The notes under the pieces: model-generated
Told to the model about the DNA's origin: nothing
Seen by the model: only the letters and a program-made list of their open reading frames with translations
Database searches by the model: none
Translations under genes and position numbers: made by a program
Shown here: positions 1-64,000 of the stretch, in pieces
How the letters are laid out: the number at the start of each line of letters is the position of its first letter
Numbering within the stretch: position 1 is the first letter of the stretch
Source: Escherichia coli O157:H7 str. 2011EL-2287
Lineage (GTDB): Bacteria > Pseudomonadota > Gammaproteobacteria > Enterobacterales > Enterobacteriaceae
Length of the DNA stretch: 64,000 nt
NCBI GenBank assembly: GCA_000614405.2
Contig: GCA_000614405.2_3612.1
Reading direction: 5' to 3' (one strand)

Positions 1-13
1 GGGAAGTAAATTT

Positions 14-2077
14 ATGGCATCTGCATACAACCGTTTCGGTGAGCCAAACCCGAAAGCAACTAAGTATAAAAGTGGGGGAAGTGTGAAACGAGACTATCGT
101 GATGAAAAAGAAGTTGAAACTGTAGAGACTGTTTTAGAAAATACTAAAATTGTCCCTGTCCCACAACAAAATATCGGTCTGATGGCTGCACAATATTTTG
201 GTGTGCGATCAGCATTGTCCCAAGAAGACGGTGTGACAGTCACTGCAACATATTTCCCATATTACGACCGCTACGGAAATCTGTCTGGTTTCAAAAAGCG
301 TGACTGGACTATTCCTAAAGAGCAAAGGGGCCATTTCTCCGTTGTTGGCATCGTAAAGGCCAACTCCCAGATGTTTGGTCAAAAGCTGTGTGCATCTTCC
401 AACAACCGTAAGCAGATTAACGTTTGTGAGGGAGAAGGTGATGTTATTGCAGCATGGCAGGCTGCATATCAGATACAAGTAAAAGGGATTCTCACCAACG
501 CTAAAGCCCCGGCAAAGGTGAAGCAGTGGGCTAAAGAGGTCCAGGACGGGATCGACGCAGTTATCAACGGTGGTGATCTGGCAGGAAAACCCTGCCTGCC
601 TTTTGTTGGAATTAACTGTGGATGTGCAAACGCAGTAGATACTTTTGCAAACAATGAGAAGTTTATCCGTAGCTATGGAACAGTTGTGCTGGCAATGGAT
701 AACGATGCAGCTAACGAGGTAGAGAAGCAAAAACACGTCATTAAAGGTGTTGAGGCCACGCACAATATCGCAGCATTTTTGATGGCTGATAACGTTTACC
801 ACGTAGAATACCCTGGTGAAGTAAATGACCCTGACGGTGTAAAAGATATCCGAGACATGCTGAAGGCTAAAAAGCTGGAAGATATTGTCAACATGTTCCG
901 GCACCCTGTTAAATATGTGCCTGATGCTGTGTCGGATTTAGAAGACTTCTCTATCGAGTCTTTGCGGAAAAAGACTTCCAACGGGGTAGATATCAGTGCA
1001 GAGTTCCCAAAACTGCAAAAAATGCTAAAAGGCTTGCACAAAGGGACACTCGTAATGCTTACAGGTCCATCAGGCGGCGGTAAAACAACCGTGGCTAAAA
1101 AACTGGAACACTGTATTGCAAGATACCTAATGGACCCGACATGCCCGAAGGCCGATGACTATGAAGAGGATGATCGTCTATGCATGATCCATCTTGAGGA
1201 GGATCCAGAGGAAGCAATTAACTCCTTGTATGCAAACCAGTTAGGGTTTGATGTTAAAGAGTTTGTTGAAGATCCTAGCCAGTTTTTAACTGATCAAGAA
1301 CATGCAGAGATTCACCAATCATGGGCAAAAGCTGGAAAAATCAAAGTGTTCAAACATTTCGGGTCTATTCCAGTGGACGAGTTGATTACCAAGCTTAAGC
1401 AAATGGTCTGCCTATACCATTGTCGCTATATTGTGCTGGATCACCTGTCTATGGTAATTTCAGGGCTTAATGTTAAAGATGAGCGAAAAGAACTGGACAT
1501 GGCTATGACTCAGCTGGCTGCGTTTTGTAAGCAGTTTAACGTGTTTATCTTGGTGATCGCTCACCTCAAACGTACAGAGATTGTGCCTCCTAAGGACAAG
1601 GATGGTAACCCATTACCTTTCTGGTATCCTGTGCGAAAAGAGAATTTGCGAGGATCGGCTGGGCTTGAACAGTTGAGTTGGGTAGTCATAGGTGTCGAGG
1701 CCGAAGAAATGGTGGATCGTTCTCGTGGGCGTGTCCGTCTGGTAGGTCTTAAAAACCGTCCAGCAAAAACTTTAGGTATTGCTGACACTTTAGTTATGGA
1801 CCCACATACAGGTAAGTTCCATGATGCCAGTAATTGGTACTGGGACAAAGAAATGCAGATGTTTACAGACGGAGAAGGTGGGGAGATTGTTTGGAGACCT
1901 CAGGCCATGTTTGAGGACCAAGAGCATGCAGTTGTAGAAACACCTATGGGCAAGGTTGTAGCCGATAAGGTTGTAACTCCTACTATTAAGCCTGTTGACA
2001 CGCAGGAAGACCTCCAGTACGATGATCCATCCTCTGATCCGGTCCCCGGTTTTGAGGATGATGAAACACCTTTTTAA
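14..2077 (+). CDS. DNA primase-helicase (TOPRIM primase domain fused to DnaB/T7 gp4-like helicase); frame is open to the window edge so the N-terminus may lie upstream
   Basis: 687-aa ORF; primase motifs NVCEGEGD and VLAMDNDAAN; Walker A GPSGGGKTT; acidic C-terminal tail ending EDDETPF; GGAAG SD before ATG at 14. Confidence 0.85.
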   Translation: MASAYNRFGEPNPKATKYKSGGSVKRDYRDEKEVETVETVLENTKIVPVPQQNIGLMAAQYFGVRSALSQEDGVTVTATYFPYYDRYGNLSGFKKRDWTIPKEQRGHFSVVGIVKANSQMFGQKLCASSNNRKQINVCEGEGDVIAAWQAAYQIQVKGILTNAKAPAKVKQWAKEVQDGIDAVINGGDLAGKPCLPFVGINCGCANAVDTFANNEKFIRSYGTVVLAMDNDAANEVEKQKHVIKGVEATHNIAAFLMADNVYHVEYPGEVNDPDGVKDIRDMLKAKKLEDIVNMFRHPVKYVPDAVSDLEDFSIESLRKKTSNGVDISAEFPKLQKMLKGLHKGTLVMLTGPSGGGKTTVAKKLEHCIARYLMDPTCPKADDYEEDDRLCMIHLEEDPEEAINSLYANQLGFDVKEFVEDPSQFLTDQEHAEIHQSWAKAGKIKVFKHFGSIPVDELITKLKQMVCLYHCRYIVLDHLSMVISGLNVKDERKELDMAMTQLAAFCKQFNVFILVIAHLKRTEIVPPKDKDGNPLPFWYPVRKENLRGSAGLEQLSWVVIGVEAEEMVDRSRGRVRLVGLKNRPAKTLGIADTLVMDPHTGKFHDASNWYWDKEMQMFTDGEGGEIVWRPQAMFEDQEHAVVETPMGKVVADKVVTPTIKPVDTQEDLQYDDPSSDPVPGFEDDETPF

Positions 2078-2135
2078 TGTTTAACAAAGAGTGGGAGGGG
2101 TAGTACAACCGCCTCCCCTTTAAGGAGAACTGTAT

Positions 2136-4565
2136 ATGAGCATGTGGTCGTTCGACTTTGAGTCATCCGGTTTGCTGGAAGACCCAGATCTTTATTATCA
2201 CTGCGGCCTGTTTAAAGAGCTGAATAAGAACCGTTTTATGCTGTTCCTTCCTCTAAATGACCGCACACACTACTCCGAGGAGGATATAGAAAAGGCTAAG
2301 AACTTCATTCTGGCAAAGAAAACTCTTTATAAAGATTTTGAAGTTCGCATAGCAGATTTTTCAGAGTTGGAAGGTTGGCTTACAGGAAATTCTGACTGGT
2401 CACCAACAGCTTTGAACTGCCATAACTGCTACAGTTATGACTTTATGCTGATGGAAAGATTATCTGGTATTCATTTTGATATGTTCCGTGATCCTAAATG
2501 TATGGGGACTATCAACGATCACCAGGTTAACCTGTTTGATACGTTGGCGATGAGCCGAATCTTGTGGCCTGATCGCCCTTTACCAAAAGGTTGTCCGGAC
2601 TCTGTATTCAACCCGGTTACTAAGAAAATGCAGCCTGTTGGTCCTCACGGCCTTATGGCATGGGGCTACGCCCTTGGTAACCAGAAAGTTCAAATTGATG
2701 ACTGGCGCGATCTTCCGTTATGGAAGTATGTGGATCGTGTATTTGAGGACGTTATCATCCAGGAGCTGCTCTGGAAAGAGCTGGTAGCGGAATCAAAAGG
2801 TGTATTCTACGGCAAATCTGACATGCAGAACTTTATGTACGATCCTGCCAAAGAGAAGCCGAAAGGGTTCAAGAAGATCACCTGGAAGAACGCATTACGT
2901 CGAGGCATGTTGCAGCACTTCCTGATGGAGCTGCAGGCCCGTCAGGGTGTATACTTCGACATAGATGGAGCTATTGCTTTACGTGACCGTTGCGATGCGT
3001 GGATGAAAGAAATCGCTGATCGTGTTGAACCACAACTGCCTTTAAAAGAGCTGTTAATGTCTCAGCGGCCCAAGTTCCCTGAAAAGCCGTTTAACCAAGA
3101 TGGGACAATCTCTAATAATGGTTGGAAATGGTTAAAAGATAAGCTTGGCTATCCTGTGGACATGAGTGCTTTAGAGTTCAAAGCCCCACCTAAGCGAGCA
3201 TTTACCTCTACAGGAGATGTCAGTAAGATGGGGATAAAATGGTGTGAAGAGATGGGCTGCAAAGACCACGATAAGATGGCTGATTTCTTGAGAGGCTATA
3301 TTAAGGGCACCTCCACACCACAACCTTTACCTAAAGAGCTGATGGATCAGGCAATAAGCGATCTGCAGCAGAAGCGAATGCCTGACTGCAAGATACCTAT
3401 GAAAATCAGCAATCAGGACGATATTAAGCGATACCTGATCAGTGCTGGTTGGCTTCCGACAATGTGGAGAACTAAGGATGTAACTAAAGACAGCAAGAAG
3501 AAAGCTTTACCTGATGCAGATGTTGATGCACGAGTATATGCATATATGGACGAGCTTTTGGAGTCAGAGTATTGTGACCTAATTATCAACTTCTGGAACA
3601 AAACTGATGCTAAGTTCCAGACAACCGTGCACAAGTTCCGAAGCTTTCCTAACTCCGAAAGGATTAAAAAGGAAGTATTCGGGAAAATACGTAGAAAAGC
3701 TAGGGCACTTATTACTTCTCCGCAACTGAAAGATACGTTTGGACACCTGTGTCCGAATCTTGAAAAATTGAACGGAGAGATGGCTAAAGATATCGTCTTA
3801 TGGTTATCATTGCGAAACCGCAGATCGGTCCTTGATCCACTCAAGGAGGATAAGGTTGACACTGGTCTTCTTAATCACCCACGCTTGAAGATTGACCATA
3901 AGCTTCCTGCTAAAAGTTCTGGGCTAACAAACACTTCCAGACAGAAACACAGTATTTGTGCAAACATGCCTAAACCATCTCCTAAAGTGGTTATGGGTAA
4001 AGAGATGCGTAGTCTATGGGGTGTTCCTCCGGGATACTTTGAGATCGGTATTGACGGGTCCAACTTAGAGCAGCTTATCGGAGCTTGGGGTGCCTTTGAG
4101 TTCGACAACGGCTTGTATTATGATGTTGTAAGTAACGGGGACGCACACCAAAACAATGCTGAGGCATATACAAAAGTAGCAGGTAGAGAGGTGTCTCGTA
4201 ACGACGGTAAACCTATCACGTATGGGGTTATGTACGGGGCACAAAAAGATAAAGTTGCAGACATGCTGGATATCTCTCCAGAGTTGGGACAAAGGGTAAT
4301 CGATGCACTCTGGGATGCCAACCCTGGTCTTAAGGGGCGCAAAGAGGATCTGGAGAAATTCTGGGAAGCAACAGGTAAGAAGTTTATCTACTCTTTTGAT
4401 GGTCATGCTATCTGGACCCGATCTAAACACTCTTTACTTAATGCATACCAACAGAATGGTGGTGCATCGCTGTGTGACTTAGTTGGGATACTCATGCACC
4501 ACCAAATGGTGAAGCGTGGGTGGTACGATGAAGGTGTTCGTCGTATTATTTATTACCATAAATAA
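2136..4565 (+). CDS. DNA polymerase, family A, exon 1 (3'-5' exonuclease domain plus polymerase motifs A and B); ORF as read stops 2 codons into an intron, true exon end about 4559
   Basis: Exo I FDFESSG; motif A IGIDGSNLEQL; motif B RNDGKPITYGVMYG; ends ...RRIIYYH exactly at the His of motif C (HDE); SD AAGGAG upstream. Confidence 0.88.
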   Translation: MSMWSFDFESSGLLEDPDLYYHCGLFKELNKNRFMLFLPLNDRTHYSEEDIEKAKNFILAKKTLYKDFEVRIADFSELEGWLTGNSDWSPTALNCHNCYSYDFMLMERLSGIHFDMFRDPKCMGTINDHQVNLFDTLAMSRILWPDRPLPKGCPDSVFNPVTKKMQPVGPHGLMAWGYALGNQKVQIDDWRDLPLWKYVDRVFEDVIIQELLWKELVAESKGVFYGKSDMQNFMYDPAKEKPKGFKKITWKNALRRGMLQHFLMELQARQGVYFDIDGAIALRDRCDAWMKEIADRVEPQLPLKELLMSQRPKFPEKPFNQDGTISNNGWKWLKDKLGYPVDMSALEFKAPPKRAFTSTGDVSKMGIKWCEEMGCKDHDKMADFLRGYIKGTSTPQPLPKELMDQAISDLQQKRMPDCKIPMKISNQDDIKRYLISAGWLPTMWRTKDVTKDSKKKALPDADVDARVYAYMDELLESEYCDLIINFWNKTDAKFQTTVHKFRSFPNSERIKKEVFGKIRRKARALITSPQLKDTFGHLCPNLEKLNGEMAKDIVLWLSLRNRRSVLDPLKEDKVDTGLLNHPRLKIDHKLPAKSSGLTNTSRQKHSICANMPKPSPKVVMGKEMRSLWGVPPGYFEIGIDGSNLEQLIGAWGAFEFDNGLYYDVVSNGDAHQNNAEAYTKVAGREVSRNDGKPITYGVMYGAQKDKVADMLDISPELGQRVIDALWDANPGLKGRKEDLEKFWEATGKKFIYSFDGHAIWTRSKHSLLNAYQQNGGASLCDLVGILMHHQMVKRGWYDEGVRRIIYYHK

Positions 4566-4835
4566 CATTGTGGCTTCATAGAGTAATCTATGTCGAATAA
4601 CCTCTTTAACTGCGGGAAGCCTAAACCTTATGGCAAGGTAATCCGCAACGAAGCGCTCAAAAGAGCGAACGCTCAGAGGCCATTCCGAAAGGAAGTAGAC
4701 CAGCAAGTGCGGTCGAAATGGGAGGATTCCTGTGGTTGCTTATCATAGGAATATGAGATGGTCCGATCCTACGTGAAAACGTATGGCTATGCACGTAATG
4801 GTGCGGGGTAGCTTAACGACCTACCTGAACTATTG
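4560..4835 (+). ncRNA. putative group I self-splicing intron (no homing endonuclease ORF) interrupting the DNA polymerase gene
   Basis: 276-nt gap between pol exons; preceded by U, ends in G; contains AACUGCGGGAAG and AAUCCGCAAC resembling group I P/Q core elements; flanking exons restore YYH-DEY (motif C). Confidence 0.6.
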
Positions 4836-5189
4836 GATGAGTACCAACTTCAGGTCCCTGACACACCTAAGTATAAGACTGTGTACACCTTCGACACAAT
4901 TGAAGAACTGGAAGCATTTAAGGCAGAGCAGGAAGCCAAACTTCATGTGTTCGACGGTCATAAGTACAAAAAGGCACGCAAGGATGAAAACGGAAACGAG
5001 GTGGTTGACAGAGACGGAAACACGGTGTACGATCCTATCCTGAACGATGACGGAAAGCTTGAACTTATCTGGAGCCCTGTGGGCGAGATGGTGGTACATT
5101 GCTTCTGGCAAGCTTCTAAAATGATGGGAGTCCCGTTCCAGATCACAGGTGAATACTTGTGTGGTCGTAACTGGGGTGATTGTCACTAA
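4836..5189 (+). CDS. DNA polymerase, family A, exon 2 (motif C Asp-Glu onward to C-terminus)
   Basis: In-frame continuation DEYQL...; C-terminus GRNWGDCH matches Pol I/T7 gp5 GxNW..H terminal motif. Confidence 0.75.
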   Translation, partial: DEYQLQVPDTPKYKTVYTFDTIEELEAFKAEQEAKLHVFDGHKYKKARKDENGNEVVDRDGNTVYDPILNDDGKLELIWSPVGEMVVHCFWQASKMMGVPFQITGEYLCGRNWGDCH

Positions 5190-5238
5190 TGTAAACTATC
5201 AGCACAGGGAGGTGCTGTTGAGCAAAGAGGAGACTTTT

Positions 5239-5523
5239 ATGGTAGTAGAGCCAACAAAAACATTTACATCCATGACCATTCCTGTTATTATGCAGGTGGA
5301 GTGTGTTCAGGTATCTCAAGTGTGGCCTGGCACCAAAATCCCAACAGGGCCTGATTTCTTTCAGGTTGGGAAAGTGTACAATGTCTGGAAGGCACCAGAT
5401 TGTTACCCTTTCATTAAAGATGACCGTGGGATGCTGTGGTATCTTGGAAATGACTTGACACTGCACCTTGGGAATGCTATTATTGCAGTATTCAGACTTA
5501 ACAAGAAGGAGACCGATCAATGA
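5239..5523 (+). CDS. hypothetical protein
   Basis: ORF with SD AAGAGGAG before ATG 5239. Confidence 0.5.
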   Translation: MVVEPTKTFTSMTIPVIMQVECVQVSQVWPGTKIPTGPDFFQVGKVYNVWKAPDCYPFIKDDRGMLWYLGNDLTLHLGNAIIAVFRLNKKETDQ

Positions 5524-5747
5524 CAACTTTGGTTAAAGCTACTTTTGTAGAAGAAAAGATGACAGACCTGTCCTTCTTTAAAGAAGGAAAGACCTACGAG
5601 GTTTATTACGATAAAAATCGTGCAAACAAGATGATTAAAGACGAGGAAGGGATTGCCTGGTTTATCTCCCATCTGGCAAACGGTGAGTATCATATCTACG
5701 GAACCGCCCTGCTTGCCAAGTTTGTAGCTGTTGAAGAGGGCCTATGA
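5520..5747 (+). CDS. hypothetical protein
   Basis: ORF, ATGA overlap with upstream gene. Confidence 0.5.
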   Translation: MTTLVKATFVEEKMTDLSFFKEGKTYEVYYDKNRANKMIKDEEGIAWFISHLANGEYHIYGTALLAKFVAVEEGL

Positions 5748-5938
5748 AAGTAAAGTATCTGGCTGAGGGTATGAGTAGGTATTTCACCCTTGGTGAAGAA
5801 TATTGGCCCTTTACAAGCAACGGCGATGTCTACGTGAAAGATAATTTCGGCACGCCGTGGTTTCTGCACTCTAATGGGTTGGGATATTCCATTTACTGCG
5901 GTGCAGTGAACAACACAACTCTTGCAGAGTTCGTTTAG
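5744..5938 (+). CDS. hypothetical protein
   Basis: ORF, overlapping start/stop with neighbours. Confidence 0.45.
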   Translation: MKVKYLAEGMSRYFTLGEEYWPFTSNGDVYVKDNFGTPWFLHSNGLGYSIYCGAVNNTTLAEFV

Positions 5939-5948
5939 AGGAGGTAGG

Positions 5949-6320
5949 ATGTTAGTAAAAGGTACCCACACAGTCAAACAACGTATCGAAGTTGAGATCG
6001 ATGACTGCGAGCTGAAGCATATTTTACGGTCATGTTCTAACGTTTTGCTACTCAGTATTCTCCAGGAGCGAGCGGAGAACGAGTTCTTAAATGCATTGGC
6101 AGGCCGTCCTGGTGACTTCTGCGTGCGTAAACGTGAAGGTCATAAGTCATGGTTGTGGGAAATCGATGCCGACTGGGATTACCACAAAAATGAGGGTATA
6201 GATGAGCCTATTCGTGAACTGACGGACAAAGAGATTCAGATGTACAATGAAGTTTGTCATTGGGCAACACGCCAACAAATTTACCTCGACCCTGTGTGGC
6301 TGATTGAAAATAGCCATTGA
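5949..6320 (+). CDS. hypothetical protein
   Basis: ORF with SD AGAGGAGG before ATG 5949. Confidence 0.55.
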   Translation: MLVKGTHTVKQRIEVEIDDCELKHILRSCSNVLLLSILQERAENEFLNALAGRPGDFCVRKREGHKSWLWEIDADWDYHKNEGIDEPIRELTDKEIQMYNEVCHWATRQQIYLDPVWLIENSH

Positions 6321-6396
6321 CAAGAAGTAAGATTAGATATAAGATGCTTCACACAAACAGAGCGTTGATTTTTAAATAACTAAGGAGACTGCCAAG

Positions 6397-6651
6397 ATGA
6401 AAATTACTTTGAAGCCAGAATGCGTTGCAAATGACCGAGCTTTTAAAGATTGCACAGTCGGTGCAATTTATGAAGCAGAGTTTTGTGAGAACCCTCTGGT
6501 AAAAGCCCTTCTGGAAGAAGGGGCCCCTTTATCACAAGAAGAGATCGATGAGCTGGAAAACTCAGCACAGTGCCTTACCTTTAAAGATGATGAAGGAGAC
6601 TCTGTCTGGTGCACTGTTAATGAAGTCGTTTTTGTAAAACCTGAACATTAA
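6397..6651 (+). CDS. hypothetical protein (paralog of 6715-6987)
   Basis: ORF with SD AAGGAG; shares KP..FKDCT...KDDEGD..C motif with next gene. Confidence 0.55.
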   Translation: MKITLKPECVANDRAFKDCTVGAIYEAEFCENPLVKALLEEGAPLSQEEIDELENSAQCLTFKDDEGDSVWCTVNEVVFVKPEH

Positions 6652-6714
6652 TACTTGACAACAGCGATAGGACCTAATACAATGGTCCTATCAAAACGAA
6701 AGGGGACCACAACA

Positions 6715-6987
6715 ATGACCAAACAATACCAACGAATTAAAGCCAAGGTTAAGCCAGACTATCTGGAGAAGGACTCTGCTTTTCGGGACTGCACAGCTGA
6801 CAAAGTTTACACAGGGGCCGTCCTGTTGAACGATGAACTTGAAGTAGATATTCTTGGTAAAGAGGCCACTATTAAGGACGACCAAGGCGATTATGTTTGC
6901 TGCACCACACGGGAGCTAGAAATCTTAGAATACTTCGGTGAAATCTTCACCTCTCTTGATGATTACTTAGATGACGAGGAAGCGTAA
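6715..6987 (+). CDS. hypothetical protein (paralog of 6397-6651); start could be 6655
   Basis: ORF; SD-like AAAGGGGA before ATG 6715; paralog motifs. Confidence 0.5.
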   Translation: MTKQYQRIKAKVKPDYLEKDSAFRDCTADKVYTGAVLLNDELEVDILGKEATIKDDQGDYVCCTTRELEILEYFGEIFTSLDDYLDDEEA

Positions 6988-7376
6988 TGAAAAATATTTG
7001 GGATATTGATATCTTTGAAGCCTCTAAGCTTGACGGTGCTGATGGAGTGATTATGGTGTCTGATGGCAAGGCAACACTAACTTCCGGAGATATCATCTAT
7101 GCCTTGGACGAGCTGGCGCTTCTGAAGTCTACCGGTAACACTCTAGAGGAGCGTCTTCAAGGCTTCGCCTTCAAAGAAGGCACAAATACCGCCATGATGT
7201 GCACCACACGGACAGTTCAGGTGGGTAACGGTGTCTATATGATCATTGCTGTGTGTCCTAAATTCAGCAACGTCAACAAAGATGATACTGACGCTGTCAA
7301 CGATGTGGTTGTTCTCTTCGTTGGTGACGCTATGGCAGATCTGATGAATGCAGGAGAGGCAGCAAATGAAGACTGA
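6987..7376 (+). CDS. hypothetical protein
   Basis: ORF, coupled start. Confidence 0.5.
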   Translation: MKNIWDIDIFEASKLDGADGVIMVSDGKATLTSGDIIYALDELALLKSTGNTLEERLQGFAFKEGTNTAMMCTTRTVQVGNGVYMIIAVCPKFSNVNKDDTDAVNDVVVLFVGDAMADLMNAGEAANED

Positions 7377-7668
7377 AAACATCACCCCCGCAGGGTTCTT
7401 AAAAGTATACCGTGAACTGCTATACACTACAGAGGACAGTATTCTAGAGTATCCAGAGTATCTTTTGCTGTATAAGTATCTGCAGGAGGCTGGTGAAAAT
7501 CTGCCAGTTAGTGCAGAAGGTGGTCCGAACTGGATATACAGCGCATGGAGAAAGGTTGACATTCTCCCAGACCCAGGTAAAGATATGGTAGTTTGGCAGC
7601 TTATCAACAACATCGGGATTCCAATCTTTGATGAAGCTGTTAAAATCTATTTTGAACTTGACGATTAA
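7366..7668 (+). CDS. hypothetical protein
   Basis: ORF with SD GGAGAGG before ATG 7366. Confidence 0.5.
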   Translation: MKTENITPAGFLKVYRELLYTTEDSILEYPEYLLLYKYLQEAGENLPVSAEGGPNWIYSAWRKVDILPDPGKDMVVWQLINNIGIPIFDEAVKIYFELDD

Positions 7669-7685
7669 TATCAGGAGACCTTAAG

Positions 7686-7931
7686 ATGGCTGAAGTAGTT
7701 GCTCGCGCAGGACAGAAAGTACGTTGTGTGGAAGTAGGTTTTGGTGGCAAAGGGTGTCAAAACTTGACTCAAGGTAAGGAATACGCTGTTATTTCTGGTG
7801 GTGGCGACGAGAGTATTGTGTTCGAGGGCCACATCCTGGATGCTGAAAACTTTGAAATCTTTGACGACGATGGAGATCCGATCACCTGCCTGCTGGACGG
7901 GAATTGGGGAACTTTCGAAGTGATTGGCTAA
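7686..7931 (+). CDS. hypothetical protein
   Basis: ORF with SD AGGAGA upstream. Confidence 0.5.
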   Translation: MAEVVARAGQKVRCVEVGFGGKGCQNLTQGKEYAVISGGGDESIVFEGHILDAENFEIFDDDGDPITCLLDGNWGTFEVIG

Positions 7932-8014
7932 CAAATACCTATTGTAATTTACAGAAGGGGATGCTAAAATAGTGTCTCCTTCTATGTTGTTCAAATAAAA
8001 TCGGAGATTCCATA

Positions 8015-8380
8015 ATGGAACAAATGAACGATCAAGCGTCGGTTGCGATGAACGAGCAAGAACAACCTCAAGAATTTTTCTTAGGGTTAAGTAAAGATCA
8101 AGTGTCTCTTCTGCTAGTGCTTTCTTCTTTCATGGGAAGACTTCAGGAGCTCACACAACAGCCAGAGGCTGAACAATTATTCCAAGCTTTGCGTGAAGAA
8201 GAAAAATATCGTCGTTTGGACTATGCCTTAGGTTGGGTAGCTCAACAACGGGATATGCTGATGGCCCTCTCTGGGACCACAAGTTTTGCAATGGGCCTGT
8301 TGGCTCAAGTTCAGGACAAATTAATTCAAGCAGGGTTCGCACACACGGCAAGCACTAACGAAGAACAAGGAGACAAATAA
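8015..8380 (+). CDS. hypothetical protein
   Basis: ORF with SD GGAGA upstream. Confidence 0.5.
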   Translation: MEQMNDQASVAMNEQEQPQEFFLGLSKDQVSLLLVLSSFMGRLQELTQQPEAEQLFQALREEEKYRRLDYALGWVAQQRDMLMALSGTTSFAMGLLAQVQDKLIQAGFAHTASTNEEQGDK

Positions 8381-9606
8381 TGAGCGTTATTCAACAATTC
8401 GCTAACCCAATGAATCCGCGTGAAACTGTTTTACTAGCTCACGGCATGATTAAACGTGTTAGCATCAAGCCTATTAAAGGTGCTGATCCTACAACAGGTA
8501 TTAAAACCACTGTGTGGCAAGGTAAGAAAATTGAATCCAGCCACACCATCTCTTTACTGATTTCTGAACTGGATTCCTCTGATAACCTGCTTCAAGGTGG
8601 TGAAGAAGTCTGGATCAGCATGGGTGATAAGCTGCTTAAACCCGGTCATCAAGACTCTGTCTCTGTTAAGATTGATGACAAGTGGGAAACCGTAACGCCA
8701 GGATGGATCGTAAATATCCCTTTGAAGGCAAACGAGCATAACGGTAAGACCTATTACAAGGGCTCACTGGCTAAGATGGTTAAGCTGGGTGCAGGAGAGG
8801 CTCCAGCAGCGACTCAGCAGCAAAAACAGCAACAAGGTGCACAATCACAAGGCCAGAAGCAGAAACCTCAGCAGAATGCCAATCAGGACGTTTTACGCAT
8901 CTATGGTGATGTGACTCAGATTGTTGGCAACGTGGTTACTGTTAATGACCACAAGATTGGCGAAGGTGCTATGGTTGTAACTGATGAGCAGCTTAAAGAC
9001 CTGGTGGTAGGTGGTCGTGTTGCAGCCATTGTTGACAAAGACACCGGAAACATTATCAGTGGTTTCAAGGCCTATCCTCCTAAGGCAGAGAACGGCACTC
9101 AAGGATCTGGTGGCAAGCGTAAATCCTCTTACGACCCTATCGGTGTGGAAACGGGGCATAGCATCAATGCGTTGCAGATCATCCTGGATCGCGGGTTTAA
9201 GGTAGACGACCCACTGGGCGTGGCTAAAACACTGCACGTAGTCACCATTGAGCTTAAGAAAGAGTATGCTCAAGCCACCAACCGAACTGAAGATGAAGTA
9301 GGTGCCAGTGTCGGTAATGCGGTGTTGAACGCTTGTCGCCGTATTGACAAGAAAACGAAAGTTGATGATTTTGCAGCGGCAATTACTGCAGAAGCAAAAG
9401 ATGTCTTGACTAATCTGGCTGAACCGTTGTACGATTGGATCAAGAACGGTGCTGGGTCAACCGACCATCAAGAACCTCAGGCTGCCAAACAGGAAGCAGC
9501 TCCACAGCAAAACACTGTAGACGCTCCTCCTGTAAATGATGCGGAAGATGACCCAATGGATCAGAATCCAGCACAGTACGCCTTTGATGATGACATCCCT
9601 TTTTAA
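8380..9606 (+). CDS. ssb: single-stranded DNA-binding protein (SSB-like) with Gln-rich linker
   Basis: 408-aa ORF ending AFDDDIPF, the hallmark acidic C-terminal tail of bacterial-type SSB. Confidence 0.7.
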   Translation: MSVIQQFANPMNPRETVLLAHGMIKRVSIKPIKGADPTTGIKTTVWQGKKIESSHTISLLISELDSSDNLLQGGEEVWISMGDKLLKPGHQDSVSVKIDDKWETVTPGWIVNIPLKANEHNGKTYYKGSLAKMVKLGAGEAPAATQQQKQQQGAQSQGQKQKPQQNANQDVLRIYGDVTQIVGNVVTVNDHKIGEGAMVVTDEQLKDLVVGGRVAAIVDKDTGNIISGFKAYPPKAENGTQGSGGKRKSSYDPIGVETGHSINALQIILDRGFKVDDPLGVAKTLHVVTIELKKEYAQATNRTEDEVGASVGNAVLNACRRIDKKTKVDDFAAAITAEAKDVLTNLAEPLYDWIKNGAGSTDHQEPQAAKQEAAPQQNTVDAPPVNDAEDDPMDQNPAQYAFDDDIPF

Positions 9607-9668
9607 CAATTAGTTAACATAGCCCTGCCCGAAAGGGTGGGGCATTTTTGTATAAGGAGATCTGAAAA

Positions 9669-10085
9669 ATGACATTAGAAGATATCATTGTTAAACCTGA
9701 GAACTATGACCAATACAACCTGTCAACTCAATCTGTAGACCTCGGATGCGCCACAGTCAGTGCATGGCTGGTTAACGGAAAAGAGCTTGACGAGTGCCTG
9801 GAAGCACACATGTCGGTGAATAAATTTCTTGATGAAAATACCCACTGGATAGAGGGTGCAGGAGTATATGCTTCATGGTTGGAGAGTATGGGATTCGACT
9901 ACCAATCTGAAGAGGGGTGGTGGAGCTATTTAGCTGTCTGCCCAGAGACGCTGCAATGCTTCATGAAATATTCTGAAGATTTGGAGTACCGGGCGGTGGT
10001 TGATAGTGCCATTGCCCGTTATAGCCGTAAACCTTTTTCCCACGACATTAAAACTGTGGAAGAATTTGTTGAAGTTTTCTGTTGA
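9669..10085 (+). CDS. hypothetical protein
   Basis: ORF with SD AAGGAGA upstream. Confidence 0.5.
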   Translation: MTLEDIIVKPENYDQYNLSTQSVDLGCATVSAWLVNGKELDECLEAHMSVNKFLDENTHWIEGAGVYASWLESMGFDYQSEEGWWSYLAVCPETLQCFMKYSEDLEYRAVVDSAIARYSRKPFSHDIKTVEEFVEVFC

Positions 10086-10181
10086 CACAGGTTGAAAGGT
10101 GTGCAATTATAACTTCATATAACGGGAGGACGCGATGAACGAAGAAAACTGGGATGTATAACTAACAGGAGGCCACTGCCC

Positions 10182-10379
10182 ATGATTTATCGAATCCGTG
10201 TAAGAGAAGACGCACCAGGCTGTTACTTTGACTGGCGTGGGTGGTGGTTTCTCCACCCAATGGATGGACTCACAGATAGAATGCTGGATGCTGCCCTTTA
10301 CACAGATACCGACATAGAATATAATCTCTATCTGAAGGACGGTATAGATAACGGCCTGTTTGAAGCAATTCCTGTGTAA
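10182..10379 (+). CDS. hypothetical protein
   Basis: ORF with SD AGGAGG upstream. Confidence 0.45.
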   Translation: MIYRIRVREDAPGCYFDWRGWWFLHPMDGLTDRMLDAALYTDTDIEYNLYLKDGIDNGLFEAIPV

Positions 10380-10447
10380 GAGACTGTGATAACTATGTTT
10401 TATGATCTTCCTGTAGCGCCACCACCTGTTGAACCCGGAGAACTAAG

Positions 10448-10873
10448 ATGATCTATGAAATGCCAAAACTGATTCGTGACGATGCCCAAAACGCTCACAC
10501 CATTATTATGGGCAAACGCATGGATATTATTTGTCATAAAGATTTCTGGGAAGGAAGTTACTTCACAGAGTATTTTGGTAAACTGGACAATGGTCTGCTG
10601 ATCCAGTTCTACACCGATGCGGAAAACAATATCTGCTGGGAGTTCGAAACTGAAGATATCCATAAACTTTTCACCTTCCTCGGTATTAAGGTTGAGGCCA
10701 AGTTTGAAGAAGGTGAGTGCGACGATTGTGGATTCTACGAGGTAACAGATTTCTACCTCCCGAGCGGTGAGAACCTTTACTATGAAAGCCACTTCGGTAA
10801 CTCCAATATGCCACAGTGCTGGACTGAGTTTTTTGAAATTGCGGAAGAGGAGCTGGCATACCGTGATTATTGA
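10448..10873 (+). CDS. hypothetical protein
   Basis: ORF with SD GGAGA upstream. Confidence 0.5.
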   Translation: MIYEMPKLIRDDAQNAHTIIMGKRMDIICHKDFWEGSYFTEYFGKLDNGLLIQFYTDAENNICWEFETEDIHKLFTFLGIKVEAKFEEGECDDCGFYEVTDFYLPSGENLYYESHFGNSNMPQCWTEFFEIAEEELAYRDY

Positions 10874-11321
10874 TACTGTAGGGGGAGATCTAATCTCTCT
10901 TTTCAAGAAAGGGTCGGGCCACATGATCCACGGTTGTAACTGCTTTCACACAATGGGTGCAGGCATAGCGAAAGACATTGCCCGTGAGTTCCCTCAAGCA
11001 CTGGCAGCCGACAAAGAGACTGCTTATGGTAATCTAGACAAGCTGGGTATGTTTTCTTGTTGGGAGCATTTTGCCAAGAACAGGGCCGTATATGGAATCA
11101 ACCTGTATACCCAGTTCTACCCAGGGCCCAATGCTGAATACTTCTCAATCATGAAAGGTTTTGAGCGAGTCAACGAGGTATTCAAAGGTGTGTCATTGCC
11201 GTTCTACATTCCTAAAATCGGATGCGGTATTGGCGGTCTAAAGTGGGAACATGTAGAAGATGTAATTAATCTTGCAACCACAGATATTGATGTGGTTGTA
11301 GTAGAGTACAAAAAGTGTTGA
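10863..11321 (+). CDS. macro domain protein (ADP-ribose binding/processing), probable GTG start
   Basis: IDTVGGDLISLF...HMIHGCNCFHTMGAGIAKDIAREFP matches macro-domain core; GAGGAG SD 9 nt before GTG 10863. Confidence 0.6.
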   Translation: MIIDTVGGDLISLFKKGSGHMIHGCNCFHTMGAGIAKDIAREFPQALAADKETAYGNLDKLGMFSCWEHFAKNRAVYGINLYTQFYPGPNAEYFSIMKGFERVNEVFKGVSLPFYIPKIGCGIGGLKWEHVEDVINLATTDIDVVVVEYKKC

Positions 11322-11572
11322 CGACCATCTTCTGAGGTGATATAGTCTCCACAACAACTAAGAGAGGAGAGCACTGTGGAGACTAAAATCTTAATTCTTG
11401 CTGTGGTAGATACAACCGAAGGAGCTATATTCGAATCTGCAGGAGGGTATTTCTACCTACCATACGGAAAAAGAACTTCCGAGCCAAGTAAAGATTCAAT
11501 CCGCAAAGTGTTCCCGTGTGCTTTCTGGCTGGAGATTTTGGTATAAGATTGCAGAGGATTTGGGAGAGAATT

Positions 11573-11767
11573 ATGAGAAACAAGAAAGAGCTTTACTCTG
11601 GTGAGTGGATCAACGATCAACAGGTGGGAGAGGTAACCTGCTTCCGATGTTTTACCAGGTACAATCTTAAAACTGCACCAAAAAGTGTTCCAAAGACTGA
11701 TGGTTATTACATAAAAGAACCTTATTGCCCAAAATGTAAATGCCGATTATACTGGAGTAACCTGTAA
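11573..11767 (+). CDS. small zinc-ribbon protein
   Basis: ORF with SD GGGAGAG; two CxxC pairs (CFRC, CPKCKC). Confidence 0.5.
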   Translation: MRNKKELYSGEWINDQQVGEVTCFRCFTRYNLKTAPKSVPKTDGYYIKEPYCPKCKCRLYWSNL

Positions 11768-11830
11768 AAGATTGACATCTGAAAACTGCAGTGTATAATA
11801 TATGCATAAACTAACAGAGAGTGATGTATT

Positions 11831-12022
11831 ATGGTAATTTTTAACCGGGATGGTATCATAGTTAGACAGCACCCGTTCCTTGAATACTATCAAATTGAGC
11901 AATGGTGCTACGGGGATTGCAGTCACTCCTATGGGCAAAGTTGGGGATATCGTACAGTTTTTGAATCCACAGACCTTGACAAAGTAAGACAGAAAGTTTT
12001 AGAACTTATTAACAACAAGTGA
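11831..12022 (+). CDS. hypothetical protein
   Basis: ORF with SD GAGAG upstream. Confidence 0.4.
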   Translation: MVIFNRDGIIVRQHPFLEYYQIEQWCYGDCSHSYGQSWGYRTVFESTDLDKVRQKVLELINNK

Positions 12023-12029
12023 GTATGAT

Positions 12030-12362
12030 ATGGTAACATTAGAAAGACGTAAAGCTATCGCCGCCACACTGGCAGACATCTTTTGGGAGTGCAATTTAAA
12101 AGATACTAGATATTGTGGCGCATCTGTAGATGCATTGTTCCCACGGCCTACTATTGTTGCAATGGGCAACCTGCTCGATGTGGTATATGGAGCATGGGAC
12201 AAGGAAGGTGGATTCTATATCTGGCAACCTGACTACGGGACTTGGAAAGAGGTTAGTGGTTCTTCGGACTTCACTCCTGCAGTGGCTAAAATGGATGGCT
12301 GGAAAATCTATGTCGGTAACGACATGGAACTGAAAGGCGAAATTGTTTACTGGTTACCTTAA
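12030..12362 (+). CDS. hypothetical protein
   Basis: ORF. Confidence 0.5.
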   Translation: MVTLERRKAIAATLADIFWECNLKDTRYCGASVDALFPRPTIVAMGNLLDVVYGAWDKEGGFYIWQPDYGTWKEVSGSSDFTPAVAKMDGWKIYVGNDMELKGEIVYWLP

Positions 12363-12383
12363 GAAAGTCCAGGAGATAAAGTT

Positions 12384-12629
12384 ATGAACAAAGGGTGGAC
12401 ATTTGTAGACGGCGTTAAAAACATGCCTCTAGGAAAGTATATTGTAGCCATGGCAGATGAGAATGGCAATGTGGATTTCGGAGCTTGCGAGGTTGTTCTT
12501 GCAGGATCTGGTAACTATGTGGACAAAACCGGGATAATTAACGGTCAGTTCTACTTTGATCACAACCCTGTTGTAGCGTATATGGCTATGCCAGAGTTCA
12601 AGTTCCCAAAGGAGGGTGCAGATGTTTAA
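12384..12629 (+). CDS. hypothetical protein
   Basis: ORF with SD AGGAGA upstream. Confidence 0.5.
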   Translation: MNKGWTFVDGVKNMPLGKYIVAMADENGNVDFGACEVVLAGSGNYVDKTGIINGQFYFDHNPVVAYMAMPEFKFPKEGADV

Positions 12630-12819
12630 GCTTAAATCTGCATGGAACATCGCTGTGGGGGACGAGATCCGTATCCCAGGTGGAAAGACCATTATGAAGA
12701 TATCTCGTATCGAGTACGAAGGTGATCGTGTATTTCATATCTTTGCAGAGGATGGTCGAGAAATTTATATACAGGCAGGCTCTCACATCTATATTCGTAA
12801 GAAAGGGGACGACAAATGA
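12616..12819 (+). CDS. hypothetical protein
   Basis: ORF with SD AAGGAGGG upstream. Confidence 0.5.
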   Translation: MQMFKLKSAWNIAVGDEIRIPGGKTIMKISRIEYEGDRVFHIFAEDGREIYIQAGSHIYIRKKGDDK

Positions 12820-13145
12820 CAGAGATCATCATTTCAACTGCAGGGTATGTGTTCCTGACAATCATTGCACTGACCATTCTGGTGGTGGTATATGGAATTG
12901 TTATTCTCCCTATTCTTGAGACAATTAGTTTGTGTCGGTGTTGGAGAAAGGCTTACGGTCCACAGCCGTGGAAGGACTGGCCCCACCTGGTGCACATAGC
13001 GTTCTCTTATGCTTATGATCACGCCAGCAGTGCATGCATAACCGGGTATCACGCCCACAACTGGAGCTGGGAAGGGTTGAGGAAATGGAATGTTACAAAG
13101 ACCATACCTCTGCGCATGTACAAACCTAAAAACAAAGACAGCTGA
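12816..13145 (+). CDS. hypothetical membrane protein
   Basis: ORF; hydrophobic N-terminal segment LTIIALTILVVVYGIVILPIL. Confidence 0.5.
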   Translation: MTEIIISTAGYVFLTIIALTILVVVYGIVILPILETISLCRCWRKAYGPQPWKDWPHLVHIAFSYAYDHASSACITGYHAHNWSWEGLRKWNVTKTIPLRMYKPKNKDS

Positions 13146-13740
13146 TACTTGAAAATTCCTGGCATATCAAGTATAAGGGGGATTTCTAAAATGGATTTCC
13201 TCCTTTTGATATTTCACCGGGCCGGATATTTTAAAATTCTTAGAAAATCAGAAAATGGATCGAAAACTAAAATGGATTTTTCAGAGTAGGCGCGACAAGC
13301 TGAATAACTCATCCTATCGTTTGCACCATATTCCAGACCACCATTATAGATTTCCCGCACATGCTTACATCTCGCTACTAGAACTTCCTCCACTTACCCT
13401 TGACCTTTTATAGCAATAATCCAACCACTATCTTGAAGTTGCGGTGCAGCTTTCCAGGTACTCGATCTGTTTTTCGTTTCAAAGATTGAATTTTCTGAAA
13501 ATTTTTCTCGATAAATTTCTCAGTACTCGATCTGTTTTTCGTTTTCTGAATCGGATTTTCTGGAAATCGCTCCGGCTCTTGGCCTAAACTTTTTGGGGAC
13601 GAAATCGATTTTTCGTTTTCAGAAATGGATTTTTAAAATTTCTATATGGGAATATTTTAGTGGATACTATTTTATAGGAAATTGTTACGGAGGGTAATTA
13701 GCGTGCTAATTAAATTTATTAAATGCGAGGAGTTCTCATT
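13146..13740. repeat. ORF-free AT-rich region with iteron-like direct repeats (candidate replication origin or control region)
   Basis: AAAATGGAT(T) motif at least 4 times; 22-bp direct repeat GTACTCGATCTGTTTTTCGTTT twice (about 13459 and 13523); GATTTTCTGGAAA-type repeats; no ORF with SD. Confidence 0.5.
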
Positions 13741-13748
13741 TAGAATTT

Positions 13749-13766
13749 TGAATGATAATCATTCTC
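13749..13766 (+). promoter_or_regulatory. Fur-box-like operator 1
   Basis: TGAATGATAATCATTCTC, about 15/19 match to GATAATGATAATCATTATC consensus. Confidence 0.4.
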
Positions 13767-13865
13767 GTTTGCAGAATAACGGGCAGGCCCGGTGATTGTC
13801 TCCCGGCCCCTACTGCCCCGGCTTGTTATTATAGTAACACACAGGACAAAGAAAGCAAGAAGTTT

Positions 13866-13902
13866 TTGCATAAATTTTTAGACGATAATGATAATCGTTC
13901 TC
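13866..13902 (+). promoter_or_regulatory. sigma70-like promoter (TTGCAT-N18-GATAAT) overlapped by Fur-box-like operator 2
   Basis: GATAATGATAATCGTTCTC is 17/19 to Fur consensus and overlaps the -10 hexamer, the classic Fur-repressed architecture. Confidence 0.45.
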
Positions 13903-14164
13903 ATTTCATGCAGCGCCCATCCCCGGTGGTTGTCTCCCCCGTCACCGGTGCCTGCCGTCCTTTCGATAGGTATATTTTGCCACCTGGCGGGGCCGCTGTC
14001 AACACTTTTCAAAAAAAAAAATTTCTAACCTGATGCGCTGACCGCTGCAACCTGGCGGGGCCAGCCTGGCAGGGCCTAACTGACCAGGTAGGAGAGAATG
14101 AAGGCTTGCAAACCTGGTGGGCCTATGCTATAGGATAGGTAACAATTGAAGAGGAGGTACAAAA

Positions 14165-14341
14165 ATGGAAGGTAATATGATCCCCCTGGAAAATGTAGCT
14201 ATTAATGACGCTGAGGCTATCGCCCTGGTTGAAAAGGCTATGGCGGGAGCGTTGGAACATAAAGAAGAGTACGAAAAAATGATGGTTAACCTGGCAGGGG
14301 CGGCGGCTGGAGAATTCTACCCAAAAAATAATTTTAACTAA
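14165..14341 (+). CDS. hypothetical small protein (58 aa)
   Basis: ORF below track cutoff; strong SD GAAGAGGAGG 7 nt before ATG. Confidence 0.5.
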   Translation: MEGNMIPLENVAINDAEAIALVEKAMAGALEHKEEYEKMMVNLAGAAAGEFYPKNNFN

Positions 14342-14344
14342 TGG

Positions 14345-14373
14345 TTGACAGCTCGGACAGTTCTTGTTATTCT
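14345..14373 (+). promoter_or_regulatory. sigma70-like promoter
   Basis: TTGACA-N17-TATTCT upstream of gene at 14429. Confidence 0.5.
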
Positions 14374-14428
14374 TATCCTCGCAAGGTGAACAACACCACA
14401 CCAATTAACAGAGAGGATAAAAAAAATC

Positions 14429-14626
14429 ATGAACGCCTACGGAATTAAAGTACGTCGCAACACTCGCCAGGTGGTCACCAATCAAGTGATTTGCCGGGTG
14501 GATGTAACCATCAACAACGGGCAAGGCCTTTATAAATTTCGTCGCGGTCATAGCTATACCCTGCAACAGCTTAACCGTTGCGCCCTGACAAAAGGTCAGA
14601 TCAACCACTGGTTTAATAAAAAATAA
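14429..14626 (+). CDS. hypothetical protein
   Basis: ORF with SD GAGAGGA and own promoter. Confidence 0.55.
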   Translation: MNAYGIKVRRNTRQVVTNQVICRVDVTINNGQGLYKFRRGHSYTLQQLNRCALTKGQINHWFNKK

Positions 14627-14628
14627 TG

Positions 14629-14657
14629 TTGACATATGGTCTGACACAAAATACACT
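14629..14657 (+). promoter_or_regulatory. sigma70-like promoter
   Basis: TTGACA-N17-TACACT upstream of gene at 14690. Confidence 0.5.
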
Positions 14658-14689
14658 GAAATCGCAAAAGACACTAAGAGGATAAAATC

Positions 14690-15088
14690 ATGAAAACCAC
14701 TACCTTTAATTTTGATAATGCGGACTTTTCTTTTTCTGATGTCAAGAACTGCCGCCGTGATCGTGGATTTTACAAGGCTTATAATCTGGTGGGCCTGGAC
14801 GATGACAATAATTTGCACGAAGTAGCTGAGATCCGGTATTATGCCGCCGCCAGTGGTAACACTCACTACTGCGTGTTTTGGATTCACGACAACAAGAACA
14901 ATAAGTACGGTTATACTGGCGGCAAGGCGAGCGGTCACGGTTACGATAAAGCTAACGCAGCACTTGAGAGTGCATTAAATGCTATGGGGATCACTGCCGA
15001 CGGCTGGATCTACGAAGAAGAGTTTTTGTCGGCACTTGCTGACCACCTGGGCTATAAAAAGCACATTGTGACATGCGCCCACGAATAA
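14690..15088 (+). CDS. hypothetical protein
   Basis: ORF with SD AAGAGGA. Confidence 0.55.
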   Translation: MKTTTFNFDNADFSFSDVKNCRRDRGFYKAYNLVGLDDDNNLHEVAEIRYYAAASGNTHYCVFWIHDNKNNKYGYTGGKASGHGYDKANAALESALNAMGITADGWIYEEEFLSALADHLGYKKHIVTCAHE

Positions 15089-15094
15089 AAATCA

Positions 15095-15151
15095 TTGACA
15101 CGCTGCAAAATTTAAGTAAACTAGACACAAAAGGCGGGAATGTTTCCCGCC
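15095..15151 (+). promoter_or_regulatory. sigma70-like promoter followed by leader stem-loop GGCGGGAATGTTTCCCGCC
   Basis: TTGACA-N16-TAAACT; 7-bp GC stem in leader; not followed by a U tract. Confidence 0.5.
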
Positions 15152-15170
15152 AGCACAAAGGAAAAAGATC

Positions 15171-15575
15171 ATGAATAAGAACGTACGCCGCATCATGAAC
15201 GAACTGGCAAACGATGAAAAAATTATTGACATGCACTTAGTGAACATTTGCCGCCGTTGTGTAACCTATAACAACCGCGCCGCAAAAGCGCGTGAGATGA
15301 ACGCAAAAGGCACCTTAAAGCCCTTCCAGGTGGTGGTAAAGGCCATTAAAGATGTAGCTAATACGGCAAACCAGGTACAGGGGAACACCAACGAGAGTAC
15401 CAATATTGATCCGGCTTACATCATGAAACGGATCCGGACCTGCAAGAACAAAGAGCAAGTGTATAACGTCATAGACTGGTTGGATTCCATGGGCGACGTG
15501 GTTTATAATAGGTTTTCTGCAGCCATTGAGATCCAGCTAGACAGGTTGGACGGGAAAGTACTAAAAACTTATTGA
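15171..15575 (+). CDS. hypothetical protein
   Basis: ORF with SD AAAGGAAAAAG. Confidence 0.55.
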   Translation: MNKNVRRIMNELANDEKIIDMHLVNICRRCVTYNNRAAKAREMNAKGTLKPFQVVVKAIKDVANTANQVQGNTNESTNIDPAYIMKRIRTCKNKEQVYNVIDWLDSMGDVVYNRFSAAIEIQLDRLDGKVLKTY

Positions 15576-15577
15576 GT

Positions 15578-15622
15578 TTATTTTTAGATGGCCTTGACTC
15601 CAGGGCCATCGATAAAGTAAAC
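15578..15622 (+). repeat. about 45-bp intergenic repeat element, copy 1 (TTATTTTTAGATGGCCTTGACTCCAGGGCCATCxATAAAGTAAA)
   Basis: Near-identical copies at about 16197, 19942 and a divergent one at 16533; each directly follows a stop codon; contains imperfect hairpin and TTGACT hexamer. Confidence 0.6.
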
Positions 15623-15655
15623 TAATCTCAGTTAAGCGAAAAAGGGGGCTTTAAG

Positions 15656-15775
15656 ATGGGCACTACACGCCAATACACAAAGGTAACTATTATCGTCTGC
15701 GTTGTCGGTTACATCCTGGCGCAAATGTTAATGAGTAGCGCTAACAGTTTTGCAAAATTTTTCTTAAATTTTTAA
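15656..15775 (+). CDS. hypothetical small hydrophobic peptide (39 aa)
   Basis: ORF below cutoff; SD AAAGGGGG; hydrophobic core VTIIVCVVGYILAQML. Confidence 0.35.
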   Translation: MGTTRQYTKVTIIVCVVGYILAQMLMSSANSFAKFFLNF

Positions 15776-15854
15776 TTGACAAGCTAACTTAGATCGGTAT
15801 ACTTAAACCCGTAAACGGGAAAACTTCCCAGAACACACAAAAGGAGAAAACACC

Positions 15855-16196
15855 ATGACCACTATGACCGCCGCAGAAAAAGCTATTCAGGTTGCCGCAC
15901 TGAAAAAACAGATCGCAGACCTTGAGAACAAGATCGATACCTTTGAAATCGACGAGGACAAGTACGACGAAAACTATGATGAATGGTTAGACGAGATCTA
16001 CGGAGAAATCATGATCGGAAACATTTCTTTTCTTCCGTCGCGTATCCTCAAGGAGCTAGATCCTATCGCTTACCGCTGCGGATTTAGCGACTACATCGAC
16101 AGCCTGGATATTGAGGACGATGAAGAATACCAGGAATTACAGACAGAGTTAGAAGAAGCAAAAGAAGAGCTTGCGGAGCTGGAAGAAAACGAGTAA
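15855..16196 (+). CDS. hypothetical acidic protein
   Basis: ORF with SD AAGGAGAAAA and upstream TTGACA promoter plus hairpin. Confidence 0.55.
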   Translation: MTTMTAAEKAIQVAALKKQIADLENKIDTFEIDEDKYDENYDEWLDEIYGEIMIGNISFLPSRILKELDPIAYRCGFSDYIDSLDIEDDEEYQELQTELEEAKEELAELEENE

Positions 16197-16244
16197 GATT
16201 ATTTTTAGATGGCCTTGACTCCAGGGCCATCAATAAAGTAAACT
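16197..16244 (+). repeat. about 45-bp intergenic repeat element, copy 2
   Basis: See copy 1. Confidence 0.6.
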
Positions 16245-16285
16245 TTATACTGTTAACACTGAACTAATGCATAGGAGTTAAAACC

Positions 16286-16531
16286 ATGGCAGCACTAATC
16301 ACCAAATATTATGCCCCTACCAACACCAAAAGCGCCCGTATCATGGTAAAAGGCTTCGGACGTAAAAAGGTTTACACCTGGGATTATGCCTTAGACACGG
16401 AAGACAACTACACCAACGCGATGACAGATTTTATTAATGAGCTGAACACGCGGATCTTGACAAATTATAAAATTACCGATATTGCCTATATAGGGGAAGG
16501 CGGGATCTGTTTTGTCGGTATCGTCAAATAA
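16286..16531 (+). CDS. hypothetical protein
   Basis: ORF with SD AGGAG. Confidence 0.55.
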   Translation: MAALITKYYAPTNTKSARIMVKGFGRKKVYTWDYALDTEDNYTNAMTDFINELNTRILTNYKITDIAYIGEGGICFVGIVK

Positions 16532-16532
16532 G

Positions 16533-16580
16533 CTGTTTTTTCGGTGGTCCTGGTAGCAGGGCCATCTATAAAGATAGTTT
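16533..16580 (+). repeat. intergenic repeat element, divergent copy 3
   Basis: GGTGGTCCTGGTAGCAGGGCCATCTATAAAGATAG resembles copies 1, 2 and 4. Confidence 0.4.
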
Positions 16581-16606
16581 ATCAACACAATGAAAGGAGA
16601 AAGTAC

Positions 16607-16960
16607 ATGATCAGCGGGGCAAGTTTTATTATTGGCGCTATTGCTACGGCTTTAATTGTAAACAAGATCCAATCTAAAAACGAAAAAGAGAGCAACGCGC
16701 TCACAGAATACCCATTTTGGGTATTCAACGACAATGAAGACTACATTATCAAGTACAAGAATGAGAAGGGCGACCAGGTAACACCGCGACCGATCCCGGC
16801 TTACAAGATGCAAGAAACACTATACCGCCTAAAGGCTGGAGGCGCAAAAATCGTAGACTTTTGGGGATATGATTGCAAGGATCAGGAGGTTATAAAGCGC
16901 CGTATCCGGGCTATTCAGGCCAATATTGAAGTTAGCAAGGGGGGAATATATGAAGATTAA
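16607..16960 (+). CDS. hypothetical membrane-anchored protein
   Basis: ORF with SD AAAGGAGAAAG; N-terminal hydrophobic segment. Confidence 0.55.
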   Translation: MISGASFIIGAIATALIVNKIQSKNEKESNALTEYPFWVFNDNEDYIIKYKNEKGDQVTPRPIPAYKMQETLYRLKAGGAKIVDFWGYDCKDQEVIKRRIRAIQANIEVSKGGIYED

Positions 16961-17147
16961 TTTTGAGAAGATTGTAAAGCGATCTCATGATTCCGAAGAG
17001 CTGCCGGAACGACGCCAGCGTAACAATAAACTGAATAAGCCGAAAAGATTTGGGAAGATCTGGCGAAATCACTATGATCGCAAATTACCCAGCCTGCTTT
17101 TGGAACGTGAACGACAAGCGGAACGATACCGCCACAAAGACAAATAG
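16950..17147 (+). CDS. hypothetical basic protein
   Basis: ORF with SD AAGGGGGG. Confidence 0.45.
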   Translation: MKINFEKIVKRSHDSEELPERRQRNNKLNKPKRFGKIWRNHYDRKLPSLLLERERQAERYRHKDK

Positions 17148-17155
17148 CAACCAAC

Positions 17156-17182
17156 GCCCCGCCATTGTGCGGGGTTTTTTAT
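17156..17182 (+). terminator. rho-independent terminator
   Basis: GCCCCGC-loop-GCGGGG hairpin followed by TTTTTTAT. Confidence 0.7.
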
Positions 17183-17393
17183 TTCTATCCTACGAATAGC
17201 GCCCCTGGTTGGCCCCACAAACGCCACAAAAGCCCCTACCTATGCAATCCCCTTTATTAACCTGAAAACATCACCCAGGGCCGTTTTATGGTGTTAAAAA
17301 ATATCATTGACAGTGATTTTATTTAAAGCTTGACACCTTGGAATAGTCCGGATATACTAACCACATCAAAGCAAGAAGGAAGGAGTAAACGCC

Positions 17394-17654
17394 ATGCGTA
17401 AATTAAAAAATTTTGATAAAGTTGATGTTGTCCTGAATAATTTTTACTACTGCAATAACAAGGCCATTTGGTGGCGTGATAGTTCCACCGATAAAGTCAA
17501 GGCGCGCTTTCTCCAGGGGCACTGGCAAGGCCGTCCAGTGATTAAAATCATGGGGCAATTGGTAGCGTTTAAAAATTGCCGCCGTGTTGATGACGTTGAA
17601 GAGATTTTAAGCATTTTGCGCCACAATAATTTAAAAAATAGTGTTGACAAGTAA
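17394..17654 (+). CDS. hypothetical protein
   Basis: ORF with SD GAAGGAAGGAG; upstream TTGACA-N17-TATACT promoter. Confidence 0.55.
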   Translation: MRKLKNFDKVDVVLNNFYYCNNKAIWWRDSSTDKVKARFLQGHWQGRPVIKIMGQLVAFKNCRRVDDVEEILSILRHNNLKNSVDK

Positions 17655-17700
17655 ATCTCGATAAGTATACTTAAACACACAGGCGGGAAAACTTCCCGCC
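17644..17700 (+). promoter_or_regulatory. sigma70-like promoter followed by leader stem-loop GGCGGGAAAACTTCCCGCC
   Basis: TTGACA-N16-TATACT; GC hairpin near predicted transcript start. Confidence 0.55.
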
Positions 17701-17728
17701 ACTAACAAAGAAAATAGGAGAAAATATC

Positions 17729-18352
17729 ATGACCACCGTTAACATTACCACAGGTTACAATTTATCTTTCGACGTGCTGACCGATGAACAAAAAGAAAAA
17801 GCTATTGAAATGGTCCGCGAAAGAGAAGAACACAGCGGGGATAACTTTTTTGCAGAAAGTGTAATTGAAGACTATAAAGAACATATCTTTCCAGAGTATG
17901 GCCTTGAAGATACCAAGGTACATTGGTCCGGCTTTTGGTGCCAGGGCGACGGCGCGTCAATCAGTGCGGAAAACGTGGATTTAGAAAAATTCTTGCGTAA
18001 AGTCAAGTCTCTGACTAAATTCCGCTCAATTCGTCACTTGTTCGGCACAATGCACGATGGCGAGCTATCCGCAAGTGTTGAGCGTGATCCATATAGCCGC
18101 TATAGTCACGAAAATACTGTGAGCGGGTACATCGATACTACATGGCTAGACCTGACAGCCAAGCAAGAAAGTAAGGTTGAAGAGCTGGAAGAGTTGATCA
18201 CCGAGAACGTACGGGAACTATCCCGCAAGGTTTACGTAGACCTGGAGCAAGCTTATCTTGAACAATTTACTACCGAAAACCTGATCGGCCTTATCGAGGC
18301 CAATGATTGGCGGTTTGATGTGGATGAATATGGAGAGATGAGTTTTTCATAA
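17729..18352 (+). CDS. hypothetical protein
   Basis: 207-aa ORF with SD ATAGGAGAAAA. Confidence 0.6.
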   Translation: MTTVNITTGYNLSFDVLTDEQKEKAIEMVREREEHSGDNFFAESVIEDYKEHIFPEYGLEDTKVHWSGFWCQGDGASISAENVDLEKFLRKVKSLTKFRSIRHLFGTMHDGELSASVERDPYSRYSHENTVSGYIDTTWLDLTAKQESKVEELEELITENVRELSRKVYVDLEQAYLEQFTTENLIGLIEANDWRFDVDEYGEMSFS

Positions 18353-18442
18353 ATAAAGTGTTGCAATAATCTAAAAACCTGCTATATTAAAACTCAAGGG
18401 GCAAGACGTTTGCCCCCCACACAAAACAAAGAGGAAAACATC

Positions 18443-18823
18443 ATGAAAAACACTACTAAAGCTATTGACACCGTCATGTTTAACCTGGTTACCTTTCGCG
18501 AGGATATGAAAGATCTTCCACGTGAAACAGTGTGCGATCACATTGAAAACTATCGCAAACTAATCAAAGAGTTGCCTTTAAAACGTGATCAGTATGCGGC
18601 TAACGCCATGCTTAATGCCATGATCAAAAAGATGATCCAGTGTGATTTAACTCTGGCCTATGACTATGCGGGTGGTCGTTTTGCAGTATACAATCAGCCC
18701 GTGCCCGGTATGGGCACCACCGAAGAATTGCACGCGTTAAATCTGAAGCAAGATGTATGGGATAACATGCCCCGCGTGGTGGTGTGGGCAGAAAGCGGAA
18801 AGATTTACGGCGATAATTTTTAA
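18443..18823 (+). CDS. hypothetical protein
   Basis: ORF with SD AAGAGGAAAA. Confidence 0.55.
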   Translation: MKNTTKAIDTVMFNLVTFREDMKDLPRETVCDHIENYRKLIKELPLKRDQYAANAMLNAMIKKMIQCDLTLAYDYAGGRFAVYNQPVPGMGTTEELHALNLKQDVWDNMPRVVVWAESGKIYGDNF

Positions 18824-18887
18824 TCAGGTAACAGGCGGCATATTTGCCGCCTTATTGTTAAACAGAGTTGCAAAAGAGGTACATAGA

Positions 18888-19259
18888 ATGGAATTTATTA
18901 TTTTGGCTGTAGTAGTTGCCTTGTTCAACGCCTGGATAGCTGGCAAAATAGGTAGATCCGCTTTTCTATGGTTTGTTATATCTATTTTCCTGGGAGTGGT
19001 TGCAACCATTGTACTAGTTATCCTTGCAATTGTTGACAAGGATAATAATAAGAAGGGTAAAGTATTTTCCGACCTGTATGACGCCCAAACTTTTGTTAAC
19101 GCCTATTATAGTGATCTTCCGGTCTCCTTGCGCTGCAGCCTGGCGCAACAAGTTTTTGATGAGGCTAAAACCAGAGATCAAGCCCATGAGATATGTTTAA
19201 CTGAGGCGGATCGCCTATTTGAGAGGAATAGAAAATATGTGGGCCAGCCGTTTAAATAA
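18888..19259 (+). CDS. hypothetical membrane protein (two predicted TM helices)
   Basis: ORF with SD AAAGAGG; hydrophobic N-terminal half. Confidence 0.55.
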   Translation: MEFIILAVVVALFNAWIAGKIGRSAFLWFVISIFLGVVATIVLVILAIVDKDNNKKGKVFSDLYDAQTFVNAYYSDLPVSLRCSLAQQVFDEAKTRDQAHEICLTEADRLFERNRKYVGQPFK

Positions 19260-19482
19260 TACCACGTTAATTAATCCCTTTAATGAAGATTTGAAGCCAG
19301 CCGCCTGGCGTGATGGATTCAATAACGAACGCTTTATTTTCAGGCCTGATCTTGAGGAATTTTATAACAATGGATCGAACAACGACAGAGATAATTTTTC
19401 TTGTGATGTGCGTGGTGATGGTACTCCTGGGGGACATTGTAAACCACGTCACTACTACCAGGAGGAAAGGGGGAGACGATGA
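19237..19482 (+). CDS. hypothetical protein
   Basis: ORF with SD GAGAGGAA. Confidence 0.45.
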   Translation: MWASRLNNTTLINPFNEDLKPAAWRDGFNNERFIFRPDLEEFYNNGSNNDRDNFSCDVRGDGTPGGHCKPRHYYQEERGRR

Positions 19483-19598
19483 CAACCAAGGATAAGCCCC
19501 GCACCGATAAGGTGCGCCAGGTTATGGTATGGCTTGAGATCATCGCCCTTGAAATATTGTTAGGGGTAGGAATGTACTTTATTGCTATAAGTAACTGA
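19479..19598 (+). CDS. hypothetical small membrane peptide (39 aa)
   Basis: ORF below cutoff; SD GGAGGAAAGGGGGAG; ATGA overlap with upstream stop; hydrophobic C-terminal half. Confidence 0.4.
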   Translation: MTTKDKPRTDKVRQVMVWLEIIALEILLGVGMYFIAISN

Positions 19599-19602
19599 TA
19601 AC

Positions 19603-19630
19603 GCCCCCGATCATGGGGGCTTAACTTTTT
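19603..19630 (+). terminator. rho-independent terminator
   Basis: GCCCCCGA-loop-GGGGGC hairpin followed by T-rich tract. Confidence 0.6.
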
Positions 19631-19737
19631 CAAAAAATTTTTCTTCCAGGGTGTTGCAATCTGGTCCGCAATATGGATAATAACAATCAACGGGGAAACA
19701 TCCCCACCAACACAAAAACCAGAAAGGAGAAACAAAA

Positions 19738-19938
19738 ATGAGCAACAATATCCGCGTTATTAACTTCAAAAAAGAAGAAAAAATTGCCGTGCTGATTGAC
19801 GGTCAAGAAATCTTCAAGGGCGACTATGAAGATCATCAAACGGCGATTAGTATCACTCGCGTGATTGGTTACCATAATTTTTACCCCCAAGGCGCTGAGG
19901 CGGCGGTTAAACGAATCAAAGAGATTGTAGGCCTGTAA
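19738..19938 (+). CDS. hypothetical protein
   Basis: ORF with SD AAAGGAGAAA; upstream TTGCAA-N16-GATAAT promoter and GGGGAAACATCCCC hairpin. Confidence 0.55.
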   Translation: MSNNIRVINFKKEEKIAVLIDGQEIFKGDYEDHQTAISITRVIGYHNFYPQGAEAAVKRIKEIVGL

Positions 19939-19941
19939 AAT

Positions 19942-19988
19942 TTATTTTTAGATGGCCTTGACTCTAGGGCCATCAATAAAGTAAATTT
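19942..19988 (+). repeat. about 45-bp intergenic repeat element, copy 4
   Basis: See copy 1. Confidence 0.6.
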
Positions 19989-20031
19989 AAACCCTGTTAA
20001 AATACCACGCAGTTAACAAGGAGTGATAGAC

Positions 20032-20331
20032 ATGTTTATCCAGGCTAATAATCTTTATTTCTTTGATGGTCAGATCGTAGATGGTGTGGAAGTGGAGATC
20101 ACTGGGTGCCCTGGTGGTCAGGCTATGACTTTTCGGAATAATGCCTTTGATGATTCTCATATCGTTATGAGAATGGAAGTTACAAAGCTGGACGACAAGA
20201 AAACGCTCATTGACTATTCCGTGAAAGATCATCCAGACTACCACATGATCTATGGTGATTTGTGCATTGTTGACCGTGACAAGGTGGGCGGCATTGTGAT
20301 CGCTATTGTGAACGATGTTTTCTCTGTATAG
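20032..20331 (+). CDS. hypothetical protein
   Basis: ORF with SD AAGGAG before ATG 20032 (GTG 20023 alternative). Confidence 0.5.
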   Translation: MFIQANNLYFFDGQIVDGVEVEITGCPGGQAMTFRNNAFDDSHIVMRMEVTKLDDKKTLIDYSVKDHPDYHMIYGDLCIVDRDKVGGIVIAIVNDVFSV

Positions 20332-20389
20332 TTCCGGCAAATGATGCAAAATAAGGCCCCTAGCAGGGCCTGCAGCGATATAATCACAT

Positions 20390-20423
20390 AAAGGCCATGC
20401 GGTTGCATGGCCTTTATTATTTT
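20390..20423 (+). terminator. rho-independent terminator
   Basis: AAAGGCCATGC-GGTT-GCATGGCCTTT hairpin followed by ATTATTTT. Confidence 0.7.
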
Positions 20424-20552
20424 GGCGTTACAACGGCCTCCAAGGCGCTTAAAAATTTTTTAAAGAAGTACTTGCATCAAGCCCTACAATATGGATAATA
20501 GTACGTGTCAGGGGGCGGCCCCCAATCATTAACAGAAACAGGAGTTAAAACT

Positions 20553-20837
20553 ATGGCTATTGTTACCGCTGGCGATGTAGTAGAAATGGAAGCAAAATAC
20601 TTAAAAGCGGGTATGCATATCCTGCGCAACGATCTTGAACTGGTCTTGACAATGGTTGACTATAACCCAGGGCAAGATTATCCAAGTGTTGACTACTTTT
20701 TTGAGTATGTTGATGAAGAGTTGAAAGAGGATGAGGCCTATTGCGGTGAGTTCTGCAACTTCTTTTGTCCTGATGAGGTTGTAAAGGTTATCTATCAACC
20801 TGGCGTAGCTTTCCCGCTGCACGCTATCAATAAATAA
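20553..20837 (+). CDS. hypothetical protein
   Basis: ORF with SD ACAGGAG; upstream TTGCAT-N16-GATAAT promoter and GGGGGCGGCCCCC hairpin. Confidence 0.55.
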   Translation: MAIVTAGDVVEMEAKYLKAGMHILRNDLELVLTMVDYNPGQDYPSVDYFFEYVDEELKEDEAYCGEFCNFFCPDEVVKVIYQPGVAFPLHAINK

Positions 20838-20899
20838 ACCTGGCGGGGCCGAAAAGGCCTCCGCCTGAAATTATGAAAAATAAAAAGAGGCAAACTATC

Positions 20900-21130
20900 A
20901 TGATGGAACAAATTAAACGCGCTGAGGCTATTAATGGCAATGTGATCTATTTTGTCAGCAATAACGAAAAAGGCGTACCATATGCGGCGGTAATAGTACA
21001 GCCTGACGGCGATTATTGGTTTACTGTGTACGGCGCTTACTCTTTTGGGCGTCCAGTGCATGATAAAATTTTGAAAGTAGCGAACCCTACCGGGAAGAAT
21101 ATCACAGCAGAAAAATTTTTTGAAAAATAG
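20900..21130 (+). CDS. hypothetical protein
   Basis: ORF with SD AAAGAGG. Confidence 0.5.
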   Translation: MMEQIKRAEAINGNVIYFVSNNEKGVPYAAVIVQPDGDYWFTVYGAYSFGRPVHDKILKVANPTGKNITAEKFFEK

Positions 21131-21185
21131 TTGACATGGCCTTATAAGACTGTAGAATATAAATCAAAGGGGGCAACAAGCCCCA
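21131..21185 (+). promoter_or_regulatory. sigma70-like promoter followed by leader stem-loop
   Basis: TTGACA-N16-TAGAAT, then GGGGGCAACAAGCCCC hairpin and CACAAAGAGGA leader. Confidence 0.55.
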
Positions 21186-21210
21186 CCAACCACAAAGAGG
21201 ATAAAAAATC

Positions 21211-21390
21211 ATGGCTATTATTGCAAAGACTGAGATCGTAGGCTTAGATTCTATTCTCCTCGCATATGAGGAAGCTATAGAAATGTATGTGGTTTCCTAT
21301 GGTGAATATATCCGTGAATATAAATCTATTGATCTGGCTTTTGAATGTTATATTCGCCAGGTTAATAAAGCGTACGATGATTATCGTTAA
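21211..21390 (+). CDS. hypothetical protein (59 aa)
   Basis: ORF below cutoff; SD AAAGAGGATAAAA; own promoter. Confidence 0.5.
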   Translation: MAIIAKTEIVGLDSILLAYEEAIEMYVVSYGEYIREYKSIDLAFECYIRQVNKAYDDYR

Positions 21391-21480
21391 AATAGCTTGA
21401 CAACAAACAACCATCTAACAAAGCATAATACATAAGGCGGTGGAATGGTCCGCCACCTGGAACAAGAAGAGGAAAACAAG

Positions 21481-21585
21481 ATGAAACAGAAATTAATTGA
21501 TGCGGTGATCCTGGTTATTGCCCTGGGTATTGGCCTGATTGCAACCATGTCTAATATGATCTTGTCTTCCAACGGTATCGGGTGA
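21481..21585 (+). CDS. hypothetical small membrane peptide (34 aa)
   Basis: ORF below cutoff; SD AAGAGGAAAA; hydrophobic. Confidence 0.4.
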   Translation: MKQKLIDAVILVIALGIGLIATMSNMILSSNGIG

Positions 21586-21594
21586 GGTTGGCAA

Positions 21595-21810
21595 ATGATC
21601 ACTAACAAAACAGGCAAAACAGAATTTTTACGCAACTTACAGATCGGCAAGCCTGAGATCTGGTATTGCACTAAAACACCACGTGACGAAATGAAAGACT
21701 TCACCGCCACGCTGCAACGGGTAAAGATATCCATCACGCAGAAAAAGGCCTTATTAGTGGTGGAAGGTGAGATCCCCCAAACCGTTGTTATAGTTGAGCG
21801 TACAGCATAG
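21595..21810 (+). CDS. hypothetical protein
   Basis: ORF with SD GAGG upstream. Confidence 0.5.
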   Translation: MITNKTGKTEFLRNLQIGKPEIWYCTKTPRDEMKDFTATLQRVKISITQKKALLVVEGEIPQTVVIVERTA

Positions 21811-21901
21811 TTTAATTTATACCGATACCCGAAAATTAACCAACAAAGCATAAACAGGCGGTTACCGCCGCCTTAAACGTAGCAGAAAGAGGATAGACAC
21901 A

Positions 21902-22186
21902 ATGAAAAAGATGATCGCAGCGGTTGCCCTGGTTGTTGGACTTAATGCGCCTGTAATGGCTAAAGAGCTGGCAAAAGAGGTTAATCTAACGGATATTCAT
22001 GCCGTCAATCAAATCGGGGTTACTTATCGCTTATGCCTTGCCGCTAAAACTTTCCAGGACGGCACGACAGAGTACTACGGATTCGAGGGTATCCGGTGCG
22101 GTGAGCTTGCTCGCGACCTTAAGGAAGATCCAGACCTGGAAGATCTGCCCATCACCGTAAACGGTAAAGCTTACGTAAACCGTTAA
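21902..22186 (+). CDS. hypothetical secreted or periplasmic protein
   Basis: ORF with SD AAAGAGGA; N-terminal signal-peptide-like MKKMIAAVALVVGLNAPVMA. Confidence 0.55.
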   Translation: MKKMIAAVALVVGLNAPVMAKELAKEVNLTDIHAVNQIGVTYRLCLAAKTFQDGTTEYYGFEGIRCGELARDLKEDPDLEDLPITVNGKAYVNR

Positions 22187-22188
22187 CC

Positions 22189-22323
22189 ATGAGAAAGATA
22201 ATCATCACCTTGGGGATTGTGGCGGGATCGCTGGCGCTCTTTCCCATTATGGTTAGGTATGTGCTGATCAGTATTGTCCTGGTAGTCAGTGATCTATTGG
22301 AAACGGTTGGCACCTTGTTTTAA
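22189..22323 (+). CDS. hypothetical small membrane peptide (44 aa)
   Basis: ORF below cutoff immediately after upstream stop; hydrophobic; weak SD. Confidence 0.3.
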   Translation: MRKIIITLGIVAGSLALFPIMVRYVLISIVLVVSDLLETVGTLF

Positions 22324-22342
22324 AGAGCGATAAAAAAAAAAA

Positions 22343-22534
22343 ATGAATGTCGAACAAGTTAGAAAGGTATTGGCGGTACTGCGTTATCATAATCATAGAA
22401 AGGTCATAGACGATCCTGATTATGTCGATTCAAACCTGGAAGAGGATACACTACAAGCCATAAGTAACATGCAAGAATTGCTAAAGCGCATGACAGAGAA
22501 AAACCGACCGGACTACATAGGCGAAAAAATATAA
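22343..22534 (+). CDS. hypothetical protein
   Basis: ORF. Confidence 0.45.
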   Translation: MNVEQVRKVLAVLRYHNHRKVIDDPDYVDSNLEEDTLQAISNMQELLKRMTEKNRPDYIGEKI

Positions 22535-22549
22535 TATTTATAAACTACA

Positions 22550-22580
22550 AAACAGGGCTTGCAATGGTCCTGTTTTTTGT
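22550..22580 (+). terminator. rho-independent terminator
   Basis: CAGGGC-loop-GTCCTG hairpin followed by TTTTTTGTT. Confidence 0.65.
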
Positions 22581-22744
22581 TATACTTATTCCACGGCAGG
22601 CACCTGGCGACGGGGGAGACAATCACCGGGCCTGCCTGTCATATAAGAACTATAAAAACCGTTGACATCTGCCATGGGGTGGGGTAACATTTATCTTGAA
22701 GGGGCAAAAGTGCCCACACAACACCCAGGAGAGAGGAAAACATT

Positions 22745-23017
22745 ATGTCAAGCTGGATTAATCAAGAAGTCGAATCACGTTTTAATGCTATATGGGATCT
22801 CATCGAAAAAGAGGACGGAACATCAAGCCCCTACCTCAACAATTTGGAATTCCATTTTGTGGAAGCGATGAACGCAGAACATGATCACGAAGGTGGCGCA
22901 GATGAGTTCGCTAAAGGTTATGGCTTTAACAATGCCAACGAAATGATCGAGGCGGTAGTACTCCAGGCTGAGGAAGATTATCAATTAAAAACGCTTGAAT
23001 TCTGCCGCCGTAAGTAA
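22745..23017 (+). CDS. hypothetical protein
   Basis: ORF with SD AGGAGAGAGGAAAA; upstream TTGACA promoter and hairpin. Confidence 0.55.
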   Translation: MSSWINQEVESRFNAIWDLIEKEDGTSSPYLNNLEFHFVEAMNAEHDHEGGADEFAKGYGFNNANEMIEAVVLQAEEDYQLKTLEFCRRK

Positions 23018-23077
23018 TAAGATAATGACACGGGCCAAAAGGCCCACTAATCAGAACCACACAAAGAGAGAAAGAAA

Positions 23078-23296
23078 ATGACAACCCGTAAAATTAAAGT
23101 TGTTTGCATTGAATCGACTGGGGGCGCTTTTGTAGTTGGTCAGGAATATAATGCGGTTTTAATGGGTACGGATTGGAAGGTTAAAGGCCTTAATGGTTAC
23201 GAGTACGGCACTACTTGCGGCTTGCGTGGTCGAATCGGATACGTGAGTTTAGACAATAAAGAAAAATTTGTTTTCGACACCCTTGTGAGTAAATAG
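23078..23296 (+). CDS. hypothetical protein
   Basis: ORF with SD AAAGAGAGAAAG; GGGCCAAAAGGCCC hairpin in leader. Confidence 0.5.
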   Translation: MTTRKIKVVCIESTGGAFVVGQEYNAVLMGTDWKVKGLNGYEYGTTCGLRGRIGYVSLDNKEKFVFDTLVSK

Positions 23297-23373
23297 CATG
23301 AATTGCTAAAAACTGATCTGCGAACTGCTGTATTATCAACTAATCAAAACGAACCACATAAAGAGGAAACATC

Positions 23374-23637
23374 ATGAAACGTCTGGATCAGCTTAAACTA
23401 GTTCAGTACATGGCCTACAAAGTTCTTGAAGTCCAAAAAGGTAGCAAAAAAGAGGTTTGCGAGAAAGCTTATAAGATCTTTACCCGCAAAAAAGATGACT
23501 GGATGCTACGCCAGACCAAAAAGGCTGACATCTTGGGGTACCTGGAAGAAGAGATCCGCCTTGAAGAGCAAGAAGAGATCCGCCGCAGTGAAGCAGATTA
23601 TCAGGCAGCCTGGGAAAACTGGATGAATAACAAATAA
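23374..23637 (+). CDS. hypothetical protein
   Basis: ORF with SD AAAGAGGAAA. Confidence 0.5.
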   Translation: MKRLDQLKLVQYMAYKVLEVQKGSKKEVCEKAYKIFTRKKDDWMLRQTKKADILGYLEEEIRLEEQEEIRRSEADYQAAWENWMNNK

Positions 23638-23782
23638 TACAACAAGTTACATGGTCAGGGGGGCAATAAAGCCCCTTGATCACATAAAAATTATGCTATC
23701 CTTATTGACAAGGATCGGCAGTTTTGCTATATTCTTTTTTAAAGGGAAGTTGTAAGAAAATTAACTAAGAGGTAAAAACACC

Positions 23783-24202
23783 ATGAACATTAAATCTAAT
23801 AATCCGGCATATAGCTTTGATAACGCTTTTTGTCACGGTCCGGCGGCGAAAGGATTCGAAATCGATGGTAAACTAATTATTGTCAATGTTGACGGGGAAG
23901 AGGTTGCAGTATATCCGGTGGCAGACGTAAAAAGCCGTTTACAATGCCGCATTGATGTTACCGCCTATCAGCTTGATCCGGTCCGCATAGTTGCCCTGGT
24001 CCTGGAAGAAGAAATTAAAGCCATGCACCATAGCAACAGGTTTATTGGTGACGCTCAGGATAATATGAAGGTGTGCCGCCATAAAGTTAATGAAGTGCTT
24101 AAAGAGTACGGCTATAAAGATCTTATGATCAAACGTGATGAAAAATTCCGGTACCGTAACGACCTGGCAAATCGGATTTTTGAAATATACGAATCATTAT
24201 AA
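23783..24202 (+). CDS. hypothetical protein
   Basis: ORF with SD AAGAGG; upstream TTGACA-N17-TATATT promoter. Confidence 0.55.
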   Translation: MNIKSNNPAYSFDNAFCHGPAAKGFEIDGKLIIVNVDGEEVAVYPVADVKSRLQCRIDVTAYQLDPVRIVALVLEEEIKAMHHSNRFIGDAQDNMKVCRHKVNEVLKEYGYKDLMIKRDEKFRYRNDLANRIFEIYESL

Positions 24203-24220
24203 TTTTTTAACTGAATTATC

Positions 24221-24246
24221 AAGGGGCTTAGGCCCCTTTCTTTTTG
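24221..24246 (+). terminator. rho-independent terminator ending the plus-strand gene array
   Basis: AGGGGC-TTAG-GCCCCT hairpin followed by TTCTTTTTG. Confidence 0.7.
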
Positions 24247-25156
24247 TCTGATCTTCCCCCTACCATAAACGGCCCTACCTGGCAAGTGGAATAATTGACG
24301 AGCCATCAACCCCACACACTGTACAAATATACATGGAAAATAACTATTGCATAATTTTTCATTGTGTGGTAGCAAGTCCATTTTTACCCGTTTTCTCTCC
24401 CAAAAGTGCACGTAATGCCGCTATTGCACAAATTTTAACCTGATGCACATCTCCAATATCTTGTCAACAACTAAAAATCTTTATAAGTCATACACTTACA
24501 CAGCATCGAAAGCGTGTTCTACGCGAAAAATCGAGTATAACTATAGCCGCCAGATCTCAGAATTCACGTACGCACGCCATTCTATAGCCTGCAAAGTATT
24601 TATTCCAACCACAGAATAACGGAATAGTCAATACCTGCATAAAATAATTATTCGTGTAAACTGCATAACATAAATCAGCTCAGGTGTCAACATTTTTCGT
24701 AAACAGTCCGAAATTATCACGATGAGTTATCATAAACAGAGAAATCTTTAGTCGTCTAATGTTTACTGTACATTACTATATTGACTGGAATCATTAGATG
24801 ACTAATAGAAAGATAAGAAATAATTAACAATACAATTATTTTATCTGTAACAATAAGGCAACTATGCAAACGAATGGCATGGCGCGACGGAGTCGCGACA
24901 TAATATAAAAGCAGTAACCATCACCCCCGTGATAGTTTGTCTGCAATCTATTAATCAGATCATAGTTGCCTTGTATTTAGTTAATCATGACATAACAAGC
25001 AAGGCAACTATAGATCTGCTAATAGTTGCCCTGCTTTTATATTATGTCATAGAAACACCCGAAGGGGTGACCAAAGGTCACCTGGCATAGCCAGTGAAAT
25101 ATTGTAAACAAGTTAATTATTGTCATGCAAACGAATGGCATGGCTTATCATCTCTG

Positions 25157-25350
25157 TGTAAACAGTTTGTTTGTAAACAGTTTATACGTGAACAGTTAAC
25201 TATGTAAACTATTGAGAATGTAAACAGTAAAGGAAGTGAATAGTAAGCGAGTGAATATTAATAGCGTGAATAGTGACAGCGTAAACAGTCAGGCATGTCA
25301 ATTAAGTCTAAAGTGTCAAAGGTGTCATATTATGTCACCATTATGTCAGA
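25157..25350. repeat. array of short degenerate tandem direct repeats (GTAAACAGT / GTGAATAGT units, then TGTCA units)
   Basis: About 9 units of GT(A/G)AA(C/T)AGT at 12-17 bp spacing, then about 6 TGTCA repeats; no coding potential. Confidence 0.6.
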
Positions 25351-25609
25351 CAAGTTTTTCTCCTCTTTGTCAAGTGCTGCATGAAAATTTACAATCTGGT
25401 ATGGTAGCATTTTTGCGGCCCTGTTTACATTCAGTTGTGTATGTATAAGCCTTGTTGTGTGGGCGTTTAGACGTCTAGACGGTTGGAAGTCTACAGGTCA
25501 ATATCTAATCTATTGGTTGCTAACTATATCCCACACAAATAGTAAGAAATATAATTGTTATGTGTGTAAACTGTAACTCATGTTATCAATCCCTGTATGG
25601 ATCGCCAGT

Positions 25610-25637
25610 GGTGCGCATAATGGGTATTATGTTAAAT
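25610..25637 (+). other. dif: dif-like XerC/XerD site-specific recombination site
   Basis: GGTGCGCATAA-TGGGTA-TTATGTTAAAT: both 11-bp arms identical to E. coli dif as recalled, 2 differences in the 6-bp central region. Confidence 0.7.
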
Positions 25638-26765
25638 TGCCCGTAATGATAACAGTTCTCACAATGATAGGTATTCTCATTCACCCCACAAGATAGGTTG
25701 CAAATGTTGTGCCACTGTGTGAACGGCCTCACCTATTAATTTGCCTCACTGCCTCGATATTTGAGAATTATTATAAGAATGAGAAGTATTCCCATTCCGT
25801 CCGCCTGGCAGCACTCCTGTCGGTCAGGTCAAAATCGTGGTAGAATTGGGCCTATTCAGATATTTCTGGCTGACTCTTCAGGTCTGTGTGGGAAAAGCCA
25901 ACCTCTCCGGCGGGGCAGGGGGAGGTCAATTAAAAAATTTACGTGGTGTATGAAGCGCTCTTCAGGTAAGGCAGGTATTATGGGATGAAACCCTCTTCAG
26001 GCAATGATATTTGTGGGTGTGATATTTGCTGGAAAGCCAGATATGACGGGACTCCCGGCGGGGCAGGGGTAGTACAGACAGGGAAAATATGGGGATGTAG
26101 TTGGGTGAATTGATCGGGCAGGTAGAGTATGGAATATGTTACAAGTATGTTAAATATGGAGGTTGAATATCTGTAGGATTTGTGTGTAAAATCAAAGACT
26201 TAAGGGGTGTTGTGGTATTTTCTATAAATAATTCAAGTTTAATAGGCAATATTTGTCTCTATCCGCTTTGTGTGGTAAACAGATTCAGATTAGATTGGTT
26301 TACAAGTGTATACATAATATACAAATTAAAGATACAAGAAACCCCCCTCCCCCCTTCGGCTACCATTCACCTTTTCCTCTGACTGGTACTTAAACACTTA
26401 TTCAGACTCTTCAGGTTATCACCCATATATCATATGGCAGTGACTGGTGTCCTCCGGCCCCTCTTTCGTCACCCGTCCGCTTCGCCATGCTAATGCCATA
26501 GCTAATGGTTCGGTTGTTCACCCTGTTCACTCAGGTGTATCTCTATACCCCTTCAAACCGAAGAGAACAGAAAACCCGAATTACTCGGTAAAAGAAAAGA
26601 GAAGAACTTAATTTTATCAGGATAGGCAAGAATGTCAAGGCATGACTGCTCACTAAACAAGCAAACAGTCATGTGTGGGAGGTAAGTGATTGTGGTGGTA
26701 GGAAATTTAGTTGAAAGATGTGTTATAGGTGCTTCCAGCACTTTAGCCGGGCAGCTAATTGTGTG

Positions 26766-26981
26766 TCAGTCCAGCGGTTCATCCTCTACTTCACTGAAAT
26801 CAATGTTCATGGTCTCTTCCCAACCATCGATCTCAGCACAAGAGTGGAGTTCTTTAGGGTTTACTCCCAAAGCCTCAGCAACAGAGTCTATATTTAACAC
26901 CTCTGGCAGGTATGATTCATCGAATTCAAGGTAAATCAGGCCACGAGTGTTGTCAGCTCCACCAAATATTTCTATCTTCAT
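26766..26981 (-). CDS. hypothetical acidic protein
   Basis: ORF; last gene of the minus-strand transcription unit. Confidence 0.5.
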   Translation of the reverse strand: MKIEIFGGADNTRGLIYLEFDESYLPEVLNIDSVAEALGVNPKELHSCAEIDGWEETMNIDFSEVEDEPLD

Positions 26982-27102
26982 AAAATCTCCTCTGGGAATG
27001 AAAGTGTGAACAGGGTTTTATACGTTCTAATGCACAGGAATTATACACGTTTGCCTCTTCAGGCCATGCTTTAGCATGAGGAACCTGTGTGGGCTCGGTG
27101 CT

Positions 27103-27516
27103 TCATAGTCTACCACCTCTGAACTCTTCGTGCTCAGGCATAATAGAGAACCAGATATCTACGATGTCCTCCCACGTCAGGTCATCAGCCTCAGGATCTG
27201 TCTGGGACGAAGATGAAGAGTCCTCAGAATCTAAGTTTTCCTCTTTAACTGGCTCATCCAAGGGACATATGGTCACTCCTTCGGATGTCTCTTCAGATGC
27301 ATGTGTGTTGATCATGTTCCACCCGTGAGTATTCCGGCAACAGCCGCTATGGAAGTAATGATCATCAGGATCACCACTAAAACTTCGGACAATGTTCTCA
27401 TTGTGTATTCCATATTCTCCAAATGATGTGTGGATATTATCACTGGAGCGGCAATGTGTCAACAGAAACGCCGCGAGGGTTTGGTTAAAATCCGAGCGTA
27501 TGGTGATTTGGGTCAA
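27103..27516 (-). CDS. hypothetical acidic protein (start uncertain; internal ATG at 27315 has better SD)
   Basis: ORF; Ser/Asp/Glu-rich. Confidence 0.4.
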   Translation of the reverse strand: MTQITIRSDFNQTLAAFLLTHCRSSDNIHTSFGEYGIHNENIVRSFSGDPDDHYFHSGCCRNTHGWNMINTHASEETSEGVTICPLDEPVKEENLDSEDSSSSSQTDPEADDLTWEDIVDIWFSIMPEHEEFRGGRL

Positions 27517-27675
27517 AACGGACGTGCGTTCTCGCTACGCTCGAAAAAGAGAGTTGTTTGTAGGAAGCTCTTAAACGCTCTGTAAGGAGATTATCTGTCC
27601 AAGGTATGCAATCGTGCACCAGATAAAGAAAAGGACGCCACAGAGCGTCCTAGGTGTCTTAAATTTGATATTTTG

Positions 27676-27987
27676 CTATACCCATGAGGGCTTATCAAGG
27701 TTGGAGTAGCTAAAAGGTGTCAAAAGGTGACTGTCAAAATCTCTCAAACTATCCAAATCTTTTTCCTCGTCCTGACACCATCTGTGCCTACATTTATTGT
27801 TGTAGTGCATAGAATGCATAGCGTTCTGCAACTTAACAGGCACAATTGATTCAGGAGTAGTTAGTATTGTTGGGTATGCCAGAACCACCTCAAACAGTGG
27901 AAACACATCGAAACTAAAATCTACCTCTGCAGAGGTTGATGGCATGTAGGAGTATTTAGCCGTCTTTGTAGACATAATCCACCTCAC
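27676..27987 (-). CDS. hypothetical protein
   Basis: ORF, coupled to upstream gene. Confidence 0.5.
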   Translation of the reverse strand: MRWIMSTKTAKYSYMPSTSAEVDFSFDVFPLFEVVLAYPTILTTPESIVPVKLQNAMHSMHYNNKCRHRWCQDEEKDLDSLRDFDSHLLTPFSYSNLDKPSWV

Positions 27988-28310
27988 ACAGGTTTGATAA
28001 TACCTTCACCGAATAACTCTTCATATCTAATCTTATCCGGATCCCACTCCTGGATAATTTCGAAGACAATATCCAACCCTGGGATAATCACTTCTCCAGT
28101 GTCAAGTTTGGCAAGAACAAAACCAGAAGGCTGAATGGTTTCCCAGTTGCGACGATTGGAATAGAAGACCTCGAAAATATCACCGACCTTGATCTGTTGA
28201 TCAAGATGTTCAAGGTTCTCTTTCATGTAGACGCAGCGTATTTTTCGTGCAGGCCATAGACCACCTGCATCGCGTTCATTCAATTCTTTTACAGTGATCG
28301 GTATACTCAT
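27984..28310 (-). CDS. hypothetical protein
   Basis: ORF with SD GGAGA. Confidence 0.55.
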   Translation of the reverse strand: MSIPITVKELNERDAGGLWPARKIRCVYMKENLEHLDQQIKVGDIFEVFYSNRRNWETIQPSGFVLAKLDTGEVIIPGLDIVFEIIQEWDPDKIRYEELFGEGIIKPV

Positions 28311-28330
28311 CTCAAATCTCCTTCATAGAT

Positions 28331-28362
28331 AGTAAAAAGAGGGGCCCAAGCCCCTCTCTTTG
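28331..28362 (-). terminator. rho-independent terminator-like hairpin (minus strand)
   Basis: AGAGGGGC-TTGG-GCCCCTCT followed by TTTTTAC on minus strand. Confidence 0.5.
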
Positions 28363-28365
28363 TCA

Positions 28366-28671
28366 TTATTCTACAGAGCGTTTGAACAGAATGTCTGCCT
28401 CGGACATGTGCTCAACCTCTTCTTCGATTTTAGCTCGACGTTTTTCAGCCTCATATCGAATATCGAACTCGGTAGCCACCAGAGATTTGATGAATTTAGG
28501 AGAATACAGATGATCCTGCTTCTCAACAAGAATGATATCCTTGATGGCATCTTTCAGATCTTTAATCTGAAGTTGGAGTTCCACCAGTTCTTCGATTGTT
28601 TTGCGAAGGCGATCACGCTCTGCAGTGTCAGAAGGAAGAGAGGTGAACAGTTCAACTTTAGATTTAGCCAT
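28366..28671 (-). CDS. hypothetical protein
   Basis: ORF with SD AGGAGAC. Confidence 0.55.
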   Translation of the reverse strand: MAKSKVELFTSLPSDTAERDRLRKTIEELVELQLQIKDLKDAIKDIILVEKQDHLYSPKFIKSLVATEFDIRYEAEKRRAKIEEEVEHMSEADILFKRSVE

Positions 28672-28699
28672 AGTAAGAGTCTCCTTATGTTGTTTTAAA

Positions 28700-28951
28700 T
28701 TAACGTTCTACAAAAATACCGTTCAGTTCAATAACCAGGAATTTCTGGTCTTCACTATCGTCTCGTGCCAGCACCTCACAGACGTATCGGTCATCCCCAT
28801 CATCATCGCAGTCAAATACAAGACTGAGGACTTTATCATGATAAACCTTCGCCACTACCGCCTCGTAAGTATTGCCGATTGTGAATCCAAGATAATCTCC
28901 GATGCATTTGACAACAACATGGTCGCCAGCATTCAAGTCAATCTTCGTCAT
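28700..28951 (-). CDS. hypothetical protein (ORF extends to 29017; ATG 28951 has SD AGGAG)
   Basis: ORF. Confidence 0.5.
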   Translation of the reverse strand: MTKIDLNAGDHVVVKCIGDYLGFTIGNTYEAVVAKVYHDKVLSLVFDCDDDGDDRYVCEVLARDDSEDQKFLVIELNGIFVER

Positions 28952-29106
28952 TACTGCGCTCCTTGGGTAATAATACTGTATGTAAAACTTTAACCAGAGA
29001 TGTGAATAACGCCCCAAAACACACCGATAGCGCTAAAACAGACAAGGCCATCATTAAAGCTTCAGTAAAATCTGTCATTCCTCACCTCTTGTTAGTCACT
29101 ATACTA

Positions 29107-29370
29107 TCATTTATCCTTACCGTCAAGAACTTTTTTAAATCTTTCAGGGATATCTCCCGTTCTTAGATAGTTCATGACCTCACAAGGTTCCCACTTGAAT
29201 TTCTTACAAAGCAGGGCGGCTGATATTGTCTCATTGCGAAAAGAAAGGATATTAATATCCCATTCTGAGAACCCCAACTTCCGAAGGGTAGCTACAGAAA
29301 TCCTCACCGCAACCCAGCAGCAAAAACATGCAACAAACGCCACTGCTATAACCCACATCAGGATGTTCAT
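29107..29370 (-). CDS. hypothetical membrane protein
   Basis: ORF; N-terminal TM segment ILMWVIAVAFVACFCCWVAV. Confidence 0.5.
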   Translation of the reverse strand: MNILMWVIAVAFVACFCCWVAVRISVATLRKLGFSEWDINILSFRNETISAALLCKKFKWEPCEVMNYLRTGDIPERFKKVLDGKDK

Positions 29371-29459
29371 ACAAGCACCTCACTGAAATACAAGACACAG
29401 TGTTAAGGTTACTGACCAGCAAATAATTAACAGTGCCGTTGCAACCTTGGCAAGATTTA

Positions 29460-29747
29460 TCATAGTGCCTCTAAGATTTCATATCCTTCGGGTCGGAATA
29501 CAAGCCACTCCGTGGCTCCGTTTGGTCGATACGCTTTATACAGAACAACCTGATCTCGGCACATGCACATAGCTACATAGTTTTCATCCACACCTGCAGC
29601 CTGCATTGCAGCTTCTTCTCCGGCAACTGCTTTGCTTACAACCTCCTTGGTAGGCAGGTGTGCGATCAGCTCGTCACCATCATTAATTCCAAAATGGCTG
29701 AGCTCTCCATTGGTATCTTTAATCTTAATCTTAACCAGATCTTTCAT
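29460..29747 (-). CDS. hypothetical small acidic protein
   Basis: ORF in tightly coupled operon. Confidence 0.5.
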   Translation of the reverse strand: MKDLVKIKIKDTNGELSHFGINDGDELIAHLPTKEVVSKAVAGEEAAMQAAGVDENYVAMCMCRDQVVLYKAYRPNGATEWLVFRPEGYEILEAL

Positions 29748-30076
29748 TAGTCTTCCTCCAGGTTCAAAGGCCCTAAGATTTCATATGCCAGATTAGAAGT
29801 TACCAGAGGGTCTTCTGCATCTTTAGTATTATACCACCCGTGAATAACCAGAGTCCCACTCTGTTTCATATCCAACTGGAACTGTTCTGCAGTTTCCTCA
29901 TCCATCTCTAAGATCTCCATGAGGTATTTGATGTTAGGAAGGTATGCAGCTGTTACAGTTCCCTCCACCAAACCTTCGGGCCAACCTACATCTGGATGAC
30001 AAGTAGGAACCAGGTTGGTCAGCTTAATGGTGTACGCTTTTTCTGCACGAGCCTTCAGTAACGGGTCAATCTTCAT
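29747..30076 (-). CDS. hypothetical small acidic protein
   Basis: ORF; start/stop overlap with neighbours. Confidence 0.5.
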   Translation of the reverse strand: MKIDPLLKARAEKAYTIKLTNLVPTCHPDVGWPEGLVEGTVTAAYLPNIKYLMEILEMDEETAEQFQLDMKQSGTLVIHGWYNTKDAEDPLVTSNLAYEILGPLNLEED

Positions 30077-30426
30077 TATTCGTCCTCCTCTTCGGTGCCT
30101 GCTTCCAGTAATAAGTTAAGAATATCTTCTGCACAAGGCTCATAGAACTCTTGGCCTTCATTATCGATGATTTTGTAGTCATCTCCACGAATAATCAGAG
30201 GATCACTCTCAAAATTATCGAGACCTTTAACAACGACAACACGATCGATTGCCATCATTGTAAGAACTTTATCAACATCTTCCTCTGCTACACCATACTG
30301 CAGCAGAATGTCTTTGGTAGGAGGAACAGCATCCACCACAACACCGTTACCAAAACCTTCCGGCAATTTAGATAAAATATCTTCCGGAACCGCATTCACA
30401 TCAAAACCGGTAATTTCTACTTTCAT
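30076..30426 (-). CDS. hypothetical small acidic protein
   Basis: ORF; start/stop overlap. Confidence 0.5.
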   Translation of the reverse strand: MKVEITGFDVNAVPEDILSKLPEGFGNGVVVDAVPPTKDILLQYGVAEEDVDKVLTMMAIDRVVVVKGLDNFESDPLIIRGDDYKIIDNEGQEFYEPCAEDILNLLLEAGTEEEDE

Positions 30427-30687
30427 TTACAGCACCTCTTCGTCGACTACTTCATAAAAATGGCTTGGGATTGCAATAGCGTTCTCACCTTCACCTACAA
30501 ACACAGTTCCGTCAAGAATCAACATCATAAGAATTTCTGGAATATCCTCTTCCGGAACGTTGCCAAAACCTTTAATCAGCGTGTAGGTTGGAAGATTTAC
30601 CTCTAAGATGTCACCATCTTTAGAACGGAAATCTACACCGTCCTGAATCTCTGCCGTTTCAAGGTTTTTCAATTTAATCTTCATCAA
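30427..30687 (-). CDS. hypothetical small acidic protein (MKIKL family)
   Basis: ORF with SD CAGGAGAC; minus-strand TTGACA-N17-AATAAT promoter upstream. Confidence 0.55.
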   Translation of the reverse strand: MMKIKLKNLETAEIQDGVDFRSKDGDILEVNLPTYTLIKGFGNVPEEDIPEILMMLILDGTVFVGEGENAIAIPSHFYEVVDEEVL

Positions 30688-30763
30688 TCGGTCTCCTGTC
30701 TTGTTAAGATGAAGGTATTATTTCACACAGGGTTGGCGTTGTCAACACCTGTGTGCAAGAAAA

Positions 30764-31159
30764 TTACTGAAACAGTGCGGATAAATTACCTTCTGGTGGA
30801 AACTTATCTGCCAAAAACGGTGTTAGCACAGTAGCCTTCTGAAGATCTGGGGTCCACTCGTTGTTCAGAACATCCCAGTAGTACGCAATGTTGCTGTGTG
30901 GGTGCCGCATTACGAACTTTTTCCCTTCGTAGTCATCTGAAACCTCTACAGAAGAAATAACAACAGAATCTTCAAGGGTTTCTTCATAGAAAGATCCACC
31001 TTCAAATTTCCAACGAGATGCAAGAGCCCCTGCCTTGAACGCTGCAGATAACGGACTGTCGGCAAGAACATACATTTCTTGCACTCTGTCGCTGCGATCT
31101 TTGCTTCTTACGTTGTATACAGTATCTGAGCTATACTCAACACGGTATAGTCTTACCAT
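30764..31159 (-). CDS. hypothetical protein (paralog of 32970-33368)
   Basis: ORF; shares H(P)..YW....W(T)P motif with 32970-33368. Confidence 0.55.
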   Translation of the reverse strand: MVRLYRVEYSSDTVYNVRSKDRSDRVQEMYVLADSPLSAAFKAGALASRWKFEGGSFYEETLEDSVVISSVEVSDDYEGKKFVMRHPHSNIAYYWDVLNNEWTPDLQKATVLTPFLADKFPPEGNLSALFQ

Positions 31160-31491
31160 TACCGCACCTCCTCAATAACTTCCACATCTGAACCTACCAC
31201 AAATGCAAAAGGACAGGTTTCATGAAAGACATCCGGATCGCCGCCAAGCTTGCTAACAATTTCTCCACCACTAATAAACACAAGCTCACCGATATTCATC
31301 AGATTGCTGAAATAGTATCCATAATGATTAAAGAATGCAGCAGGGTCAGGTAAACTAGTAGCCTCAAGTTCTACATCGTTTGAGATTACTTTCTTATCAT
31401 AACCTCTCGCCTTCTGAGATGCAAGATCTGCAGAATCTTCAGGCGACCGGAGATGCACAGGAATTGTTTCACCAATAAATCGTACTTTCAT
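31159..31491 (-). CDS. hypothetical small acidic protein (MKV family; ORF extends to 31518)
   Basis: ORF; SD GGGTGAG before ATG 31491. Confidence 0.5.
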   Translation of the reverse strand: MKVRFIGETIPVHLRSPEDSADLASQKARGYDKKVISNDVELEATSLPDPAAFFNHYGYYFSNLMNIGELVFISGGEIVSKLGGDPDVFHETCPFAFVVGSDVEVIEEVR

Positions 31492-31495
31492 ATTC

Positions 31496-31759
31496 TCACC
31501 CAACAACCATAGCTTCAAAAGGAGTCATGAACGAATAAACGGCATCATCATCTGCTTCAGGGAATGCTCCCAAAGACTTCATGTCTGAGCCCTTGACAAA
31601 TACAAGGTTTTGATCAAAAGCTTCTTGGGGATCAATCCGATACATATCTCGTAGAATATCGCTTACCTCCTCATCAAGAGGTGAGTATGCTGTGCACGTT
31701 TTTCCGATCAAGCTTTGAGAATCAGGGTATCCACCTGAAGTTTTAAAATAAACAATCAT
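31496..31759 (-). CDS. hypothetical small acidic protein (paralog family, KGSDMKSLGA motif)
   Basis: ORF. Confidence 0.5.
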   Translation of the reverse strand: MIVYFKTSGGYPDSQSLIGKTCTAYSPLDEEVSDILRDMYRIDPQEAFDQNLVFVKGSDMKSLGAFPEADDDAVYSFMTPFEAMVVG

Positions 31760-31854
31760 ATAGTATCACCTCTGGCAAGAGATGGGGATTCCTTTCCCAC
31801 AAATAATTACAAACTTTTCTTTTTATTGAGAGAAGTATGCTAATCCAAGCAGGA

Positions 31855-32124
31855 TTACTCTTCTACAATCTCATACACATCAGGAGTTACAATCAACTCT
31901 TCTCCGTTACCCGGTGCAACAAACACCACCAAGCCTTCAGGTGTGTGCTTTTTAGCCATCTCGATAACATCTTCCCGCAGAGCTGGCTCCATCAGATCAA
32001 AACCTTCACCCAGGGCATCACGAACCACCTTCATATAGTCCACTGGTTGTGCTTCAACAATCATGCCTTCAACCAGTCCACAGTTTTTGTCTGCCAGCTC
32101 AGTTTTGAATAATTTAATTTTCAT
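31855..32124 (-). CDS. hypothetical small acidic protein (MKIKL family)
   Basis: ORF with SD GAGGAGAC. Confidence 0.55.
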   Translation of the reverse strand: MKIKLFKTELADKNCGLVEGMIVEAQPVDYMKVVRDALGEGFDLMEPALREDVIEMAKKHTPEGLVVFVAPGNGEELIVTPDVYEIVEE

Positions 32125-32150
32125 TTAGAGGTCTCCTCAATTATTTGATA

Positions 32151-32252
32151 TTAATAGCCGTAACCTAACACATTAACTACAATTGCGATTGCAAACATAA
32201 TTTCAAAGCATGCAATCTCTACATTTGGGACTAATTTCTTAATCACACCCAT
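32151..32252 (-). CDS. hypothetical small hydrophobic peptide (33 aa)
   Basis: ORF below cutoff; SD GAGGTG 7 nt upstream. Confidence 0.3.
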   Translation of the reverse strand: MGVIKKLVPNVEIACFEIMFAIAIVVNVLGYGY

Positions 32253-32261
32253 TGTAGCACC

Positions 32262-32579
32262 TCATTCTCCAAAGTCAATCTTTACTTTGCCTTTCCCCTT
32301 ACCTTTCTTTCCACCACATTTAGCCAGCTGACGTGCTGCAACATCTACCATACGGTCAGTTGCCTCGTAAGCATCACTGCCTTTAGCTTTGGCAATAACT
32401 TCTTTTCCAGAATTGTCAAAAATGAACGCCATAACTTCCTGGTGATCATTTTCAACTTTTACACTCACACGTGCATAGTTGGCAGAGGGGTGCAAACGCT
32501 CCAGCTTAGACATTTTGTGGGAAATGAAAGACACCATACCTTCAGTGATTTCTACGTTGCCAGTGATTTCAATTTGCAT
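32262..32579 (-). CDS. hpf: ribosome hibernation promoting factor homolog (HPF/YfiA/RaiA family)
   Basis: MQIEITGNVEITEGMVSFISHKMSKLERL...VSVKVE...DAYEATDRMVDVAARQLAK aligns along its length with E. coli HPF (MQLNITGNNVEITEALREFV...KLARQLTK); SD AAGGAAC. Confidence 0.75.
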   Translation of the reverse strand: MQIEITGNVEITEGMVSFISHKMSKLERLHPSANYARVSVKVENDHQEVMAFIFDNSGKEVIAKAKGSDAYEATDRMVDVAARQLAKCGGKKGKGKGKVKIDFGE

Positions 32580-32626
32580 AACGTGTTCCTTTTAAAGAAG
32601 AGGGAATAACTCTCTCTTTGAAAACA

Positions 32627-32655
32627 ATAATACTATAGCTGAAGCGTTGTGTCAA
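32627..32655 (-). promoter_or_regulatory. sigma70-like promoter for the HPF homolog (minus strand)
   Basis: TTGACA-N17-TATTAT on minus strand about 50 nt upstream of the hpf start. Confidence 0.5.
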
Positions 32656-32661
32656 CAGTTT

Positions 32662-32952
32662 TTACAGATTGTTGTCGATAGTATTTAAAATATCCACAGC
32701 AAGATCTGCCATTTTTCGAACATACTCTGCAAACTCAACAGAATCCTTGATCAAAGAATTTACAGGGTCGTACCCTAGAGCGTTCAAAATGGCTGCAGCA
32801 TCTACAACCTTTTCATCATTTGCAAAGATCTCTCCGTCAAACTTATAGGTCCATTTTGAGTCAATCTTGGCAGGGCATGGCTGGTCCATGCTTGTTACAC
32901 CATCGTCTTTAACCTCTCCTGCGTTATCAATATTCAGAACTAAATCCATCAT
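32662..32952 (-). CDS. hypothetical protein
   Basis: ORF. Confidence 0.5.
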   Translation of the reverse strand: MMDLVLNIDNAGEVKDDGVTSMDQPCPAKIDSKWTYKFDGEIFANDEKVVDAAAILNALGYDPVNSLIKDSVEFAEYVRKMADLAVDILNTIDNNL

Positions 32953-32969
32953 AGTGGCACCTCACTGTT

Positions 32970-33368
32970 TCAGTTTAGCTTTTCTTCAACAACCCCATAG
33001 CTCGGGGCAGAGTCAAGAGCTTTTTGGTTTAAAAGTGGTGTAGCAGAATCTGCAAACGGTGTCCAAGTTTTTGTTCTGGCATTCCAGTAATGCTTCACTC
33101 TGGAATCTGGATGCACTATAACAAAAACTTTTTCACTTGTCAACACATTAATTTCTTCTACACCCTTGCTGATAATTTCTCCGTCATAGCCCCCAGTCTG
33201 GTATCCTTCGTACCAGGTTCTTGCATAGGCATAGCCAGCCTGCCAGCATGCAGCCTCCTCCGAGGTGGAGACTACGTAGAAGTCTTTCTCAAATTCTGGA
33301 ATACGCCCTTGCTTTACGCTCCAAGCTCCGCGAATTTTCATTGTAACTTTAAACAGTTTATTTTTCAC
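32970..33368 (-). CDS. hypothetical protein (paralog of 30764-31159)
   Basis: ORF; VIVHPDSRVKHYWNARTKTWTP versus VMRHPHSNIAYYWDVLNNEWTP. Confidence 0.55.
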   Translation of the reverse strand: MKNKLFKVTMKIRGAWSVKQGRIPEFEKDFYVVSTSEEAACWQAGYAYARTWYEGYQTGGYDGEIISKGVEEINVLTSEKVFVIVHPDSRVKHYWNARTKTWTPFADSATPLLNQKALDSAPSYGVVEEKLN

Positions 33369-33380
33369 AACGGTTACCCA

Positions 33381-33635
33381 TCACAGCTCTACAATATCTG
33401 CATCTGACCCTACCCCAAAGGCATAATAGGACTCTTCCCCGAAATAATATTCAGGTGCACCAGCGGTGATCAGGTCTGATCCCAAGATAAACACCACGTT
33501 GTGGCCTACATAACTGTGATGTTGCCGCACAGGATCATCCCACGGCAACCCTTCAAAGTATACCGCAGGAACGACCTTTCCATTCAGGAAGGATTGTCCC
33601 AAGTAGACGTTAGAATCAAGAATTTTAACCTTCAT
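33381..33635 (-). CDS. hypothetical small acidic protein (MKVK family)
   Basis: ORF; MKVKILDSNVYLGQ...SDLITAGA. Confidence 0.55.
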   Translation of the reverse strand: MKVKILDSNVYLGQSFLNGKVVPAVYFEGLPWDDPVRQHHSYVGHNVVFILGSDLITAGAPEYYFGEESYYAFGVGSDADIVEL

Positions 33636-33852
33636 GATCGTCCTCCACTACCTCTACATCCTCACCTAGGGCAAAGTTGTAGGTCCACTGACTGTCAAAG
33701 CATTCCTGAGATGCACCAGCGGCAATAAGATCTGCTCCTTTTATTTTTAAAAGGTCAGGGTAATCTTCGTTAGGGACAGCAGTAAACACTTTTCCTACTA
33801 AAGGCTCCTGACCAATATAGAAGCTTGAATCTAAAACTTTAACTTTCATCAA
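33625..33852 (-). CDS. hypothetical small acidic protein (MKVK family)
   Basis: ORF; MMKVKVLDSSFYIGQ...ADLIAAGA. Confidence 0.55.
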   Translation of the reverse strand: MMKVKVLDSSFYIGQEPLVGKVFTAVPNEDYPDLLKIKGADLIAAGASQECFDSQWTYNFALGEDVEVVEDDHEG

Positions 33853-34136
33853 CGGTCTCCATCAGGTGGTTGTGGGACGTAAACACTGTTACGAATATCG
33901 TCCGCAGTATAGTAATAAGTGTCTCCAACCCTATCTCTGGCTGCAATGTACTCTGCTATACCAATAAGTGCCATTGATTTGGTGGCGTATCTTCCCCACT
34001 CGTTAGCTCCCCAGTAGAATTTAGACCAATAGGGAATAAGACCGAACAAATATACCTTTTGACGAACTTCCCAGTAAGTGCCTTTCCCGACAAGTTTAAA
34101 CTCAACTTCACCACTGTTAATCTTTTTCATTATCAA
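33849..34136 (-). CDS. hypothetical protein
   Basis: ORF, ATGA-type coupling. Confidence 0.5.
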   Translation of the reverse strand: MIMKKINSGEVEFKLVGKGTYWEVRQKVYLFGLIPYWSKFYWGANEWGRYATKSMALIGIAEYIAARDRVGDTYYYTADDIRNSVYVPQPPDGDR

Positions 34137-34429
34137 TCTCCCTCTACCGTGGTCGGATTGTCAGTAATAAATTGAGCATTAGCTGGAGGTACGCCTGACA
34201 TTTTCCACACGACCATAAGTTTGTAACCAGGCACTCTATTAAGCGCAGATCGAGTAGAGTTTGTGCACGTATACTTTCGCTTTCCAAACCCGTTCTCCAT
34301 CATAATCCAGTACCCAGTATCTTTGTCACCAGGTATTGGTAGACCACCTTCATCAACCCACTGAATGGACCACGGCACGATGGCTACAGCTTTATATTTA
34401 AACTTTTTAAACCACTCAAAAAGTTTCAT
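34133..34429 (-). CDS. hypothetical protein
   Basis: ORF. Confidence 0.5.
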   Translation of the reverse strand: MKLFEWFKKFKYKAVAIVPWSIQWVDEGGLPIPGDKDTGYWIMMENGFGKRKYTCTNSTRSALNRVPGYKLMVVWKMSGVPPANAQFITDNPTTVEGD

Positions 34430-34524
34430 AATTCAGCCTCGCATAGACATAATCACTATAAACAGGCAAACAATGAATCCGAATGCCACGCCACCCATAA
34501 ACGTTAATATTGATGCAATCATAG

Positions 34525-34710
34525 TCAATCAGCCTCGCTTGGCAACTCTTCCACCTTAACATGCCGAAAAGTGTTACCGTAATGGTTGATCCATGACATC
34601 AGCTCACTTTCTTGCTCTTCCTCTGGAATGAACTCTCGAATACTGACAAGTTTTAAGAAAACCCAATCACAATCTGCACCCATTCTACCAGACAGACAAT
34701 AGTGCTTCAT
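34525..34710 (-). CDS. hypothetical protein
   Basis: ORF. Confidence 0.4.
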   Translation of the reverse strand: MKHYCLSGRMGADCDWVFLKLVSIREFIPEEEQESELMSWINHYGNTFRHVKVEELPSEAD

Positions 34711-34729
34711 AAAAACCCTCCATCCTGGT

Positions 34730-34930
34730 TTAGAATACTGCCTCTTTTAATGATCCAAGGCGCAGCAGGTGTGAAATCTGATCCACATTCATGGTAGATT
34801 CAATCTCCTCTCCTTTGAAAGGTTCTCGGCAAAACAGTACTACATTCGGGTTTTCGCTACGCACTATATAATACAGATCGTTCAAATCATTCTCATAGTA
34901 GGTATTAAATTTAAGAATTTTGTCACTCAT
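34730..34930 (-). CDS. hypothetical protein
   Basis: ORF. Confidence 0.45.
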   Translation of the reverse strand: MSDKILKFNTYYENDLNDLYYIVRSENPNVVLFCREPFKGEEIESTMNVDQISHLLRLGSLKEAVF

Positions 34931-35184
34931 TTTCTACTCCTCTTCTTAGATTTTTGGGGAGAAACGCTTTCTGCAATACGAGACAAACGTTCTTCTGAAG
35001 CCTTGCCTATTCCAGGTTTTTTGAGTGGATTATCTTTATGACCACAATCCAATTGGATATCGGATACCTCTCCAACCTTGTAAGTCAATTCTAGCAAAAG
35101 GTTGTCGTCCTTGTCAAATGTTCTTACGATAAATTTTTTATCGTTCTCCTGAACTTCATATCTGGTACCTGCAGTATACAGCAT
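34927..35184 (-). CDS. hypothetical protein
   Basis: ORF. Confidence 0.45.
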   Translation of the reverse strand: MLYTAGTRYEVQENDKKFIVRTFDKDDNLLLELTYKVGEVSDIQLDCGHKDNPLKKPGIGKASEERLSRIAESVSPQKSKKRSRK

Positions 35185-35199
35185 GGTGCGATATCCAGA

Positions 35200-35547
35200 T
35201 CATTGAGCCTCCTTCTGCTGCAACAGCATTAACTCTTTGTTAGAGATCTTTACTGCTGTTTTTATTGTTCCATCTTTACGGAACCACGACCAGAACTCTA
35301 CAGTGTCTCCACTATCAAGCAAAGCATGCCCATGGTAGAAGTCTTTGTCCTTGGACAGTTTCTCATCTATGTCTGCATCGACACATTCGTGATCCATAGC
35401 ATTTTGCCTGAATGCATCGGTTATGCCAATGCACGCCTTGCTCTCAAGACTGGCATATCCGATATCTTTTAATTCAGTTTCCCAAACCCAGAACCCTATA
35501 AAAGCCACAACAGCTACCCACATTAATATCGATTTAATCTTTGACAT
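35200..35547 (-). CDS. hypothetical membrane-anchored protein
   Basis: ORF; N-terminal TM segment ILMWVAVVAFIGFWVW. Confidence 0.5.
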   Translation of the reverse strand: MSKIKSILMWVAVVAFIGFWVWETELKDIGYASLESKACIGITDAFRQNAMDHECVDADIDEKLSKDKDFYHGHALLDSGDTVEFWSWFRKDGTIKTAVKISNKELMLLQQKEAQ

Positions 35548-35607
35548 TCTCTCTACCTCTTTCTTAATTTGTTTAATTATGGCACATCCTTTGTGCCTTG
35601 TTGCACA

Positions 35608-36069
35608 CTACTTAGACAACAGTTCAAAATAGTGCAAAATTAACAGAAGTTGAATTACGCCTAGCACAACGGCAAGTATGTTAATCTTAGAATCAAAAAA
35701 CTTCTTAACTTTTACCCTAAAAGGCTCCTTGATGTCCTTTACGATCCTATTTATAGATGATTTCATATCCCTGATTACCATCCTAAACATTAGAGACGGA
35801 TCTTCCTTCTCTGTAACAGAATCGAAAACATACTCTCTTCGGTCATAAGGACCTCCAGATCTGCGTATTAACCTCTCCACAGAGACCTCGTACGACACAC
35901 CTGTAACGTAATCATCTATGATAAGTAGTGACGGGTCTTTATCGTCCAAGGGTATTAAAGTTATCTTTCCAGATTTTGTTAAAATTTCTCCTTTTTCAAG
36001 CAAGGTGTACCAATGCTCTCTACCAAGATTGTTGAGGCACGTTTTTACATATTTAACAAACATCGTCAC
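35608..36069 (-). CDS. hypothetical protein
   Basis: ORF. Confidence 0.5.
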   Translation of the reverse strand: MTMFVKYVKTCLNNLGREHWYTLLEKGEILTKSGKITLIPLDDKDPSLLIIDDYVTGVSYEVSVERLIRRSGGPYDRREYVFDSVTEKEDPSLMFRMVIRDMKSSINRIVKDIKEPFRVKVKKFFDSKINILAVVLGVIQLLLILHYFELLSK

Positions 36070-36269
36070 CCCTCATCGCACGTCTGATATAACCACTCTA
36101 TGAAATCTTGATACCATTCGCCCTCTGAGCGCTCCGTAGGCCAATAATCTTCACCCTCTCGTGCATTAAAATCTGAGTATTCAACTTTCCACTCCTTTAC
36201 CAGCTCGTGGAGAAGGTTTTCAGCCTGCTCTAAAGATTTATTTTTTGCCATTGCTGTCTCCTTTTTCAA
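36066..36269 (-). CDS. hypothetical protein
   Basis: ORF with SD AGGAGAC. Confidence 0.45.
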   Translation of the reverse strand: MKKETAMAKNKSLEQAENLLHELVKEWKVEYSDFNAREGEDYWPTERSEGEWYQDFIEWLYQTCDEG

Positions 36270-36470
36270 GATAGTTATACATCAGAACTGCACCACCTAA
36301 AATGGCTACCAGTAACAATACCCCAGATAGCATCTCAATAAACATGGCTTGAAACACTGGAAGGTCTCCCTAAATTAACGCACCATTTTAAATACATGCT
36401 CTTTTCCCATAAAGGTGCCTGGCTAAGATCTGCGTAGAACGCAATCTCTTTAAGAACAGTATAAACAGTT

Positions 36471-36707
36471 TTAGGTGCGGTCTCCATCCCTACTCTCCTT
36501 TTTCTCCTTACGGATATTCTTGTAGTAATCAACTAGGCACATTATTACAATGAAGATAACAATAGGCCAAAAAGGTGCAGCAGTGATGATGGTGATAAAA
36601 TCATCAAACTTCACCTTTCGTCTAGCTACGATGCATACACCTGTCAAGAATACCGCTGTTATAACGGCTATTACCAGGTAACCTATTAGCACAGCATTTA
36701 TACTCAT
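36471..36707 (-). CDS. hypothetical membrane protein
   Basis: ORF; two hydrophobic segments. Confidence 0.5.
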   Translation of the reverse strand: MSINAVLIGYLVIAVITAVFLTGVCIVARRKVKFDDFITIITAAPFWPIVIFIVIMCLVDYYKNIRKEKKESRDGDRT

Positions 36708-36738
36708 TAGTCCTCCCTTTTGTAGGTTAAATTATATA

Positions 36739-37272
36739 CTACAGATGGTTGCTTATGGTGTCAAGAAAATTATCTCGTTCTTTCTCGGAGTTTTCACGGG
36801 TGTAGCTGAAAAACATATCTAGAATAACCTTATTGATATATTCCAGCTCCTCTGTGTTCAGGTACTTAGCAGGATCTACAATGACATCCCAAATATCATA
36901 CAGACCACACTCATGATATCCATAACGCCACTCAATTGTCAAGCTGAGCGGCAAATCTTTACCGTCACAAACAACCTTCCATCTACATATGTTGGTATCT
37001 GGGCGTATCTGTGCACGGTATACCTGTACAAAATCCAATTTGAATTTGAGGTATTCGTCATGCAATTTAAGCACAAAGCTCTCGATTTGTGGAGACACTT
37101 TTGCAGCAAACTGTGCGTATTTGTATTTGCACTGGATGATCTTTCTGCGTTTTGCAGTTAAATTTTTTGCCGCCAGTTGTTCTTCAGTGTATCTCCACCT
37201 ACGATCAACAAACGCAACAGGGTCTTTGTCCCCATAGAGGTCTTCCCAGTTAATCAGAAGCATACCTGTCAC
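36739..37272 (-). CDS. hypothetical protein
   Basis: 177-aa ORF. Confidence 0.5.
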   Translation of the reverse strand: MTGMLLINWEDLYGDKDPVAFVDRRWRYTEEQLAAKNLTAKRRKIIQCKYKYAQFAAKVSPQIESFVLKLHDEYLKFKLDFVQVYRAQIRPDTNICRWKVVCDGKDLPLSLTIEWRYGYHECGLYDIWDVIVDPAKYLNTEELEYINKVILDMFFSYTRENSEKERDNFLDTISNHL

Positions 37273-37502
37273 TCCTCCACAACTTCAAGGCCTTTACCGC
37301 CTCGCTCTGGCAGATTACTTAAAGATAGGTAATACATATAATCAGGAGAGATCCTGCCAGACTCTGCACCTGCAGATAGTAAATCTTTTCCCTTAACCAT
37401 GACAACATTATCGTTTGCAGATAGTCGTTTTGCTTCCACAATTTTACCAACGCAGTCAACCAAGGAAGGGTACCCTAAATCTGTAAGAAATTTAACTTTC
37501 AT
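37269..37502 (-). CDS. hypothetical small acidic protein (MKVK family)
   Basis: ORF; MKVKFL...GKDLLSAGA...EVVEE. Confidence 0.55.
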   Translation of the reverse strand: MKVKFLTDLGYPSLVDCVGKIVEAKRLSANDNVVMVKGKDLLSAGAESGRISPDYMYYLSLSNLPERGGKGLEVVEE

Positions 37503-37541
37503 GCTACCTCCTACTTCTACCGTCCCTGGTAAGATAAATTA

Positions 37542-37940
37542 TTACTGAACAAAGCGCGGAGCTGGGAAGGATAACTCTTCTAAAGAGAAGATTTCATTCC
37601 CCACAATCCATGTTGCAGGATCATCTGGGTTGACTGGATAGATAATCATCACCTCGTCAGTGTTACATACCCGCTTTTTACCTGTGGAGTCATCAGCAAC
37701 CAGCATGCGCGGTTCTTCAGAAATGCACAGGTAGCCTCCTCGGCCCACTGTTCCTTCCACAGGGTCTTGCCCTTTGATCACGATGATTATCTTCTCTCCT
37801 GAGGCGATATTACCTTGCACACTCACCGTTTGACCAACCTTGGATGTGCCAATCTTAGTGACTTCGAACATTACATCCCGAATTACTGTTGCATAATCGC
37901 CAGACACTTTCTTACCTTCTTTAGTGATCTCAATCTTCAT
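37542..37940 (-). CDS. hypothetical protein
   Basis: ORF. Confidence 0.5.
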   Translation of the reverse strand: MKIEITKEGKKVSGDYATVIRDVMFEVTKIGTSKVGQTVSVQGNIASGEKIIIVIKGQDPVEGTVGRGGYLCISEEPRMLVADDSTGKKRVCNTDEVMIIYPVNPDDPATWIVGNEIFSLEELSFPAPRFVQ

Positions 37941-38209
37941 ACACTGGGCTCCTTAAATGAATCTATGTAATCAATTAAATCCCAAGCATCCCTATGACCT
38001 GTCAGAGGGTATACTTCTCCAAGAGGGATCATAGCAATAAGTCTATCAAAAACCCAATCTGGACGCAACATTTTATGGTGATACTCCCACTCACCTTCTA
38101 CAGACTTTTTCTGAGTGATCAGGATCTCTGTGTAGTGTTTCGCCTGTCTTGAGTAGATTGAGAATGACTTGTACATAAATGGCCCCCTCTTGTTGAAAAC
38201 AAAATACAC
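37937..38209 (-). CDS. hypothetical protein
   Basis: ORF. Confidence 0.5.
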   Translation of the reverse strand: MYFVFNKRGPFMYKSFSIYSRQAKHYTEILITQKKSVEGEWEYHHKMLRPDWVFDRLIAMIPLGEVYPLTGHRDAWDLIDYIDSFKEPSV

Positions 38210-38211
38210 TA

Positions 38212-38526
38212 CTACCAGGTCACTGTCAAGTAGGCAACCGTGTTATTTTTCTCTGGAGAGATGCCAACAACATCTACCTGTAGACCTCCTGCCCTCAAAT
38301 CCCCAACAATATGCGGGAAGTAATCTGAGAGATGCGAGGGTAGATTTATCGAAAATCCGCATCCCAGAAAGCCTGCTAACGCTTTATTTTGTATCTCCCC
38401 TACAATCGCATCATAAATGGAGTTAAGCTCGTCAGGGAGCGTTACAGGACGTTTTAGCGCTAACTGGTGTAATTTGTCCTTAGCACTCATTTTCATTTCA
38501 GGTCTACCTCTGGTGGTGCCAACCAC
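38212..38526 (-). CDS. hypothetical protein
   Basis: ORF overlapping the end of the upstream methyltransferase gene. Confidence 0.45.
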   Translation of the reverse strand: MVGTTRGRPEMKMSAKDKLHQLALKRPVTLPDELNSIYDAIVGEIQNKALAGFLGCGFSINLPSHLSDYFPHIVGDLRAGGLQVDVVGISPEKNNTVAYLTVTW

Positions 38527-39026
38527 ATAAATGGCGGCAAGCCTAAACGGTTTTTCTTATCCCACACAAAATATGCATATGCTTGCCCGTCAGTTCTGCC
38601 ATTTGATTGAAATGACGGACGCTTAGATATTGTGATCACAGTGGTAGGTGCATTATCAAGCCACCATTCAAATCTGGCTTTGCTTTCCAGAAAATTAAGA
38701 CGTAAAAGCATAATAACTACGTCAGCATCTTTCAACGCCTTGTCTACAAACTCACGAGCCAAGCTGTATGGTGGGTTGGTGATAATACAGTCAACATGGT
38801 TGTATTCTGTATTCAGATAGTCAACACCTTCTTGGATTTCTCCCCATGCAGATCCTAACGGCATACGGGAGTAGAACACACCTGAGGCACTATTCCTGCA
38901 AGGCTCTAAGTAGGTCCAGTCTTCTGGGAACGGAATAAGGTCATACAGCCCTTCTGCACACCACTCCGGTGTCACATACTCATCGTAGGCGTTACGTTGT
39001 TCATCAGGTTTTCTAGCACAAGTCAT
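38493..39026 (-). CDS. DNA methyltransferase (N6-adenine or N4-cytosine class)
   Basis: Catalytic motif IV ITNPPY. Confidence 0.7.
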   Translation of the reverse strand: MTCARKPDEQRNAYDEYVTPEWCAEGLYDLIPFPEDWTYLEPCRNSASGVFYSRMPLGSAWGEIQEGVDYLNTEYNHVDCIITNPPYSLAREFVDKALKDADVVIMLLRLNFLESKARFEWWLDNAPTTVITISKRPSFQSNGRTDGQAYAYFVWDKKNRLGLPPFMWLAPPEVDLK

Positions 39027-39047
39027 GCAAATCTCCAGATCATAAAA

Positions 39048-39067
39048 GCCCTCCGAAGAGGGCTTTA
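39048..39067 (-). terminator. terminator-like hairpin after the ClpP-like gene (minus strand)
   Basis: AAGCCCTC-TTCG-GAGGGCTT followed by TTATGATC on minus strand. Confidence 0.4.
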
Positions 39068-39077
39068 GAATTAATGT

Positions 39078-40127
39078 TTAAACTTCTTCGACAATTCCTG
39101 CACCCAGGATTTTTTCATTGAGCTCTTTTGCTGTTTTAATAATATTATCTACCAGACGCTTGCGAGTCTTATCTTTCACCTTAACCTCTTCACCGCCGTT
39201 CAGAGTAGTCTTCAATTGAGACAGAATATCCTGAAGTTCAACGACAGAGAATCTCTGCAGATCTTCTGAAGTAATCTCACCCAGGGCAATTCGGACGGTC
39301 TCGCCACTTTCCATCTGCAGATTCAGGAACACAGTGTGAACATCACCTTTCGAACCACCCGCTTTTGCAGATTCAACAGCATGAACTAACTCATCTAAAG
39401 ATGTGCACTGGTGAATCTCCGGAAGACCTGCTTCACCTAACACGCCTTCTTCATCACCTTTTGCCAGAAGCTTTTTCGGTTTTTGTCCGTTCTGGATGCG
39501 TTGTATGTTGCCTTCATCCAGAATAATAGCTCCAGTGCGTGCTGCCAGCTCTTCTCCGTCCAACCACACTTCGCCACCAGCTGTGATGGATGCGATCTCA
39601 TCTTCTGTCAGCACCCCACCGTAGTATTTTTCGATTAAGCGTTCGAAACGTTTTTTCCAGTAGCTGACCTGAGTATTCATGTTCACACCGTTACCATAAG
39701 TGCCACCTTGGTAGTAGTGGAACATAAACTCTGTGTCCGGAGCCACAGTGCGTTCTTTGCAACCCAGCCATAAGATTGTTCCCGCAGAGCAGCACATCCC
39801 TTCAGCATGTGCAACAACGCTTGCCTGAGACTCGCGGAATGCCTGCAGATAAGCCATTGCAATGTGCACGCAACCCCCAGGACTATTGATGATCACCCGA
39901 ATGCTTTCTTCCGGCTGAGCCATACGGATCGTCTGCAGACGAGACATATGATCTTGTAAGTCTTCCAAATCGTCGATATAAAGAACGTGGTCAACAACTG
40001 GTGTTGGGTAGCTGTATGTTTCCATAATACCACCCGGCATACCGAACATTTTATTACTCATAGGTTCGAAACCGTTCTGTTTTTCTTTCATGCCGTGTAC
40101 CATGGTGCTACGAGGTGTTAAATTCAT
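39078..40127 (-). CDS. ClpP-family serine protease homolog with about 150-aa C-terminal extension
   Basis: INSPGGCVH motif and ClpP-like Ser (CCSAGT) context; 349 aa. Confidence 0.65.
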   Translation of the reverse strand: MNLTPRSTMVHGMKEKQNGFEPMSNKMFGMPGGIMETYSYPTPVVDHVLYIDDLEDLQDHMSRLQTIRMAQPEESIRVIINSPGGCVHIAMAYLQAFRESQASVVAHAEGMCCSAGTILWLGCKERTVAPDTEFMFHYYQGGTYGNGVNMNTQVSYWKKRFERLIEKYYGGVLTEDEIASITAGGEVWLDGEELAARTGAIILDEGNIQRIQNGQKPKKLLAKGDEEGVLGEAGLPEIHQCTSLDELVHAVESAKAGGSKGDVHTVFLNLQMESGETVRIALGEITSEDLQRFSVVELQDILSQLKTTLNGGEEVKVKDKTRKRLVDNIIKTAKELNEKILGAGIVEEV

Positions 40128-40187
40128 GAGAAATCCTTAATATTGGAAGTTGAAAGCTATTTATTTAAACCTGATTCACATTTACCT

Positions 40188-40499
40188 TTATTTAGCAATC
40201 ACTATAGAGTACTTACGATTGTCAGAAGCATCGCAGCTCAATGATTGCCAGTCTACCACATACCACGTATCATTGTCAACAATCACTTTATCGCCTGTTC
40301 TGTAGCAGGTGCTGCTTTCAATAATCCGAGACTCGATAAAGAATCTGTGTCGGCGCTCACGTAGCAACGCTAAGTTGATTATATTGCCACCACTGTCCTT
40401 GATCCATACATTCTTGGATCCTTTATATGCCAGAATTGTCTCGCCGTTATAGACAAACAGGCAGTATATTTTATTTAGTTTCTCTTGTATTGTGGCCAT
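40188..40499 (-). CDS. hypothetical protein
   Basis: ORF. Confidence 0.5.
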   Translation of the reverse strand: MATIQEKLNKIYCLFVYNGETILAYKGSKNVWIKDSGGNIINLALLRERRHRFFIESRIIESSTCYRTGDKVIVDNDTWYVVDWQSLSCDASDNRKYSIVIAK

Positions 40500-40602
40500 A
40501 CTATCTCCTTCTCCTTGTCTTGTCCGATAATAATATCTAAAGCTTACCTGTTTGTCAACAACTGTTTTAGATATTTAAGGGTGGAATAACCACCCTTCTG
40601 TA

Positions 40603-41391
40603 TTACTCGGAAACAGGGGTCCAAATATGATTTGCACGATCCTCTATAAGATTGAGAGCAATCTGACGACCCAACCCGGAACGAACGACATCGTCTGGAC
40701 TATCAAAGCTGATCATTCCAACCTCGGGATCTGGATGACGAGTAAAGAAATCCGTCACCCATGCAAGGCCAGATTTACCAGGGATGTCACGTTGACTATT
40801 ATCGCCCATAATTACAAGGGTGGCCTGATCAGAGATCCTTGTAATAATTGACAACATTTCTTCAGGGTTAGTTTGCTGTGCCTCGTCAATCAGGACAAAG
40901 CATCGCTCATCGAAACTACGACCACGAATGCTTTCAACTTCACAAATCTCGATACGGCTGTTCTGACCATCTCCCAGCATTGCGGCAAAAGCACCTTTGC
41001 CAACACGACGACAAATAGTGTCCATCATGCTTCGAAGATAGGGCCACAGTTTTTGCATTGCATTCCCTGGTTTAAATCCTGAAGTCTTTCCTGTCTGAAC
41101 GTAAGGACGTGCAACAATGATCTTATCAATCTCGTTCTTACGCAGAAGATCACCTGCATATGCAGATGCCATGAATGTCTTACCGGATCCAAACACACCG
41201 TTTACAATAATAATCTTACGTGACCCTAGATAATCAAGATACTTTTGCTGCTTCTTATTCATTGGTCGGAGAGCTGGAGCAGTGTGCTCTCTTTCGTCAG
41301 CAAATTTCTCAGCAGCCTTACGCAGGCGATCAGATTTGCGAGCCTCTCTAGCTTCATCACGCATGCGTTTTGTTTCTTTAGCTCGACCCAT
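40603..41391 (-). CDS. phoH: PhoH-like ATPase
   Basis: Walker A GVFGSGKTFMA; Walker B-like VLIDEAQ; 262 aa. Confidence 0.75.
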   Translation of the reverse strand: MGRAKETKRMRDEAREARKSDRLRKAAEKFADEREHTAPALRPMNKKQQKYLDYLGSRKIIIVNGVFGSGKTFMASAYAGDLLRKNEIDKIIVARPYVQTGKTSGFKPGNAMQKLWPYLRSMMDTICRRVGKGAFAAMLGDGQNSRIEICEVESIRGRSFDERCFVLIDEAQQTNPEEMLSIITRISDQATLVIMGDNSQRDIPGKSGLAWVTDFFTRHPDPEVGMISFDSPDDVVRSGLGRQIALNLIEDRANHIWTPVSE

Positions 41392-41429
41392 GTTGGGACT
41401 CCTTTCAGATTGAGATGTGCCAAGTACTT

Positions 41430-41780
41430 TTACTGCAACAGTTTTTCAATAGCCGCTTCCATGCTGCTTGCAACAGCCTGAACTCGGATATTCATCTCTT
41501 CTTGGTGGATCAGCTCCTTAAGCTCTTTAATGGTAAATTCTTTAGAGAAACCTTCCACCATAATCTTGTGTAAGGCTTCTTGCGTGTCTACTTGCAAGAA
41601 CTTTTCCAGTTTGTTGGCAGAGGCTTCTAAATCAGCCCGAATGCGAGGGTCATCTGTGCGATTCAGCATTAGGCGTAAGCCATCAAGATTAGTAGAAATA
41701 GCGTCTGCATGTTGAGTAACTAACCGTGGCAAAATGAGATCTACAAACTTATTAGCCAAATCGATACGTTCTTGTGTCAC
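41430..41780 (-). CDS. hypothetical protein
   Basis: ORF. Confidence 0.5.
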   Translation of the reverse strand: MTQERIDLANKFVDLILPRLVTQHADAISTNLDGLRLMLNRTDDPRIRADLEASANKLEKFLQVDTQEALHKIMVEGFSKEFTIKELKELIHQEEMNIRVQAVASSMEAAIEKLLQ

Positions 41781-41954
41781 TGTTGCACCCCCTCTTCATC
41801 CTCATGATGTTTCTTTTCACGCTTGTGTTTTTTCTTGAGCTCAAGCGCAATTTCTTTTTTGTACGCCTTCTTCAAGGCTTTTTTAGCCATTTGGCACCTC
41901 CTCTGCTTTCATTTTACGATAATTATACCTATCTAAACAAAGCTTTGTCAACAG

Positions 41955-42428
41955 CTAGTCTACCTGGACCCAACCGCCTGATACTTTTTTAAACATTCTT
42001 TGGTTATCACTGCCTCGGAACGGTTTCTTGGTTGGTAAATCTTTTACATACTTACCGTCAATGATGATATCAGCCAGTTTAAGAACATCACTAGAGATAT
42101 GGTCAAATGTGAACCCAGTATATACAAGAATAGTTTTCTTGTCACCAAATTTTTCCTTAATTTTCTCCATCAGGCTAATAATATCTGGCTCATTATAGTA
42201 TGCTAAGGGTTCTCCACCCAGCAGAGAGATACCGCACACAGACGGGTTATCTAAATCTGACAAGATTTTTTGCAAGTCTTCTTCAGTAAACTCTCTTCCC
42301 TTATCTTTTGACCAAAATGCCTGATTAAAGCAACCAGGGCAAGCGTGTGGGCACCCAGATACCCACAAGGCAGTTCTAATACCTGGCCCTTCGGTGTAAG
42401 ATATTTCTGTGTATCCGGCAATATTCAT
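41955..42428 (-). CDS. nrdG: anaerobic ribonucleotide reductase activating protein (radical SAM)
   Basis: CPHACPGC radical-SAM cysteine motif; 157 aa; adjacent to nrdD. Confidence 0.8.
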   Translation of the reverse strand: MNIAGYTEISYTEGPGIRTALWVSGCPHACPGCFNQAFWSKDKGREFTEEDLQKILSDLDNPSVCGISLLGGEPLAYYNEPDIISLMEKIKEKFGDKKTILVYTGFTFDHISSDVLKLADIIIDGKYVKDLPTKKPFRGSDNQRMFKKVSGGWVQVD

Positions 42429-42541
42429 AGATACTCCGCATCACATTTAGGGCAATGCCAAATAAAATCGTCCAGTGCCTTGCACCAACGAAGATTGCAA
42501 CGACAACCACACTTGCAAATTTTATAAATACCTGTAGACAT
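42425..42541 (-). CDS. small cysteine-rich protein (38 aa, 8 Cys) translationally coupled to nrdG
   Basis: ORF below cutoff; strong SD AGGAGG 6 nt before ATG; stop overlaps nrdG start (ATGA); CKCGCRC...C...CPKC. Confidence 0.5.
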   Translation of the reverse strand: MSTGIYKICKCGCRCNLRWCKALDDFIWHCPKCDAEYL

Positions 42542-42604
42542 ACTGTACCTCCTAGCTCACTGTGTGTCAATAATATGCCACATCCTTGTGGCTTTTGTCA
42601 AGTA

Positions 42605-43867
42605 TCAGCAACCACAACTTCCGTAGTGCTTAACCCGTTCTATAACTTCCGCTTGCTTACCTTTATTGTAAGGACGGGAGTTTGGACTAGACAGGTACCC
42701 GGATACACGTCTGATCACACTGATCGTTCCCTCTTCATGGTTTCCACACTCTGGGCATACGAATCCCTTAGCTGTTGCACTGAACTCACCAGAGAAACCA
42801 CACTTAAGACATTTATCCACAGGCTGGTTGATACCAAAATACATAATGTGTTTATATCCAAAATCAACAAGAGCTTCCAAAGCATCTAAGTTGTTTTTCA
42901 GATTTGGTGTCTCTACGTATCCGATGTTGCCACCAGAGGAGATCATAGCAAAACCTTCCTCATACGCCCACTTATCAAAAGGAGAGCTATTGATCCATAC
43001 TGGCTGATGGAAACTGTTGGTGAGATATTCATGCTCGTGCTTCAACACTTCAGGATATTCACGATCCAGACAGGTTGCAGCTTTATAGCATAGACTCTCA
43101 GAAGGGGTGCCGTACAAGCTAAACGCTAGTCTACTTTCCTTCTTGTATCGCTCACAAGCATCTCTCATGTGCTGAAGTATTCCAAGAGCTAAAGCCTTGT
43201 CACCCTCCCTGCCCAAAATCTGACAGGTTTCATACACACCAATATACCCAATACTGATGGAAGCGTACCCGTCATAGAAGAGTTTATCAATACTCTCTTC
43301 AGGATCCAGGCGAGCAAGAGCGCCTTCACACCACATGATAGGGTTCTGCCCTGCCTTTGTTCCTTTTAGACGGTTAACCCTTACAAGGTGAGCCTCGTAT
43401 GCAAGATCCAGGTATTCGTCAAGAACTGCAAAGAAATCAACACCTTCCGTTTTAGCTTTTGCCGCAATCATTGGCAGGTTAAGGCTAACAACGCCTAAGT
43501 TAAATCTGCCAAGGTATTTCTCCTCGCCTGTTTCCAAGTCATTATATTTGCTAAGAAAACTCCGGCAACCCATGCTCGTTACTTTACCATCTGTCGAGCC
43601 TGTCACTTTACGATTTAGTGGAACAGAAACAAAGTCAGGATAAATCCGCTCTGCAGAGCATTCCAGAGCTAATCGTTTCAAATCATAGTTAGGATCTCCA
43701 GGGTTCATGTTGACACCCTCTTCTAGGAAGAACAGCACTTTAGGGAACACAGGTGTGATACGTTCTTCACCAAGACCCATTTTGTGGACTTTCAAGTAAT
43801 TTTTGGTAATCATTCTACCAAAGACCGAGGTATCCAGTCCTAAACTTAATGTGATAAAAGGGGTTTG
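42605..43867 (-). CDS. nrdD: anaerobic ribonucleoside-triphosphate reductase, exon 2 (C-terminal part with glycyl-radical and Zn-ribbon motifs)
   Basis: Frame open upstream of first ATG (43813) back to 43867, encoding QTPFITLSLGLDTS; glycyl radical motif RRVSGYL; CxxC...CxxC ribbon. Confidence 0.8.
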   Translation of the reverse strand, partial: QTPFITLSLGLDTSVFGRMITKNYLKVHKMGLGEERITPVFPKVLFFLEEGVNMNPGDPNYDLKRLALECSAERIYPDFVSVPLNRKVTGSTDGKVTSMGCRSFLSKYNDLETGEEKYLGRFNLGVVSLNLPMIAAKAKTEGVDFFAVLDEYLDLAYEAHLVRVNRLKGTKAGQNPIMWCEGALARLDPEESIDKLFYDGYASISIGYIGVYETCQILGREGDKALALGILQHMRDACERYKKESRLAFSLYGTPSESLCYKAATCLDREYPEVLKHEHEYLTNSFHQPVWINSSPFDKWAYEEGFAMISSGGNIGYVETPNLKNNLDALEALVDFGYKHIMYFGINQPVDKCLKCGFSGEFSATAKGFVCPECGNHEEGTISVIRRVSGYLSSPNSRPYNKGKQAEVIERVKHYGSCGC

Positions 43868-44124
43868 CGGTCCCCACCCTTATGTTTCCACAAGGCCAGA
43901 CTATCTCTTGCCTGAAATCACACCGTGTGATTCTTAATCAGACCTCTGCGTTTCGGAATCTTCCATAATCCCTACACCAAAAGGTTAGTCGTTACAACCG
44001 CCTCACTCCTTGTGAAGCTAGTCACGGGATTGGCATAGCTTGAGCCTTAGCGTTCCCCGTTAGCCAGCGATCAGCTGACCCCTCATACTGAGGTTAGCAG
44101 AGTTTTAAAACGGCCAGTTTGTTA
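43868..44124 (-). ncRNA. putative group I intron interrupting nrdD
   Basis: 257-nt gap between nrdD halves; follows U of GGU, ends in G; minus-strand segments resemble group I core elements (AAGAGAUAGUCUGG, AACGACUAACC). Confidence 0.55.
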
Positions 44125-44985
44125 ACCGTTGACAGAAGTTAACGTATTGATTTGATAGAGCAAAGTCTGCATGCTGTCAAATACGTCTTTATCTGTCATT
44201 TGCATTGCAACAGTCTCAGCATCTGGCAACCAATGTTCTTGGCAAAATTTAAGGTTCTTCTCATAGGTCGCTTCAGCATACTGTGCCAGATAATGATCAA
44301 TATGGCTCATAGTCTGACCCCCATATTGAGCACTAGCTACTGCACTAGAGATTTGGCTAAGGATTGTTGTTGCAACCCCTATTGACTTCGGCTTACTGAC
44401 ATGGGCGTTACCAATGTTGAATCCGTTTTCCAACATATCTGGATAATTTACCAAACAACAGTTTGTTAACGGACTGATCAAGTAGTCAAGATCATGCACA
44501 TGGATGAAGCCTTTATTGTGCTCTTCTGAGACACGGTCTGGCAGGATCTGTGTTGATGCAAGGTGTTTGCTAAGGATGCCTGCAAGCAGGTCACGATGAG
44601 TGTGTACATGATTGGTAGGCTTATTTGCGTTTTCTTTTGTAAATTCATCACAAGTGCGATCCAAGAAGCCACTAATATCTGCAAGCAGTTTTCCACCTGC
44701 CTCTCTGTTATTATCTCTTGTCTGCCTATACTGGATGTATTCTCTGGCTGCACATTTTAAACCCATATCCATAAGAGCGTCTTCAACAAGGATATGGATA
44801 TTTTTTACAGAGATCGTGCACTGGTCGATTGGTAGATTGTTAGCAACAACTTCATTAACCGCGCAGGCGATCCGGTAAGCTTCTTCTTCAGTATGTCCAG
44901 ACTCAAGTAAGGCGGACTCTGCCGCCTTGATCACCTTAATTCCGTTATAGAACTCTTCTCTACCGTCCCGTTTTACAACTTTCAC
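44122..44985 (-). CDS. nrdD: anaerobic ribonucleoside-triphosphate reductase, exon 1 (N-terminal part; ORF as read includes intron-encoded stop, exon end about 44125)
   Basis: 287-aa ORF ending ...YQINTLTSVNG, a conserved NrdD motif that continues as QTPF in exon 2. Confidence 0.8.
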   Translation of the reverse strand: MKVVKRDGREEFYNGIKVIKAAESALLESGHTEEEAYRIACAVNEVVANNLPIDQCTISVKNIHILVEDALMDMGLKCAAREYIQYRQTRDNNREAGGKLLADISGFLDRTCDEFTKENANKPTNHVHTHRDLLAGILSKHLASTQILPDRVSEEHNKGFIHVHDLDYLISPLTNCCLVNYPDMLENGFNIGNAHVSKPKSIGVATTILSQISSAVASAQYGGQTMSHIDHYLAQYAEATYEKNLKFCQEHWLPDAETVAMQMTDKDVFDSMQTLLYQINTLTSVNG

Positions 44986-45260
44986 TTTTTCTCTCCAAAA
45001 CCATTCTTAACAAAAGAGATGAAATCGTCAGCACCGCCTATATGGACACTGTCAAGATCGCTCTCTAAGAAGATCTGCGGCAACGTTCTAGGGACGATTG
45101 GACTACACTTCTCAATAAGCTCTTCTTTTGTATAGCCCTCGCCAAGTGTCTTATATACAAAAGGCAGATCTTTGCTGACTGCAAATTCTTTTGCTCTTAC
45201 ACAATGTGGGCAGTTATCTTTACCGTAAATGATAAAGAAAAAAGATTTTTCACAGCTCAT
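44982..45260 (-). CDS. glutaredoxin/NrdH-like redoxin
   Basis: CPHC active-site motif; 92 aa; adjacent to nrd genes. Confidence 0.7.
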   Translation of the reverse strand: MSCEKSFFFIIYGKDNCPHCVRAKEFAVSKDLPFVYKTLGEGYTKEELIEKCSPIVPRTLPQIFLESDLDSVHIGGADDFISFVKNGFGEKK

Positions 45261-45263
45261 ATA

Positions 45264-46352
45264 TTAAAACTCCCAAATTTCTTCTTCAGCGTCGTTAACA
45301 GTTGTGTTGACGCGGTAGTCGGTGTTCGACATTTCCTGGTTAGCCGTCTGTTGCAATGAAGGTTTCATCCACACCTGCATAAACGGTAGCGGGTCCTTTG
45401 TTGGCGGCACAAAGTCTTTGTCAATGCCGTAGTAATCATAAATCGGTGAGCAGTTATAGTCAACCCATTCTTTAAGCAACGGTGAGTTAAGACCTATAAT
45501 CGCTCTTCCTTCGCTGAAAATATAGTCACTCCAACCGTACTCTTTGGTTCGTACTTCATCAAGAATCTCTTTTAACTCCCCTTTTATCTCAAGGAAGCTT
45601 TTCTCCCATGCTGGATCATTAAGCAGGATATCAATGATGGCAAAATCACCTTTCGAGTGTAGCATTTCGTCAAGCATGATTTTTTGAACAAGCTGCGCCA
45701 CCTGAACAAAAATACCCTGTTCAGCTACTGCGAAAGTGCATGCAAAACTTGCAATAAACTCAATACTTTCCAGGGCTAAAAGTGCAAAAAGCGCTCTAAG
45801 AATGCATTTCCGCACAATATCTTCTTCAACACTAGAAGGATCCAGTCGGTATTTTGCACCAATAACCTCAAGCTCTTGCATGTATTTGACAATAACGCCA
45901 GATCTGCTCAGAACGTTTTGGTTTTCCTGAATCTCTTCTATAATCTCACGGGCATTGGGGAGGCATTGTCTAACAATCTCTGAGTAAGTTAGTGCGTGAA
46001 GAACTTCAATCTCTGACTGTTTCATCAATAGAGTGAAAAGCTCACTATTAGTGATGAATGGTGAAAAGAGGCAGATGATTGATCTTGCCGCAACGCTATC
46101 AGCTTCCCATTGCCACATCAAGGTCTGCACCATCACATCATAAGTTGACTTGGAGCATGTTACAAAATCTGAAATAGATTGCGACAAATCCACTTCATCC
46201 TCTGCCCAGTCTTGTTCTTTTTGTTTTTTGTACAGTTCGAACAGTTGTGGATATTTTTTGTTGATAGAGTCGTACATACCCATTTGCTGTCCCAGAAACA
46301 GTGGATAGTCACCAGTTTTATGAGCGGTGTTCTCAGCATTAAATACAGCCAT
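45264..46352 (-). CDS. nrdB: ribonucleoside-diphosphate reductase beta subunit
   Basis: 362-aa ORF adjacent to nrdA; acidic C-terminal tail ending EEIWEF. Confidence 0.8.
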   Translation of the reverse strand: MAVFNAENTAHKTGDYPLFLGQQMGMYDSINKKYPQLFELYKKQKEQDWAEDEVDLSQSISDFVTCSKSTYDVMVQTLMWQWEADSVAARSIICLFSPFITNSELFTLLMKQSEIEVLHALTYSEIVRQCLPNAREIIEEIQENQNVLSRSGVIVKYMQELEVIGAKYRLDPSSVEEDIVRKCILRALFALLALESIEFIASFACTFAVAEQGIFVQVAQLVQKIMLDEMLHSKGDFAIIDILLNDPAWEKSFLEIKGELKEILDEVRTKEYGWSDYIFSEGRAIIGLNSPLLKEWVDYNCSPIYDYYGIDKDFVPPTKDPLPFMQVWMKPSLQQTANQEMSNTDYRVNTTVNDAEEEIWEF

Positions 46353-46391
46353 TATTCTAACCTCTAAAATGGGGCCGAAGCCCCTTTAAAA

Positions 46392-48707
46392 TTATAGTGC
46401 ACAGCTTTCGCAATACGGATCTTCAACTGAACTATCTGCAATCAAAGGATAGTTCTTTCTGGTTTCATCTTCAGCCTGTTTCTTGGCATGAAGTTCCTCT
46501 GCCAAGGAGTCACCAGCACCAACCCTAGAGTTTAAATAATACCATGTCTTCATCCCGAATTTAGTGGCACGGATAAGGTACCCTAGCTGCTCCTTCATTG
46601 AAATTTTACCATCTTTCAACTTGGTGTAGTCTATGTATAAATCCGCGCTGATTGCCTGACCTGTGAATTTTTGAATCACAGCATACATATCGATCATGTC
46701 GTTAGTATCAACGTCCCAAGCCGAGGTGTAATACTCTTTCAACTCATCATAGTCAGGAACGATAAACAGCACCTGCCCTTGTGGCGATTTTTTAAAGATA
46801 ATGTGCTCACGGACAGGATAAACCCCATTAGTGGTGTTTGTTGCCAGCGAAGAGCTTTCATTAGGCATATATGCTTCAAGAACGCTATTACGTAGCCCAC
46901 CATTTTCAATGATTTCTTTACGTAACCCTTCCCAATCCTGTTTAAGAGAAGGATCTTTCACCACACTATCGACCTCTTTGTTATAAGTGTCGATTGGTAA
47001 CCAACCTTCTGGATATTTTGTTTTATACATCCACTCGCAGACACCACGCTCTTTTGCCAACCGTAAACTTGCCTTATGCAAGCTGTAGCTGTGAAGTTCT
47101 GCAAGATCGTGAACAAGCTGTTTACTTTCAGGGGATCCGTAAGTAACCTTGTGGCTGGCAATAAAATGTGCAACATTGGTAAGGCCAACCCCGATGGATC
47201 TGCGTTTTTTAACAGTGCTCTCCATATTTTCATACGGATATGTCATGATTTCCATAACATTGTCAATCATAAGCACCGTGTAATATGCAACATCCTCATA
47301 CTCCTCTGGGGTAACCCTTCCAGCTACAAGGGATGACAGGAAGCACAATGCAACTTCGCCATCATCAACATCGTGCTTGAAGATATTACGCATATCTGAA
47401 TAGCCTTTTGTCGGGAGGGCTATTTCTGCACACAGGTTACTTGAATAGATCACATCTTTAAAAGGTGTATGTCTATTCATCTCGTCTGTCCAGTATACGA
47501 ACAGCCTTCCAACCTCAGTACGCTGCGTGAGCAGTTCAACAGCAAGATCTCTAGCTCGGATCCATGTTTTAGGAATACTGTCATCTTTAGCGATACGATC
47601 AACCTCTGCATCAAACTCCTCCATAGACATGGTGAAGATACCTTCATGCAGTTGAGGCGCGTGCTTATAAGAAACAAGCATCCAATCTAAATTCTTAGCC
47701 ACACGGTTGATAAACGACCTATTAATACCTATAGAGTAGTCCATGGTGTTGATTCTTTTTGAAGCAACAGTCATAGGGTTTCTCAAACGGATTAGCTCAT
47801 CAATCTGCGGGTCTAGTGCAAGGAATGATACTGTTGCAGAACCGCCACGTGATTGTTGTCTGTTCTCCTTAACCCCAGCATCAATACCTCGATAATATGG
47901 AATCTTACCCATGTGTTTAATAGTGTTACCACGAACACCATCGCCTGCAGATCTTGATGATAAATAGTAGCCGATACCTGCTTGGTTAACCGTCATTGTG
48001 TACGCAACTTCACGTGCCACACCAATAGATTTTGCTGTATCATCAGCTTTTATTACACAACAAGATGCATACCCTGTCTTACCTGTGCGCAGCCCGTTTA
48101 AGTACGGTGTCGGGGCATTGATCTTTAAGTCGGATAGATAAGTGTATAATTTTACAACATCGTTGATACGACGTTCTTTCGGCATATTCTTCATGACAGC
48201 CATTGCTATTCCCATAAACATCATCTGGGGAGATTCAAACAAGGTGTCTTTAAGAGTATCCTTGATCCCGTATTTGTCGCGAAACTGTTTAAGGACTGCA
48301 TAGCCATAACCGAGATCTTTACTGTGGTCAATAACAGCGTCTAAAGTGTTTAGCTCGGTAAAGCTATAGCCCATATCCTCCCAATACCCTTTCTCAACCA
48401 TGGTATTGTAAAATGATGGTAAGGAAGGGATCTTTGTAAACCCCCCAAAAGCCTCTTTATAAATCTGACCAATAAGAACACGACCAGCCATACGGGAATG
48501 TGCTTCGTCTTTACGGCTAACACAGGAGTCTATGATAGCTTGGTTAACTTCTTTGGTTGTACATCCATCATACAGTCGTTTGTATGCATCCAGTGCAATG
48601 TGTGACCAATTGCCGTTACCGTCGTCACCGAAAATAGCGGCCTTATTTAAACGTTCTGGATCGAATGCCACTTCACATCCGTTGCTTTTAATTACCTTGG
48701 TGATCAA
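46392..48707 (-). CDS. nrdA: ribonucleoside-diphosphate reductase alpha subunit
   Basis: 771-aa ORF (E. coli NrdA is about 760 aa); C-terminal Cys pair (YCESCAL). Confidence 0.85.
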   Translation of the reverse strand: MITKVIKSNGCEVAFDPERLNKAAIFGDDGNGNWSHIALDAYKRLYDGCTTKEVNQAIIDSCVSRKDEAHSRMAGRVLIGQIYKEAFGGFTKIPSLPSFYNTMVEKGYWEDMGYSFTELNTLDAVIDHSKDLGYGYAVLKQFRDKYGIKDTLKDTLFESPQMMFMGIAMAVMKNMPKERRINDVVKLYTYLSDLKINAPTPYLNGLRTGKTGYASCCVIKADDTAKSIGVAREVAYTMTVNQAGIGYYLSSRSAGDGVRGNTIKHMGKIPYYRGIDAGVKENRQQSRGGSATVSFLALDPQIDELIRLRNPMTVASKRINTMDYSIGINRSFINRVAKNLDWMLVSYKHAPQLHEGIFTMSMEEFDAEVDRIAKDDSIPKTWIRARDLAVELLTQRTEVGRLFVYWTDEMNRHTPFKDVIYSSNLCAEIALPTKGYSDMRNIFKHDVDDGEVALCFLSSLVAGRVTPEEYEDVAYYTVLMIDNVMEIMTYPYENMESTVKKRRSIGVGLTNVAHFIASHKVTYGSPESKQLVHDLAELHSYSLHKASLRLAKERGVCEWMYKTKYPEGWLPIDTYNKEVDSVVKDPSLKQDWEGLRKEIIENGGLRNSVLEAYMPNESSSLATNTTNGVYPVREHIIFKKSPQGQVLFIVPDYDELKEYYTSAWDVDTNDMIDMYAVIQKFTGQAISADLYIDYTKLKDGKISMKEQLGYLIRATKFGMKTWYYLNSRVGAGDSLAEELHAKKQAEDETRKNYPLIADSSVEDPYCESCAL

Positions 48708-48934
48708 TTTGCTTCCTCCACTTCACTAACGTATTTATCAAGGCAGGTATCAGTATCTTGCTGGATAAAAGTATCCTCTTCTACAGAGATATTTATAATT
48801 TTACCTGTATACTCGTCATAATAAACATCATCATACATTTTAATATCGTTTGTCAGGCCGTTGAACCAAAGCCAACCAACATATTCTGCCCGACTTGCAA
48901 AACCAAGATCCTTCCACTTGGAGTTATGGCTCAT
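48704..48934 (-). CDS. hypothetical protein (ORF extends to 49012; ATG 48934 has SD AAGGTGGTG)
   Basis: ORF. Confidence 0.45.
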   Translation of the reverse strand: MSHNSKWKDLGFASRAEYVGWLWFNGLTNDIKMYDDVYYDEYTGKIINISVEEDTFIQQDTDTCLDKYVSEVEEAN

Positions 48935-48944
48935 CTTCACCACC

Positions 48945-49445
48945 TTAGCTTTCAATACCGAATAATTTTTCCAGGCGATGCAGATCTTCAAAATTGAAAG
49001 GTTCATCAACAATATGAATATCTTCAGCCTTTTCAGATTGTTTTGTATACTTTCTTACATTAACACGATCCTCTACGGGGATATCATACGGGAGATCTTG
49101 AACAAGCATTGCCTCACCAGGTGCTTTATCCACATCTAAAATATCTACACCGTTATACATTTGCGGGTATCTAAAGTCTGCACGCATAACACCAGCAAAT
49201 ACATCTGCCTTTCGATAATGTGTTGGCTTATTTTTGCATCGAACGTTTTTTCCACGAAGAACATCAATACTTTTTAAATCAAACCCTACGGCAAAGAGTG
49301 CAGCTCGGAGACCGTTTCGTGTGCGAACGTTAAACCCGGGAACGGTAGATAGGAAATCTAAAGTAACTGAAATAAATGTCTTTTTAGGAATCATAACATT
49401 ACTCATATCTGTCTCCATTTCTGGCTCACTAACAAAGTGAGCCAT
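48945..49445 (-). CDS. hypothetical protein
   Basis: 166-aa ORF. Confidence 0.55.
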   Translation of the reverse strand: MAHFVSEPEMETDMSNVMIPKKTFISVTLDFLSTVPGFNVRTRNGLRAALFAVGFDLKSIDVLRGKNVRCKNKPTHYRKADVFAGVMRADFRYPQMYNGVDILDVDKAPGEAMLVQDLPYDIPVEDRVNVRKYTKQSEKAEDIHIVDEPFNFEDLHRLEKLFGIES

Positions 49446-49504
49446 TATTATAGATTATCTAATACTATTAGTCAACACAAAAATTACCTATCGCTGTGAT
49501 AGGA

Positions 49505-50488
49505 TTAACCTTTCACGAAGTGGTTATTAAGCAGTTGTCTGTGCTGAACCCACCCACAAAAGTTGGCAGACCAGAATTTACCATCACGATCTTGATGGGT
49601 TACACCTTCCTGCCAAGTACTGATGTCTTGTGTGATTTCACATGAAGACAGGTAGTAGTTTAAACGTTCCATTGCGTTATCGTGATCCATAGGTGTTGCC
49701 TGGTGCTCGTAAGGGCTTGCATGAATACGATCCCCACCAATCAATTTTTTAGCCACACTGTCTGCCTTTTCAAACGTGCTGTCAATATTTCGATAAGATA
49801 CTTGTGCACAGCAACTAGCACTGATAGACAGAGCTTCTTTAGTATCGAGGATGCAGAGCTTTCCTTCTGTGTCACGTACAGCGTAGTTAAACTCTCCGTC
49901 CAAATAAACGTGCTCTACATATGGGGTGTGCCATTGACCCGGTTTAAGGATCTCAGGGGTGCTATTCACAAGAGCTTCCCACATGCAATTAGCCAACATC
50001 TGAATCGTAGGATCCGCATCGTGCCAGCAACGGAGGTGGAAAAAATTATTCCACTCGGTGCTTGTTACAACTGTTTTCATGCGTTGAAAAGGCTCCACTA
50101 AGCGGTTACATACTTGCTTATGGTAACCAGCAAGGGCGAACTTCTCTGCATGCCAAGCGGCGTTTTTTGCAGCTTCTTTCCAAAATTCTTCAGGAGTTAA
50201 CTCCATGTCAGTGTACTCTACACGGATCTTTTGATCGTGTTCTCCACCATCTTCCATCCCTCGCTTATTTACACCGAAGCGAACTGGCATTGCCGGATTC
50301 TCCACAATCTGTTGCAGCATCTTGCCGACAGGCACTGCACGGGAAGACATGGCGTTTCGGCTGAACACTCGATGTGTCATAAGCTCTGAGTGAATAATTC
50401 GAGGATACTCTAGCTCAAAAGTGGTGATACGCTTACCTTTCTCGGAAATGCTGTCAGCAATGATCTTTGCAGTGCACAGTTTTAGCAT
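49505..50488 (-). CDS. thyX: ThyX-family protein (flavin-dependent thymidylate synthase-like)
   Basis: THRVFSRNAMSSRA matches ThyX signature RHRxxSxNxxSxR; 327 aa is longer than canonical ThyX. Confidence 0.6.
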   Translation of the reverse strand: MLKLCTAKIIADSISEKGKRITTFELEYPRIIHSELMTHRVFSRNAMSSRAVPVGKMLQQIVENPAMPVRFGVNKRGMEDGGEHDQKIRVEYTDMELTPEEFWKEAAKNAAWHAEKFALAGYHKQVCNRLVEPFQRMKTVVTSTEWNNFFHLRCWHDADPTIQMLANCMWEALVNSTPEILKPGQWHTPYVEHVYLDGEFNYAVRDTEGKLCILDTKEALSISASCCAQVSYRNIDSTFEKADSVAKKLIGGDRIHASPYEHQATPMDHDNAMERLNYYLSSCEITQDISTWQEGVTHQDRDGKFWSANFCGWVQHRQLLNNHFVKG

Positions 50489-50688
50489 TATTTAGCTCTC
50501 CTTGTTTTAATTTTGGAAATTTCGTCTGGGTTTATGTTAGCCTTAAATGCAAGGTATCTGTTGAACATATCGGAGCACATGTCTTGGGTGATCCTGGAGG
50601 CATACACCAGCTTGCCACCCAGATCATATACCTCCAGCCAGTCACCGTATCTGACTACAGGATCGCCACCTTTAGAACATCTGCCCAT
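50488..50688 (-). CDS. hypothetical protein
   Basis: ORF. Confidence 0.45.
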   Translation of the reverse strand: MGRCSKGGDPVVRYGDWLEVYDLGGKLVYASRITQDMCSDMFNRYLAFKANINPDEISKIKTRRAK

Positions 50689-50689
50689 T

Positions 50690-51283
50690 TCAAATACCTT
50701 CTAAAAACTTTCCTATTTTATACCAGCTATTAGTGGTATAGTCAACACTGACCTTTAACTCCTCGAATTGCTCATAAGGTGTGTCTTTTAGGATTTTAAT
50801 AACTTCAGGTCGTGAAGCGAATTGGTTCAGGTATTCATGCCTGTCGTCAATTATAACATCTACAGCCACATTACCTTTGAAATGTGTGGCGTAGAAGCCG
50901 TGACCCTGGGTGTGATCATCCAGATCCATAAAATCACTGGTCCAACGCTTTAAGAACCTTGATTTAGATGCAAGGTGACCTTTCTTGCATACCGAGATAA
51001 ATGCGAGCTTGTGACCGCGAGCCACCAAATCTTTCATAACCTCAATAGCCCCCTCTTCAGGCTTAAGGAAGTCGTAGAGGAACGGATCACTCCAGAAATC
51101 AAAAGGTCCTATGATGTTTTCTTTGGGGCGATCAGGCCAATACTTTGACAGATCGTAATACATCAGCCCATTAGAAGGTTTAACGACTGTCTTACTGGCT
51201 GGACCATACAAACGCTCCAACCACTCCCACCATGCTGTTCCTGAATCTACCAGTGTCAAATCTACATCAATTCCGATTAACAT
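50690..51283 (-). CDS. HAD-superfamily phosphatase (putative 5' nucleotidase)
   Basis: N-terminal HAD motif I IGIDVDLTLVD. Confidence 0.55.
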   Translation of the reverse strand: MLIGIDVDLTLVDSGTAWWEWLERLYGPASKTVVKPSNGLMYYDLSKYWPDRPKENIIGPFDFWSDPFLYDFLKPEEGAIEVMKDLVARGHKLAFISVCKKGHLASKSRFLKRWTSDFMDLDDHTQGHGFYATHFKGNVAVDVIIDDRHEYLNQFASRPEVIKILKDTPYEQFEELKVSVDYTTNSWYKIGKFLEGI

Positions 51284-51891
51284 TCTTCTTGGGCCTCTTT
51301 AGCATCAATATACTTGCACACAATCTCCGATGCACATTCCCAAGGTGCACCTTCAGGATTTACAACATCGAACTCAATCCCTTTTATTCCGTTCTTTTCC
51401 AGACTTAGATAGGTTCTGGAATCATTTCCCCAGTCATATCCGACACGGTGAATACGGAACAACAACAGATCTCCACCTGTGCTGTATGCGTACTCACTAA
51501 GGCATGCCAGCTCCTCTTTGAATCCACCATCGGAGTAAACAACAACCCCTTTACCTTTAGGGAAATCTTTCTTCAAGGATGTGACTGCGGCCTTACCGAA
51601 AGCATCTTCACCAAAGATAGGTTTAATCAGATTTTCACTACAATGGATCATCCACTCTCGCGGAGAAACATGCTTACCGTCTATCATTAAGAAAGGGCAA
51701 GGCTCTTCTTTGTAGTGGCGGTCATAAAGTGCATTCCAGAGTTGAGGAGTTACACCAGCTGCCTTAATTGCCACGCTGAAGAGCATCTCCTTAACCTCAC
51801 GATGGTGTGAGTTAGGAATAGCTTCCAACAAGAGATCTGCAATGTGATCCTTACCACTGCTGGGTGGGGCGTTAAGAACAATAATATCCAT
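51277..51891 (-). CDS. putative deoxynucleoside monophosphate kinase (P-loop kinase)
   Basis: N-terminal P-loop LNAPPSSGKD; nucleotide-metabolism neighbourhood. Confidence 0.5.
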   Translation of the reverse strand: MDIIVLNAPPSSGKDHIADLLLEAIPNSHHREVKEMLFSVAIKAAGVTPQLWNALYDRHYKEEPCPFLMIDGKHVSPREWMIHCSENLIKPIFGEDAFGKAAVTSLKKDFPKGKGVVVYSDGGFKEELACLSEYAYSTGGDLLLFRIHRVGYDWGNDSRTYLSLEKNGIKGIEFDVVNPEGAPWECASEIVCKYIDAKEAQEEC

Positions 51892-52094
51892 TAAAAACCT
51901 CCGTGGTATTCTTCAACTGCATCAATAATACTTTTACACTTATCTACCAGCTCGTTAGCCACTACAGCATCGTCTTCCCAAACAGCCTCCTCAATCTGAT
52001 CAAGCAATGATCGCATCTTACTCATCATTTCTGGGATAAAGTTTTCTGAAAAGCTGTCTGGAATTGTTAACTCTAGTGTCATTTCGGTCTCCAA
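51891..52094 (-). CDS. hypothetical protein
   Basis: ORF. Confidence 0.45.
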   Translation of the reverse strand: METEMTLELTIPDSFSENFIPEMMSKMRSLLDQIEEAVWEDDAVVANELVDKCKSIIDAVEEYHGGF

Positions 52095-52109
52095 TCATAC
52101 TATGCGTTA

Positions 52110-52568
52110 TTAGAAGTTTGTTTTTACACGTCCCTTCTCATCAACCTCGTTGTTAGCTAAAAGCGTTACAAAGTCTGTGAAACGAACATGAAGAACCCTT
52201 TTCTTATCAAGGTATCCTAAAGCCACCCCTGAGAAATTTAGCATCAAAGGGGCTAAAGAAGCTCTGGCACTGAAATGCTGTTGTTCTACCCTTCCAACAC
52301 CCTTAGTGTAGGATGGGTTAAGATTGTAAGTTCTGAATCCCAGTTTTGTTGGAGCTTTAGAATTAAAAACGACTTTATAGCGTTTCTTACTCAACTTATG
52401 CTCCAGGATAAGCATTCCCTTATCACCTTTGATAAGTTGAAAATCTGTAAAGTGCTCTTTTAAGACGAAAGGTAGTGCCAGTCCCATCGCCTGTCCTCTT
52501 TGTACCGCTGTCTCACCAAAAGCTTTTGCATCAGTAAGTTCTTTGGTCAAGTCTATGCTTTTGATCAT
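52110..52568 (-). CDS. hypothetical protein
   Basis: ORF. Confidence 0.5.
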   Translation of the reverse strand: MIKSIDLTKELTDAKAFGETAVQRGQAMGLALPFVLKEHFTDFQLIKGDKGMLILEHKLSKKRYKVVFNSKAPTKLGFRTYNLNPSYTKGVGRVEQQHFSARASLAPLMLNFSGVALGYLDKKRVLHVRFTDFVTLLANNEVDEKGRVKTNF

Positions 52569-53379
52569 ACCTGGTCTCCAAAATGTATTGTAGTTCTTTC
52601 TTACCTATACTCTTCATTCCAGCAGTCTTACCTGCTTCTTCTTGAAAAGAAGAATAGCATTCAGCAAACACTCTGTCAACACCGTTAACTAAAGATTTTA
52701 TGAAATATGTTGATTCTTCAGATTTTGGGTCATCATCCCCCAATACTTTTCCAGCATTATACCCAACACGTCTTACACAGAAGTCGTAGTCATCTGGTGT
52801 GCTAAAAGAAAATAACTTATTCTCTCCAATCTCTACAGGATCCCTATTGCACGCCTTTTTCTCCCAAATTTGGAAAACACATGGCACGTCATAAGGTTTG
52901 CCATTAAGTAAAAACGAATTCTTAGGGCACCTTTCGCTGTAGACAAGGTGCATCGACATGTCCAGTTTGTTTGCAAAAAATATTTTTTCAAATGTCCGTG
53001 GCAAGATGAAGGCTATAGCCCCTCCAAGCTCTAGCAATGATGCACAATGGTTAAAGAATTTGCAAGCTAAGGATGAATTCTTGCCAAATGGTGGGTTACC
53101 TATGAAGACATCTGCCTTGGGATGCACCTCCAAGAAGTTTGCCTGAATGCACGGTGTTGGTCCTTCAAATTCAGGATCTGGTACTAAATCGTACGACAGT
53201 ATCTCTGAAAATAGTTTTGAAAAAGAACCCCTTCCAGCAGAAGGCTCAACGTATGCACAATTCCCATACTTATCTTTTACTTTACCAACAAGATATTCTG
53301 CATACTCAGGGTTTGTGTAGTATTTGTCGTTGGACTCTTTCTTGCTCAAAGTGCCTCCAAAAGGAAAAGGGAGGCGCAA
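52531..53379 (-). CDS. DNA N6-adenine methyltransferase
   Basis: SAM motif VEPSAGRGSF and catalytic motif IGNPPFG. Confidence 0.7.
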   Translation of the reverse strand: MRLPFPFGGTLSKKESNDKYYTNPEYAEYLVGKVKDKYGNCAYVEPSAGRGSFSKLFSEILSYDLVPDPEFEGPTPCIQANFLEVHPKADVFIGNPPFGKNSSLACKFFNHCASLLELGGAIAFILPRTFEKIFFANKLDMSMHLVYSERCPKNSFLLNGKPYDVPCVFQIWEKKACNRDPVEIGENKLFSFSTPDDYDFCVRRVGYNAGKVLGDDDPKSEESTYFIKSLVNGVDRVFAECYSSFQEEAGKTAGMKSIGKKELQYILETRYDQKHRLDQRTY

Positions 53380-53394
53380 GCCTCCCTATAATTG

Positions 53395-54378
53395 TTAGAT
53401 TATCTGAATCAGGGTATTTTTCATTTCTTCTCTGGTGCGGATGTTGTTACGGTCACGAACAACAGATCCACAACCTTCGCAGCGGTATGTTTTAAATGCA
53501 CTCAGTTGAGTATACGCCAAAGCTTCTTCCTCGTGAAGGTGTTCTCCACCACAGCGTGGGCAACGAACTTTTGGCTCCTCATCCTGGTAGTACAATGACA
53601 TGTTGGGGTGCTGCTTAGCAAACGGGCGAGCCAGCAAATACAGGCCTTCCAGAGATAGGATATCGCCAACATTGTACTCCCGCATCTGTTTAAACGCCTC
53701 AAGATCACCGTGAACACACTTGATCCACATTTCAAATGTGTGGTCAATCAGTTTCTGTCGGGCAAGTTGGAAGTATTTGCATGCATACTCCAAAGTGTTT
53801 GCATTCAAACGGAATGCCTTCTTGATCATTTTAAGGGTGTCAACCTCTTTGTAGGGGCTTGTTGGAGGCAATCCGTGAAATGCAAATCGTTGGTTGGCCC
53901 ACCCACAGTCAAAACCTGAATTGTGGGCTACTGCGACATCACATTTATCCAGATAATACCACAAATCCTGAATCAATTCGAGATCATTGTGAATATCCTC
54001 ATCCCACATTTTGTAATCAGGAAGAGCGCAGTCAACCACACTAGGACTGTCTAACCACTTACCTGCGAAAGTTAGCATGTAGGGCATAATTTCAATACCG
54101 CAGGTTTGAATGTTGGTCTTATAGTGCCCAAAGAACCAGCCGTTTGTTGGAGATGTCTCTGTATCATACACCCAAACTTTAGCACCTTTGTGCTCTTCAA
54201 GGAAGCGCTCCGTTGCTTCTCCTACAATCTCTGACATATTCTCTTGTGCACGTTTAAGCTGTAGTCGGATCCAGCTCTCACGTGACTCACGGCCTAAAAA
54301 TTCACGAGCAATTTGTCTATTAGTGTATCCCTGTTGCTTTAGTGTTAAAATTTGCTCAAGAGTTAACTTTGTCATCAT
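53395..54378 (-). CDS. DEDD-family 3'-5' exonuclease with N-terminal HTH and C-terminal zinc ribbon
   Basis: Exo motifs VYDTETS and AHNSGFD; CPRCGG...CEGCG. Confidence 0.65.
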   Translation of the reverse strand: MMTKLTLEQILTLKQQGYTNRQIAREFLGRESRESWIRLQLKRAQENMSEIVGEATERFLEEHKGAKVWVYDTETSPTNGWFFGHYKTNIQTCGIEIMPYMLTFAGKWLDSPSVVDCALPDYKMWDEDIHNDLELIQDLWYYLDKCDVAVAHNSGFDCGWANQRFAFHGLPPTSPYKEVDTLKMIKKAFRLNANTLEYACKYFQLARQKLIDHTFEMWIKCVHGDLEAFKQMREYNVGDILSLEGLYLLARPFAKQHPNMSLYYQDEEPKVRCPRCGGEHLHEEEALAYTQLSAFKTYRCEGCGSVVRDRNNIRTREEMKNTLIQII

Positions 54379-54390
54379 CGTTAAGATTCC

Positions 54391-54612
54391 TTAGTAAAAC
54401 TGAAGAATGTCTTTTAAAGCGAAGTCACGATATTCGCCCTTGTCTACATCGAAGGCACGCATCAACCACTGCTCTTCTTTATGATACTCTGTAGAGCCAA
54501 ACCATAAATTAGGCTCAGTAACGCAGCGATCTGCAACAACACCTTTCCAGTTACGGTATTTCATCCTGATCAGAACTGAATCGCAAGGATTGAATACCTT
54601 TTTCATCCCCAT
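54391..54612 (-). CDS. hypothetical protein
   Basis: ORF. Confidence 0.45.
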   Translation of the reverse strand: MGMKKVFNPCDSVLIRMKYRNWKGVVADRCVTEPNLWFGSTEYHKEEQWLMRAFDVDKGEYRDFALKDILQFY

Positions 54613-55156
54613 AGAAATCTCTCTCCTCAGTTTTCTTTATAAACTCCTGCATGTAGAACTCAATAGCCTCATGCTTGGTGCACTCCGGATTAATGACAAG
54701 ATTGAGATCTGATTCTGCTCGTGCAATGATCGTAGCTTTAGAGCATCTCCTCAAGAACTTTGTCATATCATCTCTGTAGTTTTTGTGGAGCGGGAAGTCG
54801 CTGTAGTCTTTCTCCAAATAGTCAGCCATCCGGCGCAACGCCTCTGATAAACTGCAATCTGTATACTCGTTACAGTATTTCATCCAGTATTTAAGCACAT
54901 ACCCCTCAAAGGTATTAGTGCATTGGGACAAAACACCCCTGCAACGACCAGTCAGATGGTCATGATCCAAACAAGGCTTACGAAGTGGCTCGCACAAGAT
55001 AGGATCAAGACCATCCTGCTCCTCTGACAATTCTTTTCGAAAGTTGGCTATGTCCTTAGAATCTTTTAACCACCCGTTATGAACGGGGGCTTTGACAGCT
55101 TTCTTTCTTATTTTACGCTTTGCGATAATCCCTCCAGATGCGCCCTGCCTATCCAA
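54551..55156 (-). CDS. HNH-motif nuclease-like protein
   Basis: CEPLRKPCLDHDHLTGRCRGVLSQCTN resembles HNH core. Confidence 0.5.
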   Translation of the reverse strand: MDRQGASGGIIAKRKIRKKAVKAPVHNGWLKDSKDIANFRKELSEEQDGLDPILCEPLRKPCLDHDHLTGRCRGVLSQCTNTFEGYVLKYWMKYCNEYTDCSLSEALRRMADYLEKDYSDFPLHKNYRDDMTKFLRRCSKATIIARAESDLNLVINPECTKHEAIEFYMQEFIKKTEERDFYGDEKGIQSLRFSSDQDEIP

Positions 55157-55737
55157 TAAGCATCTGCGAGATCGGCCTTACCTTGTACCAAATTGATCCC
55201 ATCTAGGAACCCAGGTTCAGATACTTCGCAGGCCTTAACCATCAACTTTTTATCCATCGTAACAGGTTTCTTCACAGTATGCTCTTTACCTGTCTTTTTG
55301 TCAAGCTTTTTCTTCTCCTCGAAAGCAAGTTCCTCAGGAAGATGACCACGAGCAAACTTTTTGGCAGTTGTTGGTGTCACTGTGTGGACCTTAAACAGGC
55401 CGTCATTTTCACAATCAGCTAAGGCATCCCAAAGCATAACTTCAAGACCGTAAAACAACCCAGCCAGTTCACGTGTGGCATCCCCGCGTGATCCAAAGGA
55501 AAGCCCTTCCATAACTACAGTGTCAACGCCGTGCGTGTGGATATAATATCTGACCTGTTTGCAGATCCAGTCAATACGCTCAGCAGCTGTTGCAAAAGAA
55601 ACCGTCCCTGGTTTCTTCTCTTTTGCAGATGAGCTTTGAGTTCGTAACACAACCTTATGAACAGGCTTTCCATCGTCCCATACAACGCAAGCTGTGTGTG
55701 TCAACGACTGGTCTATGGATAATAGACGCTCTCTCAT
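55108..55737 (-). CDS. RuvC-like Holliday junction resolvase
   Basis: LSIDQSLTHTACVV (RuvC motif I-like), VVMEG, ADLADAYWIGRAH (catalytic Asp/His region). Confidence 0.6.
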   Translation of the reverse strand: MRERLLSIDQSLTHTACVVWDDGKPVHKVVLRTQSSSAKEKKPGTVSFATAAERIDWICKQVRYYIHTHGVDTVVMEGLSFGSRGDATRELAGLFYGLEVMLWDALADCENDGLFKVHTVTPTTAKKFARGHLPEELAFEEKKKLDKKTGKEHTVKKPVTMDKKLMVKACEVSEPGFLDGINLVQGKADLADAYWIGRAHLEGLSQSVK

Positions 55738-56069
55738 GCTTCCTCATCCTCCTCTCCTTCATCAGGAGCATAAGCCTTATCTTTGAACAGGACGAGAGAG
55801 CAAAGCTTAACATCTGTTTCCACACTGGTGAACATGCATAACCGCTCTCCCTCAATCAGCTCACAATCCTCTTTTAAAACAGCAGACCATACACGGTCAT
55901 CTGCGTAATCATCCGTGTACAGGATATATGAAATGGTGTCATCTTCATACAACCGCCACATACCTGTGGCAACAATAAATGTATTTTTTGTTTTAATGGT
56001 CCCTGTTGTATGATCATCCTCAAAAACAGCTTCCATAATTGCATTATCTACAGAATTTTTAGTCATCAA
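55734..56069 (-). CDS. hypothetical protein
   Basis: ORF. Confidence 0.5.
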   Translation of the reverse strand: MMTKNSVDNAIMEAVFEDDHTTGTIKTKNTFIVATGMWRLYEDDTISYILYTDDYADDRVWSAVLKEDCELIEGERLCMFTSVETDVKLCSLVLFKDKAYAPDEGEEDEEA

Positions 56070-57205
56070 ATTGCTCCAACATTTCTAAGAACGTTAACAA
56101 GTTTTGTTTGATCATTGAATGTTCGCTTCATATACAAACAGTCAAAAATTATACTCATCCATTGACCTACGGAGATTCTACGATCAATACCATTGAAGTC
56201 AGTATACTTAACAACACCTTTCGGGAACCACTTCTTGTACTGATCAATAATAGCCACCCACATCTCCTTTGGAGTGCTGCACTGAGACAGTAGGTAGAAT
56301 GCTGAGGCATCTCCGAACTTACCCTTACCGATAAGTCCTTGATACGGCTTGATGTTGTCAGCAGAGTCACCACACAGCATTTGGTATCCGAAGAACAGCA
56401 TTCCGTAACCACCAACCTCTCCATTAGGCTTCATGAAGATGTTCCCCATACCGTTATCGATCAGCATAGGGGTTTCCCTTACAAAATCTCCCTTATCGTT
56501 TCGCATGGGATCGAACACAAGCCCCGGTAGTGTTCTTTGGTCCTTATCAATAGAGATAATAAACTTGTTGAACTTACCTGTTTTTTGGTAGTGGTTCCAA
56601 CCTTCAAATTGCTGGATAGCTAACCAGTCATCAGCCTCGATACCGTTGATCACTTGAGCATTATACTGCTTTTGGAGATACTGTCTTGCATCTCCAAGCA
56701 GCAGTGGTCGAAGAGTATTGTTACGGTTGGCTTTGTATCTTTCCGGCATTGGAAGATCTAGTCTGAAGTTACCTGTGCCTCCCAACACCCCGACACATCG
56801 CTCTTCCGGAATACCAAGATAGTTAAGAACTGCATTTGCCTTACATTTTATTGTGTGCAAGCAGTTCTCTACAGGGTCAGGTGTTTGGATATCCAAGACA
56901 TCAAAATCTTCACGTGTCCACGGAATAAACTCCTTACCAGACTTTTTACATGCGGCTTCACGGTTGGTATTCTCAGCTTTTAGCCAACCACCAACGGTGT
57001 TCTTCTGCCGCCCCCAGAACTCTGTTCGTGTTTTAAACATCTTCTTACGTCCGGAGGCTTTGTGTGTTACCTCAATTGTCCTTTTTTCACAACTTGCTGC
57101 AGCTTGATATGCAACCTGATCGAAGTCATAATAAACTATAGCGTCAGGTTCAAGAAGATCAGCCAGACAATCTATGGACTCAATAAGTGGATATTCTCTA
57201 CTCAA
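56066..57205 (-). CDS. 5'-3' exonuclease / flap endonuclease (T4 RNase H / T5 D15 family)
   Basis: GIEADDWLA and LCGDSADNI motifs typical of FEN-family nucleases. Confidence 0.75.
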   Translation of the reverse strand: MSREYPLIESIDCLADLLEPDAIVYYDFDQVAYQAAASCEKRTIEVTHKASGRKKMFKTRTEFWGRQKNTVGGWLKAENTNREAACKKSGKEFIPWTREDFDVLDIQTPDPVENCLHTIKCKANAVLNYLGIPEERCVGVLGGTGNFRLDLPMPERYKANRNNTLRPLLLGDARQYLQKQYNAQVINGIEADDWLAIQQFEGWNHYQKTGKFNKFIISIDKDQRTLPGLVFDPMRNDKGDFVRETPMLIDNGMGNIFMKPNGEVGGYGMLFFGYQMLCGDSADNIKPYQGLIGKGKFGDASAFYLLSQCSTPKEMWVAIIDQYKKWFPKGVVKYTDFNGIDRRISVGQWMSIIFDCLYMKRTFNDQTKLVNVLRNVGAI

Positions 57206-57506
57206 AGACCCTCCTGTTAGTTATTCTGCAAGATGGTTGGATGCTGTAATGGAATGCATCATCACTCTCTGCAATAAGTGACTCAACATCCCAATACTTT
57301 TCAAAAAGGAACGGATTAGACCCCCAGTGGTGGGTTATTTTCATCAAGGAGTCTGGTATCATATAACCACAGAGCTTAATTACATCGCCAGGTTGAATTG
57401 TGTTTTCATGAAGGTTGCTTGCCTTCTTCAGAATCATACCTTTATGATTCTCGTTTGCATACAACTGGACAATATCTTTATCTTCAACAATAAAAATTTT
57501 AAGCAT
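57198..57506 (-). CDS. hypothetical protein
   Basis: ORF. Confidence 0.5.
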   Translation of the reverse strand: MLKIFIVEDKDIVQLYANENHKGMILKKASNLHENTIQPGDVIKLCGYMIPDSLMKITHHWGSNPFLFEKYWDVESLIAESDDAFHYSIQPSCRITNRRVFE

Positions 57507-57565
57507 ACCTAGTTCTCCTAGTTTATAGATATCTGACCGATAATATCAGATTAATAACACTTTTG

Positions 57566-57859
57566 TCAAGACTTTTTAGTCTTTCTTGGAGAGCTTTTTG
57601 TTGATCTTTTCCTTTTGTGGTAGATTCCAAGTGCAGCGTTTTCTTGGGCGCACGTTTTAACAGTTCTCAGACAAGAGCTTTCAGCTTTAGGCAGGTTTAA
57701 CTCCCACCAACCAAGCCAGTAAAGTTCTGATTCAGACAACTGCTCAGATTCAGCCTTCCGATACAAGGCTTGCATACCCCTGATGATATCGTCCAGAGGT
57801 GTATCGAATACAAAAGCTGTCTTATCGAATTTCTCTTTTACAGATCTCTTAGCCATCAA
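57566..57859 (-). CDS. hypothetical basic protein
   Basis: ORF. Confidence 0.5.
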   Translation of the reverse strand: MMAKRSVKEKFDKTAFVFDTPLDDIIRGMQALYRKAESEQLSESELYWLGWWELNLPKAESSCLRTVKTCAQENAALGIYHKRKRSTKSSPRKTKKS

Positions 57860-58313
57860 GGTAACCCTCTATCCACGAAAAGTCAGTCTTCCATTCTGGA
57901 ACTTTACTAAGCTCACGCCACTCTGCAAAGCAGTCTCGGTAATACGCCTCTGCCATACCTTTGGTGATCTTATTCACCTTAGCCAACTGATTAACTGCCT
58001 GAGCATACTTTCCACGGATATTTGCTAACCCAGGATGCACCGATGTGTGACAATCTGGGCACAACGCTATCAGTCCGACAAGCCGGATCACTCCCTCTTC
58101 GAAAGTGTAAAGTTCATGACACTCCACTGGATGTTTGCTGCCTTTACCGCCGCACACCTCGCAAGTGTAGTTTGCCTCTCTGTAGCACTTCTTACGGATC
58201 TTATCCCACTCACTCTTCTTCACAGCGTTTCGGAGGTTATTATACCAAGCTGTTTCTGGGATCAGTTGCACAATAAGCCTGCGTTCAGACCTCATTAAAC
58301 GTCCGTCTTCCAC
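57849..58313 (-). CDS. HNH endonuclease
   Basis: CEVCGG...H..ECHEL...ALCPDCH HNH zinc-finger nuclease motif. Confidence 0.65.
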   Translation of the reverse strand: MEDGRLMRSERRLIVQLIPETAWYNNLRNAVKKSEWDKIRKKCYREANYTCEVCGGKGSKHPVECHELYTFEEGVIRLVGLIALCPDCHTSVHPGLANIRGKYAQAVNQLAKVNKITKGMAEAYYRDCFAEWRELSKVPEWKTDFSWIEGYLDG

Positions 58314-58322
58314 GTATCCCCC

Positions 58323-58544
58323 TTATTCAAAGAAATGGGTGCGAGGGCAGGAACCTGCCTCGCCTTGTTTCACAAGCTCGTAGAGCTCACCTTGGCTTGT
58401 CTCATAAAGGCAAATACGTTTACCATTGTCCCGATACACATCGACAAGATACGCTGTTTCACCCGCAAACACGACACCACAGGCCAGACATGCTGCCATG
58501 AACAAAATTGCCAACAGAAAATCTTTCATGGTTAAACACTCCAT
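58323..58544 (-). CDS. small secreted or lipoprotein-like protein downstream of the endolysin
   Basis: Signal-peptide-like N-terminus MKDFLLAILFMAACLAC with Cys after hydrophobic core. Confidence 0.5.
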   Translation of the reverse strand: MECLTMKDFLLAILFMAACLACGVVFAGETAYLVDVYRDNGKRICLYETSQGELYELVKQGEAGSCPRTHFFE

Positions 58545-58592
58545 AACATTTTATGAGGTAACAATACCACGTCCGTGTGGTTATGTCAATGA

Positions 58593-59063
58593 TCAATCCA
58601 GGACAACACCGCCTGCCTTTTTAAACACCTCGATCAACTTCTCGATCTTCTGTTCATGCTGACCATATCCAGCGCCGGGTAACGAAGCCCAGCGGGAACG
58701 GCATTTGCGGATAGCTTCGTGGATACGCCCTTCGTCAATGTCGGCGAGAGCCTTGCACTCACGGATCAGTTGCAACGCAATCTTGTCCTGACTGGCAGGG
58801 CCAAAATCTGGTAATCCTAACTGTTTCATGTAGTGTTTAGCAAACTTCTCCAAAACCTGGTAACGCCCAGCAGCGGAGGAGGTAAGTTTAGCATTTAGCT
58901 TAACGTAAACACCCGGATGCTTGCTGTAATCGCTGAACAGCTTGCCGCCGACTATGACATCGTACCCCCGATCCTTGGTAGGTTGTCTACCATTATCTGT
59001 TCCTTCCGAATATGCGATCATATCCAAGAAAGCTTTTCGTTGAACATTTTTATCAAGTTTCAT
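58593..59063 (-). CDS. endolysin, lambda R-like lytic transglycosylase
   Basis: QRKAFLDMIAYSEGTDNGRQPTKDRGYDVIVGG...GRYQ...WASLPGAGYGQHE closely matches phage lambda R as recalled. Confidence 0.85.
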   Translation of the reverse strand: MKLDKNVQRKAFLDMIAYSEGTDNGRQPTKDRGYDVIVGGKLFSDYSKHPGVYVKLNAKLTSSAAGRYQVLEKFAKHYMKQLGLPDFGPASQDKIALQLIRECKALADIDEGRIHEAIRKCRSRWASLPGAGYGQHEQKIEKLIEVFKKAGGVVLD

Positions 59064-59187
59064 TTTTCATACTCTCCAGTTTACTCATAACTAACCCGAT
59101 CAACAACACTGCATAGTGTGGTTATGTAGGTGCCAATTGAAAAACCATCATTCAATTGGCTACCGTTACCTACTAAACCATCCTACA

Positions 59188-60471
59188 TCATTCCAGAACC
59201 TCCCAAGTGTCTGGGTTAACATTTCGGACGCAGATACCGACAGGGAATTGGTAGTTGTTGTCTTCTGTCCTTGCTTGATATTTGAAGGTGACAAACTTGC
59301 CGATCATTTCCTGCATCCTGTCATAGCTACGCTCCTCGTGCGTGCCTTTCATCTTCATTTTAACAACAACACCTTCCTTGTCAACACAGATAAGAACACC
59401 TTCATCATTCTTATCTTTCTCAACGTCAATAACTTTCACCTCTGCGTCGTTGAACTTTTTCCATTTCAATGCTTCAGATGTTCGCTGACCATACTCATAT
59501 TTACCACAGAAGTTACGCATAATGGTACCTTCATATCCCTCAGACATAAATATACCAACAGACTCTTCGCACCGATCAACTGTGTATGCAATCTCTGCAT
59601 CAACAACCTTAATATGATCAAGCATCAAAGAAGCAATAGCACCATTTGCCTCCATAAGATCCTTACAGCGTCCAGACTCTGTTTCAGGATCCCACCACAC
59701 CTTATCGCTAGGAATATCGAAAATATGATACTCTAAGTCGTAGCTGCAGTACCCTCCGTAACGCAAATCATCACGAACAGGCTCAACATCAACAGGAATG
59801 TCCATCTTGTTGAAGTTTTTGTATGTTGCTAAACCTGCTTTAATCGCAGCCTGACGGCGTTTTTTATCTGCCTTGTAGTCTTTATCGATCTCGGCCTGAA
59901 TTTCTTCCTGTGTGCGCCACCGTTTAGCAAGAGACACTATTTTCTGCAGAGGCAGACCATGAATATAGAGCTCTCCGTCGAGCTGTTTAATCCCGGTGGT
60001 TAGGTGGAAAGAGCGAAGTTGCTCCAGAAGCTTCCCTTGAATAGGGTAGGACTTATTACCACGGGAAATAAATTTAGGCTCACCATTCTGGAAAACAACA
60101 AGTAGACGAAGGCCATCTAACTTACGCAAGATCCAGCAAGGTAATTTAAGTGCCTTGCCACGCTTCAGGTAGTCATGCACCAACATGGGTAAAAGATCAA
60201 CACCTTGCTCACAATCTTCCATACTCTCCACGTACCCGAGTCGGACCTGTTTTTCCCACTTACTGATCGCTTCCAGCTCGGCCTGTTGCTCAGCTGTAGT
60301 TTCATTAGCGCGACCCACGTTCTTAGGTGTGCAGATCGTCTCTTTGTATTGCAGTTTACCATCAAGCTTGCCAAACTCTACGATAACCTTATCACCATCC
60401 GTGAATACTTTCCACTGTTGGTAGCTGCCATCTTTGTTCAGTGCGTACAGTGTTGTTTTGATCTGATGCAT
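59188..60471 (-). CDS. ATP-dependent DNA ligase
   Basis: Nucleotidyltransferase motif I KLDGLR, motif IV EGTIMR, motif V KWKKF; 427 aa. Confidence 0.7.
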   Translation of the reverse strand: MHQIKTTLYALNKDGSYQQWKVFTDGDKVIVEFGKLDGKLQYKETICTPKNVGRANETTAEQQAELEAISKWEKQVRLGYVESMEDCEQGVDLLPMLVHDYLKRGKALKLPCWILRKLDGLRLLVVFQNGEPKFISRGNKSYPIQGKLLEQLRSFHLTTGIKQLDGELYIHGLPLQKIVSLAKRWRTQEEIQAEIDKDYKADKKRRQAAIKAGLATYKNFNKMDIPVDVEPVRDDLRYGGYCSYDLEYHIFDIPSDKVWWDPETESGRCKDLMEANGAIASLMLDHIKVVDAEIAYTVDRCEESVGIFMSEGYEGTIMRNFCGKYEYGQRTSEALKWKKFNDAEVKVIDVEKDKNDEGVLICVDKEGVVVKMKMKGTHEERSYDRMQEMIGKFVTFKYQARTEDNNYQFPVGICVRNVNPDTWEVLE

Positions 60472-60740
60472 TACTCGGCCTCTTCCTTAAAAATGTTAAA
60501 CATCTCTTCTTTACTCATTACCAGCCAGTCCCCCATAAAATCAACAAGCCAATCACCCTGGTACAAGACTAGGTTACCAAACGGCTCTACAAGCTCACAC
60601 ATGCGACGAAGATCTCTGGTCCGAACAGGTGACGATGTAAACACACCTGTATCAATCCACCGTTGCAGATCAGATACTGATGAAGAGCTTCCGTCAAACT
60701 GGTGTGCTTCTACAGGTTTAGCAAGATTAAATAATGGCAT
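60471..60740 (-). CDS. hypothetical protein
   Basis: ORF. Confidence 0.5.
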   Translation of the reverse strand: MPLFNLAKPVEAHQFDGSSSSVSDLQRWIDTGVFTSSPVRTRDLRRMCELVEPFGNLVLYQGDWLVDFMGDWLVMSKEEMFNIFKEEAE

Positions 60741-61035
60741 TGCAGTCCTCCTTATCTAATAGGTCTTTTATCGGGTAAACAAGCAGGTGTGGATCGTAAT
60801 AATTTATAGTTTTATTCTGCCACACTATGAACTTAATTACAACTAAATTTACCACATCTTTATCTCCATGTAGTCCAACACACAGATTTGTCCATATTTT
60901 GTGGTTGAATACTTTGCTGTCGATGTAGATTTTAGTGTCAAACTTATCCTCTATCCTGCCTATGAGTTTAACCAACTCTTTCATCTGATCCCCAAACACA
61001 GCATCGTTTTCAAGATCTCTAGAGTGCTTGTACAT
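60727..61035 (-). CDS. hypothetical protein
   Basis: ORF. Confidence 0.5.
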   Translation of the reverse strand: MYKHSRDLENDAVFGDQMKELVKLIGRIEDKFDTKIYIDSKVFNHKIWTNLCVGLHGDKDVVNLVVIKFIVWQNKTINYYDPHLLVYPIKDLLDKEDCNAII

Positions 61036-61097
61036 AACTAACTACCTCACTGCATACTTTCCATAATAAGTAAAGCCGGGTAATCCCGGCTATGTTG

Positions 61098-61811
61098 TTA
61101 AATATACTCTGTTACATCCTTGAAGCTCGAAGGCTTCATGATCTTACCTTTACTGTCAAGGAATATGATAACTTTATTACCGTTGTAGAATTCTTCCTTG
61201 GCAACAAAACCTTCATATCGACCATCAAAGCGTCGTTCAAGATCTTTAATCTCCAACTCGATTAGTTGTTCAGCAGGCATATCTGCACTGGCACCGTGTG
61301 AATACCGTAGATGGTTGACCCGTGCAAACTTGCTGTCATTCGATTTGAGAACCTTACGCATCATCCCGCACACATCGCCGCGAAGCTGGAACAGTAAAGC
61401 TGTTGACAACTCCGCTAAGCGGTAAGCTGACGCTCTTTGCTTAGATGTGTTTTTAGCAGCGATCAGTGTATCATAGAACTCACCGATCTTGAACTTAAGA
61501 CCTCGTGGATTATCAAACAGGTTTGACCACTTTTCGTGATTGTCATTAACAAGATAAGCGGCATAACTTGTGACAACGTGAAGATCGCAGGCCTCTTTTA
61601 GCAGGTGATCTCCACCATCACCTTTCTCCAGCTCTTCCAAAACTTCATTGAACTCTTCCTCAATGAAGCTAAGCTGTAATTCGAACGGTGTGTATGATTT
61701 TTTCACTTTAGCTGCCACACGGTTCCAGTTTTCCACCCAGTTGGCAGACCAAAGGTAGTTTTCAGGTTGGGACAGTTTTTCCAGGTTGTCAATTAATTTG
61801 GTATTCAGCAT
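61098..61811 (-). CDS. hypothetical protein (possible MazG-like NTP pyrophosphohydrolase)
   Basis: Glu-rich SFIEEEFNEVLEELEKGD segment weakly resembling MazG/HisE metal-binding helix. Confidence 0.4.
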   Translation of the reverse strand: MLNTKLIDNLEKLSQPENYLWSANWVENWNRVAAKVKKSYTPFELQLSFIEEEFNEVLEELEKGDGGDHLLKEACDLHVVTSYAAYLVNDNHEKWSNLFDNPRGLKFKIGEFYDTLIAAKNTSKQRASAYRLAELSTALLFQLRGDVCGMMRKVLKSNDSKFARVNHLRYSHGASADMPAEQLIELEIKDLERRFDGRYEGFVAKEEFYNGNKVIIFLDSKGKIMKPSSFKDVTEYI

Positions 61812-61824
61812 TAAAGGTCTCCTT

Positions 61825-62586
61825 TTAAAGTTCCATAAAGTTTTCTACGGTCTCAATGAATGTTTTATCAGAGAAAGCGTCAACCGCCCCGTTAAACCAA
61901 ACTGGGATGCCGCGATCCTCATACTGGTAAATATCACTACGTGAAATGCCATTCTCCTCTAGATGCTGTGAGTCGTATTTGTTAACGATCAGCAGTTTGG
62001 TTCCCTTATTGCAGGCAGGGAATAGTTCCCAGTTAAAATTGATAACTGTGTTGGAACAACCTACAAGGATAACCATATCATTGCTAGTGAGAGAAGTCAA
62101 CAGGTCATACATGTCTGTATACTTCGGAGCTACTTCTCCGAAGAACACCACATTAGGCTTAACCCAGATATACTTTCCTGCATCTACCTCAGAGTATCCA
62201 ATGTCCCTAATGACGTTACTTCCTTCATCGTCCTCATAGACTATTTCTGGCAAATACCCGTGGACATGTAGAATATCTTCATGTTTTACACCAGCACGCT
62301 CCAGCAAATCATCTACATTGGTGGTAAGATTGATCACACGGCCAGGCCAGCGGGAATACCACTCAGCGATCCGGAGATGCGCAAGGTTAGGATCAACACT
62401 GCCCAGAGCTACACGGCGTGCATTGTAAAAGTCATGCACCTTATAGTAGTTCTTGGCAAAGGTGTGGATGTTGCACACCTCATCGATGCTGAAATTCTCC
62501 CACATTGCAGTGCTACCAGATCGGAAAGTGGGAATACCAGATTCAGCGCTCAAACCAGCACCGGAGATAATAATCAGTCGTCGCAT
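61825..62586 (-). CDS. Sir2 (sirtuin) family NAD-dependent protein
   Basis: GAGLSAESGIPTFRS, TTNVDDL and HG motifs of the sirtuin Rossmann fold; no obvious zinc-ribbon Cys pairs. Confidence 0.75.
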   Translation of the reverse strand: MRRLIIISGAGLSAESGIPTFRSGSTAMWENFSIDEVCNIHTFAKNYYKVHDFYNARRVALGSVDPNLAHLRIAEWYSRWPGRVINLTTNVDDLLERAGVKHEDILHVHGYLPEIVYEDDEGSNVIRDIGYSEVDAGKYIWVKPNVVFFGEVAPKYTDMYDLLTSLTSNDMVILVGCSNTVINFNWELFPACNKGTKLLIVNKYDSQHLEENGISRSDIYQYEDRGIPVWFNGAVDAFSDKTFIETVENFMEL

Positions 62587-62594
62587 AAGTGTCC

Positions 62595-62975
62595 TCAGTA
62601 GATGTTTTGTTTAATCTCTATTCCAAACTTTTTAAACGAGTCAGCTGCAAGCATGAATTTACGAGCCGCTGATGGATTAGAAGTATGCACGAAAATCTTC
62701 ACGTTGTCAACTACAGGAGGCTTACCAAATACAAATTTTTCCTCTAACATGCAGAAACAGTCGTACCCTTCGAAGACTTCTCCTAAATCGCTGTCAAAAT
62801 GCCACTCAGAAACGCGCCTGTAGAGCTTTCTATTATCGTTAATAAAATCCATGAACTCAGAAGAGTTCTTCAGCCAAAGAGCATCTTGGATTCCGTAATT
62901 TGACGGATCTCTCAAGTCATCCAGCCACACAATCAACTTCTTCATTGCATATAGTCCTCGTTGTGAAAATAGCAA
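62595..62975 (-). CDS. hypothetical protein
   Basis: ORF. Confidence 0.5.
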   Translation of the reverse strand: MLFSQRGLYAMKKLIVWLDDLRDPSNYGIQDALWLKNSSEFMDFINDNRKLYRRVSEWHFDSDLGEVFEGYDCFCMLEEKFVFGKPPVVDNVKIFVHTSNPSAARKFMLAADSFKKFGIEIKQNIY

Positions 62976-63877
62976 TCAAGTATCTCACGGCGTTCCTGCT
63001 CCAGGAGGCAGTTCCACACATCTTCTGTGTAATTGCTACGAATGAAGTTTACCATTCCGTAAAACTCTTCGTCAATACGTTTAAAGATATCATCATCCCA
63101 AATCTTCCAAGCTTTACCCCTCATTACGGCCTTCCGTGCCAAATAGTATGGAGACTTGATCTTCAGCTGCAGGTCATAAGGGTAGTAAGGCTTACGGATC
63201 ATATACCCTTCGCCCATTGTTTCTGCAGCTAATTCTTTTGCATAGCTGAACGGGATTTCACGCACAGTGTGAGGACGTTTTGCACCAAGGTATTTGGCAA
63301 TCCCATCTAAAGCTGCTTCTGGTAGCATTATTCCAGAATCATTATATCTGCAACCTATCAAATATGCGCCATGGTCTTCTTGAACAATATGCGGATCTGA
63401 AGGGTGACAAATTTCAAACATGAATGTCATGTTTTCATTGCCCATAACCTTCTTGATAAGATCTAAATTACCACATTGCTCTTGGATGGTTTCCTTTGCA
63501 AGGTTACAATATGGAGAATCAAGAGACCCGGTTGTTGAGAACAATAGGTCACCTTTATGAGATGATACCACACCAAGGAATCCGTTCTTTTTCTCTACCG
63601 CCGTCACAAGCTTATTGTCAGGCAGGTTGGTGGAGTTTTCTCCCAAGTTAAACACTTTTGTGAAGGGCCATGCCACAACATTCCCTTCATTACCTACAAC
63701 AATGCCTCGGCACTCCAGCAAACGAGGAGACAAATGCCATAAATTGTTGTAAAATACTTTTCTGGCATATTTATAGATCTTTAATCCAAGATCTGGGTAA
63801 TATCTGCTGGTTACAAGACCTTTGTCAACTAGGTCGTCTGCATTAAAATACTTCATCATGCGTTCCTCATTTGTCAT
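62942..63877 (-). CDS. RNA ligase-like nucleotidyltransferase (Rnl family)
   Basis: Motif I EKKNGF, motif IV EGYMIRK, motif V LKIKSPYY. Confidence 0.55.
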   Translation of the reverse strand: MTNEERMMKYFNADDLVDKGLVTSRYYPDLGLKIYKYARKVFYNNLWHLSPRLLECRGIVVGNEGNVVAWPFTKVFNLGENSTNLPDNKLVTAVEKKNGFLGVVSSHKGDLLFSTTGSLDSPYCNLAKETIQEQCGNLDLIKKVMGNENMTFMFEICHPSDPHIVQEDHGAYLIGCRYNDSGIMLPEAALDGIAKYLGAKRPHTVREIPFSYAKELAAETMGEGYMIRKPYYPYDLQLKIKSPYYLARKAVMRGKAWKIWDDDIFKRIDEEFYGMVNFIRSNYTEDVWNCLLEQERREILDCYFHNEDYMQ

Positions 63878-63920
63878 TTTGTCAGTCTATCCTGCCACAC
63901 AAATAACCTGGTGTCAACAC

Positions 63921-63949
63921 TTGAAATTAACAAAACAGTTGGGTATACT
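63921..63949 (+). promoter_or_regulatory. sigma70-like promoter (divergent from minus-strand operon)
   Basis: TTGAAA-N17-TATACT upstream of ATG 63978. Confidence 0.4.
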
Positions 63950-63977
63950 ATCGTTGAAATTAAAACGGAGGATTACT

Positions 63978-64000
63978 ATGTCTAAAATGCTATATATCGT
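63978..64000 (+). CDS. hypothetical protein, 5' fragment (continues beyond window)
   Basis: ATG preceded by SD ACGGAGGA; truncated by window end. Confidence 0.4.

What the first reader, a model, noticed from the sequence alone, without database searches (positions are those of the whole stretch)
14165..24246. Array of about 30 small genes, each with its own promoter, 5' GC hairpin and stereotyped leader
Unlike the tightly coupled operons elsewhere, nearly every gene in this 10 kb block has a near-consensus sigma70 promoter (TTGACA/TTGCAA-N16-17-TAnAnT), then a short GC hairpin near the predicted transcript 5' end (e.g. GGCGGGAAnnTTCCCGCC, GGGGGCGGCCCCC, GGGCCAAAAGGCCC) not followed by a U tract, then a conserved leader CACAAAGAGGAAAAcaTCATG. 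At least seven rho-independent terminators punctuate the block. Products are small (34-207 aa), several are membrane or secreted, and none has a recognisable domain. The modular cassette structure suggests a fast-evolving accessory set (host takeover, superinfection exclusion or anti-defense) with 5' stem-loops possibly stabilising mRNAs.
Basis: partly seen in the sequence, partly recalled or inferred. Interest (0 to 1): 0.62.

Follow-up and report, generated by a model that had tools for sequence, protein, structure and literature searches.

The report
Shuffling promoter-hairpin early-gene cassettes
A 10-kb stretch of an rV5-like E. coli phage holds 29 small genes of unknown function, many in self-contained promoter-hairpin-ribosome-site cassettes like the "PeSL" cassettes of T4-like phages, and related phages differ by gain, loss and swapping of genes at exactly these cassettes.

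Summary
The window is a Vequintavirus (rV5-like phage). The block is rV5 ORFs 197-164, all hypothetical. There are 29 genes. Fourteen have a canonical sigma70 promoter, not nearly all. Twelve have a GC hairpin upstream, and six (not seven) terminators lie on the + strand. Where promoter and hairpin co-occur, the stem starts 9-11 nt after the -10 at six sites (13 nt at gene 6, 11 nt at the degenerate gene 18 promoter). Shuffles give 0.07 such pairs against six observed, and the other 54 kb has none. Hairpins persist in every ortholog examined, with loop turnover, some compensatory changes and only G.T wobbles. This points to a structure on the sense strand. The leaders that follow are A-rich and U-poor.

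This is the PeSL architecture (promoter-early stem-loop) described for T4-like phages, here with the stem-loop in the 5' UTR. Indels among ten relatives have junctions in the -35 boxes, hairpins and leaders. The same cassettes occur in Phapecoctavirus, Justusliebigvirus and the jumbo phage 121Q.

My best explanation is mobile, autonomous early-expression cassettes. The hairpin's role as 5'-end mRNA protector and/or attenuator is inferred, not shown. I rate it a new variant of a known kind, of moderate interest.

The parts
14106..14164 (+). Cassette of gene 1: degenerate promoter TTGCAA-17-TATAGG (14106-14134) plus leader GAAGAGGAGG; no hairpin
   Evidence: read from sequence; below the scan threshold
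14165..14341 (+). gene 1, 58 aa
   Evidence: no Pfam hit; absent from MiataMamis
14345..14428 (+). Cassette of gene 2: TTGACA-17-TATTCT (14345-14373), no strong hairpin, leader AGAGAGGATAAAAAAAATC
14429..14626 (+). gene 2, 65 aa
14629..14689 (+). Cassette of gene 3: TTGACA-17-TACACT (14629-14657), no hairpin
14690..15088 (+). gene 3, 132 aa
   Evidence: phrog_7028, unknown function; no PDB sequence match
15095..15170 (+). Cassette of gene 4: TTGACA-16-TAAACT (15095-15122), hairpin GGCGGGAATGTTTCCCGCC (15133-15151, starts 10 nt after the -10, -13.1 kcal/mol), leader AGCACAAAGGAAAAAGATC
15171..15575 (+). gene 4, 134 aa
15575..15655 (+). Type-B cassette of gene 5: 49-nt repeat; 10-bp hairpin GATGGCCTTG-ACTC-CAGGGCCATC (15587-15610) encloses the -35 TTGACT; 18-nt spacer to TAAACT
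   Evidence: D1
15656..15775 (+). gene 5, 39 aa, hydrophobic
15776..15854 (+). Cassette of gene 6: TTGACA-16-TATACT (15776-15803), conserved hairpin GGGAAAACTTCCC (15817-15829, starts 13 nt after the -10)
   Evidence: 74% identical over 66 nt to the gene 11 cassette (D5)
15855..16196 (+). gene 6, 113 aa, acidic
16196..16285 (+). Type-B cassette of gene 7 (hairpin 16208-16231 over the -35 TTGACT; -10 TAAACT)
   Evidence: D1
16286..16531 (+). gene 7, 81 aa
16531..16606 (+). Degenerate type-B element upstream of gene 8 (67% identical to the reference copy; no canonical -35)
   Evidence: D1
16607..16960 (+). gene 8, 117 aa, hydrophobic N terminus
16950..17147 (+). gene 9, 65 aa, very basic; overlaps gene 8; Pfam Phage_1_1 (T7 gp1.1 family)
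   Evidence: E = 1.5e-11, 45 bits, cut-off 21
17156..17185 (+). Intrinsic terminator GCCCCGC-CATTGT-GCGGGGT followed by TTTTTATTT
17307..17393 (+). Cassette of gene 10: orphan -35 TTGACA (17307) that marks a deletion scar, then TTGACA-17-TATACT (17330-17358); no hairpin
   Evidence: MiataMamis carries about 540 bp with extra ORFs between the two TTGACA boxes
17394..17654 (+). gene 10, 86 aa
17644..17728 (+). Cassette of gene 11: TTGACA-16-TATACT (17644-17671), hairpin GGCGGGAAAACTTCCCGCC (17682-17700, starts 10 nt after the -10)
   Evidence: cassette and gene precisely absent from phage YP-6, -35 to -35
17729..18352 (+). gene 11, 207 aa; confident model with no significant fold match; homolog in jumbo phage 121Q
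18361..18442 (+). Cassette of gene 12: TTGCAA-16-TATATT (TG-extended; 18361-18388), hairpin GGGGCAAGACGTTTGCCCC (18398-18416, starts 9 nt after the -10), leader CCACACAAAACAAAGAGGAAAACATC
18443..18823 (+). gene 12, 126 aa; shared with Phapecoctavirus, Justusliebigvirus and 121Q at 68-70% aa identity
18833..18859 (+). Terminator or attenuator AGGCGGCA-TATT-TGCCGCCT followed by TATTGTT
18888..19259 (+). gene 13, 123 aa, two predicted membrane helices; no promoter of its own
19237..19482 (+). gene 14, 81 aa, overlaps gene 13
19479..19598 (+). gene 15, 39 aa, hydrophobic C terminus; 4-nt overlap with gene 14
19603..19630 (+). Terminator GCCCCC-GATCAT-GGGGGC followed by TTAACTTTTT
19654..19737 (+). 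Cassette of gene 16: TTGCAA-16-GATAAT (19654-19681), hairpin GGGGAAACATCCCC (19692-19705, starts 10 nt after the -10), CA-rich leader
   Evidence: loop and inner stem vary among orthologs while the stem is kept
19738..19938 (+). gene 16, 66 aa
19939..20031 (+). Type-B cassette of gene 17 (hairpin 19951-19974 over the -35; -10 TAAATT)
   Evidence: D1
20032..20331 (+). gene 17, 99 aa
20354..20425 (+). Hairpin AGGCCCCTAGCAGGGCCT (20354-20371) followed by a strong terminator (20388-20425)
20472..20552 (+). Cassette of gene 18: degenerate promoter TTGCAT-17-GATAAT (20472-20499), hairpin GGGGGCGGCCCCC (20511-20523, starts 11 nt after the -10)
   Evidence: stem changes GGGGG/CCCCC to GGAGG/CCTCC in three relatives
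20553..20837 (+). gene 18, 94 aa
20842..20899 (+). Hairpin-only element upstream of gene 19: GGCGGGGCC-GAAAA-GGCCTCCGCC (20842-20865); includes a CCTGGCGGGGCC motif; no promoter
20900..21130 (+). gene 19, 76 aa
21131..21210 (+). Cassette of gene 20: TTGACA-16-TAGAAT (21131-21158), hairpin GGGGGCAACAAGCCCC (21169-21184), leader ACCAACCACAAAGAGGATAAAAAATC
   Evidence: in YP-6 the -35 is the left junction of a replacement
21211..21390 (+). gene 20, 59 aa
21397..21480 (+). Degraded cassette of gene 21: TTGACA with a 21-nt spacer to CATAAT (17 nt in phage AlexBoehm), hairpin GGCGGTGGAATGGTCCGCCACC (21436-21457)
   Evidence: hotspot for insertions and replacements
21481..21585 (+). gene 21, 34 aa, hydrophobic
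21595..21810 (+). gene 22, 71 aa
21856..21901 (+). Hairpin-only element upstream of gene 23: AGGCGGTTACCGCCGCCT (21856-21873)
21902..22186 (+). gene 23, 94 aa, N-terminal signal-peptide-like segment
22189..22323 (+). gene 24, 44 aa, hydrophobic; absent from MiataMamis
22343..22534 (+). gene 25, 63 aa
22549..22586 (+). Composite terminator-promoter: the -35 TTGCAA lies within terminator hairpin CAGGGC/GTCCTG, the T tract forms the spacer, and the -10 is TATACT
   Evidence: listed as both terminator and promoter
22593..22639 (+). Conserved non-coding element ACGGCAGGCACC...GGGAGACAATCACCGGGCCTGCC downstream of the 22559 promoter
   Evidence: function unknown
22662..22744 (+). Cassette of gene 26: TTGACA-17-TAACAT (22662-22690), hairpin GGGGCAAAAGTGCCC (22701-22715)
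22745..23017 (+). gene 26, 90 aa; distant homologs (33-52% aa identity) in several other phage groups
23021..23077 (+). Degraded cassette of gene 27: -10-like GATAAT (23021-23026) with no canonical -35, hairpin GGGCCAAAAGGCCC (23032-23045), leader GAACCACACAAAGAGAGAAAGAAA
23078..23296 (+). gene 27, 72 aa; absent from 7 of the 11 Vequintavirus relatives, with the crossover inside the leader
23352..23373 (+). Leader of gene 28, GAACCACATAAAGAGGAAACATC; recombination partner of the gene 27 leader
23374..23637 (+). gene 28, 87 aa
23656..23678 (+). Intercistronic hairpin CAGGGGGGCAATAAAGCCCCTTG, no T tract; recombined with terminator 24221 in phage nimi
23705..23782 (+). Cassette of gene 29: TTGACA-17-TATATT (TG-extended; 23705-23733), no hairpin
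23783..24202 (+). gene 29, 139 aa; absent from nimi
24221..24246 (+). Terminator AAGGGGC-TTAG-GCCCCTT followed by TCTTTTTG; end of the block

Best explanation
The block is the hyperplastic accessory (presumably early) gene region of an rV5-like phage. It is built from PeSL-type cassettes.

Each full cassette is an autonomous expression unit with five parts: an A/T-rich upstream stretch; a host sigma70 promoter; a G-run/C-run stem-loop that starts about 10 nt after the -10; an unstructured A/C-rich, U-poor leader with a strong Shine-Dalgarno sequence; and a small ORFan gene.

Shown here:
- The elements exist far above chance.
- The stem-loop is kept as a structure on the sense strand across orthologs.
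- The repeated promoter, hairpin and leader sequences are where relatives have recombined, so genes are gained, lost and swapped cassette by cassette, also between phage genera.

Inferred:
- Host RNA polymerase starts 2-4 nt upstream of the stem (6 nt for gene 6), so each cassette's own mRNA begins with a 5'-proximal hairpin.
- That hairpin, together with the U-poor leader, shields the mRNA from 5'-end-dependent RppH/RNase E decay.
- It also gives every cassette the same local fold whichever gene or upstream transcript it is joined to.
- On read-through transcripts the same hairpin may attenuate transcription or mark a processing or 3'-protection point.

Degraded copies are recombination scars. 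These are hairpin-only elements, promoters with the wrong spacer, and orphan -35 boxes.
For: Identity of the locus. The block is 94% identical over 100% of its length to rV5 ORFs 197-164. The rV5 paper places these genes at the end of the transcription unit 10-1-238-164, driven by sigma70-type promoters.

Non-random architecture. Six promoter-hairpin pairs have the stem starting 9-11 nt after the -10, against 0.07 in shuffles, and there are none in the other 54 kb. Across 12 rV5-like loci I found 73 distinct promoter-hairpin strings, with the distance peaking at 10 nt (29 strings), 11 nt (10) and 9 nt (8). The 25 nt upstream of the -35 are 73% A+T, against 57% for the block.

Structure rather than sequence is kept. 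A hairpin of -5 to -19 kcal/mol is present in every ortholog examined for all 13 elements. Loops turn over and there are compensatory changes: in gene 18 GGGGG/CCCCC becomes GGAGG/CCTCC; the inner stem of the gene 4 hairpin is replaced in MiataMamis; G and C runs expand together in genes 12 and 18. Internal non-Watson-Crick pairs are 12 G.T and 0 A.C. This fits a fold of the sense strand, not of duplex DNA.

Geometry. With a start at the 8th nt after the -10, the 5' tails are 2-4 nt (6 nt for gene 6). The hairpins fold with probability 0.83-1.0 in both the cassette's own transcript and a read-through transcript. Leaders are 57% A and 7% U.

Recombination at cassette elements:
- Gene 27 was lost by a crossover inside the shared leader GAACCACAyAAAGAG.
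- Gene 11 was lost from one -35 to the next.
- Gene 29 was lost by a crossover between two GGGGC...GCCCCTT hairpins.
- Genes 20-21 were replaced starting exactly at TTGACA.
- A 540-bp insertion lies between two TTGACA boxes.
- Phapecoctavirus-type cassettes are inserted in the Vequintaviruses Mangalyan, YP-6 and nimi.

The same cassettes occur elsewhere. I counted about 22 in 14.5 kb of Schickermooser. They are also in phi92-like PATM and jumbo phage 121Q. Between Schickermooser and 121Q, homology spans the -10, the hairpin and the gene. An 89-nt cassette matches 578 places in 166 phage records.

Context for the mRNA-protection idea. rV5 gp11 is a probable homolog of T4 Srd, and Srd stimulates RNase E against host mRNA.
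Against: - No transcription start site, half-life or expression-timing data exist for these phages in the literature I could search. 'Early' and 'transcribed hairpin' are therefore inferences.
- Four hairpins lack a canonical promoter. Four canonical promoters (genes 2, 3, 10, 29) have no hairpin at all, and in three more (the type-B cassettes of genes 5, 7 and 17) the hairpin encloses the -35 instead of following the -10.
- Some orthologs carry uncompensated stem mismatches (gene 11 hairpin in four relatives).
- RNase E readily passes internal stem-loops orthogonal to its path. Protection would therefore work only for the 5'-terminal copy.
- From my own knowledge, RppH needs only 2-3 unpaired nucleotides, so tails of 2-4 nt are borderline.
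- The PeSL authors found that a stem-loop without a U tract cut downstream lacZ expression as much as rrnB T1. This favours an attenuator role.
- Three of about eleven indels have no cassette element at their junctions.
- Within Vequintavirus most of the genes are conserved.
Confidence: 0.7

Rival explanations
1. The hairpins act only as transcription terminators or attenuators. They stop or damp read-through from upstream cassettes, as originally proposed for PeSLs, and have no role at the 5' end of their own transcript.
For: A PeSL stem-loop placed between a strong promoter and lacZ reduced expression about as much as the rrnB T1 terminator. Four hairpins (genes 19, 21, 23, 27) and the one at 23656 sit just after a stop codon without a canonical promoter. 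In RB49 the stem-loop lies inside the promoter and cannot be part of its own mRNA.
Against: None of the 12 hairpins has a T tract or was flagged on the + strand. Leaders are 7% T. Six canonical terminators with T tracts exist separately in the block. A terminator role does not explain why the stem starts 9-11 nt after the -10 in most of 73 distinct cassettes whose intervening sequences differ.
Confidence: 0.2
2. The palindromes work at the DNA level. They would be operators for a phage shut-off repressor bound just downstream of the early promoters, or attC-like target sites of a dedicated recombinase.
For: The stem sequences GGCGGGAA...TTCCCGCC and GGGCGGCAAT.GTGCCGCTC recur almost unchanged in four phage genera. 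One deletion junction lies inside two hairpins. In one relative the loop of the gene 4 hairpin is exactly inverted, TGT to ACA, which is a DNA-level template-switch signature. The PeSL authors raised the idea of a stem-loop-binding protein.
Against: Stem sequences differ widely among cassettes of one genome. Internal mismatches are only G.T (12 G.T, 0 A.C), which implies one folded strand, not a duplex site. Loops vary freely. Most junctions are in the -35 boxes or leaders, not in the hairpins. This fits general homologous recombination.
Confidence: 0.07
3. The hairpins are terminators for antisense transcription that enters the block from the convergent - strand unit.
For: Six of the hairpins are flagged as terminator-like on the - strand, because the A-rich start region reads as a T-rich tail there.
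Against: The tails are poor (for example TGTGTGTTTA). In Phapecoctavirus-type cassettes the corresponding sequence is TATGTGATAC. Only five promoter-like sites lie on the - strand of the block. The fixed distance to the sense -10 remains unexplained.
Confidence: 0.03

Closest known systems
PeSL (promoter-early stem-loop) cassettes of T4-like phages RB49/phi1, PST/T4 and nt-1/KVP40 (Arbiol et al. 2010, PMC2839356; Comeau et al. 2014, PMC4122927)
   Same: Both have an A/T-rich upstream region (including an AAAGTGTTGACA-like context), a near-consensus sigma70 promoter, a G-run/C-run stem-loop with G.T pairs, and a Shine-Dalgarno sequence plus ATG. Both are many copies packed between ORFans in a hyperplastic region. 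In both, indels between close relatives have junctions in the elements, and degraded copies occur with wrong spacing or as hairpin-only remnants (searches compared).
   Different: The host lineages differ: Vequintavirinae, Stephanstirmvirinae and Asteriusvirus rather than Straboviridae. No paper in the searched library links PeSLs to these phages. In RB49 the stem-loop lies between the -35 and -10 or over the -10. Here it mostly starts about 10 nt after the -10 and so should be part of the 5' UTR. Only the four type-B copies and the 22549 composite match the 'over the -35' subclass. Promoter activity, terminator activity and mini-circles were shown experimentally for RB49/phi1 and not here.
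5'-terminal stabiliser stem-loops of E. coli mRNAs (ompA 5' UTR type; RppH/RNase E 5'-end-dependent decay)
   Same: A stable hairpin lies within a few nucleotides of the predicted 5' end, followed by an unstructured leader. The pathway is summarised.
   Different: No 5' ends or half-lives have been measured here. The rule that only about 2-4 unpaired 5' nucleotides are tolerated is from my own knowledge (Emory, Bouvet and Belasco 1992). Internal copies on read-through RNA would not block RNase E scanning.
Morons of lambdoid phages (gene plus its own promoter and terminator)
   Same: Both are autonomously expressed accessory genes inserted between other genes. The PeSL paper draws this comparison.
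   Different: Morons lack conserved flanking repeats that mediate their own exchange. Here the flanks are repeated and are the junctions of exchange.
Integron gene cassettes
   Same: Both are arrays of small promoter-dependent cassettes, each with a hairpin-forming element, exchanged as units. The PeSL authors make this analogy.
   Different: There is no integrase and no attC organisation. Each cassette has its own promoter. Junctions are spread over the -35 boxes, hairpins and leaders, which indicates homologous rather than site-specific recombination.
Host-takeover module of Bacillus phage SPO1 (own knowledge)
   Same: Both are a dense cluster of about two dozen small early genes with many strong host-type promoters and strong ribosome-binding sites.
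   Different: The phage and host are unrelated. To my knowledge no repeated promoter-hairpin unit or cassette shuffling is described there. This was not tested here.

Membership tests
PeSL cassettes | Near-consensus sigma70-type promoter | tested here: met
   Fourteen genes have a promoter with at least 9 of 12 matches in the intergenic DNA upstream, eight of them with 10-11 of 12. This is a consensus match only; activity was not measured.
PeSL cassettes | [quoted passage not shown] | tested here: met
   73% A+T in the 25 nt upstream of 14 promoters, against 57% for the block.
PeSL cassettes | Stable stem-loop with a G run then a C run, associated with the promoter | tested here: met
   Twelve hairpins upstream of genes, all with a G-rich 5' arm. 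The position differs from the commonest RB49 classes. [quoted passage not shown]
PeSL cassettes | Shine-Dalgarno sequence and start codon of a downstream gene at the 3' end | tested here: met
   The ATG lies 17-36 nt after the hairpin; leader consensus AGGAG-AAAA.
PeSL cassettes | Many copies clustered in a variable region rich in ORFans | tested here: met
   The cassettes are confined to 14.1-24.2 kb of the 64-kb window. Twenty-eight of 29 products have no Pfam domain.
PeSL cassettes | Indels and replacements between close relatives with junctions in or beside the elements | tested here: met
   About eight of eleven events have a junction in a -35 box, hairpin or leader.
PeSL cassettes | Demonstrated promoter and attenuator activity; excised mini-circles | not testable with these tools
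   This needs reporter assays and inverse PCR on infected cells.
Rho-independent terminators (as the identity of the 5' hairpins) | GC stem-loop followed directly by a U tract | tested here: not met
   None of the 12 was flagged on the + strand. Leaders are 7% T.
5'-terminal mRNA stabiliser hairpins | Hairpin within about 2-4 nt of the mapped 5' end, and longer half-life dependent on the stem | tested here: inconclusive
   Predicted tails are 2-4 nt for seven cassettes and 6 nt for gene 6, if transcription starts at the 8th nt after the -10. No start site or half-life data are available.
Integron cassettes | attC site recombined site-specifically by an integron integrase | tested here: not met
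   Junctions are dispersed over the -35 boxes, leaders and hairpins. No integrase-like domain is present in the block.
Known RNA families (Rfam) | Match to a curated covariance model | tested here: not met
   No match at E up to 1 in 13000-28000.

The most novel reading that the evidence does not exclude
The promoter-hairpin unit may be more than a passive homology patch. It could be a horizontally mobile expression-and-capture module shared by at least five unrelated groups of coliphages: Krischvirus, Vequintavirus, Phapecoctavirus, Justusliebigvirus and Asteriusvirus. Its conserved G-run/C-run 5' hairpin (for example GCGGGAA-loop-TTCCCGC, with the 17-nt hairpin GCGGGAACACTTCCCGC identical in Schickermooser and 121Q) would be specifically read by a factor. 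One possibility is that it exempts phage early mRNAs from the RNase E activity that a phage Srd-like protein turns on host mRNA. Another is that a small basic phage protein binds it, such as the T7 gp1.1-like product of gene 9. On this reading the arrays would be an integron-like gene-capture platform of lytic phages with a built-in 'self' mark on the mRNA.
Probability: 0.12. Interest if true: 0.75.

Novelty: new variant of a known kind. Interest (0 to 1): 0.45.

Why it matters
Large lytic phages carry hundreds of small genes of unknown function. These are thought to hold host-takeover and anti-defence activities. How such genes are acquired, expressed and exchanged is poorly understood.

This finding suggests that the PeSL mechanism is not peculiar to T4-like phages. 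It operates in at least three further myovirus lineages that are widely isolated for therapy (rV5-like, phAPEC8-like and phi92-like phages) and in 121Q-like jumbo phages.

That gives three things:
- a simple rule for delimiting accessory cassettes in these genomes;
- a ready-made set of strong, compact, insulated expression units (promoter, 5' hairpin, leader) for engineering;
- a concrete and testable link between cassette design and mRNA survival during infection.

It also warns that gene content in this region can change by recombination between co-infecting phages of different genera.

Tried and rejected
- Rfam scan of 13-28 kb at E up to 1: nothing.
- tRNA scan of the window: none.
- Pfam on all 29 products: only T7 gp1.1 for gene 9.
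- PHROGs on the ten largest products: all unknown function.
- PDB sequence search for genes 3, 11 and 29: nothing significant.
- IMG/VR scan with gene 13: only two loci. I therefore drew comparative data from GenBank phage records.
- Consensus folding of the conserved GGGAGACAAYCACC element: no supported structure. I do not call it an sRNA.
- boxB/N-type antitermination: considered and set aside, because loop length and sequence vary freely.
- RNase III sites: set aside, because the stems are only 5-10 bp.
- The CCCGTAAACGGG hairpin upstream of gene 6 is specific to the window and one relative. The conserved hairpin there is GGGAAAACTTCCC.
- Literature searches for a prior description in rV5-like, phAPEC8-like or phi92-like phages found none. 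One search was too broad to be informative.
- I did not build a covariance model. The hairpins are too short to be specific.

Full report
**What the window is.** The 10-kb block matches 239 phage records. Phage rV5 (Vequintavirus) aligns over 100% of it at 94% identity. The block corresponds to rV5 ORFs 197-164. All are annotated hypothetical, and the depositors marked six sigma70 promoters and two terminators there. The rV5 paper places these genes at the distal end of a transcription unit 10-1-238-164. It notes E. coli-type promoters across the genome but does not mention 5' hairpins or repeated cassettes. Upstream (window 1-13 kb) lie tightly packed replication genes: primase/helicase, DNA polymerase and endonuclease VII. 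Downstream is the non-coding stretch that separates this unit from the convergent - strand unit.

**Checking the observation.** I defined 29 ATG-initiated + strand genes of 34-207 aa. The block is only 76% coding.

- Promoter-like sites are enriched: 43 against 27.9 +/- 5.2 in the tool scan of both strands, and 30 against 11.4 in shuffles on the + strand.
- Fifteen of the 30 lie in intergenic DNA. Fourteen of these sit directly upstream of genes 2, 3, 4, 5, 6, 7, 10, 11, 12, 16, 17, 20, 26 and 29. The fifteenth precedes a non-coding element.
- Genes 1, 18, 21 and 27 have degenerate promoters. Eleven genes have none. 'Nearly every gene' is therefore an overstatement.
- Twelve genes are preceded by a GC hairpin.
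- Six promoters have a strong hairpin that starts 9-11 nt after the -10. In 300 dinucleotide shuffles the mean was 0.07 and the maximum 1. No such pair exists in the other 54 kb on either strand. Gene 6 (13 nt) and the degenerate gene 18 promoter (11 nt) bring the promoter-hairpin cassettes to eight.
- None of the hairpins has a T tract. The leaders that follow are 57% A, 20% C, 15% G and 7% T, against 25% T in the block.
- The leader consensus is A(-13)-GG-(A/G)-G-AAAA-n-A-n-C-ATG-A.
- Six + strand terminators punctuate the block.
It is a 49-nt unit in four copies (one degenerate), whose 10-bp hairpin encloses a TTGACT -35. The terminator at 22549 likewise carries a -35 within its hairpin and uses its T tract as the spacer.

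**The products.** Only gene 9 has a Pfam domain, Phage_1_1, the T7 gp1.1 family of unknown function. The ten largest products fall in PHROGs of unknown function. Genes 3, 11 and 29 have no relatives among solved structures. The 207-aa product of gene 11 gives a confident model (pLDDT 87) with no significant fold match. Read directly from the translations, seven products look membrane-associated or secreted: genes 5, 8, 13, 15, 21, 23 and 24.

**The same architecture in relatives.**

- In the Phapecoctavirus Schickermooser the homologous region holds about 22 nearly stereotyped units in 14.5 kb. They have the form TTGACA-N16-TAAGAT-gtatcacrta-GGGCGGCAATGGTGCCGCTC or GGGCGGGAAnnnTTCCCGCyC.
- The phi92-like phage PATM has them too.
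- So does the 349-kb jumbo phage 121Q. There the 17-nt hairpin GCGGGAACACTTCCCGC is identical to one in Schickermooser, and homology runs through the -10, the hairpin and the gene.
- An 89-nt cassette finds 578 places in 166 phage records.
- Across the window, ten further Vequintavirus loci, Schickermooser and PATM, I collected 73 distinct promoter-to-hairpin strings. The distance from the -10 to the stem peaks sharply at 10 nt (29 strings), 11 nt (10) and 9 nt (8), although the intervening sequences differ. The ATG follows 17-36 nt after the stem.

**Structure or sequence?** For 13 hairpin elements I aligned the orthologs available among eleven Vequintavirus loci (4-11 relatives per element). 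Every ortholog retains a hairpin of -5 to -19 kcal/mol.

- Loops turn over. The gene 16 loop is AAACA, AGCTAA or ACA. The gene 27 loop is AAAA or GGGA. The gene 23 loop is replaced outright.
- Stems change with compensation. In gene 18 GGGGG/CCCCC becomes GGAGG/CCTCC. The inner stem of the gene 4 hairpin changes from GAA/TTC to TTGA/TCAG. G and C runs lengthen together.
- A few orthologs carry uncompensated mismatches, for example the gene 11 hairpin.
- In 36 unique hairpins the internal non-Watson-Crick pairs are 12 G.T and 0 A.C, and the 5' arm is always the G-rich one.

This points to a fold of the sense strand (the RNA, or the non-template DNA strand). It argues against a duplex palindrome read by a dimeric protein.

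**What it is.** This is the architecture published as PeSL (promoter-early stem-loop) for the T4-like phages RB49 and phi1, and later for PST/T4 and nt-1/KVP40. A PeSL has an A/T-rich upstream region, a strong sigma70 promoter, a G-run/C-run stem-loop with G.T pairs, and a Shine-Dalgarno sequence plus ATG. PeSLs are clustered between ORFans in hyperplastic regions, and recombination between copies causes indels and mini-circles. I printed the RB49 elements for comparison. Even the context upstream of the -35 is alike (AAAAGTTGTTGACA against AAATAGTGTTGACA). In RB49, however, the stem-loop sits between the -35 and -10 or over the -10. Here it mostly lies beyond the -10. Only the type-B repeats and the 22549 composite match the 'over the -35' class.

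**Testing the defining evolutionary property.** I compared the window with ten relatives.

- Gene 27 is missing from seven relatives. The junction lies inside the leader shared by genes 27 and 28, GAACCACAyAAAGAG.
- Gene 11 is missing from YP-6, from its -35 exactly to the next -35.
- Gene 29 is missing from nimi through a crossover between two GGGGC...GCCCCTT hairpins.
- Genes 20-21 are replaced in YP-6, and gene 21 is replaced in MiataMamis, nimi and Mangalyan. Each replacement starts exactly at TTGACA, and the incoming DNA carries Phapecoctavirus-type cassettes.
- MiataMamis has about 540 bp with extra ORFs between the two tandem TTGACA boxes at 17307 and 17330.
- AlexBoehm and Mangalyan have an extra gene inserted at the leader of gene 21.
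- Three events show no cassette element at the junction: an extra gene coupled after gene 17, the loss of gene 24, and a large deletion in an 'UNVERIFIED' record.
- The window also holds degraded copies of the kind described for PeSLs. The gene 21 promoter has a 21-nt spacer where AlexBoehm has 17. Hairpin-only elements precede genes 19 and 23. An orphan -35 lies at 17307.

Gene content fits an accessory region. Within Vequintavirus most genes are retained. Only 10 of 29 are shared with Schickermooser, 4 with PATM and 3 with 121Q. Nucleotide coverage falls from at least 93% within the genus to 37%, 8% and 8-12% in those groups.

**How it most likely works.**

*Shown:* the units are non-random, structurally conserved and recombinogenic.

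*Inferred:* E. coli RNA polymerase usually starts 7-8 nt after the -10. Most cassettes have a pyrimidine-purine step there (c7-a8). This would give each cassette's own mRNA a 5' tail of 2-4 nt before the stem, or 6 nt for gene 6. From my own knowledge (Emory, Bouvet and Belasco 1992; Deana et al. 2008), a stem-loop that close to the 5' end hinders RppH and the 5'-monophosphate sensor of RNase E. The pathway is summarised. The U-poor leader would also offer few RNase E sites and no terminator tail. The hairpin folds with probability 0.83-1.0 whether the RNA starts at the cassette's own promoter or 150 nt upstream. It would therefore insulate the ribosome-binding site from whatever lies upstream, which suits a unit that is moved around.

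The rV5 paper reports a probable homolog of T4 Srd, and Srd stimulates RNase E against host mRNA. That gives a plausible reason for such protection, but it is speculation.

The published alternative is that the stem-loop attenuates read-through. It rests on one lacZ experiment, and I cannot exclude it. It does explain the hairpin-only elements. It does not explain the fixed distance to the -10 or the absence of T tracts. I consider a dual role likely.

**Novelty.** In the searchable library PeSLs are discussed only for T4-like phages, or merely cited. Nothing links them to rV5-, phAPEC8-, phi92- or 121Q-like phages. I therefore rate this a new variant of a known kind. It has the same logic and the same evolutionary behaviour, but it occurs in new lineages, with the stem-loop moved into the 5' UTR and with evidence for exchange of cassettes between genera.

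**Limits.** No transcript ends, timing or half-lives are available. The comparative set is 11 Vequintavirus loci plus one locus each from three other genera and RB49. Orthologs and paralogs share ancestry, so the hairpin and wobble counts are not independent events. The absence of a prior description holds only for the library I could search.

Noticed in passing
window 22559-22650 (+), 14002-13900 (-), 13862-13770 (-): Three copies of a sigma70-like promoter, each followed about 20-30 nt later by a conserved core GGGAGACAAyCACCGGG. The element is also present, again downstream of a promoter, in Phapecoctavirus and Justusliebigvirus loci. The two - strand copies overlap rV5 'ORF198' (window 13752-14033), which may not be a gene. 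There is no Rfam match, and RNAalifold finds no supported consensus structure, so the conservation is at the sequence level. Function is unknown; it could be a small transcript or a protein-binding site.
   Followed up: partly
window 13451-13641: Three direct repeats of about 52 nt, spaced 65-74 nt apart (TTTCCAGGTACTCGATCTGTTTTTCGTTT...). They lie in a non-coding stretch (13.3-14.1 kb) between the replication genes and the cassette block. The arrangement is iteron-like, so this is a possible origin or regulatory region (D2).
   Followed up: no
window 13983, 14051, 14065, 20839: The motif CCTGGCGGGGCC occurs four times on the + strand, against 0.05 expected. Three copies cluster just upstream of gene 1. 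One forms the 5' arm of the hairpin upstream of gene 19.
   Followed up: no
window 24250-27000: An AT-richer stretch (GC 0.386) with no convincing ORFs lies between the convergent + and - strand units. It corresponds to the 'non-coding' box in the rV5 genome map. It contains weak promoter-like and hairpin sites on the - strand.
   Followed up: no
window 15133-15151 and locus L014 (IMG/VR contig): In one relative the loop of the perfectly palindromic gene 4 hairpin is exactly inverted (GGCGGGAA-TGT-TTCCCGCC becomes GGCGGGAA-ACA-TTCCCGCC). This is the signature of a hairpin template-switch or inversion at the DNA level.
   Followed up: no
window 16950-17147: Gene 9 encodes a 65-aa, very basic, arginine-rich protein of the T7 gp1.1 family (Pfam Phage_1_1, E = 1.5e-11). 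It overlaps gene 8 by 11 nt. It is the only product in the block with a Pfam family, and the function of that family is unknown.
   Followed up: partly
GenBank records MG0656xx named 'Campylobacter phage' (e.g. L011): Twenty-three records labelled Campylobacter phage (host C. jejuni, some 'UNVERIFIED') are 93-97% identical to this E. coli Vequintavirus region. Their host label looks doubtful. One has a 1.7-kb deletion with both ends inside genes.
   Followed up: no
window 17729-18352: The gene 11 product (207 aa) has invariant motifs WSGFW-QGDGAS and SRYSHE in an alignment of 15 of its 40 detected homologs, which include jumbo phages and metagenomes. It gives a confident AlphaFold model (pLDDT 87) without a recognisable fold match. 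This is possibly a new fold of an accessory phage protein.
   Followed up: partly

Follow-up and report, generated by a model that had tools for sequence, protein, structure and literature searches.

Four repeat copies at the ends of early genes

The 64-kb stretch of DNA analysed here, referred to as the window, belongs to an rV5-like Vequintavirus, a phage of E. coli. A repeat search of the window identified the element under study as one repeat family with a 49-nt unit in four copies (15575-15623, 16196-16244, 16531-16579 and 19939-19987), all of them located on the sense strand of early genes. These copies, all on the plus strand and numbered 1 to 4, lie respectively 3' of genes 15171-15575, 15855-16196, 16286-16531 and 19738-19938, homologues of rV5 ORF194, ORF192, ORF191 and ORF179. 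Each copy adjoins a stop codon (TGA 15573-15575, TAA 16194-16196, TAA 16529-16531 and TAA 19936-19938), the first base of the element being the final base of the stop codon, as in the listed starts 15575, 16196 and 16531, with copy 4 listed from 19939. An earlier note on this DNA had described a conserved repeat directly after the stops of four genes, which is confirmed, and had given it a length of 45 bp, which is to be corrected to 49 nt.

A 24-nt core GATGGCCTTGACTCCAGGGCCATC is found at 15587, 16208 and 19951 with at most one mismatch, for 0.00 occurrences expected from shuffles. An element-specific covariance model retrieved only the four copies in the 64 kb (83.4, 82.6, 74.3 and 80.3 bits for copies 1 to 4, E ~1e-14 to 1e-16), and the same model applied to the whole 138-kb rV5 genome detected four orthologous copies only. 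No match near the gathering score was obtained for the element in Rfam. BLAST against 5,426 complete E. coli genomes likewise returned no match, and the element is therefore not a borrowed host repeat.

Each of the four copies occupies the gap that separates a stop codon from the following Shine-Dalgarno sequence; sigma-70-like promoters lie upstream, and no terminator intervenes on the putative transcripts. The first of these promoters (TTGACA-16-TAAACT, 10/12, plus strand, 15095..15151, including a 5' GC stem-loop at 15133-15151) would, judging from its sequence and position, drive a transcript carrying gene 15171-15575 and copy 1. A strong early promoter, TTGACA-16-TATACT (11/12, plus strand, 15776..15841), is annotated as P192 in rV5 and is associated with the 5' stem-loop GGGAAAACUUCCC; it is predicted to drive the transcript with copies 2 and 3. 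The P192 promoter and stem-loop region also surfaces in a repeat family (D5). The operon with copies 2 and 3 is ended by an intrinsic terminator at 17156..17182 on the plus strand (GCCCCGCC...GCGGGGT followed by TTTTTTATTT), which illustrates the appearance of a genuine terminator in this region. Finally, a promoter-like sequence TTGCAA-16-GATAAT with a 5' stem-loop (19654..19711, plus strand) precedes gene 19738-19938 and copy 4.

A conserved two-stem RNA hairpin

The sense-strand RNA of all four copies adopts a common fold, with dG between -21 and -28 kcal/mol and z between -5 and -7. A lower A/U stem and an upper G/C stem, 10 bp each, are separated by a 2x3 internal loop, and a tetraloop caps the upper stem. 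The upper stem is formed by GAUGGCCUUG/CAGGGCCAUC and includes one G.U pair, and the A/U lower stem is built from the flanks UUUAUUUU/AAAGUAAA. In copy 1 (dG -26.2, z -6.6), the lower stem pairs 15575-15584 with 15614-15623 and the upper stem 15587-15596 with 15601-15610, the internal loop occupies 15585-15586 and 15611-15613, and the tetraloop ACUC lies at 15597-15600. Copy 2 has the same anatomy (dG -21.5, z -5.1), copy 3 carries the loop GUAG (dG -28.2, z -7.1), and copy 4 has dG -21.5 and z -5.6. A hairpin had been noticed before and does exist, not however as the imperfect GGCC...GGCC structure then proposed but as a 10-bp upper stem resting on a second stem of equal length. The antisense strand of all four copies folds much more poorly than the sense strand, the G·U pairs making the fold strand-specific, and when folded as DNA copy 3 loses its structure on either single strand.

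Pairing was evaluated on an alignment of 65 copies (45 distinct) from 21 sources, representing about 20 genomes, and was found in 98.4% of the alignment cells as compared to 35-55% when the partners were slid. Four pairs of the lower stem show changes on both sides (G-C/A-U/G.U, U-A/C-G, U-A/A-U), five pairs of the upper stem vary by wobble-compatible changes only, and in the copies of relatives variation and 1-nt indels cluster in the tetraloop and internal loop. Copy 3, which the earlier note had called divergent, indeed has an identity of only 67%, yet its entire two-stem fold is retained by compensatory and wobble changes in every genome. The element is an RNA structure. In Gotham, a 5-nt deletion in copy 1 abolishes the upper stem; either the element is dispensable at least in Gotham or the Gotham record is erroneous.

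The 3' half of the hairpin, CAGGGCCAUC-N-AUAAAG, is identical at all four sites of the window and the changes fall in the 5' arm, as could be expected if a sequence-specific RNA-binding protein, encoded by the phage or by the host but distinct from RNase III, used the element as an operator to co-regulate the four early genes. We regard such an operator as very improbable. The identity of copies 1, 2 and 4 is attributable to gene conversion, and by chance three wobble-compatible changes would all fall in one arm in about 1 of 8 cases, so that this pattern is not significant. Moreover, the Shine-Dalgarno sequences are 25-40 nt from the element and are not occluded, and no candidate protein emerged, the flanking ORFs belonging to no family with the exception of one T7 gp1.1 homologue.

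A G/C hairpin placed 3' of genes might also be an intrinsic terminator, and copies 1, 2 and 4 contain an ATG...TAA frame that might be translated as a 10-codon mini-ORF (ATG GCC TTG ACT CCA GGG CCA TCN ATA AAG TAA, MALTPGPSIK), the variable N falling at the wobble position of Ser. Both proposals are extremely improbable and were rejected. Neither strand has a U-run 3' of the stem, the hairpin being followed by (G/A)AUAAAGUAAA; both strands are U-rich in 5' and A-rich in 3', the reverse of a terminator, and a terminator scan passes the element over but flags 17156, 18833, 19603 and 20388. The mini-ORF lacks a Shine-Dalgarno sequence, its frame is broken by a 1-nt insertion in site 4 of phage WM and by loop indels elsewhere, and copy 3 has neither the ATG nor an in-frame stop at that place.

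Similarity to the RNase III sites of phage T7

The early RNase III sites of T7, whose coordinates we take to be those of Dunn and Studier 1983 and verified only through intergenic position and shared sequence, themselves constitute a repeated sequence family. In all five, a 4x5 internal loop separates a lower stem of 8-9 bp from an upper stem of 10 bp, and in R0.5 the lower stem includes the stop codon of T7 gene 0.4. A covariance model derived from these five sites only was used to search both strands of the window (128 kb). The four copies were among its top five matches and aligned full-length, stem for stem, copy 4 being the top match in the window with 28.5 bits, and copies 1, 2 and 3 scoring 27.2, 22.0 and 21.7 bits; these scores are moderate and the E-values rough. 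In control searches, the T7 model recovered held-out T7 late sites at 44.7, 43.9, 28.6 and 13.9 bits, a range that includes the scores of the element, and gave zero matches at E<=1 in 67 kb of phi92 and phAPEC8-like (ESCO25) early DNA. The fifth top match (20371-20432) resembles an ordinary terminator, and a two-stem hairpin profile may prefer any clean hairpin of like shape.

RNase III substrates span about two helical turns, ~20-22 bp (PMC1540722, PMC6212723), where an internal loop is present only one strand is cut and a protective hairpin stays at the 3' end (PMC1540722), and in vivo the E. coli enzyme prefers intergenic regions inside transcripts (PMC6212723). All four copies offer two turns in the form of 10 + 10 bp coaxial stems, and 10 bp separate their tetraloop from a 2-nt/3-nt internal loop, which is placed as in T7 R0.3, R0.5, R1 and R1.1. 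When the box register is derived by combining the muR1.1 numbering and the text of PMC1540722 with the T7 sequence, copies 1, 2 and 4 carry the distal box UA/UG in register under the closing pair (U26-A33, U25.G34), similarly to the U-A and U.G pairs beneath the loop-closing pair of R1.1, as well as an A-U at the equivalent of proximal-box position 2 (A19-U40). In copy 3, C-G replaces the U.G pair of the distal box and G.U is found at proximal-box position 2. According to the text of the RNase III determinant study, both types of change weaken RNase III binding in a minimal substrate.

The element resembles the T7 sites (R0.3, R0.5, R1, R1.1, R1.3 and late sites) in being a repeated, sequence-similar family of ~50-nt intergenic hairpins in phage mRNA made in E. 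coli. In both families a 4-5-nt loop caps a G/C-rich upper stem of 10 bp, an asymmetric internal loop follows, and the A/U-rich lower stem of 8-10 bp can take in a stop codon, as in T7 R0.5. Unlike in T7, the internal loop is 2x3 instead of 4x5, the four sites are gathered within 4.4 kb of an unrelated 138-kb myovirus, copies are held 92-96% identical by gene conversion and cleavage is predicted only; sequence homology between the two families is not evident. The smaller internal loop could possibly entail double-strand cleavage or none. Since there are only four sites in the 138-kb genome, an RNase III signal would not represent a genome-wide strategy as it does in T7.

We favour, with moderate confidence, the interpretation that the element is a cis-acting, T7-type signal for RNase III processing and 3' stabilisation in early polycistronic mRNAs. 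Among the functions suggested in the earlier note, that of a 3' mRNA stabiliser or processing site appears to be the best supported, by the sense-strand RNA structure with its covariation and by the match to the T7 RNase III profile. Early polycistronic mRNAs would be transcribed by the host RNA polymerase and, once the upstream gene has been translated, the hairpin would form from the last base of the stop codon onwards. Host RNase III would bind the coaxial 10+10-bp helix and the internal loop would restrict the cut to the 3' strand, just past the conserved A-U on the loop's 3' side, that is between ...GGCCAUC-N-A-U and AAAG.... The cuts are thus predicted between 15613 and 15614 in copy 1, 16234 and 16235 in copy 2, 16569 and 16570 in copy 3, and 19977 and 19978 in copy 4. 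The upstream mRNA would be left with a terminal 10-bp G/C hairpin shielding it from 3'-5' exonucleases, the downstream cistron would become an RNA of its own, starting at a new 5' end, and a cut between two neighbouring genes would give them separate stabilities. The repeat, its placement, its conservation as an RNA structure and its likeness to T7 sites are observed, and cleavage, its position and its effect on mRNA stability are inferred; a literature search for Vequintavirus transcript-end or cleavage data found none. If the model is correct, the element would be a further case of an already known type of signal, cutting and stabilising early mRNAs.

The same hairpin could in principle be passive, that is a barrier to 3'-5' exonucleases after downstream cleavage or termination that RNase III does not cut, and, as its first base belongs to the stop codon, it might in addition slow terminating ribosomes and thereby tune the output of the upstream gene. 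REP/BIME elements, repeated imperfect palindromes found after stop codons in operons, protect upstream mRNA in this manner at the RNA level, and the stable, conserved sense-strand hairpin studied here likewise lies just 3' of stop codons inside operons. A REP within ~15 nt of a stop codon is also said to lower expression, reportedly from work by Liang, Rudd and Deutscher in 2015. However, the G/C upper stem alone would suffice as a simple exonuclease barrier, and here four compensatory pairs preserve the weak A/U lower stem as well, so that the helix reaches two turns and has its internal loop at the T7 position. The element differs from REP/BIME in being phage-specific, in lacking any sequence match in the 5,426 E. 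coli genomes, in consisting of single hairpins instead of pairs or clusters and in having an internal loop typical of RNase III substrates. We consider a purely passive role quite unlikely.

Promoter-like hexamers and recombination between copies

The DNA of copies 1, 2 and 4 also contains a -35/-10 match (TTGACT-N18-TAAACT), and a weak promoter had been among the functions suggested earlier. Such a composite would be akin to the promoter-early stem-loops (PeSLs) of T4-type phages, with a weak sigma-70 promoter (T-rich UP-like tract, -35 TTGACT, 18-bp spacer, -10 TAAACT/TAAATT) re-initiating transcription for the downstream gene and an overlapping stem-loop attenuating upstream read-through. 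At sites 1, 2 and 4 almost every copy retains TTGAC, the sixth base being T, A, C or G, as a -35 hexamer would allow. At site 4 of HMD-6, a loop deletion and an internal-loop insertion restore the 18-nt spacer, the Gotham record labels sites 2 and 4 "promoter predicted by PhagePromoter", and the equivalent gaps in sister subfamilies hold promoter and stem-loop modules. On the other hand, the match scores only 9/12 and its 18-bp spacer is non-optimal, as compared to 11/12 and 16-17-bp spacers for genuine early promoters here, and the region holds 20 such matches for 11.5 expected by chance. Covariation links the fifth base of the putative -10 (C/T) to the base adjoining the stop codon (G/A), which a promoter leaves unexplained, and a hairpin without a 3' U-run is no classical attenuator. 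Since copy 3 contains neither hexamer, although its full fold is kept in every genome, and since relatives display 19-20-bp spacers and TTTACT/TTGATT variants, a promoter is not the common function of the four copies. The promoter suggestion thus holds as a match in three copies, possibly with a secondary role, and we consider the composite unlikely as an explanation of the element.

PeSLs (Arbiol et al. 2010, PMC2839356; Comeau et al. 2014, PMC4122927) and the element are nevertheless alike in several respects. Both are repeated intergenic cassettes of a plastic early region that start from the upstream stop codon in an A/T-rich tract, include a stem-loop with G.U (G-T) pairs overlapping -35/-10-like hexamers and are followed by a Shine-Dalgarno sequence, and in both, recombination of two flanking copies deletes the enclosed gene or genes and leaves one chimeric copy. 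In contrast, PeSL promoters are near-consensus and shown to be strong, whereas in the element the hexamers match at 9/12 and one copy lacks them; the stem-loops of PeSLs are short G-run/C-run hairpins reported as terminators, whereas the element forms a two-turn bipartite helix with lower-stem covariation; and PeSLs number ~50 per genome versus four here.

The high identity of copies 1, 2 and 4 results from gene conversion, as indicated by the loop variants ACTT and ACAC that recur at different sites across genomes; recombination between the near-identical copies accounts both for this conversion and for the deletion of a segment bounded by copies 1 and 2. This 621-bp segment (15624..16244, plus strand) comprises a small ORF (15656-15775), P192, gene 15855-16196 and one repeat copy. 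It is missing from phages magaca (L135) and ECP32 (L170) and from metagenome contig L122, where a single hybrid copy joins the left flank of copy 1 to the right flank of copy 2; recombination of copy 1 with copy 2 has removed the two genes of the ORF193-P192-ORF192 segment.

A segment present in some genomes and absent from others, with one hybrid copy remaining, bears on the earlier idea of a recombination or cassette-boundary site analogous to integron attC, in which the element would be a DNA-level site, attC-like or otherwise site-specific, marking mobile gene cassettes. Core sites of attC follow the consensus GTTRRRY and RYYYAAC. The element shares with attC an imperfect inverted repeat at the 3' end of genes, and one variable segment is bounded by two copies; an integron-like site-specific system, for its part, is hardly credible. 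No match to the core sites R''/L''-L'/R' was found in the element sequence, its fold is RNA-specific, copy 3 as single-stranded DNA has no fold on either strand, and the words "integrase" and "recombinase" do not occur in the text of the rV5 paper; identity with integron attC was rejected. Moreover, a single such polymorphism was found, and where genomes differ just 3' of site 4, or of site 1 in L123, the differences amount to short 5'-UTR patches beside homologous genes and not to cassette swaps. Homologous recombination across 49-bp repeats suffices, as has been argued for PeSLs, and the loss of the segment between copies 1 and 2 looks like such an ordinary event between direct repeats.

Copies, position and fold of the element

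The 8 kb around the element share 94-97% identity with Escherichia phage rV5 and about 200 Vequintavirus relatives, among them records named 'Campylobacter phage' that are Vequintavirus by taxonomy. Phages of the rV5 type are widely used in O157 typing and in phage-therapy cocktails; about 95% of their early region is 'hypothetical' and, to our knowledge, its regulation is unstudied, our literature search having found no transcript mapping of rV5-like phages. There the element lies among small early genes, most of them unannotated, which form a block encoded wholly on the window's + strand. Its 24-nt core occurs three times in the window at no more than one mismatch (0.00 expected from shuffles), and a repeat search of the window recovered a single family of four 49-nt copies, all on the + strand: copy 1 at 15575-15623, copy 2 at 16196-16244, copy 3 at 16531-16579 (67% identical) and copy 4 at 19939-19987. 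A covariance model built from these copies and run with filters off detected nothing further in the 64-kb window, and on the complete 137,947-bp rV5 genome it returned the four orthologous copies and no others. The first base of the element is the last of a stop codon or, in copy 4, the base that follows the stop. The conserved repeat directly after stop codons reported in the earlier note was thus confirmed, with four copies at stops; the unit measures 49 nt instead of 45 bp, and its structure is larger than described.

In the sense RNA, all copies fold into a 10-bp lower stem in which a U-rich 5' flank pairs with an A-rich 3' one, an internal loop with 2 nt in its 5' and 3 nt in its 3' strand, and a G/C-rich 10-bp upper stem with one G.U pair, capped by a tetraloop. 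Folding energies range from -21.5 to -28.2 kcal/mol (z -5.1 to -7.1 against shuffles), the lowest being that of copy 3, the most divergent of the four. The antisense strand folds much more poorly because G.U pairs turn into A-C mismatches, and with DNA parameters the bipartite fold of copy 3 disappears on both strands. A window-wide scan for two-turn hairpins found 156, mostly inside coding regions.

An intrinsic terminator was rejected: neither strand has a U-run, the hairpin being followed by (G/A)AUAAAGUAAA, and both strands are U-rich ahead of the stem and A-rich behind it, the reverse of a terminator. A terminator scan passed over the element, yet flagged real terminators at 17156, 18833, 19603 and 20388. 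The 10-codon frame MALTPGPSIK spanning copies 1, 2 and 4 was likewise discarded as a mini-ORF, as it has no Shine-Dalgarno sequence, is shifted by a 1-nt insertion at site 4 of phage WM and does not exist in copy 3.

Conservation and recombination among relatives

The region was compared between rV5, SophiaRose, I29, V18, HMD-6, WM, magaca, Gotham, Aya, A147, ECP32 and several IMG/VR and metagenome contigs, and the four sites are orthologous throughout the compared Vequintavirus genomes and contigs. When 65 copies (45 distinct) were aligned, 98.4% of the alignment cells were paired, a proportion that fell to 35-55% once the 3' partners were slid by 1-3 columns. Two-sided changes affect four lower-stem pairs (G-C/A-U/G.U, U-A/C-G, U-A/G.U/A-U and A-U/U-A), and one-sided changes, wobble-compatible every time, affect five upper-stem pairs. 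Sequence variation gathers in the tetraloop, which reads ACTC, ACTT, ACAC, ACCC, ACGC, ATTC, ACC or ATAAC at sites 1, 2 and 4 and GTAG, GTGG, GTTG, GCTG or GTAA at site 3; 1-base indels are located in the tetraloop and the internal loop. Such a pattern is characteristic of a structured RNA read off the + strand. Site 1 of Gotham (MT682716, 6501-6551) has lost 5 nt (GGGCC) and with them most of the upper stem's 3' arm, through either natural decay or a sequencing error; if the loss is real, copy 1 is dispensable.

It is doubtful that the copies are composites akin to the promoter-early stem-loop (PeSL) cassettes of T4-type phages, acting as weak promoters or attenuators. The hexamers that invite this reading, TTGACT-N18-TAAACT in copies 1, 2 and 4 (TAAATT in copy 4) with a T-rich tract in front, match at 9/12 positions with an 18-bp spacer, and 20 matches this good occur in the region against a chance expectation of 11.5, whereas the real early promoters match at 11/12 with spacers of 16-17 bp and are each followed by a 5' stem-loop. 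Sites 2 and 4 are labelled as software-predicted promoters in the Gotham GenBank record, but variants in relatives have spacers of 19-20 bp, TTTACT or TTGATT. Furthermore, copy 3 contains neither hexamer, yet is conserved through compensatory changes, and the putative -10 varies at its fifth base together with the base adjoining the stop codon, a covariation that only RNA pairing explains. The function common to all copies cannot be that of a promoter, although promoter activity is possible as an extra property of copies 1, 2 and 4. The weak promoter of the earlier note accordingly fails as a common function, copy 3 being without hexamers, and retains the 9/12 match in three copies. Caution is needed in annotation, as software at present calls element sites promoters.

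The element has no match in Rfam and is unannotated in the rV5 GenBank record, and the words repeat, hairpin and intergenic are absent from the text of the rV5 genome paper (PMC3606486). None of 5,426 complete E. coli genomes contains it, and phi92 and the phAPEC8-like ESCO25, of the sister subfamily, gave no matches. A scan of IMG/VR with a pattern that specified 14 bases of the conserved 3' half gave chance matches only, except for one 137-kb Vequintavirus contig; a protein-anchored search of IMG/VR added two close relatives only, and a stricter pattern on metagenomes a handful of additional rV5-like contigs. We conclude that these four sense-strand RNA hairpins make up a genus-specific family that had not been described before.

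Phages magaca and ECP32 and the metagenome contig L122 lack the 621-bp segment that separates copy 1 from copy 2 and carries the small ORF 15656-15775, the annotated rV5 early promoter P192 (15776-15841) and the gene 15855-16196. One hybrid copy is left, its left flank being that of copy 1 and its right flank that of copy 2; in phiWec189, BLAST finds only two places for the element. This behaviour matches that of PeSL cassettes, where recombination of flanking repeats removes the enclosed gene and a chimeric repeat remains (PMC2839356, PMC4122927). The PeSL idea thereby reaches past T4-type phages, and in the deletion variants regulatory repeats double as gene-loss breakpoints in a plastic early region. 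Additionally, the same derived variants of the loop (ACTT, ACAC) and one variant of the lower stem recur at differing sites across genomes, recurrent variants being present at sites 1 and 2 of V18. Such recurrence indicates gene conversion among the copies, which explains why copies 1, 2 and 4 remain 92-96% identical. We regard recombination as a by-product of near-identical repeats in a recombination-proficient phage and not as a selected function.

The analogy to attC was abandoned: no single-stranded DNA fold is conserved, and the apparent cassette swaps after site 4 and after site 1 of contig L123 are only short divergent 5'-UTR patches beside homologous genes. The change in gene content at element boundaries that the earlier note proposed to look for in relatives exists for the segment between copies 1 and 2, the other differences being such patches. 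The words integrase and recombinase are absent from the rV5 paper. Ahead of the next Shine-Dalgarno sequence, the 25-40 nt that follow the element diverge between genomes far more than the element or the flanking genes, and after site 4 a short patch exists in two unrelated versions (window 19988-20031 versus 7427-7468 of sequence L131; see also L123 7345-7390). The hypervariable 5'-UTR patch would be located exactly at the predicted processed 5' end.

Comparison with the RNase III sites of T7

The element and the RNase III sites of T7 have a common design, a two-turn helix with a small asymmetric internal loop located between cistrons of an early transcript. We take the T7 early sites to be at positions 890, 1468, 3138, 5887 and 6450 (Dunn and Studier 1983), all of which fall within the expected intergenic gaps of the T7 sequence. 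Themselves a family of similar sequences, they fold with an upper stem of 9-10 bp, a loop of 4-5 nt, a 4x5 internal loop and a lower stem of 8-9 bp; the lower stem of R0.5 contains the gene 0.4 stop codon. A covariance model trained on these five sites alone was used to scan both strands of the window with filters off. The best five matches were copy 4 (28.5 bits, E 3e-4), copy 1 (27.2), copy 2 (22.0), 20371-20432 (22.0) and copy 3 (21.7); these E-values are rough, and the coincidence of the top matches with the four copies is independent of them. Alignments to the four copies are full-length, each stem on stem and loop on loop. In the remaining 33 kb of T7, used as a positive control, the model detected the untrained sites R4.7 (44.7 bits), R18.5 (43.9), R6.5 (28.6) and, weakly, R3.8 (13.9) and missed R13, and in a negative control on 67 kb of early-region DNA of phi92 and ESCO25 it found nothing at E<=1. 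By this model, the element scores like a mid-range genuine T7 RNase III site. The match at 20371-20432, after gene 20032-20331, is a 13-bp perfect hairpin, AUAAAGGCCAUGC-GGUU-GCAUGGCCUUUAU, followed by UAUUUUGG; it was flagged by the terminator scan, has GGCCUUUAU in common with the T7 sites and could serve as a terminator, as an RNase III site or as both.

According to Pertzev and Nicholson (PMC1540722), RNase III substrates typically comprise two helical turns, and internal loops can restrict cutting to one phosphodiester, leaving a 3' hairpin that protects against 3'-5' exonucleases. The same paper gives UA/UG as the distal-box optimum and A-U as the canonical pair at proximal-box position 2, where G-C prevents binding. 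Its numbering (U12:G27, C13:G26, A9:U30) fits T7 R1.1, AAGGUCAUUC-GCAA-GAGUGGCCUU, and in the register so reconstructed U26-A33 and U25.G34 of the element would correspond to the distal box and A19-U40 to proximal-box position 2, and the internal loop begins at the same place as that of R1.1. At the box positions of this register copy 3 has C-G and G.U, and may be a weaker substrate. Assuming that R1.1 is cut between UUUAU and GAU, the alignment to the T7 model predicts cleavage directly past the conserved A-U on the 3' side of the internal loop, at 15613/15614, 16234/16235, 16569/16570 and 19977/19978 on the + strand. In vivo, intergenic regions within transcripts are preferred E. coli RNase III cuts (PMC6212723).

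On balance, we favor a function as a T7-type RNase III processing and 3'-stabilizer signal in early operons. For the 3' stabilizer or processing site suggested in the earlier note, RNA-level conservation and the resemblance to T7 sites are now observed, from which we infer cleavage by RNase III, its position and an effect on mRNA stability. That the hairpins act as a passive exonuclease barrier, the main alternative besides the PeSL-like composite, is unlikely. If they are RNase III sites, an unrelated large myovirus would also follow the strategy of T7, in which an early polycistronic mRNA is cut into stable units, with four cleavage positions precisely predicted, and some early genes without their own promoter module would be accounted for. 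The finding provides an annotation and a testable hypothesis, and no new principle.

Early-gene context and other repeats

In three of the four cases the element comes after the first gene behind a promoter and 5' stem-loop module (15095, 15776 and 19654), and in all four the next gene has a Shine-Dalgarno sequence and no strong promoter of its own. The early sigma-70 promoter modules are at 15095-15151, 15776-15841, 17644-17709, 18361-18419 and 19654-19711; 10-20 nt past each promoter, ahead of the Shine-Dalgarno sequence, a short G/C hairpin of the GGGAAAACUUCCC type forms a 5'-terminal mRNA stem-loop. In the early regions of phi92 and phAPEC8-like phages, nearly every 80-90-nt intergenic gap is such a module (TTGACA-N17-TAtAaT and GGGCGG...CCGCC). 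The modules are similar to PeSL cassettes of T4-type phages, and evidently supply 5' stabilizing hairpins to phage early mRNAs; a processing site leaving a 3' hairpin would follow the same economy.

The operon of copies 2 and 3 also contains a 73-aa ORF at 16926-17147 (rV5 ORF189 homologue) that matches Pfam PF08200, 'Bacteriophage 1.1 protein' (E 3.3e-11, above the curated cut-off), the only Pfam match among eight flanking ORFs. This ORF is homologous to gene 1.1 of T7, located in that phage directly downstream of the R1.1 RNase III site. It is very improbable that the hairpins, instead of simply being host RNase III sites, constitute a small phage-specific post-transcriptional regulon whose invariant 3' half, CAGGGCCAUC-N-AUAAAG, is recognized by a phage-encoded or -modified factor timing a handful of early genes, and also a dedicated exchange point for early-gene cassettes, maybe acquired together with the gp1.1-like gene.

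Upstream of the early gene block lies about 1 kb of non-coding DNA (13150-14160). A G/C-rich repeat of about 40 nt, GGCAGGCCCGGTGATTGTCTCCC(CCGTC.CC.GGTGCCTGCC), which has no match in Rfam, occurs there twice (13780-13830 and 13915-13960, both +) and once on the other strand, between genes at about 22.6 kb (22585-22648, -); the repeat folds into a strong hairpin (-26 to -30 kcal/mol in a 64-nt scan). The same non-coding stretch contains three direct repeats of about 52 nt at 13451-13641 with a spacing of 65-74 nt, AAAATGGATTT repeats, a Fur-box-like GATAATGATAATCGTTCTC at 13884-13902 (2 mismatches to what we take to be the E. coli consensus; 0.02 expected by chance) and a second, weaker Fur-box-like sequence near 13750. 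Analogous triple repeats and GATAATCATTCTCATT palindromes are found in phi92 (L137:17999-18336) and ESCO25 (L136:12214-12551). The 13150-14160 stretch could be an origin or packaging region, or could exert iron-responsive control of early transcription.
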